Origin: Monocercomonoides exilis PA203
Taxonomy: Eukaryota > Protista > Preaxostyla
Assembly: GCA_001643675.2 (NCBI GenBank)
Contig: LSRY02000005.1
Coordinates: forward strand, 1,240,001-1,304,000
DNA: 64,000 nt
Direction: 5' to 3'
Shown piece by piece: positions 1-64,000 of this stretch. The notes under the pieces were generated by a model. It did no database searches, was not told where the DNA came from, and saw nothing but the letters and a program-made list of their open reading frames with translations. Within the stretch, counting starts at the first letter, position 1, and each line of letters starts with the position of its first letter. Position numbers and translations under genes: made by a program.

Positions 1-953
1 AATCGACTTCTCCAGTTGGTCAAAACAGAGCTGCTTTGCCTTCCTCAAATCGAATCGTTACAAAAGAGCAGGTGGACAAAGCAGCAGCGAAGCAGGTTTC
101 TGTGTCGTCGTTGGCCTTTCCATCTCCATTTGCACACAATCTGCAGGTTGCACAGCCAACAAGATCGAAGACTCGCTCGACGGCTGTTCCATCGTATCTG
201 ATGAAACTCATGTCGTCCCACTCTCTTGACAATGCACAACTAGAGCATGCCAAAAATGGGAATTTGCAGGCTCAGTTAGGAAAGAAGCAAAGTCCTGTGA
301 AATTGAATACAAACATGCCTGGGCCAGCTTCTCTGGTGCCGTCTCCAGGGACTCATCAAAAGGCGTCTTTTCCACTTCCGCCTCCTTCTAATAAAGCTTC
401 TTCATCTCCAGCAGCAATATACAGTTCTTCAGCAAAGCCTTCTGTTTCTTCTTCATCAGCCGCTCCTGTTAAGCCATCTCCGTCAAAACAAGCAGACAAT
501 CTTGAGAAACAAAAAGTGCCTTCACATAGCTCAACTCCAAACAAACAGCAAACAGCAGATGCTCAAAAATCAGACTCACAAAGTGTCTCGCAGTCACCTT
601 CTACGCCTCAAAGGCAATCTTCAACAGAAGCAGCATTGACATCAACTGTTTCACAGCTTTCCACTCCAACAAGCACAAAATCTCCATATCAGAAACGCCA
701 GAATACACGTTTCAAGCTTCTTTCTCTTCTTCACCAACATTTATCTCTTTCCAACATATCACATGCTGTTATGTATTTGCCGCCTTCTATCTCAGAAGCA
801 ATCATTTCTTCGTTTGTCAAGCAAGAGCCAAGCTATTTATCTTCCTCCTCAACAAGTGCACTCCTCAATCACAACCCTGCCCTTTGGTCGTTGAGTCCAT
901 TATTGCCGCAGCATCTTATTGAAGCAGTTGGACGCATTCAACAGAGAAATTAG
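1..953 (+). CDS. 3' part of a Ser/Pro/Gln-rich protein of unknown function (runs off the window start)
   Basis: Frame is open from position 3 to TAG at 951-953 with coding-like composition, followed by an abrupt AT-rich stretch. No recognisable domain. Confidence 0.6.
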   Translation, partial: STSPVGQNRAALPSSNRIVTKEQVDKAAAKQVSVSSLAFPSPFAHNLQVAQPTRSKTRSTAVPSYLMKLMSSHSLDNAQLEHAKNGNLQAQLGKKQSPVKLNTNMPGPASLVPSPGTHQKASFPLPPPSNKASSSPAAIYSSSAKPSVSSSSAAPVKPSPSKQADNLEKQKVPSHSSTPNKQQTADAQKSDSQSVSQSPSTPQRQSSTEAALTSTVSQLSTPTSTKSPYQKRQNTRFKLLSLLHQHLSLSNISHAVMYLPPSISEAIISSFVKQEPSYLSSSSTSALLNHNPALWSLSPLLPQHLIEAVGRIQQRN

Positions 954-1434
954 ACATTTTTATCAGTTTTAAATCTTTCTTTACAAAATTGAAAATATAT
1001 CTTTTTTGAAAGAGAATATTCTTTAAAAATGTGAAGTTATTGATTTGTTGTTTTTTATTAAAAAATCATGATTTTATATTTTATTTATTGTTTCAGACAG
1101 CTGTTTGAAAGTTAAGTTTCATTTCTTTTTTGATTAATTATTTGTTTTCAATGCTGATGAATTTATGAATATGATCATAAAACTTCAGGAATGATTTTCT
1201 TATCGAAAAATTGCTTGAAGTGCTTTGTTAAGTATTCATCATCTAATATTGTTCAATATACTGGTTCTTTTATAAGAAAATTTGCAATGTATTTTTTTGA
1301 GCAAAGCGAAAAATATTAGAAAAAACTGAAAATTGCGATTTAAACTTTTGAATCCAAAGCTTTTCTTAAAAAGAAAAATGAATATGAGCAATTTTTGAAA
1401 TTTCTATCGAAAATAAATATGAAGACATTTTATA

Positions 1435-4400
1435 ATGGGACAGATCATTTTAATTATTGTTCACTTCGAGCTTTTCTTTTCTTTCAAGGGTGAGCTTGAT
1501 TTAAAAATCATTATGAACTTGACACTCGAAATTTTTGCGTGCATGCTTACTATTTTTAACGCAAACGAAATCCTGTACAACGAAATATTTGTATTAAATA
1601 CAAAAATTGCGCTCCAATCACCGGAGCAAAAGAATTGTTGTTATGCGTTAGCAAACTGCCAGAGCTGTATAATTCAACCAACGATAGTAACTCTAAACTG
1701 TTCTATGAAAATTACAAACGTGTTTCATTTTCCTTTTGATAATAAGGATTTCTTTTTTGGTTTGTGAGGAGTCAAGGCTTGATGTTGCAGGATGCATGTT
1801 TTTTGTTTCATCACAAATGAGCCCATTTGTGGTGGATGGAGGAAACATTAATTCAGTGAATATGACGATTGGAAGTTTGAAGCCATTTGCACCAATTCAG
1901 CGACTTTATTGCTCATCTTTCATAAAGTCTGAGAGAGATGGAATAGATTCGATCACTCTTCGTGATTCGTCATTTTCATCATTTGAATTAGCATCTGCTC
2001 TGTTTCTTGCACCGAATGCGAGCTGCTTTGTGAAAGTCTCTGGTCTGATGATGGGAAACATTTCTATTGCTTCCGATGCGCAAAGAGAAATGGATTTGAG
2101 AGCAAGAACAGAAACAACGATTGAGGGCTGCTCGTTTTTCAGAGTTTGGGACGTTATTGATGGGGGCATTGCGAGGTCAGTGAACAGCCCATGTTCCTCA
2201 CTGAGAGCAACAAACTCCTCATTTGAGCGCTCTGCGAGAACGACGAATGTTCACGAATCAGGTGAACGCAACATGACAAGACAAGTACTGGGAGCGGATG
2301 AAACAAATGTTTTCACAGATTGTGAATGGTGCAACACAAGCGCTTCGTATGGATGTGCTATTTATTTATTTGGAAATTCAACTTTTGAATGCACAAAATG
2401 CACTTTTAAAAATTTGAGTCATCACGGCGATGGAGCCGTTGATGTTCAAGCAGGAGCAGGTGTGAAAATGATAAATTGTAATTTCACAAATTGTATAGCA
2501 GATACAAATACAGGTGGGATGATTCTTTATATGTTTAACGGAGACTATTGTTTTTTCGAATGTATTTTTTGTGATTGCAGAGCTATTTCCAGCTATGCAG
2601 GGGGATTACGCATTCATCAGCCTTCCGGGATCTCTATTGAAACAATTTGTAAATATAAATTTATTCGCGATGAAGCAGGATCATATTGTGGGGGATTATT
2701 CATGGAGAGACAATCAAACCAATATTTAATCTCAGAATGTGAATTTAAAGAGAATACGGCAAACGGAACGAAAGCGGGTATGTATGAAGGTGGAGGAGGG
2801 GGAACGCTTTTAAAGACTATGAATTTGATGGAAATTGATTCATCTCCAAAATTGATATCATTTTGCTTCTTCAGTGCAAACAAGGCTGAAAATGAAGAAG
2901 GACATGATATTAAAGTTCTAAATGAATATCTTAAAGGTTCACCATTTGAGTCATCATTCTCAACAACATCAGCAAAAAGAGTATTTTACAATGACAGCCA
3001 AACAGGTTACGATACATGGCTTCCAACTATCAAAACAACATATGCCAGAGCAAATGGAATTACAGGGCCAATCTGTGGGACAGCACAGACCAGTCCATGC
3101 AACACAATTAAGCAGGCATATGAAATGATTGAGAAAGGAGCAGAGGGAACAGTGAACATTCTTCAATCAACCTTATCTTCAATGGCTCTATTCATTGGAG
3201 GGGGAGATATTTCATTCAAAGGCGAAAGTGAGAGCGAGTGTATCATTTCCACAAAATTCCTGAATTCTCATGAGTGTTTGTTCACATTGGATTCGGGATC
3301 GATGGGATTGCTTTTGGTGACGATTCGTCACAACAGCGAAGAATCTTCGTCTTCGTTGTTTGTGATACGAACAGAAGCACAGAATCTGACACTGAAGAAT
3401 GTGATTATATCAGGGGCAGAAGATGGGCGGACACACTCATTTGATGTTTCACTGTTCAAAGTGATATTTGAGAAAACGAAGATGGAAAACTGTTTGATTG
3501 AGGACATTGGACTGGGAGATTGCTCATTGTTTGAGGAAGAGGAGGATAGTGGAGTTGGGAGAGGGATGCTGGGAAATGTTACGATCCAAAGGATCAGCCG
3601 GATGAGAGGAAATGGGGCGATATTCAGCACTCAAAATGAAAGAAGTGATTCATGGGAGCTGGAGAATACCACATTCAGGAATTGCGTGAGCAAGGAAGGG
3701 AATGGAGGGAGCATTGATTGGAGAATCGATGAAAGTGGAACATTCAAGATTGGCAGAGGAGAGGTGACAACGGTGATTGGGGAGTGTGGGGCAGAGAAGG
3801 GAAGAGGAGAGGAGAAGGGGAGAGGAGGAGGGGTGTATTTGGAGCTTTCATCACCAACAACTGTGTTTGAGATTGTGAATGTGGGATTTGAAGACAATCG
3901 TGCAGAGCATGGGGTAAATGTGTCTTTTGCATCGCCTCAGCTGGAATCGATTCCTAAAGGAAGATATGGATTTGTTTCGCTTTTGAGCGAGGATGTGCAT
4001 GAAGTGGAGGGAGTTGGAGATACAAGCAATGTGACGCTGGTGATTCCGATTGTGTGCTATCTCCTGGATGTTCCGAGGAGTGAGATCTGTGTTTCAGCTT
4101 CGGGAGCTGATCATCCTCGCTGTGGACACACATTTTTCGAGTGCCGAACACTGAACTGCCCGATCGAAAGGGAAGAGAACACACCAGCAGATGGAACAAC
4201 AACAGCGACAATCAAAGTTGGAAATGGAGTTGAGGTTGGCTCGACAGTGATCTTTTCGAAAATGGCAAGGATGATTGAAGGAACAAGGGATGATGGATCA
4301 CTTGTTGTTGAAAATGAGGCAGCTTGGAAAGGTGATGAGGAAGGATGCATTGGAGTGTTTGTGATGCTGAAGGAAACAAGGATGAGGAAGATTGAGCTGG

Positions 4401-7400
4401 TGATTCCATCTGTTCTCGAACATCATGAGGCAATATTCCAGTTGAAAGGAGAAACACTGAACTTGAGTGAATGTGTTGTTGAAGTTGGAGTTGGAACTGG
4501 AGTGAATTTTGTGGAATACAGTTTGATTGTTGTGGAAAAGGGAGAGGCGAATGTGACTTCACTGAGATTGGATTCAATGAGGTTTGGAAAGCCTGTGATA
4601 AAAGCGAATAGTGGGTTGTCATCTGTCTCGTTGAAGAATGTGGAGCTGAATGATATGACCTTTGAAGGAGAAACAGGATTTGTTGTTTGTGAGGGAGGAA
4701 GCACACTCACTGCAGAAAGTGTGATTATCAGCGTGTGTGAAATGGGAGGAAGCAGTATGATTTGTGCAGGGAACAATTGTATTGTTCGAATGAAGGAGTG
4801 CTCGTGGAGTTCATGTAATTTTGTTGATTCAGGGGTGATGAAAGGCAGTAAAGCAAAGGAGATATCGATTTGGGGATGCAATGGGAGCAATATCAGAGTC
4901 AGAGAAGGAGATGGAGGTATTGTGTGTGGAGTAGTTGGTGAAGGAGGGATAGTGGATGTGCAGAACACAAGCGTTGAGGGATGTGTGGCAGGGAGAGGGA
5001 ATGGAGGAGGAATGTGTGTTGCAGCTGAAGAAAACGCGTTTGTTATTGTAAATGGCGGGTTAATGAAGGAGTGTAATGCAGAGGAAGTAAATGTTGGGAA
5101 AGGAGGATGGCTGTGCCTGAATTGCAGCGAAAGGAGAGGAGTGATGTCATTCAAGTTTGAAGGAGTGAAGTTTGCAGGAAATGAGGCATTTATGGGAATG
5201 AACATGTTCATTTTGGATTCAGATCTGAATGTGACAATGAGGAGTGAGACATTTGCGATTGATGTTGAAGGGATGGAAGACGATCCGAATCTGTTTGTTG
5301 GATGTGATGAGAAGCGGATAAACACAGAACTGTTGCGATTTGTGATTGAATACAGGAGCGAGAGGATTGTGGTGTGGGAAAAGGGGGATGATGTTGTTCG
5401 ATGTGGGAGCGAAGAGGATCCGTGTGAGACACTGGAGATGGGGATGAGGCACATTGAGAGAGGGGGGGAAAGAAAAGTGGTGTTCGTGAAGGAAAAGATA
5501 AGAGTGGAGGGGGAACATGATTTGAGTGGGTTTGATGTGGAATCAGTGGGAGCAGGATGTGATGAGAAGGAATATGGAACAGTTGTGATGGGGAGTGATG
5601 GAGAAAGTGGAGCAAAAGTGTGTCTTCGCAACAGTGGAGCATTCACTCTGAGAGCACTGGAGATGTGTGTGATGAATGTTTTGGGAAGTGAAGAATTAGG
5701 GGTGGTTGTGAGTGAGGGAGGGAAAGTTGAATGGGAAGACTGCTCAATCTCATGGAAGGGAAAGAGAGAAAGGATAGGAGATGTAGCATTTTGTGTTGTG
5801 AAGAAAGGGGAACTGGAGATGAAGAGGTTCAAAGTTCTTTCGTATTTAGGGAAGAGAAATGTGTTTGTGGTAAGTGGAGAAGTTGTGAGTGTGATTGATG
5901 AATTCACAGTTATTGAAGCGAAATTGGAGGGTGGGAATTTGTTTGAAATTGAAGGAGAGAGAGTAAATGGAGGAGGTGAGATGATGATGAAGAATTGCAG
6001 TATTGGATCGGTTGAAGGGAAAGGAGTTGATCCTTGTGTTGTTTCTAGCAAGAGTGGAAGTGGAGTGAAGCTTGTTGTTGAAGATTCGCTGATTGAAGTG
6101 TGCAATTGCGGGAGAAGCATAAAGGGGGGTGCGATGCTGTTTGAGTTGAATGAAGGAGGATTGTTCCATGTTGTGAACACGAGTGTGAAGCAGTGTGGAT
6201 GCTCTGTGAGCGAAGGGAAAGGAGGCGGGGTATATCTTTGTGCAACATTAATGGGAGAGCTGGATTATGTGTTTGATAGGGTATTATTAAGAAGGAACAT
6301 TGCAAGCGTCGGGAATGATGTGTTCATTGTGTGTGACTGCATAGAGAGACAGATCAACGAAACACAGTTCAACATCGACTTCCGTGATGTGGAGTTCATC
6401 AGGCAGAATGCGATCTATGGGATGGATGCGGGAGAGCACAATGAGCAGGTGATTGACCTGATGAGCCTGATTGTGAAATACCAGTCAGACACGATCGTGG
6501 TGTCAAACAAAGAGGGGAAAGGGGGAAGCAATGAGCAGCAGTGTGGGAAGCCCTTGTTGCCATGTGCAACGATTGGATTTGGGCTGAGACATCTGACACA
6601 TGATTTTTTCAGTCAGATGTTTGTTGATGAGGAATCTGTGATAGAAGAGGAAATTGGATTGGACACACTTACACTGAGTGGGATGCATGAAGTACAGAGT
6701 CGAGTGGTTGTGAAAGGGAGGATGAATTGCAGCAAAGAAAAGATTGTGGAGACGACTGGGCAGGTGTATGTGCGATAAATACAATTTGTATTTGAAGAAG
6801 TGGAATCCACACTAACTCCATTTCCAACAACGCATTCTTCATTCATGAAGATATTTTCTGGAAAGACATCGATCAGTATGTGTTCATTTGAGGGAGTGAG
6901 CTCGGTTGAGAGGGAAATTGTGGAAGTGCCATTCTGTCTGATATTTGCGGAAAGAGGGAAATGCTCAATGGGGAATGTGAGTGTTATGTGGCTTTCATTT
7001 TTGAGTGAAGCAGCCATGATTGTGGAAGAGGATACTGAAGTGAATGGGTTAACACTCAGAAATATTGAGGCAAACAAAGACTGCATGAAGATCTGTGGAG
7101 TTGCAAATGTGAAGATGGAAAAAGGATGGATGGGAAGGGCGAATGGCGATGAAGCAGAAATGAAGAACAGAAAGGAAAATGAATTTTCATTTTCAATTCT
7201 GTCATCTTCATTTGAGAACATCACATGTGTGGATGAGAGTGCAGGAGTGGTTAATGTTGAAGAGATGGAAGGAAATGTGGAGTTTTCGAACTGTTCATTT
7301 GGTGGGTGTTCATCGAGAAGAAAGAAAGGGAAGATGATATCTCTTTTTATGTGCAGAAGTATTCAGATGAAACAGTGTTTGTTTGATGGAAAGGAAGAAA

Positions 7401-9370
7401 GAAAAAGGGAATTGAACGAGGAAGTGGATGTGTGCAAATGGAATGGGTCAGTTGTTGAGGCGAAGGAGAGCACAGCAGAGATAAAGGATACGAGTTTTGT
7501 GAACAGCTTTGATGGAAGTCTTTCTATTGGTGGAGGAAATGTGGAGATTGAAGATGGCAAGTTTGAGAATAATAATCCGTCAATTGAAGGATATCCATCG
7601 CTGAGAAGAAATATCATCTGTTCAGATTCAGGAACATTGAATGTGATGAGTTTGAAGGGAGGAGATGGAGCTTTGCCAAACACTTCACTTTGGATCTTGA
7701 ATGAGGGATGTGCTTTTGAAGGGATTGTTTCAGAGAGGGATTCATCATTTTTCATTCCTGTGCTGGAAAGTGTGGAAGCAAAAGAAGAGACAGACAGAAT
7801 GAAGCTGACATTTAAAGGGATGCTTCTTGTGCCATGCAATCTGTCATTTTCAATTGTGAAGAGGAAGGGAGAAGAGAAAGAGATTGAAAAACATGATTTT
7901 GATTCGAATTGGTTTTTATCTGAAAGAGAAGCAGAAGGGAGCGTGGCAAAAGATCTTATCAGCAATTGCGGGAATGAAATTGAAGTGAGTGTTTCTGTTT
8001 TGTTTGGGAATTCAAATGCTCCTTCGTCAATAGATTCATTCATTCTGAAGAATGCAAATGAACCTCAAACAAGTGGAGATGAAAGGATCACAGAAGGAGG
8101 AAAAGAAAAGTCAATATGGCCAATAATTGTTATTGTAATGGGGATTGTTCTTTTTGTTGTCATTGCTGTTTCAATAATTGTTACAATCCGATGGAGAAAG
8201 CAAAAGAGAAGAACTGAAGAACTGGAGATAATTGTGGAAGACACAGTAAAGAAAGATCCGAAGGCATTTGAGATGGTGACGATGGAGATGTCACCAGAGG
8301 CGCAGTGGAGGAGAGCAGAAAGAGAGGCAGAGAAGAAGAATGAAAAGAGGATGAAGAAGAGAATATATGATACGAACATGCAGCACTCTGAGTCATCGGA
8401 GCATCTTCTCTCCGAGAGTGGCTCAACTGAATATATATTGGGAAGAGATTCAGACAAAATTCCTGATTGGGCATTAGAGAAGGATGAAGAAGAAGAGAAT
8501 CAAAAGAGAACACCATCACCATCCATCTCATCCACTTCAACAACCGATTCAGATTCGACATTTGTTCGATCAGAGAGTTTGTGCCCAACCACCTCTTCTA
8601 TGTCAAACCTTGTGGATGCAATGGCCTGTTCGTCTCCTCATGAAAAGCTGATTGTGGATCTGAGGGATTCGCTGTTTATGCTGCTTCATGGGAGGAACGA
8701 GAAGAAAGAGATGGCGATTGGCACTCTGCAGGAGCGGGAGGTGACAGCTGCTCAAGTTCTGTTCTGGGTGGCAAATGGAGCTCTTCATTCATTTGATGAA
8801 ATGGAAAATCCTCTTTCTTCACTTGCCAATCTCAGTCCTCACATTGTGTTGTTCTCTGAGCATATGGTCATCTGCATTGTGATGCACTCCGACTGTTCTT
8901 CTGATGATTCTGATTCATCATCCATCTCTTCATCGACAGTTGTGACATCTGCAAGTGATGATGATGATGAAAGTGACTCTTTGCCTTCATCTGCTTTTGA
9001 GGATGAAGATAGCTTCAAAAAAGAGTGTCTGAGGTGGAAGGCACCAGAGCTGTTGATGAACAAGAACAAGGAAGCAACAAAGGAGTCAGTGGCGTTCTCG
9101 ATTGGGATGATGCTGTGGGAGTGCTTGACCCTTCAAATCCCGTTTGGCGATTATGAGGCAGAGGTGGCTGGGCAGAAGATTGTGAATGGGGAGAGGCCGA
9201 GTGTGGATGGTGTGATGGAGTCGGATCTTGCAGAAGCAGCTGAGGGGTGCTGGGCAGGGGAAAGCGAAGCCAGGCCTAGTGTTGTTGAGCTGAAGAGGAT
9301 GTTCATTCAGCACTTCCCGAAAGAGGCAGTCGTTATGACGGTGTCAGATGCGATCGACTTTGCAACGTGA
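1435..9370 (+). pseudogene. Disrupted giant surface receptor: beta-helix/PMP-like Cys-rich ectodomain + TM + TKL-type pseudokinase C-lobe
   Basis: ORFs 1435-1767, 1736-6778 and 6800-9370 are collinear with the paralog at 14123. There is an apparent +1 frameshift near the T-run at ~1749-1758 and an in-frame TAA at 6776-6778. Motifs: GGxxY/FxxN and CGxxxxPCxT repeats, TM IWPIIVIVMGIVLFVVIAVSIIVTI, and RWKAPE...FSIGMMLWECLT..IPF kinase subdomains VIII-IX. Confidence 0.7.
8059..8697 (+). repeat. ~639-bp tract apparently identical to 20977-21615 (TM + juxtamembrane region)
   Basis: Direct comparison at a constant offset of 12918. Antisense ORFs 8065-8457/20983-21375 and 8181-8588/21099-21506 translate identically. 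Confidence 0.9.
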
Positions 9371-9779
9371 AGCAGTGGAGTGGGATGGGAGGTGGCTGCC
9401 TGGAAAGAGAATGTGGGCGATGTGGAGAAGAGTTTGTTGGGGAACTGCAAATTGGGGAAATGAAAATTGAAATTGAAGAGTTGTCCTGGCTGAAGGAGTT
9501 TGTGTGGGAAATCGATAAAATGAATTAGTCTGTATTAGAAAATGTATTGTGCGTGGTTTGAGTATCGCCAATACTTGTAAATCAAATGTTTGTATCTTTA
9601 TATTGACTTTTTTTTTATTCATGCATTTATATGTGACATTTTTTGATGTTAGAAAACAATTTTAACGTGTAAAGATATATCATTAGTTTTCTGTAGCATA
9701 ATGAGGATATTATTTTTATCTGAGCACGTGTTTATGTTGTTTCAGTAGCACTTTGAAATTATGAGAATAATTGCGTGTA

Positions 9780-10740
9780 GGGTCATATTTTTATTAGTAC
9801 CTATTTTTTTTATTGGTACCTAAAATTTTCTGGTTTTTTAAGCATTTGCAAATAAAGAAAAATAAACAGAAACCTTTAAAACTCCATTATTTACTATTTC
9901 CGAGAATATTTTTCACTTTCACCATTTTGCTAAAAAGATCTTGAAATTTTTATTTTACAAACGCGATCAAAGACATGCTCGTATTTCCACGAGCTTTTGA
10001 ATTTGATAGTTTTTCTTGTTGATGTTGTTATTAAACTTTTCTTTTTTATATTTTTGATTAATTTAAAACAACGAGAACTCTTTTTTTTCTATGGATTTCA
10101 CACCTCACAATTTTTGAATAAAACTGAAATATAAACATAGCCAATATTATTTACACCTTTTTCTTATGTTCAAATAATGCTCAATTGAATGTTCCAAATA
10201 TGCGATGTGGAAAAAATATTTAACAAAAAACAATTGGCACACAAAATGAAAAAGTTTATATTTTGATTTTCGTGTAAAACTCGTCAAACACAAATATTTG
10301 TATGTTATAACTTAATTATATGATAATATACTAAATAGTGCATTATTTGAACATAAGAAAAAGGTGTAAATAATATTGGCTATGTTTATATTTCAGTTTT
10401 ATTCAAAAATTGTGAGGTGTGAAATCCATAGAAAAAAAAGAGTTCTCGTTGTTTTAAATTAATCAAAAATATAAAAAAGAAAAGTTTAATAACAACATCA
10501 ACAAGAAAAACTATCAAATTCAAAAGCTCGTGGAAATACGAGCATGTCTTTGATCGCGTTTGTAAAATAAAAATTTCAAGATCTTTTTAGCAAAATGGTG
10601 AAAGTGAAAAATATTCTCGGAAATAGTAAATAATGGAGTTTTAAAGGTTTCTGTTTATTTTTCTTTATTTGCAAATGCTTAAAAAACCAGAAAATTTTAG
10701 GTACCAATAAAAAAAATAGGTACTAATAAAAATATGACCC
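9780..10740. mobile_element. Foldback/MITE-like non-autonomous DNA transposon with 401-bp terminal inverted repeats
   Basis: 9780-10180 is the reverse complement of 10340-10740 (GGGTCATATTTTTATTAGTACC...GGTACTAATAAAAATATGACCC), with a 159-bp spacer, TA on both sides and no coding capacity. Confidence 0.85.
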
Positions 10741-10966
10741 TATTTTGGTAGGTATTTATTCATTATTTTTTCTTTTGTCACCAGGTTTATTTATATGTAT
10801 GATTGTATGTGTGTCGTTTATTTATGTATTTTTAATTCAATTAGCTATGTCACAATTTATTTTCAACGATATAAATATTGGGCAAATTTTTTGTATTTAT
10901 GATAAAACAACGATTTGTTCCAAACTTTTTCTGCTTTCATTTCAAATAAGTCTAACATTCCCATGC

Positions 10967-11079
<113 letters not shown>

Positions 11080-11460
11080 GAGAAAAAAATTGTCAAAAAA
11101 TTGAGTGAAATAAAATTATTAAACCAAAATTTTTCGTCTTTTACCTCTTTTCTGAGTTCCATTACTAAAAAATCATCAAATGGCTTACGATCACATGCTT
11201 GGATAATTGAGGAATTAAGAAAAATTATTCGCAGTTGCCTGATATTGTTTTCAATGAGGAAAAAACTGTACTCCTGCAAATAATATAAAGCCGGAAGAAT
11301 ATCTTGAAGTTAGATTAACTTTTCAAAATTGTTTAATTCGAATACATTTTAATCTGTGATTCAAAACACGCAATTGTTCAATCTTTTTTGATAAATAACA
11401 AATAAAGCATAAAAAGAAAAAAAATGAGAAGTGAAAGACAATAAGATAAATTTATTCAGA

Positions 11461-13996
11461 TCAGAGCTCTTCTTTTTCTTCTTTTTGTCTCTCTTTTTTG
11501 TCTGTTTTCTTCTTCTCTTCTTCTTCTTTCATCTTCTTTTGTCTCCTCTCCTCTCTCAAACGAGCCTCTTCCTGCTCTTCCTGTTCCTCACTCTCAACAA
11601 TATCATCTTCTTTCTTTTCTTCTTCCTCATCATCATCTTCTTCTTCTCCCTCTGTTTCCTTTGCACTCTCTTTCTTCTCTGGTTCGTCATCCACATCTTT
11701 TGCTTGCTCCTTTGCCAGATGCTCATCTGATTTGACTGGGGCATTTGGCAGTCCTGTCATTCTTGTCAGTACATCATACACATTTGCTGCATATGCATTG
11801 GAATCTCCAATAATATAGCCTGACTCAAACACAGCTGTGTCATACAGCAGAAGTGCCATCGTCTCCAGCTTCTTCCGATTGCCTTCAAGTTCTTCATCTG
11901 CTGCATCTCTCTCTTCCAGTTCCTCATCAAAGTCTGGCCCATCAATGCCCTGCGCCTCAACCTGCTGCACAGCAACATTCATTCTCTTGATCAAATTGTT
12001 CGTCGGGTTAATCTCCAACACTTTGCGCGATTCATGCACATAAAAACGTGGATCGGCTCTGTTTTGTGCTCTGGTGTATCTTTCCATATTGGCCGAAGCT
12101 GATCCTTCAACATGCGCCAGCACACACGGTGTCCGTGCATCAGCAGCCAGACGAGTTGAAACTTCAACTCTTTCAACCTTCTCTCCAAGTGCTTCCTTGA
12201 AGAAGTTCACAAGAGGCTTAAATCTCTTCTTCCACTGCTTCAATTTCTCGCGCTCAAATTCAGACTCAGTTGTCAGCGCTTTCTTCTCCACCTGTGTCAC
12301 ACAAATGAACAACTTCTTGTCGTATTCTTTCATCTCCCGCACAACCATCTCATCAACTGGATCTGACAGAAACAGCACTTCCAATCCTCTTTTCTTGTAC
12401 GGAATCAAAAATGGTGACTGTTGGATGTTCGAGGTCGCAGGATCGCCTGCAATGTAGAAGAAATCGCTCTGCCCAGGGCGCATTCTTTCCAAATAGTCAT
12501 CCAACGAAATTGGTGTCTTCTCTGATTTTGTCGTATTGAAGCGAAGCAGACGTGCCAAACGTCGTCTGTTTGGAATGTCTTCCATCACGCCCATCTTCAG
12601 GAACCTGTGGTATGTCCGATAGAACTTCTCGTACGATGGGTCTCCCTCGCTTTCTGCTTTCTCTGCCATCTCAGATATCATCTGGATAATCTTCCGAACA
12701 ACTTTTTTTCCTATCTGCCGAAGCGTCTTTGACTCCTGCAGTGTCTCTCGAGACACATTCAGCTGAAGATCATCAGAATCCACAAGACCACGAACAAACG
12801 CTAAGTATCGTGGTATAAACGCATCAAATTCTTCGGTAATCAGCACACGGTGCACATACAACTTCACTGCACTGTTTTTCGCATTGTCAGAAGTGTCAAC
12901 TGGCGGCATGTCTTCTGGGATGTATAAAATTGACCTGAATCCAACATCCCCCTCAGCGCTGAAATGTGTCCACGTCAGAGGATTGCCTGTGTAATCTCGT
13001 GTCAGAGAACGGAAAAATTCCACATAATCAGATTCAGACACTGTCTTTGGGTCTCTCAGCCATATGGCTTTTCTCGGGTTGACGTGAACAAAATCATAAA
13101 CTTTTCCTTCTTCCGTTGTGTATGATGTCTCTCCGCGAGGCTTTTCTTCGTCTTCATCTTCCTCTTCCTCTTCCTCCTGCTTGGCAGCTCGCTTCTGAGC
13201 TTCAGGATCGTTCATATCTCTTTCCATTCGCACATATATCGGGAAATCAACAAACTCAGAATAATGCAAAGCAAGTTCCTTAATTTTCTTTGCATCTGAA
13301 TATGTCTCATCACGAAGATGAAGAACAACCTTTGTTCCACGGAATAAATCTGTTCCGCTTGTATCCGGATAAACTTCAAAAGATTGTGCATTGTCTGAAA
13401 CCCAAACGTGCTGTTTGTCTCCTTTTCTCTTTGAGGTCACAACAACTTTGTCAGCAACCAAAAACGATGAATAAAAACCGACACCAAATTGTCCAATAAG
13501 ATCAACAGCCGAAGTGCCGTTTTCAACTCCATCCAGAAAACGTTGAGTACCTGAATGCGCAATTGTTCCAAGGTTCTGTATTAATTCTGTTTCGTTCATT
13601 CCAATTCCACGATCAACAACAGCGATTGTGTTTTCTTCTGGGTCTGGAATAATGCGAATGTCAAGTTTGGCGTTATCGCCTTCTCCAAGAATGTCCTTGT
13701 CCGTGAGCGCTTGGAATCGCACTTTGTTCAGAGCATCAGCAGCATTCGAGATCAGCTCTCGCAGGAAAATATCCTTGTTCGAATACAATGAGTTTATAAG
13801 AATCTTCATCATTTTCGAAACATCTGTCGTGAATTCGTAGTTTGCTGCGCTTGCTGCTTCGTTTTTTGTTTCTCTAAAATCAAGTAACATTGAATGCAAA
13901 TATTGAAATATAAATAAAGAAATAAAACGCATTATCAAACTCAGCTCCGAGCAGCGAGACCAGAACAACAGATGCTATCAAATACACGTTCAACAT
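11461..13996 (-). CDS. HSP90B1: ER Hsp90 (endoplasmin/GRP94); exons 13996-13929 and 13873-11461, ~826 aa
   Basis: YSNKDIFLRELISNA, NLGTIAHSGT, IGQFGVGFYSSFLVA and LQLNVSRETLQ motifs. A 55-nt GT-AG intron joins a signal-peptide exon (MLNVYLIASVVLVSLLGA) in frame. The C-terminus is the ER-retention signal KEEL rather than MEEVD. Confidence 0.95.
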
Positions 13997-14122
13997 AAAA
14001 AATTAAATGATCAACGTGTGATCCAAACATATAACCTACGTCATTCTAAATTGATCCAAACTCAAAATATATTTAAATTCGAAATTTAACATTGTTTTGT
14101 GTTTCAGAGGAAGGGCAAGACC
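13997..14122. promoter_or_regulatory. Putative 126-bp bidirectional promoter (GRP94 / receptor-pseudokinase)
   Basis: Head-to-head ATGs at 13996 (-) and 14123 (+). Contains a TGATCCAAAC direct repeat at 14019 and 14052, plus ACGT cores. Confidence 0.45.
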
Positions 14123-17100
14123 ATGCTTTTCGCGAGTATTAGTGTCTTTATAATTATTTCCGCATTATTCTGCACAGGAGATATCGCTTGGAAAGGAGAT
14201 GAATCCAAAAAGAACGATTTGCAGAAATATGGCATTAGAAGGCTCGAAAGCATCTGCGCAACAAACAAAAATGTACATTCCTCGCACAATGTAAATGCAA
14301 TCAATGTGATGAAGTTTAATGAGCTGCAGGTTTTAGATTCATCAGACAGGTCGCCAAATACAGAAAAAAACTCAAAACGATTGCTGGTGGATGCAGAAAG
14401 GGAATTTGATCATAACTCTGTTGCTTTCGCACTCAATGATGGCAAGAATGAGTGGAGCTGGATTTGCAGCAGGATGATGGTTCTGAACTCGTCATTGGCC
14501 GTTAAACGAATAAAAATTAACCAAAAAACCACATCTGCCATTTCTGTGAGAAATGAATTATCCACATTATCTGTAAGCTATTGCATCATAAATGCGGTGA
14601 AAGAGACAGAACATTCTCCTTTTGACTGCGGAGAAGGAACGATAAGAATGACGAATATTTCATTCCAAAGGACTTTTCGGAAGCAGGCATGGCCATCTCT
14701 TGTCTCAGCAAGTTCCTGCGCACAACCTTTGACGGGAAGTGTTCATGTTTCGTGCTGCACATTTTCTTCGTTTTGTGCCTCGTTTGCGAATCCGTTCATT
14801 AGCAGTGTCGATTTGTCGTTTACCTCAGCTTCTTTTTGCAGCTTCCACAACATTTCTGTTAAGAGCAGCAGCAAGCATCCACTGCAAAAGCATTCTTTGC
14901 AGGAAAGCAAAATAGAAGGCTGCATGGTCGCTGATTGTGTTTGTCCATTTTATGGTGTTCTCATTTCTGGCTCTCGTGGTTGTGGTTTTGGCTCCTCTAA
15001 CACTTCTTTCATTCGTTCGAGAAACACCATTTCCCGTCAGAACTACACGAACAAGGCCCAATCATTTTCAGATGGAGAAATCAAATTTGAAGATTGCACT
15101 TTTACAAAATGCAGTGCCTCTCATGGTGGAGCAATATCTGTAAGCGAAAGTGCCAAGCTCACTGTTGACAAATGCACATTTTCCGAATGCACCGATACAT
15201 TTGATGGTTCATATGGTTATGGAGGTGCAATTTTTAGCAATGGAAGTGACTGCAACATCGAAAATTCATTGTTTAATTGTTGCAGAGGAGAGGGGAAAGG
15301 ATCAATCGGAGGAGCATTTGCTCATATTAAAAATGAATTTTCTTTGATAATTGGCTGTTCTTTTGAAAACTGTTCAGCAGCTTATGGAGGAAGCGTTGCA
15401 TGGTATGCTGATGGAAGTGGATCAATTTACAACACTGTATTCAAAGGAAGCAGAGCATTTAAATTTTATGCTGGAACTGTATTTCTACAGTATCCTAAAG
15501 TTGATTTTGTGATATCAAATTGTTATTTATTAAATGGAGATGCTCCACTGGGAGCAGGAGGATTTGATGTTTCCGATAATGATCACAACAAAAACGTCAA
15601 AATCCAATTTTGCTTGTTTGAGAACAATACAGTGAATAAATCGACACATGCAGCAGATATTTTTATTGGAAAGGGATTTAGTTTTGCTGATTCAACAGTT
15701 CAGATATTGCAGAGTTTTACACTTTCAACAGCCACAAGAAAAGTTGTGCAATGCGTTGAGTATGCAGAGAGATGCGGAGATAGAGCTGTTGCACATGACT
15801 CATATCTACCAACAGCTCAGCCAGAAATACACATCAGCAATTCTGGTAGAAATGTGGACACTTGTGGAGGAACAGGATCAGAGTGTCAAACAGTGGAATA
15901 TGGAGTGACAAGATGGAATTCATATTTGGGGCAGAATGTTTTGATATCGAGTGAAGAATTCAAAGAAGATATGATTGACATCGACTGGAGAAATATCGTT
16001 CTCAGCGGAGCAGAGAACAACTCAACTGCAATAAAGTGCAACGAAGCCTCGTCAAATGACTGCTTGATCTCCATCGGCAATGGTTCGCTGAATGCAAAGA
16101 GGATTCAATTTGTTTGTGTGTTCAATCGAACTGCGATTGCAGTCAGCTCCTCAGGCTCAGTTCAGTTGGGGCTGTGCAGTTTCACCAAAAGCGCCCAATC
16201 GACTCCGCCATCAACAAAATCCCTGATTCAGGTTGAAGAAGGCTCTTTAATGATGGAATTTGTGAATGTCTCTGGATTTGGATTTTCGCAAAGCTGTGCA
16301 ATTGCTTTGTCAGATTGCAAGACTATTTCTCTTTCCAATACTTCATTCTGGGATGTTGAGAGCGAGCAGAATGGCGGATGCCTGAATGCAGTGTGGAGCG
16401 AAGGGTTTGAGGATTGCTGCGATGCTTCAATAAGCGAATGCACTTTTGAGCATTGTGTTGTTTCTGGTGATGGGAATGGAGGTGGGGCGCTGTTCCTGTC
16501 GCTGCCAAACACATGCTCAGCAACAGTTTCGGAATGCTCCTTCGAAGAATGCGAGGCGCCTTTCGATTCGCAGGTTGGATTTGGGGGAGGGATCTTTCTG
16601 AATCTTGAGCACTCGGATGCAGCATTTGCCATCACAAATCCTTCTTTTTCATCAGGAAAGCCGAATAAAGCGAAGCATGGAAACAACTTGTTTGTTCAAT
16701 CTCCAGATCTGAAGAAATCGATCACAAACGAAACGCTTCCTTTTGCTTATGCGCTTGGGCATGGCTCCTTTGATGATTTATGCGGGTTCCATGGAAATGA
16801 TCACGAGCATTCAATTCCGTTGGTTCTGTTTCTGGAGGAAGTTGGAAGCACAGTCCATGTGGGAAGCGAGGATGGAGCTGATACTGTGGTATGTGGGTTC
16901 TTGGATTATCCGTGCCAGTCATTTGATTATTGCATGGAGAGGCTGGCAGAGGAAAATGCAAAAGCAATAGCTATCGTAAAATCAGCAACATTCAAAAGCG
17001 AAATGAATCTGCACAGCGTGAGCTTGAGATCATCAGATGATTTGCGAGCTGGAGTAACCTGTTTCAAGTCGCTGAATGCTGTGAGTGGAAAAGTGATGGA

Positions 17101-20100
17101 AGCCACGGGGAATGTGTCTATCGAATTAATCCACTTTTTGCTGCCATCTTCGTTCGATTCTGAGATAGAAACATTGATGTTCTTGACTTCCGAGAGCAAC
17201 CTGTCGCTGACAAAGTGTGCATTTGGGGTGCAAATGGGAGAGTCCAGCCAGATAAGTTATTGGCTGTTTCAGATGTGCGGAGGGATACTCAATATTGATG
17301 ACTGCCAAATTGATTCAGGTTGCCTCTGCCAAGCACCTATTGCAGTGAGCGAGAATGGTGCTGCTGCTCCGACAGTTATCTATCTGAAAGTGAAAGAAAT
17401 TATCCTTTGCGATTATCCTCTGATTCATGTGATATCATCATCACCATTCAAACTATTGAATGATGGTGCGACGAGTGACGAGGTTATCTCTCTTTCGCGA
17501 TGCTCTTTTGAAGGGATAACAAATGGCGATGCAAACAGCGCAGTGTTGATTTCGTCCTCAATTTCGAGCCATGTGGAGTGTTTGCATTGGAATGTCACGA
17601 ATGCCAAAGGCGCTGAGAGCATGGAAGGAGGCGCGATGAAAGTTGTTGTTGAAGCACAAGGGCAATTTAGGATGGAAAACGCCACATTCACGAAATGCTG
17701 CGCTGAGTGTGAAACAGGTGGGAAAGGAGGAGGGGTCTATTTCGACTGCTCGGCTTCCAATGCATTCTCCTTCCAGCAGATAGCCTTCGATCAGTGCTCT
17801 GCAAAACATGGGAAAAACATGTTCTTTCTTTCGTCAGACCTGAATGTTTCCATCACAAAGCAGACATTGGCGTTTGAAGTCAGCGAGACAGCGGGAGATA
17901 AAAATCTGTTTGTGGGAAACGACAGCACGAAGACAAACTTCGATCTTTGCCGATTTCTGATTGGATATGCTTCTCAAGAAATCCATCTCAGCAAGAACAG
18001 CGGGTGGGATGTTCTGCGGTGTGGGAGTGCAGAAGAGCCGTGTGCAACAATGGAGTTTGGGCAGAGCCATTTTCGTGCTTTGGAAGAGCCAGCGCAACCT
18101 CCCATGAACACTTTTCTGATCGCCGATGAAGCTCAGGTGAGCAGCGAGGTCGACATTTCAAACGTCACTGTGACTTCAGTTGATGCCAAGTCTCGCCCTG
18201 CCCTGACTTTCGGAGCGGTCATTTCACCTCAGATAGGAAAAGAAGAAGAAAGCGATTCTGTGCTGGTAAACACCGGTGCATGCACCCTTGTTAACATTGA
18301 GATCTGCTGCGGGGATGGATCTGAATGGAAGCAGACGAAGCTGATAAGCACAGCTGGCAGCGCTTTTGCAGCTCAAAGCTGCTCGTTTGCCAGCGCCTCT
18401 GAGGCAGCCATTCCTTATTGTGTTGTTGCCTGCTTGTCGGGAGCATGCGAAATATCATTCTGCTCGTTCCAATCTATTAAGTGCAAAAGTCACATTCTGA
18501 TGGCATCGCATGATAGCAACATTGACTTGACAAATGTCTCGATGAGCAACATGGAACTGATGGGCAAAAGCATTGTTGCAGTGTTGGCGCAGGCTGAGAG
18601 GAGAGGAGAGTCGCAGAGATTGAATGAAGGCAGCAGTCCAACAGTGCAACTGAAATGCTGCACGCTCCATTCGCTTCTCCAAAATGCACCATCTGAGCCG
18701 TCCATCATCAGCTGCACTGGCGGCGAGCCTTGCAGCGTGTCTGTGCAAAACACATCGATGAAGAACTGTGGAAGCAGCCAAAGCGAGAAAGGTGGAGGAA
18801 TGATCATGAGCCTGAGCGAAGGAGGCTTTTTCGAGTGCTGTTTTTCTGCTGTCTCGGAGTGTTTCTGCTCAGAAAGTGGAAGAGGAGGCGCAATATTCCT
18901 GGATTGCTCGTCAATCACGAGCGATGGTCCTTTGCCGTTCCTCTTGGAAAACACAACTTTTGTGAGCAACAAGGCGCTCGCAGGACGAGACCTGTATGTG
19001 AGATGCACAAATATCAAATCTCAAATCAGCATTGAACTCTTCCAGCTGGACTTCAGACCTCCGTTTGTTCGGGATCTTGCGATGTGGGGATGCACAGCAC
19101 AGAATTATTATGACGAGGAAGATTTGTTGGAGCTGATTGTTGGGTATCAGAGCGAGACAATATTTGCGTCTTCTTCAGCTGACAACGCCTCTGACACACG
19201 CCAGTGTGGGGCGATCAGCGGGCCATGTTCTTCGTTGAATGTTGCGTTGTCACACATCATTCCCTCTGCTTACAGCAATTTGCTCATCGAAAAAAGCGCC
19301 CTGGTGTCTGGCGAAGCAAGTGCGCGTGATGTGACGATCAAGTCGCTGGAGCAGGAAAGCGACAAAGGGGTGCTCCACCTGAACTGCTGCATCGAGAGCA
19401 AGACGGGCAGTCTCGTTGCGTGCTCGTCGAGAGTGAAAGTGGAGTTTCTGACGATTCTGTTTGGGAATGCTTTTTCTTCTTCTCATTCCAGCTTAATATC
19501 GCTTGCTGATGGCAACTTGTCGATTGCAGACACAATCTTTGCTCAAGAAGCTTCTGGTGGAAACTCTGGAATTGAACTGAATTGCTCGATTGTTGAAATG
19601 AGCGGTGGAAGATTGACGATGTCTGACTGCACTTTTGCTGGCCTCTGTTTCAGTTCTTCATGCCTGGCAGCAAGTTGTGGGGAATATTTCTCGTGTGCAT
19701 TTCTGAATTTCACAGATGTTATTTCTGGAGTGCTGATGGATTTCCACGATCTGGCAAAGCTGTCCATGCAGCAGGTGCATGCATCCAATTGCAGCGCTCA
19801 GCGATCAGGCCTCGTTCTTCGCAACTGCAAAGACTGCCAGCTCCAGAACATTCAGATGAGAGGCACTCGGAGCGGATCAAACATGATTGTGCTTTCCTCA
19901 GATGGTTCGGAAGGGCATTCAAACATCCAGGGCATTCATTTGGAATTCGATGATACTCGCGTTTTAAGTGAATCGTTGGTTTCTGTCGAATGTAAAGATT
20001 CAGATGTTGAGATGAATTTCTTGGCTATTTCAAACGCAGTGCTTGGGGATGGGTGCGCAGTGAGCGTGACATCGAATGCTTCGGCATTCCATTTGAAGCA

Positions 20101-22363
20101 GCCTTCATTCCAAAACATAACCCGAGATTCGCTGGGCCCGTGCTGCTTGGCTGCTTCATCTTCGTCTTCGTCTTCGTCTTTGTTGCTGGAATTGGAGAAC
20201 TGCTCGAACAAAAAGTGTGTTTCGCCATCTGAAAAGGGGAGCATTGCAGCGTTGGCAGATTTGGCAGATGCTTGCATGTCTTCGTGTGTGTTCGACGGAG
20301 CAACAAGCGCACCAGAGTTGAGAGCGAACGATGAGCGATCAGAAGAGCTGTGCCAGTGGAGCGGATCGATGGTTGATCTTCAGAATTGCACAGGAAGGAT
20401 AATGGACACGAGCATTGCCAACTCATCGAAAGGAGGGCTGTCTGTGTCAGGCGGAAGCATCTCCGTGCGATTTGGATTGTTTGCCAACAACAGCCCGAAT
20501 GCAGCAGGCTATCCATCCATGAGGAACAACATCGTCTGTTCAGACCATGCGCTGCTGAACATTCAAAGTCTGAAAGGCGGAGATGGCTTAAAAGAGAACT
20601 CATCACTTTGGGTATTGAACTTGGGATGCAGTCTTTCTGGAATTGCTTCAGAAAGAGCCTCTCCATTCTTCATTCCGCAGCTTCACTCAGTGAAGTCTCA
20701 TCAGCAAGGCAACACCCTTGCGATTGATCTTGCTGGCTCCTTGCTCCTGCCCTGTGGCTTGTCCCTCCAGGTTGATTCCTTCGATGGCTCGGTTCACAAT
20801 CTGCAGGTGTATCCGCTGCAAGCAGAAGAGTTTGCAGGCGAAACAGAGATTCACACAGCCATTCCAGCATCAATTGTTACAACTGCGTCTGATGCAACAG
20901 AAGTGTCTGTGAAGATATTATTTGGAATGGTCGAATCTCCAGCTTCAACACAGTCATTCGTTTTGAAGAATGCAAGTGAACCTCAAACAAGTGGAGATGA
21001 AAGGATCACAGAAGGAGGAAAAGAAAAGTCAATATGGCCAATAATTGTTATTGTAATGGGGATTGTTCTTTTTGTTGTCATTGCTGTTTCAATAATTGTT
21101 ACAATCCGATGGAGAAAGCAAAAGAGAAGAACTGAAGAACTGGAGATAATTGTGGAAGACACAGTAAAGAAAGATCCGAAGGCATTTGAGATGGTGACGA
21201 TGGAGATGTCACCAGAGGCGCAGTGGAGGAGAGCAGAAAGAGAGGCAGAGAAGAAGAATGAAAAGAGGATGAAGAAGAGAATATATGATACGAACATGCA
21301 GCACTCTGAGTCATCGGAGCATCTTCTCTCCGAGAGTGGCTCAACTGAATATATATTGGGAAGAGATTCAGACAAAATTCCTGATTGGGCATTAGAGAAG
21401 GATGAAGAAGAAGAGAATCAAAAGAGAACACCATCACCATCCATCTCATCCACTTCAACAACCGATTCAGATTCGACATTTGTTCGATCAGAGAGTTTGT
21501 GCCCAACCACCTCTTCTATGTCAAACCTTGTGGATGCAATGGCCTGTTCGTCTCCTCATGAAAAGCTGATTGTGGATCTGAGGGATTCGCTGTTTATGCT
21601 GCTTCATGGGAGGAATGAGAAGAAAGAGATGGCGATTGGCTCATTGAAGGAGAGGGAGCAGACTGCTGCTCAAGTTCTGTTCTGGGTGGCTAATCTCGCG
21701 CTTCACTCGTTTGATGAAATGGAAAATCCTCTTTCTTCACTTGCCAATCTCAGTCCTCACATTGTGTTGTTCTCTGAGCATATGGTGATTTGTATTGTGA
21801 TGCACTCTGACTTATTGTCAGATGATGATTCAGACTCGTCATCCATTTCATCGTCAACTGTTGTCACATCTGCCAGTGATGATAATGATGATAGAAACTC
21901 TCTGCCTTCTTCAGCGTTCGAGGATGATGAGGACAATCGATATGAGTGCATGCGGTGGAAGGCGCCTGAGCTGCAGATGAACAAGAAGATGGGAGCAACA
22001 AAAGAATCAGTGTCATTTTCGATCGGGATGATGCTGTGGGAGTGTCTGACCCTTCAAATCCCATTTGGAGAATACGAGGCAGAGGTGGCTGGGCAGAAAA
22101 TAGTCAATGGAGAAAGACCTTCACTGGAGATTATTAGAAGGAGTTCTAAGTTGGACATTGTGAAGACTTGCCTGGAACAGAATAGCCAGTGTCGAGGAAC
22201 ATTGACTGGATTGAAAAGAGAGTTAATTCAAGGATTTCCACCAGGAGCATTGATAATGACAATTTCGGATGCAATCACACTTGACCCAGACAGTGGGATT
22301 GAGAGTGAGAATGTTAAAGAAAATAGTTCTTTGTGCACAAACAGCGCAACAACTGCCAAATGA
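14123..22363 (+). CDS. Giant single-pass receptor-like protein (~2746 aa): signal peptide, beta-helix/PMP-like Cys-rich ectodomain, TM, TKL-type pseudokinase
   Basis: Uninterrupted ORF with N-terminal MLFASISVFIIISALFC, GGAI/FxxN motifs, repeated CGxxxxPCxT modules, TM, and MRWKAPEL..FSIGMMLWECLTLQIPF. No GxGxxG, VAIK, HRD or DFG motifs. Confidence 0.9.
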   Translation: MLFASISVFIIISALFCTGDIAWKGDESKKNDLQKYGIRRLESICATNKNVHSSHNVNAINVMKFNELQVLDSSDRSPNTEKNSKRLLVDAEREFDHNSVAFALNDGKNEWSWICSRMMVLNSSLAVKRIKINQKTTSAISVRNELSTLSVSYCIINAVKETEHSPFDCGEGTIRMTNISFQRTFRKQAWPSLVSASSCAQPLTGSVHVSCCTFSSFCASFANPFISSVDLSFTSASFCSFHNISVKSSSKHPLQKHSLQESKIEGCMVADCVCPFYGVLISGSRGCGFGSSNTSFIRSRNTISRQNYTNKAQSFSDGEIKFEDCTFTKCSASHGGAISVSESAKLTVDKCTFSECTDTFDGSYGYGGAIFSNGSDCNIENSLFNCCRGEGKGSIGGAFAHIKNEFSLIIGCSFENCSAAYGGSVAWYADGSGSIYNTVFKGSRAFKFYAGTVFLQYPKVDFVISNCYLLNGDAPLGAGGFDVSDNDHNKNVKIQFCLFENNTVNKSTHAADIFIGKGFSFADSTVQILQSFTLSTATRKVVQCVEYAERCGDRAVAHDSYLPTAQPEIHISNSGRNVDTCGGTGSECQTVEYGVTRWNSYLGQNVLISSEEFKEDMIDIDWRNIVLSGAENNSTAIKCNEASSNDCLISIGNGSLNAKRIQFVCVFNRTAIAVSSSGSVQLGLCSFTKSAQSTPPSTKSLIQVEEGSLMMEFVNVSGFGFSQSCAIALSDCKTISLSNTSFWDVESEQNGGCLNAVWSEGFEDCCDASISECTFEHCVVSGDGNGGGALFLSLPNTCSATVSECSFEECEAPFDSQVGFGGGIFLNLEHSDAAFAITNPSFSSGKPNKAKHGNNLFVQSPDLKKSITNETLPFAYALGHGSFDDLCGFHGNDHEHSIPLVLFLEEVGSTVHVGSEDGADTVVCGFLDYPCQSFDYCMERLAEENAKAIAIVKSATFKSEMNLHSVSLRSSDDLRAGVTCFKSLNAVSGKVMEATGNVSIELIHFLLPSSFDSEIETLMFLTSESNLSLTKCAFGVQMGESSQISYWLFQMCGGILNIDDCQIDSGCLCQAPIAVSENGAAAPTVIYLKVKEIILCDYPLIHVISSSPFKLLNDGATSDEVISLSRCSFEGITNGDANSAVLISSSISSHVECLHWNVTNAKGAESMEGGAMKVVVEAQGQFRMENATFTKCCAECETGGKGGGVYFDCSASNAFSFQQIAFDQCSAKHGKNMFFLSSDLNVSITKQTLAFEVSETAGDKNLFVGNDSTKTNFDLCRFLIGYASQEIHLSKNSGWDVLRCGSAEEPCATMEFGQSHFRALEEPAQPPMNTFLIADEAQVSSEVDISNVTVTSVDAKSRPALTFGAVISPQIGKEEESDSVLVNTGACTLVNIEICCGDGSEWKQTKLISTAGSAFAAQSCSFASASEAAIPYCVVACLSGACEISFCSFQSIKCKSHILMASHDSNIDLTNVSMSNMELMGKSIVAVLAQAERRGESQRLNEGSSPTVQLKCCTLHSLLQNAPSEPSIISCTGGEPCSVSVQNTSMKNCGSSQSEKGGGMIMSLSEGGFFECCFSAVSECFCSESGRGGAIFLDCSSITSDGPLPFLLENTTFVSNKALAGRDLYVRCTNIKSQISIELFQLDFRPPFVRDLAMWGCTAQNYYDEEDLLELIVGYQSETIFASSSADNASDTRQCGAISGPCSSLNVALSHIIPSAYSNLLIEKSALVSGEASARDVTIKSLEQESDKGVLHLNCCIESKTGSLVACSSRVKVEFLTILFGNAFSSSHSSLISLADGNLSIADTIFAQEASGGNSGIELNCSIVEMSGGRLTMSDCTFAGLCFSSSCLAASCGEYFSCAFLNFTDVISGVLMDFHDLAKLSMQQVHASNCSAQRSGLVLRNCKDCQLQNIQMRGTRSGSNMIVLSSDGSEGHSNIQGIHLEFDDTRVLSESLVSVECKDSDVEMNFLAISNAVLGDGCAVSVTSNASAFHLKQPSFQNITRDSLGPCCLAASSSSSSSSLLLELENCSNKKCVSPSEKGSIAALADLADACMSSCVFDGATSAPELRANDERSEELCQWSGSMVDLQNCTGRIMDTSIANSSKGGLSVSGGSISVRFGLFANNSPNAAGYPSMRNNIVCSDHALLNIQSLKGGDGLKENSSLWVLNLGCSLSGIASERASPFFIPQLHSVKSHQQGNTLAIDLAGSLLLPCGLSLQVDSFDGSVHNLQVYPLQAEEFAGETEIHTAIPASIVTTASDATEVSVKILFGMVESPASTQSFVLKNASEPQTSGDERITEGGKEKSIWPIIVIVMGIVLFVVIAVSIIVTIRWRKQKRRTEELEIIVEDTVKKDPKAFEMVTMEMSPEAQWRRAEREAEKKNEKRMKKRIYDTNMQHSESSEHLLSESGSTEYILGRDSDKIPDWALEKDEEEENQKRTPSPSISSTSTTDSDSTFVRSESLCPTTSSMSNLVDAMACSSPHEKLIVDLRDSLFMLLHGRNEKKEMAIGSLKEREQTAAQVLFWVANLALHSFDEMENPLSSLANLSPHIVLFSEHMVICIVMHSDLLSDDDSDSSSISSSTVVTSASDDNDDRNSLPSSAFEDDEDNRYECMRWKAPELQMNKKMGATKESVSFSIGMMLWECLTLQIPFGEYEAEVAGQKIVNGERPSLEIIRRSSKLDIVKTCLEQNSQCRGTLTGLKRELIQGFPPGALIMTISDAITLDPDSGIESENVKENSSLCTNSATTAK
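20977..21615 (+). repeat. Second copy of the ~639-bp identical TM/juxtamembrane tract
   Basis: Matches 8059-8697. Confidence 0.9.
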
Positions 22364-23287
22364 AAAGAAGACGCAAACAATTATTTCAGAGAGAGAAAGA
22401 GAAAGAAAAAGAGGAAGAGAGAAAGTGGAAAATCAGAAAAAAAGAATGAATAATTTAGAGAGGAAGTGTGTGAATAATGAGAAATTTTTTTCGTGAATGG
22501 CTGACACCATCGATCACCACTATTTCTTTCTTTCTTTTGATTTATGGTATCATTTGAAATGTTTTTGATTTAAAAGGGTGATGCACACATTGGGAATTCT
22601 TCTTTTGTTTAAAGCTGAAGCTTTGAGTTTGTTTAATATTCTTTTAAAAATAGTTAAATTGTACTTTTGTGGCATTTGTTTCTTCTGAAGTCTGGCTTCG
22701 TATTGGTTTTTATAATTTGTCACAAAATTTACAACCATTTTTCTGTTATTCATGTTTGAAGCATTTGCCATTACAAGTATATGTATTAAGAAAATTCATT
22801 TTGTGTTTTAGCCTTACCATTTTATATCTTATTATTGGTTCGTGTGATATTCAATGTTTTATATTTTGCGTTTTATATGTAATTCCATTGTAATTTTTTG
22901 AGTTTATATTATCAGCAACCAGCTTTTTCAAGCATTGTTTTTATATATTCAATTCTTCTTTGCACTTGTTGCTCACGCTTTGAGTATTTTTTATAGAATC
23001 TTCATTTGCTTTGAATCCGCATCCTTTTCAATTTATTGATAAATTTTCAACAAAGAAACAGTTTTTAAATTGACTTTTATACAATTCATCAAAAATTATT
23101 CATATTCGAGTGTTGCGAATGAATTAAAATGTTTGGAAACACAATCGTAAAGAAAACATCTTTCAGGACACAATTGATGATGTTTGTTCTTTGATCAAAA
23201 ATCAAATTTGGTTATTGATGGAGTTTGTTTCTCTACAAAAAATTTCTGATGCAATATTTTTTGTATTGAATAAATAGAGAATTAATT

Positions 23288-23742
23288 CAGTCTAAACTGG
23301 ATATGATCGCATCGAGTTTTGCACGACTTTTTGTGACTATATCCGATTGTGATTATAAGCGATGTGACTTTACACAAAAAAAAAACAAAAATTGATTTAT
23401 TAATTAATTAATATTTGGTCAATTTTTTATTTTTGATAATTCAACACTAAAACACGTTTTTCAATAGAAACAACAATTTTGATCATTAATGTTCCTTTTT
23501 TTTTTTTGACTTATTTAAACACAATTTTGATAAATCAAATATTTGTAATTTTTGATCAAAAAAACGATTTTTCAATGAAAAACGAACCAATAATGAGACA
23601 AAATGTGATTATATATATTTGGCCCTGTGACAATACGCGATGGAAAAATGAATGAAAAATAGATCAAATATGTCAATGCATAAAAAATGTGAAAACAAAC
23701 GAATGTGATTGTATTCGATGTGAATATTTCCGGTTTTGACAG
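23288..23742 (+). mobile_element. pogo/Tc1-mariner-type MITE, degenerate copy
   Basis: Starts CAGTCTAAACTGGATATGATCGCATCG and ends CGGTTTTGACAG followed by TA. Collinear and similar along its length to 55062-55510. Confidence 0.8.
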
Positions 23743-23974
23743 TAATTTCCCATATTAACGTGATCAAAGAAAAAACTTCTCAAAGTTAGTTCAATAATCA
23801 TTAGGGTCATTAGTTTTTTTCAATTGCTGAAAAAAAGAAAAGATTTGAAAATCATTATTGAAAACATCTGAATAATTTCTTGAAATGAAATGAATGTTTG
23901 TTTTCTCTCAAATCGAAAGTCAAAAGGAAATTTCCCGCTGAAGATATAAACATCTGTCTTAATTTTTTTGCAAA

Positions 23975-24198
23975 GTTCTTTTTGTTTAATTTTATAATAA
24001 AGAAAAAATTTCATATTTCAATCAAATTTATGTTCCAACGAACGAAACTTCACTTAAATGGAAATAATAACATTGTCAAGATTTTGTCTTCATTACAGCA
24101 AAATTTGGTAAGTGGAAATAGAAATTTGATCGAAATATGAAATTTTTATTCTATTTGAAAATTAAACAAAAGGAACTTTTAATAAAAATTTAGACATA
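23975..24198 (+). repeat. Dispersed AT-rich repeat homologous to ~54795-55026 (boundaries approximate)
   Basis: Shared blocks, e.g. TGAAATTTTTATT.TATTTGAAAATT..ACAAAAGGAACTTTT and AAACTT.ACT.AAATGGA. Confidence 0.6.
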
Positions 24199-24798
24199 TT
24201 TTGCAATAATTGGAATCAATGTTCTTTTGCTTCTATTTGGAACAATTTGAATTAGTATTTTTGCTTCCTCTTTATCGCATCTTTTCTCAATAGCTCCAAA
24301 AATCCATATTTGTTTCTTCCTCCTTACTCTTTTGTACTTCCTCCTTCTCCATATTGCCTCATCAATTTGAACAATAACTCCTTCACCACCTAGAGAAATA
24401 TTTTGTTTGTTGATTAGTTCTGTTGCAACTGTTCTTATTACACTCCCCCAATATCCTATTGAAGATTTCGTAACATCTGTGATCAGTTTGATTTGAGTAA
24501 CTGATAAACCTATCCATATCATCAAAATAATAAGAAGAATTTGGTTCAATTTCAGATGAGATCAGAAAAAAACTGTGTTCTTGAATGCTGAACGTTTGAT
24601 TGAGCACTTTTTTCATTTGAAAAATTTGACATATGTTGATTTTTTACATATGATCATTTTTCGAGCGCATTTTGGACAAGTCGCATTTTGATTATACATC
24701 ACTTTCTCGTAGAACCATTTCCAGGTTGAATGAAAGTCAAAAAATATTCGAAACATTGATGAAATAGATTCCTTTTTGCATTTATCTGGTTCGATCAT
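24190..24798 (-). pseudogene. Merlin/IS1595 (ISXO2-like) DDE transposase remnant, frameshifted and 3'-truncated
   Basis: LGGEGVIVQIDEAIWRRRKYKR...WIFGAIEK...IVPNRSKRTLIPIIAKYV signature, and an upstream CPKC Zn-ribbon fragment in another frame. Confidence 0.85.
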
Positions 24799-25392
24799 GA
24801 AAAATGATGGATCACTATTGCATTATTAATTCATTTTTTTTAAAATTTATGTGAATTTGAAAACACTTTTTTTTATTTTATTATAGATACGAATATGTCG
24901 ATAAAACGAATGAAAAAGACTTGAATCTCAATGAAGCGTTATTTATAAAGATATTTGGGTGCCCTTAAAGTAGCCCTTTGCCAGATTTTTTACGATTTTT
25001 TATGCTTATATATATAATATTGAAAGATAATGTTAGAATTATAATAATACGATTGCAGAAAAAGTTTGGAACAAATCATTGAATTTTTCATAAATGAAAG
25101 AATTCTCTCCCAAATCTGGACAAAAGAAATATTTCGAAAAGATTCATCAATGGAACATATTCATAAATATCAATAAATGGGGAAAAAATTCTTTAATAAG
25201 ACAATTTTGTCTTAAACAAGCACACAAAAACAATTATTTTGCTAACAATAAAATCAAAAAAAAAAAATCTCAACAAAACAAAAAAATTAATTATTTTTCA
25301 AATTATAAAATAATAAAAACATTTCCTTTGAAATAATAATTATAATAAATAACTTTTCTGAAACTCATTTACAACTCTGAAAAATCTGATCA

Positions 25393-28300
25393 TTACTGAA
25401 TTTCAGAAAGCACGTTTTTCAAAACAGTTATTGCACTGCGATGGAGGTATTGATGAAACGGAAGAAGCAGCCTGGCATACTCAATTAATTTTGGAAGCTC
25501 TCTTTATTATGCGTAGTCAAACCACGTGCCAATGAGTTGTTCAATGAATAATAATAATAATAATAATTAAGAAATCACATTTAAAACTAAAAATTTTCAG
25601 AATAAAATCTCAAACCTTTCGAATTTAGGATAATAGCCTTCGTAAAGTCGAATAAGAACTTCTTCGAAATTGTTCAAGTCAATCAAAAAAGCTTTTATTT
25701 TTGCGTCTTCAATGAACCTTTGAGGAGCAATAACGACATTTGCTGAAGAATGGCTGGATGATAACTCAGTTGGAAAAATGGAATCAGAAATTGGATCAGA
25801 AGAAGAAGAAAAAGAAGCAAAAGAAGGATTTGACACTTCTTCCTCTGAATTTTTCGCTGTATCTGGCAAAGATGCGGATGAGCTTTGTGCTGTCTCAAGT
25901 AAAATTTTAGGCTCTTTAGGTGATGGTACATACCTCCAAATTGATGAACCAGCAGAAGGAGGAGAATAATTCAAAGAAGAAGAAGAAGAAGAAGAAGAAG
26001 AAGAAGGCAACTCTTCAGAACAGCCCTTTTCAAGATCAGGAGGAGCCAACGCTGTTTTCAGCAGACTCGTCTGCACGCTGTTTTTGCCTTCTTCTTCTGC
26101 ATCTTTGCTCAAATCAGGCTGAAGCGCAAGGAGCCTTCTCTTGTACACCTCATAAAACGTGTGCATAATGCTGTCCAATTTCTTAAACTCCGCCGCCGCC
26201 CTCAGCACATAGCTCCGCACCATGCTGTTCAGATACCACCGCTCGCCGTTGCTGCCTGTCTGGAAAATAAGCGAGCGGTCCTGCAGATACTCCACCAGCT
26301 CTGCCAGCCTGCCTTCTTTCTGAAGCAGCTGCTCAGCGGCTGCACGGTCGAACGTGCCTCGACACGGGCCCAGGCGCATCAGGTCGTTCAAGGGCTCCTC
26401 TTTGATGGGGCTCTTTGAAGAATCCCCCGTCAGCAGCTCGTGGAACACGCTCAGCCGAAAGGGAGTGTGCGAATGCACCGCCAGCTGGTTTGCGACCGAC
26501 AGGATTGTCATATTCGGCCGGGAGCGCAGGAGTGCAATGGTCGAGCGGATGCAGTGCGGCAGGTCGCCACACACCGACGCGAGTGTGTCGGCGTCCTTGT
26601 GCGAGACGAATGCGGAGGGGCTCTTCTGCGCAGAGGTGCCCAGCGCAGCCAGAATCAGCTGGACCGACTCGCTCCGCTGCAGCGGCGCAAGGCTCAGTTC
26701 CAACGAGCGCACGCCGGCATCGACGGTGAGGCGGCTGCGGGCTGTGGCAAGAACAACCACGTCGCTCTCCTTTGGCAACAGCCCTGCGATCTGCTCGGCG
26801 GATGTTGCATTCTCTATGAGCAGTACGTGAGAGGGGACGATTATTGCGTTGTCTTCTGGTTGAGATAGAGAGAATGATGCAGTGGACAAAGTGGATGCAG
26901 ACAGCTTTGATTGATTTGAAGTGTTTGAGATGTTATGAGAAATGGTTGAATGAAGTGAAGAAGAAACAGAAGAAGAAGCAGAAGATGACGAAGGCAGCAG
27001 AGATTGCGTTTCTGAAGTGATTGAAGGAGGAGGAAGAGGAGGGCGAAGTGGCTTTTCATGTGAAATGTGGCTTATTTGATCAACTGGGATGAGTGTGCGA
27101 AATGACGAAGAGTGAATGGGAGTGGCAGACATGGAAGAATCAGAGGGGGACAATTGACGGGAAGAGAAAGGAAAAGAGTGAGAAGAGAATGACCCATTGA
27201 ATGGGGAAATACTCCGTTCAACACGACTTATTGAAGAAGAAGAAGAAGAAGATGATGATGATGACGAAGCTTTTTCAGGAACGCTATTTTCATGTGACGA
27301 TGATGACAAAGAAGCAGAAGAGTTCAAAGCAAGAAGCGACGGCGGTTGAGAGGCAAACATCGAGCGGGAGCGTGCACGTATGAGTGGCTGAGGAGGAGGA
27401 AGAGCAGAAGGCATTGGAGAAGTCGGGATTGAGATTGGTGTGGTGCTTTTTGCAGGCTCAGGGGTGGTTGAATTGGAAGGAAGCGAGTGAAGTGGAAATG
27501 AAGTGAACGATGAAGTGAACACAGGAGGCGGTGCAGGAGGAAGCGATTGGCGGGTAAGAGGTCTTTTTGGTCTGATCACAAAAGAAGGCGGAGGGGGAAG
27601 ATTTGGCAAAATTGCTGAAGAGCTGCCTGCTTCCACAGGAAAAGGAGAAGACGAAAACACATGAGGCGCTGTCCGAAAGAGCTTCCAGTACAGTTCTGCC
27701 ACTGCCTCGCTGTTGTGCTGCGCCACTTCGGTGACTCCAATCCCGCGCGACAGAACAGCCTGTTCCATCGCTTCTTGCACAGACAGCTTTGTTAGTCCTG
27801 GCCCAAGGACGTTTATCGTCAGTCCTCGGTTTGGATTCATCCCTCCAAAGACATTAAACAGCTGCTGCGCAAGCGCAGATTTTCCCACAGACAGCCCTCC
27901 GTAGATTACAATCACTCTGCAAAGTCCCTTAGTCTCTCTGACAAATTGCATCACCAACTGAATTTCTGCTTTTCTTCCAATAAATTCAGTTGGGCCAGAT
28001 CCAGCATAATCTTGAAGAGATGCAGAAATTCTAGGTGGAGAAGCAGAACGACTTCTATTTTTCACAGAGAGATATGATGGTGAAGGAGATGCAGAACGTC
28101 CAACTCTATTTGTAGGAAGTTGAGTTAGAGGAGTTGCAACCGTTGATGAACTTATGCTTGTCGATTTTGAAAAATAAACTGACATTCGCAAACGCTCTTC
28201 AATCATATCTGAATCCATTCGCTTTGTTTCTCCATGATCTCTATAATATGCTTCAGTTTTTGTTTGATTTGTGTAGTAAATTGGTGAATATCCTTTTGAT

Positions 28301-28719
28301 ACTGTAATTCGAATAATACATAGTGAAGATTCCGATGATTCCGACGATTCCGAAATAACTGGAAGAAATTTGACGCAATAAATTGACGGATCCACTTGCG
28401 GTTGTATCCTATTTATTATCCCATCAATCCCGAGTCGAATATCATCCCGATCTTTCCTTGCTGGAAGAAGTCCTTGAACAATGCCCTTTTTATCTACTCC
28501 AAAAATAATACATCCTCCATTACTGTTTAAGAAAGCATTCAAATGTTTTTCGGATTCATCAAGAATAAATCTGGTAATCTTTTGTTGATTAATGATTGGA
28601 AAACATAATGTGTCTGAATGTGTTAAAAAAGGAATAAGCTCTCCTTTCTTTATAGGTGTAGAAGGCAAAGGTGTTTGATGCGCTATATTAGCGTTAGAGA
28701 CTTGGAAATCATCCTTCAT
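25393..28719 (-). CDS. Schlafen (AlbA_2)-domain + STAND/NB-ARC (AP-ATPase) NTPase fusion protein; exons 28719-25616 and 25501-25393, ~1070 aa
   Basis: AFLNSNGGCIIFGVDKKGIVQG (Schlafen/AlbA_2); FIGRKAEI; Walker A GGLSVGKS; Walker B VLLIENA; VLATAR; CGDLP; winged helix LQDRSLI...WYLNSMVR. A 114-nt GT-AG intron links an in-frame last exon (ELPKLIEYARLLLPF...Q*). Confidence 0.85.
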
Positions 28720-28876
28720 CTAATTCAATATTCTTTTATTATGGCCATGGAAAAATCAGAAAACAGCGAATTTCGAATAAGTTCACACTTTATTCGAGGC
28801 TTTTTAAAAAAACAGATTGCCAAAAAAAAAAAGATATATAATATTTTTTTGTCATTATTTTTTGTCTTTTTGGCAA
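28720..28876. promoter_or_regulatory. Putative 157-bp bidirectional promoter (Schlafen-STAND / RING E3)
   Basis: Head-to-head ATGs at 28719 (-) and 28877 (+). Confidence 0.4.
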
Positions 28877-31800
28877 ATGGGGCCAAACACTTCAGCACCC
28901 CAGCGCCAAGTACGTCAAAGAGCTCAAATAACTGATAGAGCCGTCATAGGCTTGTAGAAATACGTTTTTGTATCGCTTATAAATGATGTATCGTTATAGA
29001 TCTTATTTACACTCTTGCAACTGGTAATACTTTCGAAATTGCAAGAAGGTATAATATTTTATTAGTAAATATGTTTATTAATAATTTCTTGCAATAATTC
29101 ATGTTGTACGAAAGACAACGCGCAGAAATACCTCGGACTTTAAAGTACACAAATGCAATAAAGTCCTTAGTCTGGGTTCATAAAGATGTTTGCAACAATT
29201 TGCGTTTTAACTGCATTTATCTTTTTCCATTAAAAGACTATTCGACCATATCCTATAAACGTATCTGCTGACCAATATGGATTAGAATTTGAATTCGATG
29301 CATTAGCACCATGTAAAATAACAATTTATTTTTTAGCAGAAGATAAGCTGCAAGCAGTTCCTATGCCCAATGCATCAAAATGTGGTCCGTCAAACAGAGT
29401 CGTATATAGACCGCAATACCGCAGCTATTTTAGACCACAGGTATTTCATCGTTCAGGACTGCGAATGATGTATCGTTCAGAATCAGCAGATTTCATTTCC
29501 TTGCGTGCGCTGGAATTGCAGCCACAATACACTGTACAATCGCCACCTCCCGATGCTCATCATCGAAGACGTCACACACTAAATGAACGAACAATATCTT
29601 CTCCTCAGACGAGGATTGCGTTTCCTTGTCCGATGCTGATTGACATTCAGACACTCGACAATGAAAGTGCACCTCTAATAACACCAGCTCCACATCTCGT
29701 ATCCGATCCTTCTTCTTCGAGCTCTTCAAGCAACTTCAGCAATACAAGCAACACGTTAAGTACATCCACTTCCTCATCTGAATCATCTGATCCTTCTCGT
29801 TCGCGTAGCGTAGCTCCTGATTTGCCACCAACGTTTATGATTCGCCAGCAGCTAACTTATGCGACCTTCCATTTGAACAACCACGAAGATAGGCACAGCT
29901 CTGCAGCTGAAACATCCGCCTTGAATTATTCTTCTGCTTCTCATTCAAATTTTTCTCCGTTGTACTCATCACAACCATCAAGTAGGATGTCTGCTTCAAG
30001 ACAGTCACCTCACTCATCATTGAGACAGCGTCCGTCTTCGCAGCTCCCCTTCTCCTCGTTTGCCCCACTTCCCACACTGACATTTTCTCAAGTCCAGCCG
30101 TCGTCCAGTTATCAGATCGATGGAGCACAATATAATCCCAGCCAAGCAAATCCGTTTGATCTTGACGATGGCTCTTCCTTCCCAACAAGCGTCTTTGCGC
30201 AGATGGTACCCCAGCAGCAGCGCTCTTCTGAAGTGCACATTGGAGAGAGTGCAGATGGCCAGTCAGCTGAAGAGAGAGAAAGATTGCTCCATTCAAATAT
30301 TCCTCAGTCTTCTCATTTAGCTCATACAAAACACAGAAATAGGCGCACGCGAAGAAGCGAGACTGAGCCGGCTGAGGAAGTGTTTGACCGACTCGACAGG
30401 AATAATTACGAGAAATTCAATGACAACGATGATGATGATGATGACGACGACGACGATAACGACGATGATGAAAGCAAAGAGGAGCAATCAGAAGAGACAG
30501 AGCAAGAAGTCATGGGCGGTTTTGAGTTCGAAGACGACGATCAGCTTGACCCAGTTCTGCAGGCTGTGCTGATGCAGTCTATTGCAGACAACAAACAGCA
30601 GAAGAATGAGCAGCAGTCACAACAACAGCAATCACAGCAGAGTCAAGAAGAAGAAGAAGAAGAACAACAACATCATCATCATCATCGTCGTCATCATCAT
30701 CACAAGAGGAAAAGCCAATCTTTGAGTTCGCAGTCAGAGGAAGATGAGATCAGTGCCGAGGAGCAGAGTGACGAAAGTGGAGAGAGCAAACGCAATTTGC
30801 CTGATTTTGCTGAAGATGATGATATGCTTCAGATGGAAGCAAAAACAGATGCGAGTGAAAATATGAGTCAGAAAGAACGCAAATTAGAAAGCGATTCACA
30901 GAGGCATTCAACAAAACTATCAACCTTGTCGTCATCATCATCTTCATCATCATCTTCTTCTTCTTCGACTCAGCCATCCATCTCGAATTTGCTTTCTTCG
31001 CCACGTTTGCAATCAGAACAGGGCGAAATGCAATCCACATCATCCACACACACAACCCCATACGATTCCTATGAATGCGAAATGTCTTCTTTTCCTTCTT
31101 CTTCCTCTTCCTCCTCCTCTTCCTCCTCTTCTTCTTCTTCTTCCTTCTCATCTTCACCCCATCCATCTTCAAACATATTTCCTCTTCCAGGCGATGAGCT
31201 AGGCCCAAGAATTGTCTCAGTCTCTTTCATCCCTCGGCTCTTCCCAGGCGAACAACCACCAATTTCTGTAACTATTCTTCCTCCTTCTGTCTCATCGGAG
31301 GCAAGCTCAGCTGCTGCCTCTCCTTCTCTGGGGATGCTTGGCGATTCGGCAAGTGTGTCATCATCATCATCTTCTTCTTCATCATCATCTTCATCTTCTT
31401 CTTCTTCTTCTTCTTCTTCCTTTTCCTCTTCTTCTTCTTCACACCTCAACCAAAACAAACACTCACAGCTTTCTCTTCCATTTGAAACCTCCTTTGCCTC
31501 CCAGTCTTCTCTACAGACTGCGGCGCGTGCTTCTCTTTCTCCTTCTTCTTCTTCTCTTCCTCTTTCTTCTCTTCCCTTTTCAATCAATGTGATGGCACAA
31601 AAGTACTTTTTTGCTGGAAGGCTTTTTGAAGTTAAGCCTATATTTGGGCTGCCTCAAAACACAGAAAATGAGAAAAGATTGAAGCAGGCGAAAGAAGAGG
31701 AAGAAAAAAATAAAGATGGAATTAATGGAATTAAGACAAATCTTGCTAATGAATCTTCAGCTTCATCATCATCATCATCTTCTTCTTCCTCTTCCTCTTC

Positions 31801-32113
31801 TTCTTCATCATCTTCACCTTCACCACTTCAGATGTCTCAAACCTCTGACACTTCACATCCTCTAAATTCCACAACACAATCTTCCGCTGAGTCGATTTCT
31901 CCTTCGTCTACACCTTCTGTGGATGAAAGGTGTCTTATTTGCTTGACAAACCGCCGCTGTATTACTCTTATTCCTTGCATGCACTGTTCATTGTGTGCGG
32001 AATGTGCTGTTGAGCTACTTCGTTCTGATTCATTTGGACAAAAATGTCCTGTCTGTAGAACAAAAATTAAATCACTTTTATTAATTGATGTTCATAATAA
32101 TTCGGCAAAATGA
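28877..32113 (+). CDS. MGRN1/RNF157/LOG2-like RING E3 ubiquitin ligase (short 5' exons, long final exon)
   Basis: MGPNTS start; exon pieces IKSLVWVHKD and GLEFEFDALAPCKITIYFLAED; QKYFFAGRLFEVKPIFGL; C-terminal C3HC4 RING CLIC...PCMHCSLCAEC...CPVCR. The exact first donor site is uncertain. Confidence 0.8.
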
Positions 32114-32169
32114 TTTTTAATTTTCAATTTTTATTAGTAACCCTTTTTTTTTTTTAATTTCTCAAATTA

Positions 32170-33953
32170 ATGTGGATATTTTTCTTATTTTTGTTTGTTT
32201 CAGATGTTTCATCAACAAAATGCAATCGTAAAAATGTTGATTTTGTATGTCCAAATTCTAATGGTTGTGTGAATGAAACATGCACTGTTTGCACAAGCGA
32301 TGAACACTGCAGTTTGCAATCATATTGCTTAAAAGGACAATGCACACACAGAACTTTGTTTCCAATGAGCGGATACAGCGTTCTTACTATATTTGCGTTG
32401 TTTTTCGTTTCTATCCTTGGAGGAGCAACGGGACTTGGTGGTGGTTCATTTGCAGTTCCTGTTCTTGCTCTTTGTTCTGCTTTTTCATCAGTTCAAGCTG
32501 TTGCAATTTCCCAAGCTACAATTCTCGGTAATGGTATAATTTCATTTTTTGCTGGAGCAATTAGTCGACATCCAACGAGAAATCGTCCGCGAATTGCATT
32601 TGATGTTGTTTTCGTTTTGTTTCCTTCTTTACTCTGTGGGTCATTTATTGGTGTTTTCGTAGCACCATTACTACCGCAATGGGTCATTATGATTTTGATG
32701 GTTTTATTTTTAATATCAACAATTTCAAGTACTATTAAAAGGGTTTGAAATAGAAAATTTTGTTCATCAGCTTTTCATCCAATTATATCCTCTTCAATTC
32801 TTTATTTTTTTTTCCCCATAAAATTAAGGCCGTTAAAGAACTGAGGCAGGAACGAATGTTTCGCAAGAAAAACTCAAGTGGAAATTTGGGTGATGTATCA
32901 AAATCAACACACGAAATGGTACCATTCGATGATAAAAAAAGGCCAATATCTATGGCTGTTTCATCAAATCAAATAGACTGTAAGAGTACTGATTTGAACG
33001 AACACAAAATTTCATCCATCAACAATGAGGAGGAAATTGGTGCAGACAATGCTGTATTGCATTCTGTAAAAGACATTGTAAATGAAGAGGAAGAAACAAA
33101 AGAATCTGAACAGCATCAAAAAAACAAAGACTGTTCCAAAGGAATGCAAGAAAATGAAACATCTTCTCCAGAAACAGATGAAGGTTCACTGAAAAAGGCG
33201 ACGCCAAAGAAAGATCGAGATGCTCTTGAATTGGAGCGCATTTTAAAGAAAGAGCAGCATTTCCCAGTGATCAAACTTCTGTTCTGTTTCGGGAACTGGT
33301 GCTTGCTTGTCTTTGTGTCGTTTGTGCGTGGCGGGAAAGGAGGGGCAAAATCTCTCTTTGGCGTTGAGAAGTGCTCGATGATTGACTGGCTGTCGTTTGG
33401 CTTGTTTATTTTTGTCTCCATCCTTCTGGCGCTCTTTGCAGGGCTTGTGCTGATGCAAGAGGAGAGGAAGAAGAAGCGGCTCAACTACCCATTCGCCATC
33501 GGAGACGTGCACTGGAAGCCGAAGACGGCTGTGCTGCTGCCCATTGCGTGCATCGCGGCTGGGTTTATTGCAGGGCTGCTTGGCATCGGAGGAGCACTTG
33601 TCACTTCACCTGTCCTGTTGGAGATGGGGATCCTTGTTCCAGTTGTTACTGCCACAACATCGGCGCTGCTGCTCGCGACGTCGGCATCGGCTACTGCCCA
33701 GTTTGCGGTGTCTTCCTTGCTGCCGATCGATTTTGGGGTGTTTTTCTTTGCGATTGGCGTGGCGGGGGCGTTGATTGGCCTGCTTGTTATTTCAAGGCTG
33801 GCTGTGAAGTATCATCGCTATTCCATTCTGCTATTTAGTATTCTGGTTCTCTATTGCGTCTCACTCATAATGAGTGGGTTCTATGGAATATACTCCGTCG
33901 TCCTTATCTTTACGAATGGCGGAGCAATTGGCTTTAAATCACCTTGCGCTTGA
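32170..33953 (+). CDS. TauE/SafE-family sulfite exporter-like membrane protein; exons 32170-32742 and 32829-33953
   Basis: GGATGLGGGSFAVP and AGLLGIGGALVTSPVLL repeats, RPRIAFD motif, multiple TMs, and an in-phase GT-AG intron. Confidence 0.85.
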
Positions 33954-34281
33954 TTCGCATGAAATCTGAGTTGTAGGTAGAATTGTTATGTATTTTCTTT
34001 TTTTTCCTTCTTCTTCTTCTACTTTTTTTTTTATTTTGATTTTTCGTTTGCAATGCAAAGTTTGCATTGAACACTTCACAGGAGTATTTTTAGTTGTAGA
34101 CTGTTTTGGATTGCTTGAAGAATTTCAGCATCGTTTATTTCAATTTAGATTTCCAACAACACTTTATTTTGATGATTTCCCCATCATAAATCATCTTGAT
34201 TTATAACCTTTATGTATATGTTTTTCTTGTAATATTGCAACATCTTATTTTATATTTTCATCGCACAAATTAATTTTTACT

Positions 34282-34320
<39 letters not shown>

Positions 34321-34841
34321 TGAAAACTACTTTTTGCGACTAATTAATATTTTCGTAACATACAACATCAATTGAACGATTAAATTGATAACTTTTTTTC
34401 TAATCATCATTTCAAATCAAAAAATCATTCAAAAAATAAAATTTCAATTTCCACTCATTTCTCACAGAAAAGTTTTCATCTTTTTCAAATATCCATGAAA
34501 GATTTTTTATAAGTCTCAAAGAAAACTAATATCAATCTTCATAGAGAGATTTAAAATTTTGAAAACAAACAAATCTATATCTATATATCAAAAAACAACA
34601 AATTATAAGTCGAGAAATATGAAACAATATAAAAAATCATCATTTCAGTGATATTTCGAATTATAATTCGAAAGAAAAATCTAATCGCATATGATAAAAA
34701 TTGTCATTGTTATTTTCTGGTTTTTATTAAATTTTAATGAATTGTTTCAGAGATCCTCATCTTCTTCTTACCCATTAAGTTTTTATTGTGAATTCTTCAT
34801 TTTTGGTTTTATTAATTATTGGCTTTTTAATATAAACTCCA

Positions 34842-35885
34842 ATGGATGACGAAAGACAGGAAGAAGAAATTGAAACATTAAAAAGTATATTTGGTTCCGA
34901 AACTATTGCTGTTGAAACGCAGCGAAACAGAGAAACAAAGTCAAAGGAGCGTTTAGTTAAATTAAAACTTGATGAATCCCATTGGTTAACTTTAGTGTTA
35001 CCTTTTAATTATCCTTCGAAATCTCCGCCAACTCTGTTACGTTCTGTTCCAGCAATTAAATATTTTTCTCATGAAATTTTCGAGGAGATGGCATCGAAAA
35101 TCGAAGAATTATACTTGGATACAAAAGATGCGCTTCTCTATGCTTTCTTTCAGTGGTCTGATTTAATTTAATTTCAATGCTTGAAACCGAAAATATTTGT
35201 AAATTTTAGGGTTTTGGATGAGAAAGTTCCAGAAGCCCAATCCAAAAAGGCAAGTTCATCCTCAAGTCAACCTTCGAAGGAAGAAAAGAAGCACGAAGAA
35301 GAAGTTGTGCCAAAAAAGACAGTGCCAACCAGAAAACTTGAAATATTCCAAGGTGAACCTCTTGTTGATAGAAAAAGTTTGTCATTCTTATTTTGTATGC
35401 GCATGCAATATCCTTTTGCAACCATTAATATAGGTAAATTTTTGGGATTTGCTGCAAATGTTTTATCTCATGAAGAAGTTGAAAGTTTTGTTGCGGATCT
35501 GAAGACGAATAAAGATATTGCCAGAGCGACACATAACGTTGTTGCATTTAGGATTAATTCTCCAAATTTTGAGTCCTATGATGATGACGGAGAAGACGGA
35601 GCAGGTGCAACGTTGCTGTATTTGCTTCAAAAAATGAAAATTGATAATGTTGTTGTTATGGTAACAAGATGGTTCGGAGGTATATTACTTGGATCAGATA
35701 GATTTAAAGATTTTTGTGAATCAGCGCAAAATGTTTTGAAAATTGGTGGCTTTCTCGATAAGCCTGACAATGAAAAAGATGCATCGACAAAGGGTCACAA
35801 CAAAAAGAGTAAAGGTGTGACAAATTTTGATTTTTTTATTGGATAATATTTTCTTTTTTTTCGTTTAGGAAAGAAAAAGAAGTGA
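34842..35885 (+). CDS. IMPACT: IMPACT family protein (RWD + UPF0029); exons 34842-35155, 35210-35376, 35434-35814, 35869-35885
   Basis: QEEEIETLKSIF/YPSKSPP (RWD); DRKSKF, ATHNVVAFR, DDDGEDGAG and VTRWFGGILLGSDRFK. All introns are GT-AG and in phase. Confidence 0.9.
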
Positions 35886-35983
35886 CACTCTATTTAATAG
35901 CTTATTGTATTTTACTAAATAGTCATTGTTTTTTATGTTATTTTTGTACTTGAAAGAAAAAAATAAATTTGAAAATTGAAGAA

Positions 35984-42502
<6,519 letters not shown>

Positions 42503-43287
42503 GGAAGGAGCGGAAGGAGAGGAGAGAGAGGAAGGAGAGGAGAGAGAGGAGAGATTGGGACAGGCTCTTTCGAGTTCATTTCGGACTTTCCAAGGTTGGA
42601 AGCGACTTTGGCTGTTTTAATTTTTTTAGGTGATTTGAGTTTTTAAATGCCTGAATGGCATTATTTGTGTTGTTTTTTTTATTTGTTTTAGTCTGCTGAT
42701 GATGCTGTTTGTTGTGTTATGTTATGTTTTTGTGGATGCAACAGAAAAGAATCAAAAAGCTGGATAATTTCAAAGTTGTTTTTCTTTTCTTTTCTATATT
42801 GCATGATGTTCAAATAGTTGTTGTTCACAAATACTTCTTTTGCAAAGCATGTCAAAAAATTTGACAAAAATTCATAAAAGGCTCGGTAAAAAATAATGAT
42901 TGTTGAACTCAACTTTTTTTGAAGTATTTTATTGTTGAAAGGTGTAGCTTATTGACAATTCGGTTAAATAACTATTTTCAGAAAGTTGAACATAATACCA
43001 GCTTTGAAATGGTTTTATAACTTTTCTTAAAGAATGTTCATTTTCTTTTCCAAAACGATAGATGAAATAATTTTAACCTTTCTTCCATGTTTAATTTTTT
43101 TAATGAAGTTTTTAAAAGAAAAGTTATAGTGCAAATAAAACAACAATTAATAAAACATTCAATATAAAGATATAAAATATTAGTGTATGAGGCTTTTCAT
43201 ATATAAAATTCAGCCTTTATTTTTCATCAAAATGACATTTTTCAATAAAAAGTGATCAAAAAATTATAAAAAATGAAGAAAATTTGA

Positions 43288-54576
<11,289 letters not shown>

Positions 54577-54794
54577 ATTTAATTGAGTTAACAAGCGAAC
54601 ATTTTTTTTTTTTTGTAAAAATTTGAATTTTTTCTGAGAATAAACAATTCTGTCAAATTAATTGATGTTTTTCAATCGAATAGATAATTACAAACATTTT
54701 TAAGATAGAATTATTCAAAAAAGTATTTTTTTAATTGCATTGTTTTTGAAAAGTCGCAAATGTTAAATTATCATTATATGGGTGAATTTTTGTG

Positions 54795-55026
54795 AAAAAT
54801 TCATTTTGTTTTATTTTCTAAAAAAATAAAATTTTCATATTTTTATCAATTTTTTATTCTCACGGATTAAACTTTACTAAAATGGATATCAAAACCTGAA
54901 CAATGTTTTTATTTTCATTTTATTGAAGTTTCTAACGTGGGAACAAAAAATTGTTGAAAATTTGAAATTTTTATTTTATTTGAAAATTTCACAAAAGGAA
55001 CTTTTCAAAAAAAATTCAGACAAATA
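54795..55026 (+). repeat. Dispersed AT-rich repeat homologous to ~23975-24198 (boundaries approximate)
   Basis: Shared collinear blocks with the 24-kb copy. Confidence 0.6.
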
Positions 55027-55061
55027 AGTGAACCATAGAAAATATTCTTATATTTCTTGTA

Positions 55062-55510
55062 CAGTCCAAACCGGATATAATCACATCGGTTTTTGCACAA
55101 CTTTTTGTGACTATATCCGATTGTGATAATACACGATGCTGCATCACACAGAAAAAAATAAAAATTAATTAATTAATTAATTAATTTTGGGTCGATTTTT
55201 TCATTTTTGAAAATTCTTCATTAAAACGCATTTTTCACTTGCGAAATTAATTTTTTGCGATAATGCATATTATTTTAACTAATTTGAGTACATTTTTGAA
55301 AACGCGAAAATTGAGATTTTTGATCAAAAAATCGATTTTTCATTGAAAAAGTCACCCATTATAATTAAAAATGTGATTATATATTTTCATCCCTGTGATT
55401 ATATGAGATGAAAAATGAATGAAAAACTAGCAAAAAATGTCGGTGCATCGAAAAATGTGACTATAGGAGAATGTGATTATATTCGACGTGATTATATCCG
55501 ATTTTGACTG
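55062..55510 (+). mobile_element. pogo/Tc1-mariner-type MITE, 449 bp, TA target-site duplication
   Basis: TA|CAGTCCAAACCGGATATAATCACATCG ... CGACGTGATTATATCCGATTTTGACTG|TA: a 27-bp TIR with 3 mismatches, plus internal TGTGA(C/T)TATA repeats. Confidence 0.88.
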
Positions 55511-55711
55511 TATTGTGACTTGTTTTTGTGAAAAGCAAAAAAAAAAAAAAATAAATAAATAAATAAATAAAAAAATAAAAATAAAAATAAAAATAAATAA
55601 TAAAAAAAACGAGGGCTTATGATCAGTTGCAAAATTCTGGACAGGGACAAAACCTGGGACAATTTGAACAGGTTATTTCCAAAAGGATATCACCAAGATA
55701 TAATATGAAAA

Positions 55712-55749
<38 letters not shown>

Positions 55750-56302
55750 TTGTTGTTGTTGTTGGGAATGAATTGTCAACAAAGATAAATTGATTTCAAA
55801 TGGAGAAAATCAAAAATCCGAAATGATGCAACTGAAATATTGATAGACAATGAAAAGAATTTCGAAAAGAATTATAAGAAGTTTCAATGAGAAGTGACAA
55901 GTTTGCTCATTGTGAACAAATGCATTGTTCTTCATTATTAATGTAATGAACCGAAATAAAATATTGATCACCAAGTGCTTTCACGAGTGAATTTTCTTTT
56001 CCTTTTTACACTGGTGAAAAGTGCATTTTTGGAAATATTTTCTGATGGTGCTTCATGTTTTTCTTCTGTTTTAGATAATGAACATTCAGCTTCAACACAA
56101 ACAATTGTTTTCATTTCATGTTTCTGAGTTTTTCTCTTTCTATCTCTTCTGAAATTTAGGGGCTATTGACCGTTATATTGGATGTTTCGTTTTCATAACA
56201 AATCGAAATGTTGAATTTCAATGAAGAATTTGAATTTGGACTTTTTTTTTCATTTTTTTCTGATTGATTGGAGAAGTTTTCAAAGAAATTATCTCCTGTT
56301 AT

Positions 56303-57589
56303 TTATTTCATGCTAATGCTGTTTGCATGTGAAGAATCGTTTGAAGATTTTTCAACCATCGAAGAGGCTTCAGTGTTCTGCGGAAGACACTGATAATCGG
56401 CAGAAGGGTCAAATGGATGAATTCCACATGCTGCAAATGATTTTCTAACAATTTTCGGGCAAAAAGAATCGATGACTTCATCAGAAACAGCTGGAATTAA
56501 TGCATTTCGGTTGGAAGATATAGAGGAATCTGAAGGAACTTGAAATGATCTTTTCAAGCAATTCTAGAAATGAACAAATACAAATCTGTCCAGGGGCTGA
56601 GTCAGGAACGTAGTATGTGATGGAAGAATTTGAAGATATATCAAATGTTTTCTGCACCAAGACATTACAGGAAAACAAAGGCGAGACGTGTGGCCATCGA
56701 GAATATTAAAAGCATGAGCAGATGATCCATTCAGCTCGATTCTTTTCTCATTAATTTTGGGTAATAATATATCAATCATTATCTTTTCAAAATCATTTTT
56801 TCTCTTCAAGCCAGTTCCTTTTGCTTTACAGTTAATTTCTTTGGAACTTTAATTCTTTCAGATCCTCGGAAAGCGTGTGTGATGGCCAAAACATGATTGG
56901 ATCTAATGATGGACCGTCAGCAATGATTGTGGAAAACAATGCTGCATTTTTGTGTCTTTGCGACTCAGGAAAAAAAGTGCAATATGTTTCTTTTCAAACG
57001 ACTATTTTTTCATCTGACTGTTTCATCAATACTCCGGTTTCATTCATATTGATGATTAAGTCCGAAGAAATTTAATAGTCGTCTACAACTTTTTTTTATA
57101 AAAAAAACAAACTTCTCATATTTTCTATTGTTGAACACTGAAGTCGACGAAGATCAATATATTTTGGTTAAATAAATTTCAATAAAATGGATTTCTCTAT
57201 AAATCTGCGAGCCCATTTTGCACTAATTTGAAAGCACTCCAAAGAAGGTGTGCGGTCCTTGTTTTTTTCAATCATAACATTTTCTGCCTGTTAAAAATCA
57301 AATTGATTGATTAATCAAAAATAAAACGACACCCAAATCTGATGATATCTGAAACAGTTATTTTATTTGAAGAAGATATTTGAGCGATTGCACAATCCTC
57401 AATTTCTTCTTCTTCTTTGTTAAACAATCCTGGACGTCCAATATGATGCGGATCTCTTCCTGCTTTTATTGAAGCAATGTGTCTGTAAACTTATGAATGT
57501 GAAATGATTTTTTCTTTAACAAAATCAGATGGTTTGACTCCATCTTGTTTTATATGTGGGGAAAATAATTTCTCTTCAGGCATTTTCAT
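56303..57589 (-). pseudogene. Decayed pogo/Fot1/Tigger-type (HTH + DDE_1) transposase
   Basis: Manual translation gives GRPGLFNKEEEE, KWARRFIEK, IINMNETGV, ILDGHTSR...LPSHTTFLTQPLDRFVF and SFAACGIHPFDP, with multiple stops and frameshifts. Confidence 0.85.
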
Positions 57590-57838
57590 AGAAAAATTAT
57601 GCACTTTTCAAAAACTTTTTGAAATAAAAAAAACACAATAAAAATGTGTCCATTTTTAGGCATTCGTGAAATGTTGGTAAACTTGATGCTTTAATATCAA
57701 CGATGCATGTTTACGGATATGATAATCAAATTTATTTTGAAATCTGAGAAAGTGAAATAAAGTTATGTGTGAAGCAATTTTTCAATGCCTTGGGCAAAAA
57801 AAGCTTGAAAGTCCGTATTTTTCCCCATGTATTAAAAA

Positions 57839-58346
57839 ATTTTTTGATTATTTCAAGTGGACTTTATTCTGTTAATCATTCATTGCACAAGAAATGAAGG
57901 ACTTGTTTTTTTTTTTCATCAATCAATCTTAAGGAATCATTTTTAATTTCAATGAGTGTAATTCTTTTTGAAAAAGTGTTAATGAATAATTTTCAATTGA
58001 AATGAAAATCTCATATATTTATCAAATTCCTGTTTCCTCTCACGAATCAACAAAAAAATGTTTTCAATAGCATTATCAAATAATATCTTCCATAATTATG
58101 TTGTTTGGTTTATATTAACAAAGAAATGATAAAATTATATGAGATTTTCATTTCAATTGAAAATTATTCATTAACACTTTTTCAAAAAGAATTACACTCA
58201 TTGAAATTAAAAAATGATTGCAAAATAAGAGATTTTTTTTAAGATTGATTGATCCAAGCAAACTCTGAAAAAAAAAAAACAAGTCCTTCATTTCTTGTGC
58301 AATGAATGATTAACAGAATAAAGTCCACTTGAAATAATCAAAAAAT
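57839..58346. repeat. Imperfect long inverted repeat (arms ~57839-58024 and ~58127-58346), probable old foldback element
   Basis: TTTTTGATTATTTCAAGTGGACTTTATTCTG... pairs with ...CAGAATAAAGTCCACTTGAAATAATCAAAAA. The right arm has two short insertions. Confidence 0.85.
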
Positions 58347-58660
58347 AGTTATATTTTTCATTTCATTTAATTTTGTATTCTTCCAGAATTCTCACAGACA
58401 CAATTAGATAATTAAAAATAATTAATGTTCAAAACGAAATATTTATTTGGACTCTTCACATTTCTTTTAATTCATCATTTTATGCATTTAAAGAGAATTA
58501 TTAGTTATAAAAAGCAATTGAAAAAAATGAAAAACTTAAATTTTTTATCTCTCAATTTATCCACTTTCAATTCCCGAATAATTTTGAAACATTTGTTGAA
58601 AAACTAGTTTTGAAAAAAAAATTATTTTACCAAATTTGCACATTTAAAAAAATTAAACAA

Positions 58661-58748
58661 AAAGAGGGAGAGAAAGAGAGAAAGAGAAAAAGAGAGAAAG
58701 AGAGAAAGAGAGAAAGAGAGAAAGAGAGAAAGAGAGAGAAAGAGAGAA

Positions 58749-58781
<33 letters not shown>

Positions 58782-58860
58782 AAGAGAAAGAGAAAGAGAA
58801 AGAGAAAGAGAAAGAGAAAGAGAAAGAGAAAGAGAAAGAGAAAGAGAAAGAGAAAGAGAA

Positions 58861-58895
<35 letters not shown>

Positions 58896-58896
58896 A
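58661..58896. repeat. (GAGAAA)n/(GA)n purine microsatellite
   Basis: Visible tandem run. Confidence 0.95.
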
Positions 58897-59027
58897 AATA
58901 ATCTTTGATATTTTGAGATTCTTGCAAAAAAAGTAAAGATTTTTCATCCAAGAAACAATCTATAAAAAATCATATCAATAAACTCATTAAGAATGCATTA
59001 AAATTTCTTTTATACAAAAACATGACA

Positions 59028-59844
59028 TCATTTAACAAACAAAATACCAGATGGAGTGTTAAAACGGTAAAGCACCCATTCATCTTTAAAAAAATGATAT
59101 AAATACACATCCTCAAACTCAATTCTAATCTTGAAAAAGCGCCACAGAACAATCATAGCAAATATAGTACAAAATGGATTTCCTATCATAACTTGCATTC
59201 CAATCGCCCATATGTACCATCCAGCATAGCTGGGATGTCTTACGTATCTGTGAACAATTAGGAAAAATAAGAATTTATTTTCAAAAGCAATTTTTATAAG
59301 ACAAAAAATATGGCTACAAAACTTGAAAATTCCTGTGGTAACAAGTTTGTGTTCACTGCGTTGCTTTACTGATATTCGAAGAGTAAAATTATGCCCAAGA
59401 GTTATTATTGCAATTTTTCGAATAAATTCTCCAAGTATCAGCTACATTTCGATATAAAAAATATTAAATATCAATAAAATATCTGTATTCATAAGTACTG
59501 CAACAAAAATGTTGACTTATACCAATAAAATTCCAAATGAAAAAACTACAGGATGCCTTTTCAGATTGGGAAAATGTTGAAATTCAAGTGCATATTCCCA
59601 ATAACTGAATAAAATGACCAGTAAAAAAAAAGGATTTAATATGGGGGTTGGCTCTAATCATTCAATTGAAATAAAAATCAAATAAAATTATTTCAATCTT
59701 AAGATTCTTGAAAAAAACACAATAAACGATGCACACACTTTTGTTCGGATGAAACTTCGATTCCAAATATTTTTCCACAACAAAAAAAATAACAAGAAAT
59801 AATGTGAACAATGTTACTTCTGCTATTTGAAGCACATTTTCCAT
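59028..59844 (-). CDS. ICMT: Isoprenylcysteine carboxyl methyltransferase (ICMT/STE14); exons 59844-59739, 59653-59523, 59441-59323, 59247-59028, ~191 aa
   Basis: Spliced translation: WEYALEFQHFPNLK...GEFIRKIAIITLGHNFT...HKLVTTGIFKYVRHPSYAGW...GNPFC...RIEFED...TPSGILFVK*. All introns are GT-AG and in phase. Confidence 0.92.
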
Positions 59845-60057
59845 CACAAAATTTCAAACAATTTCTTGTATTTTATAATGGAACAGAGAATAATTTTTGG
59901 ATATCTGTAAAAACTGATAAGTGTTTGTGAAAATAAATACACAAATTATTTTCATCATCACAATGTTATTTATTAGATTGAGAACTGATATTTTTTTTTA
60001 TGGGCTAACATAATTGTGTTTTTTATGATAACTTTGGTTGAAAAGGAAACAACTCAA

Positions 60058-63000
60058 ATGGACATTCGCTTTGCACGTAGACCTTCAAAAAAAATTGCTC
60101 TTCGAGGGTCAAGACCCGTATCTCTTTTGGCAAATTCTTATCCTTTGAAAATAGATATAAAAATGTTTCAATATTCGGTGGAATTTACTCCAGAATTGGA
60201 CAGATTTCGCGATCGGAGATTGCGAGAGGGATTAGTAGACCAATTGAAGAGAGAACATATTGCTCCGATTTTTTGCGGTTGGCACATTTAGCTTTGTTAT
60301 CATTAAAAATTAATTTCTTACTATTTTCAAGCATTTGATAATACATCATTTTACTCATACAATAGCGAAATAAAGACGAAAGATTTTGATCTGCCAAGAA
60401 AGTACAATGATGAGGAAAAGAGCTATCACATTCACTTTGAATTGGTTAATGCATATTTACCTGGAAATCCAAATTATCCTTTTCAATGGCTGAATGTGCT
60501 TGTCAAAGAAATTCAAGCGAAAGGTGGTTACATACAGATTAGAAGAGAGATGCTCGATCCAAATCAAATAAAAAACATTCCTGGTACGAATCTGGAAATG
60601 TGGTTTGGGACTCGTTTGACCATTTATCCGTCCATAACGGGAGTGAAAACATTGGTTGACCAAACACATGGAATATTGAGAACAGATACAATTCTTGAAG
60701 AGTGGAATAGATCAGGCAAAAGTTGTGCTGAGACGCTGAAAGGCCAGTTTATTGTTACAAAGTAATATATTTTTTAATTCATTTAATATGTTGATTCATT
60801 TAATAAATTGCTTTCCTCTTTATTTGTCGATCTCAATGATGTTTTTATTTTCCGAATTACGTGTTCAGATATTCTAGCAAATATCAAACATTTAGAATCG
60901 TTATAGTTTTGGAAGATCAAACACCATTAACTTACAAGTTCAAACACAAGAATGAGAAAGGAGAAGAAGTGGAGGAAACAATAAAAGATTATTATTTCTC
61001 GCGCTACGAAATCCGTCTTCTTGATTGTCAGCCACTTTTACTCTGCCGATCAACCAGTGGAACGGGCTCATCAAAACTTGCAGCAATTCCGATGGAGCTT
61101 GCATTCGCAACAGGAATGTTTGCCATTTAACAAACATTGATTCTTTCCCATTTGAATGTTAAATTTTTATTCCTTTTTGTTTGATTTTTACACATATTTA
61201 AATGTAATATATAACTGATATTGTGCTCTTTTTGGATAAATGTACATTAAAATTAGACCTGAAGAGTGTTTGAGCGATTTTCGTTTGATGAAGACAGTCA
61301 AAGAAATGCACACCCACTCTCCACGTGATCGAATGAGATTAATAAACAGCATTGCGCAGCCATTTTTGGAGTCAAAAGAGTTAAAAGATGCGGGATTGGA
61401 AGCGAAATTTAAAGGGATGGAGAGAATTCTGGGATGGATATGTCCACCCGTCAATCTCAGATGGGGTGATGGAAAAATCCTAACAATTACTGATGGTGTG
61501 TGAAGTTGTTGCATAAATAAAAAGAATAAATTAGAAAAGTTTATTCTTTTTCTTTTCTTTTTTTGATTCATTTTATTTGAATTTTATGAATCACTTTTAA
61601 TGCAATGATAATTTTCGTTAATTTTTCCTTTTTCTTTCTTTTTTCCCCCCACAACGGTGCTATCATTCTTTACTATGTCTGTTAGGAGCGTGGCGCGATG
61701 CAACAAAAACAAACACTTTGCTGAGGCCTGTCAACCTCGAGAAATGGGTGATAATCTGCTCAAGACGAGATACAAGAAACATTGACAACTTTCTCTATCA
61801 GCTTAGACGCGTGGCAAAAGGGGTGCATATTGCTCAGCCTGATTTACTGGAAATCGAAAGGGATTATCCAAATCAATTCGCCACTGAAGTTGATCAAAAA
61901 TTCACTGAAGTTTTTCGCAGGCATCAACTTGCCCTTGTCATTTTACCAAATAAAGACACAAATCGCTACAAACAAATGAAGATAATGACGGAGACTCGAA
62001 AGCCCATTCCTTCTCAGTGCGTCGTGTCTAAGAACGTGAGAGATGCAAACTTATCAGTTTTGACAGGCCTTTGGACGCAGATCACGCACAAGATTGGAGG
62101 AACTTGCTGGGCGATTGATCCTCCTGATTGGGCAAGGCCTCTGCCCCCAACAGTGGACGTGCCATCTGAAACCGCTTCTTCCTCAGCTACTCCGTCTTCT
62201 TCAGCTTCAGCTTCAGCGTCAGCTTCATCCTCAGCCTCAGTTTCCGCATCAGCTTCGGATACATCAAATGCTAAGCGTCAGCCAGCGTCAAAATCGAAAA
62301 AAGGAGGAAAACAGATGCAAATGCCAGCACTAGAGCAGTCAGTGAATACGATGCGCATTCTCCCAGGCGATGGGAATGTGATGGTGCTGTCTATTGATGT
62401 GTCTCGCTCAAAAGGCCGCCTTGAAGGAACAATTGCAATGATAGCCTCTATGAGTCGGGACATGACTAGGACTTACAAGAGAACAGCCCCTTGCAAGCAG
62501 AAGAAAGAGATTGTTGGAGGAAATCTGTGGTTCGTGTTTTTGAAGAGCGCGCTTGACGAGTACAAAGCGATTAACAAAAATCTTCCTTCATACATAATTG
62601 AGTATCGCGATGGTGTTGGTGACGCACAATTGAACGATGTGGTGGGAGTGGAATATGAACAGATGCTGCGTGCATTTAGTGTATTTGACGAAGGAGAGGT
62701 TAAATATCGTCCCCGCCATGCTGTGATTGTGGTGGACAAGAGGATCCACCACCGCTTCTTCACAGCTGATGGTCAGAATCCTCCTCCAGGCACGGTGGTT
62801 GACAGTGTGGTAACGTCTGATTTCTACTACGACTGGTTCCTCATCCCTCAGAAAGTGGATTATCGCACAACAGCGCTGCCAACACGCTATGTGGTGGTTG
62901 TTGATGAGACAGGCCTTGCATCAGAGGAACTGATTAACTTTAGTAACTGTCTGTGCTACAATTATTGCAACTACTTTGGAGCTATTTCGCTTCCTCTTCC

Positions 63001-63091
63001 TCTTCAGGAGGCGCATAAGCTTTCTATATTTGGTCAAGAAATATTAGGCAATCTGAATTCTAAAAATCCGCATCGTCCTTATCAATATTAG
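60058..63091 (+). CDS. Piwi/Argonaute family protein; exons 60058-60277, 60332-60761, 60869-61117, 61257-61495, 61686-63091
   Basis: N domain (LLANSY, FQYSVEFTP), PAZ (VTKYSSKYQTFRI, TIKDYYFSRYEI), TGIPEE..DFRLMK, MID (RYKQMK, PSQCV, QITHKIGG) and PIWI (IDV, KEIV, YRDGVGD, NPPPGTVVD, AHKL). All introns are in phase. Confidence 0.93.
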
Positions 63092-63685
63092 GCTTTTCCA
63101 AAAAGAAACGAGAGAACACAGTTTTGTTGTGGATGATATGCTTTTTTGAAGAGGATCTTTTAATTTAAGATGGAAAAATTCAGGAATTATGGAAAAGAGT
63201 CGATAATTAAAAACAGAAAATTTGATGACCGAAAGAAAATTTGAAAAAAAAAGAAATTGCTTTATATTTGTAATTTTCTTTATTTTTCTTTTTTAATTTG
63301 AATCCCCCAAGATTTCATTAACATCAAAAATTTTTTATTGATTACGTTTTCTTTTGAATTTTTGCTTTTCTTTTCCATAGTTCAATGCAATTTTTCTGCT
63401 TGATTTTTTTTGCTATTTGGAAGAGTAATTGCCATTTATTATTCTTTTTTTCCTTCTTTTGAAAATAGGATATATCCTAATGCTGAAGGAGCATGCCCCG
63501 AATCTTCTCGAATTTCAAACTTTTTTTTTTTTTTTTTTTTTTCCGACATTTTTTGACATTTTTTGGCATGGTTATTGTATTGTTTGTCTTTTTGAACAAA
63601 AATTTTCAGTTTTTCATTAACCTTTTCGGGGTATGATCCTTCTGTATTAGGATCTATTTCTCTTTTCATATCTTTCACTTGCTAT

Positions 63686-63686
63686 T

Positions 63687-63782
<96 letters not shown>

Positions 63783-63965
63783 TCCTTCCTTCCTTCCTTC
63801 CTTCCTTCCTTCCTTCCTTCCTTCCTTCCTTCCTTCCTTCCTTCCTTCCTTCCTTCCTTCCTTCCTTCCTTCCTTCCTTCCTTCCTTCCTTCCTTCCTTC
63901 CTTCCTTCCTTCCTTCCTTCCTTCCTTTCTTTCTTTCTTTCTTTCCTTCCTTCCTTCCTTCCTTT
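63686..63965. repeat. (TTTC)n-(TTCC)n microsatellite
   Basis: Visible tandem runs. Confidence 0.95.
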
Positions 63966-64000
63966 TTTCCTTTTTTCCTTTGCATTTGATTTTGATAAAT

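Follow-up and report, generated by a model that had tools for sequence, protein, structure and literature searches.

A Schlafen-NB-ARC gene of Monocercomonoides exilis with replaced catalytic residues, beside a paralogue that keeps them

A gene on the reverse strand of a 64,000-nucleotide stretch of the genome of the gut flagellate Monocercomonoides exilis (the window) joins an N-terminal Schlafen/AlbA_2 domain to an NB-ARC nucleotide-binding module. The question is whether its product could by itself link the sensing of infection to a shut-off of translation, as the original prediction proposed, or whether it serves another function. Innate immunity in protists is poorly known. That first reading overlooked two features: the catalytic residues of the Schlafen domain are gone, and no sensor domain follows the NB-ARC module.

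The gene has two exons (Table 1). Its first exon lies within an open reading frame of 1040 codons (28719-25597, reverse strand), and the two exons together encode a protein of about 1070 amino acids. One RNA contig (27276-28631) spans most of the AlbA_2 domain and the Walker A motif without gaps and with 0 letter differences, and a second (26014-27222) likewise has 0 differences; the gap between them falls in low-complexity sequence. The contigs derive from four runs of one study, and the splice joint at 25616 from one run. Although these contigs are not proof of one transcript, exon 1 is a single open frame, so that such proof is unneeded. Both domains are encoded on that exon, and one RNA contig joins AlbA_2 to Walker A; the predicted effector-STAND fusion is thus real, and transcripts do not separate its parts. 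The spliceosomal intron, also predicted, coincides in position and phase with the last shared intron of the M. exilis paralogue MONOS_2961, and the Blattamonas locus has a GT..AG at the equivalent place. Contamination was ruled out, and the proposed eukaryotic origin upheld, by this spliced intron common to oxymonad homologues, by the eukaryotic neighbours and by the tree position. A further RNA "joint" of 1198 nt, with GA..GA ends and 24-base sides, was dismissed as a repeat artefact. Exon 1 (as the open reading frame, the last 5 codons of which are intronic) and exon 2 were searched separately rather than as a joined spliced model, and the 35 residues of exon 2 gave no alignment. GC at third codon positions (26110-28719) goes from 0.23 in AlbA_2 to 0.76 in the second half of NB-ARC; MONOS_2961 shows a like trend along the gene.

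Table 1. Features of the Schlafen-NB-ARC gene (positions within the window; aa, residues of the protein)
Feature	Position	Strand	Basis
Whole gene: exon 1, 114-nt intron, exon 2	28719-25393	-	
Exon 1, codons 1-1035, last codon split (phase 2)	25616..28719	-	open reading frame, RNA contigs
Intron, 114 nt, GT..AG	25502..25615	-	splice seen in RNA
Exon 2, 35 further residues and stop	25393..25501	-	RNA splice joint
Schlafen/AlbA_2 domain, aa ~22-182, fold intact, putative pseudo-nuclease	28174..28656	-	PF04326, predicted fold
Site of E-x4-E-x-K motif, aa 32-41, 0/3 residues kept	28597..28626	-	family and SLFN13 alignments
G-V-x-D-D-G loop, equivalent of SLFN13 D248 is Lys (aa 77)	28483..28503	-	alignments
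NB-ARC, first half, aa 243-352	27664..27993	-	AAA_16, E 2.6e-4
Walker A, intact, aa 274-281	27900-27877	-	motif alignment
Ser/Pro low-complexity insert in nucleotide-binding domain, aa 353-628	26836..27663	-	transcribed, predicted disordered
NB-ARC, second half, Walker B to winged helix and first arm helix	26110..26835	-	AfsR match, fold
Second low-complexity insert, aa ~871-998, and arm helix, aa 999-1035	25616..26109	-	model and motifs

Among the neighbours in the window, a RING (C3HC4) gene (28850-32113, forward strand) has spliced introns at 28946-28995, 29046-29111 and 29188-29236, upstream of its listed open reading frame. The RNA contig of this gene begins near 28850, head-to-head with the Schlafen-NB-ARC gene and about 130 bp from the start of the latter, so that a shared promoter is possible. 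Next to it, two open reading frames at 32170-33953 (forward), probably exons, encode a TauE/SafE sulfite-exporter-like membrane protein. On the other side, a 119-aa open reading frame (24190-24549, reverse) looks by eye like a fragment of an IS1595/Merlin-type transposase, with no Pfam match at 1e-3. Very large Cys-rich single-transmembrane proteins with a degenerate kinase domain at the end are encoded at 14099-22363 and 6800-9370 (both forward), and an Argonaute/Piwi gene, one of four Piwi-domain loci in the genome, lies at 61718-63091 (forward).

The assignment of the N-terminal domain to the Schlafen fold holds, and the motifs quoted for it and for the NTPase are present in the sequence. 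Pfam SLFN_AlbA_2 (PF04326) matches residues 57-169 with an E-value of 3e-12 and 47.5 bits (cut-off 25.3), and the AlphaFold model of the domain reaches a pLDDT of 89.6. Its best structural match, and thus the closest solved fold, is the AlbA_2 domain of SAMD9 (7ksp, Z 14.3), albeit tied within about 1 Z with SLFN11/12 (Z 13.4 for SLFN11; 12-13 for SLFN11/12/5); the next unrelated fold scores 5.5. In SLFN13 the active site is formed by E205, E210 and D248, and mutation of each lowers or abolishes cleavage (PMC5862951). According to the 5yd0 alignment (offset 13), these residues correspond to the E-x4-E-x-K motif and to the latter of the two acids in G-V-x-D-D-G. Almost all relatives, MONOS_2961 and Blattamonas among them, possess the catalytic residues; in the 25393-28719 copy the equivalents of E, E, K and D are all replaced (4/4), the first three being absent in either alignment register and the Asp position being occupied by Lys. 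Neither a sequencing error nor a hidden intron explains the lost motif, as both motif sites lie in an RNA contig with 0 differences, the letters of which confirm the replacements. Judged by these residues, the Schlafen domain of this copy is a pseudo-nuclease, and we refer to the gene as the dead copy. The proposed shut-off of translation by its product is unlikely.

The loss of catalytic residues is selective: the dead copy keeps 29 of the 39 AlbA_2 columns conserved in the family, and 7 of the 10 changed columns lie in or adjoin the catalytic motifs. With Blattamonas as the reference, unique changes in AlbA_2 number 46 in the dead copy versus 6 in MONOS_2961 (p 1e-8), and in NB-ARC 46 versus 33 (p 0.18).

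The second half of the fusion had been described as a full NB-ARC module, which is correct for the predicted fold but not for the continuity of the domain. The AlphaFold model matches the plant NLR WRR4A with a Z of 19.9 (rmsd 4.0, 311 aligned residues), and also NRC2, ZAR1 and CED-4, while Foldseek matches include Apaf-1, NRC2 and Roq1; the NBD-HD1-WHD fold is thus present in the model. The domain is split by an insert of about 275 residues between Walker A and Walker B, 47% Ser/Pro and modelled with low confidence. Pfam NB-ARC misses the dead copy with its split domain, on which AAA_16 alone appears, under its cut-off; a Pfam NB-ARC search of the M. exilis genome misses both paralogues, and compact family members exceed the threshold (P0003, 36.5 bits versus 23.5). 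A second insert of about 130 residues interrupts the arm helices, and about 60 disordered residues separate AlbA_2 from the P-loop. The oxymonad homologues, MONOS_2961 and Blattamonas, carry inserts in equivalent places. The suggested affinity of the NTPase to AfsR was corroborated by a sequence-based match of residues 632-847 (PDB 8k60, E 2e-4). Sensor-1 T-x-R with GxP (aa 718-721) and the Walker A Lys are all intact. Walker B reads hhhhEN (aa 632-637), with Glu replacing Asp as in 35 of 37 family members, and the MHD site of the winged helix reads L-N-S (aa 830-832), the canonical motif being absent; both departures are family-wide traits. The last arm helix carries a conserved D-x-x-N-F-E-E.

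The gene stops 35 residues past this helix, and Pfam detected no C-terminal TPR, LRR or WD40 repeat. A SIR2-like domain, a TPR array and an OB fold were likewise absent from the protein by Pfam and model, Pfam found neither wHTH and BTAD at the N-terminus nor TPR at the C-terminus (only the NTPase half matches AfsR), and PADLOC returned no match. The protein therefore has the effector-STAND order implied by the term NLR-like, but lacks the sensor repeat and, on its domain content, is not a complete NLR. An autonomous receptor that cuts tRNA or rRNA upon sensing infection would be in keeping with that order, with the precedent of SAMD9/Avs9 and with the existence of TPR-sensor members, the bacterial P0011 and, from other eukaryotes, P0034 and P0042. 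For the dead copy we nevertheless regard it as highly improbable, as its catalytic residues are missing at sites where single mutations kill the activity of SLFN13 (PMC5862951) and abolish killing by Avs9 (PMC12680541), it has no sensor domain, and M. exilis has two copies, not an expanded receptor repertoire. Such a reading suits MONOS_2961 better. As far as their sequences tell, P0042 (L013) and P0034 (L014) are better candidates for NLR-like receptors with a Schlafen effector; both have the whole AlbA_2-NB-ARC-TPR series and keep the catalytic residues, and their contigs carry the eukaryotic neighbours Tctex-1 and ERp29.

Searches of the M. exilis genome (82.3 Mb, 101 contigs) yielded exactly two AlbA_2-NB-ARC members, the dead copy and a paralogue on contig C13, the sequence of which agrees fully with the database protein MONOS_2961. 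The two share 45-47% identity and are sisters in the tree (support 100/92), which places the duplication after the split from Blattamonas. The dead copy retains the ancestral last intron and has lost an AlbA_2-internal intron common to MONOS_2961 and Blattamonas; it also lacks the long C-terminal tail of MONOS_2961. Together with the long branch (0.84 versus 0.26) and the large low-complexity inserts, the lost intron and tail are what one would expect of a duplicate slowly decaying under relaxed selection, without any specific role. We consider such decay unlikely, since a frame of 1040 codons has stayed open, spliced and expressed at 45% identity, the changes cluster at catalytic columns, and the rise in the NB-ARC rate is not significant.

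The gene pair belongs to a larger family. While a word-index search with residues 1-360 gave no matches, an exhaustive HMMER search with domain mapping recovered about 40 proteins in which AlbA_2 is followed by NB-ARC of this type. Carriers are Blattamonas, Paratrimastix, 'Eukaryota sp. TZLM1-RC', Cavostelium, Stereomyxa, Mastigamoeba, Pelomyxa (two), Mastigella and the source of a CFRG identifier, which we take to be Creolimax; the low-copy family spreads over Metamonada, Amoebozoa and Holozoa. Most members have 620-800 residues and end soon after the winged helix, TPR arrays being found in the bacterial P0011 and in the small clade of P0034 and P0042, which has eukaryotic neighbours. Searching with a profile of the family alignment gained little, and the ESM Atlas offered generic NB-ARC clusters only. 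Trees of HMM-defined domain segments, inserts omitted, recovered Preaxostyla (98/89) and Archamoebae (99/99) and set the eukaryotic rows apart from the bacterial ones; their deep nodes lack resolution and identify no donor. The pattern is in line with a long vertical descent from an AlbA_2-NB-ARC-TPR protein of bacterial type, with the sensor lost on the way.

Two annotated fusions in the family call for caution. We do not accept the LRR region on Blattamonas P0002 ('NLR Family CARD Domain Containing protein') as a sensor, because the 'intron' of 150 nt that links it (L020, 7810-7960) reads as an in-frame continuation plus a stop, resembling the end of MONOS_2961, so that the model is probably fused to an adjoining gene, presumably LRRC34-like. 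In P0004 of Paratrimastix, AlbA_2-NB-ARC is annotated behind a GCN2 kinase, which is probably a gene-model fusion as well; a genuine link to this tRNA-sensing kinase, if true, would be notable.

Catalytic residues are also missing from P0006 and P0013. These two form a clade of their own (100/97), sister to the active P0007, and an AU test rejected their grouping with the M. exilis dead copy (p 1.3e-62); within the family the catalytic residues were thus lost twice, independently. All three (3/3) have Lys or Arg at the catalytic Asp. The P0006/P0013 clade has been kept in two species about 40% apart. P0006 and the active P0007 were both present in two samples, on contigs that agree in composition (36% GC, tetranucleotide r 0.98), and are therefore probably a pair of one organism; an active partner of P0013 was sought and not found. 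Replacement of an acid by a basic residue at the former metal site, with fold and basic residues retained, could point to a stand-alone, neofunctionalised protein, a nucleotide-switched RNA- or DNA-binding regulator or an inhibitor decoy that works independently of the paralogue; SLFN5, which left tested tRNAs uncleaved (PMC5862951), offers a precedent. We hold this to be a minority possibility, because, wherever the genomic surroundings of a dead copy were open to inspection, there was an active paralogue as well, and because the structural residues of the dead lobes are as conserved as in active members.

The reading that we prefer is a different function, that of a partner. STAND modules such as those of Apaf-1, CED-4, NLRs and Avs oligomerise on nucleotide exchange. 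In mammalian Schlafens two lobes grip the RNA, one of them catalytic, the active site of SLFN13 residing in the C-lobe only (PMC5862951), and in PUCH a catalytic TOFU-2 and a non-catalytic TOFU-1 are separate proteins (PMC10567574). By analogy, there is about an even chance that the dead copy forms a complex with the active MONOS_2961, as a subunit without catalysis of its own. In this scenario an ancient protist AlbA_2-NB-ARC gene was duplicated, and the Schlafen domain of one copy became a pseudo-nuclease; NB-ARC modules, oligomerising as apoptosomes and resistosomes do when nucleotide is exchanged, would gather single Schlafen lobes; and the dead copy would join the ring of MONOS_2961 and supply in trans a lobe that contacts RNA but does not cut it. 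Such a lobe may restrain a potentially lethal RNase or select its substrate, for which tRNA and rRNA are the likely candidates. Given the lack of a sensor repeat, the disordered inserts, or else a separate factor in trans, would have to relay the trigger.

The selective catalytic loss, the faster change of AlbA_2 but not of NB-ARC, and an open, expressed frame at 45-47% identity to MONOS_2961 argue for a partner subunit, as do the separate second dead clade, the association of P0006 with P0007, and the Lys/Arg at the Asp position. On the other side, Blattamonas and most sampled protists have the active copy only, so that a dead partner is not required; two origins are a small number; the non-canonical Walker B and MHD are family-wide, and switch behaviour is only predicted; and the lost C-terminal tail is equally compatible with drift. 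That the family as a whole has a role in defence or stress-induced suicide seems to us slightly favoured. Far more tentative, and rather doubtful as a whole, is the broad picture of an ancient protist system, passed on vertically, whose NB-ARC ring without a sensor would build an RNase from single Schlafen lobes and whose dead paralogues would be repeatedly evolved, dedicated regulatory subunits, resembling paired NLRs with an RNA-cutting output in defence or stress-induced translation arrest.

Among known systems, NTPases of plant NLRs, Apaf-1 and CED-4 have the same NBD-HD1-WHD fold (Z 13-20), whereas the M. exilis protein lacks an LRR or WD40 sensor, has an altered MHD and carries a Schlafen-type effector; CED-4 sets the precedent for a sensor-less member. 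The closest prokaryotic relatives of the NTPase are AfsR/SARP and other bacterial NB-ARC-TPR proteins, and the AlbA_2-NB-ARC-TPR protein P0011 agrees with the M. exilis protein in its first two domains. The latter differs from this group by the absence of wHTH/BTAD and TPR and by Glu-Asn in Walker B instead of Asp-Asn or Asp-Asp.

The combination of Schlafen and STAND, put forward as a candidate undescribed system, is already on record: SAMD9/9L and Avs9 join an effector of Schlafen type to a STAND NTPase (PMC12680541, PMC5445408), and bNACHT34 is a bacterial example (10.1101/2022.07.19.500537) with NACHT, the sister clade, in place of NB-ARC. SAMD9/SAMD9L and Avs9 likewise place one AlbA_2 domain N-terminal to a STAND NTPase; the M. 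exilis protein has neither SAM, SIR2, TPR nor OB, its NTPase is of the AfsR/NB-ARC type, and its catalytic residues are lost. The SAMD9 study reported no SAMD9-like structural matches in protozoa (PMC12680541). An architecture search, suggested as a check, showed the arrangement to be widespread in protists. Our literature searches, whose coverage is incomplete, turned up no publication about the family, about eukaryotic proteins that combine AlbA_2 and NB-ARC, or about Schlafens of Monocercomonoides. The family would extend Schlafen-STAND fusions well past animals and bacteria, with an NTPase clade differing from that of SAMD9.

Vertebrate SLFN5/11/12/13/14 share the lobe fold and the catalytic motif mapped above, but have two lobes rather than one and an SF1 helicase where M. 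exilis has NB-ARC; the dead copy resembles their non-catalytic N-lobe, as in SLFN13. PUCH of Caenorhabditis elegans (TOFU-1/TOFU-2/SLFL-3/4) also combines catalytic and non-catalytic single-lobe Schlafen paralogues of one organism; its subunits have no STAND module, and complex formation, demonstrated there, would take place in M. exilis by analogy. What the present gene adds is the putative dead partner of an active paralogue and the recurrence of such pairs. With a natural pair of an active and a dead copy in one genome, one can directly test how Schlafen nucleases of a single lobe come together and are kept in check, which is equally at issue for SAMD9, SLFN11-14 and PUCH.
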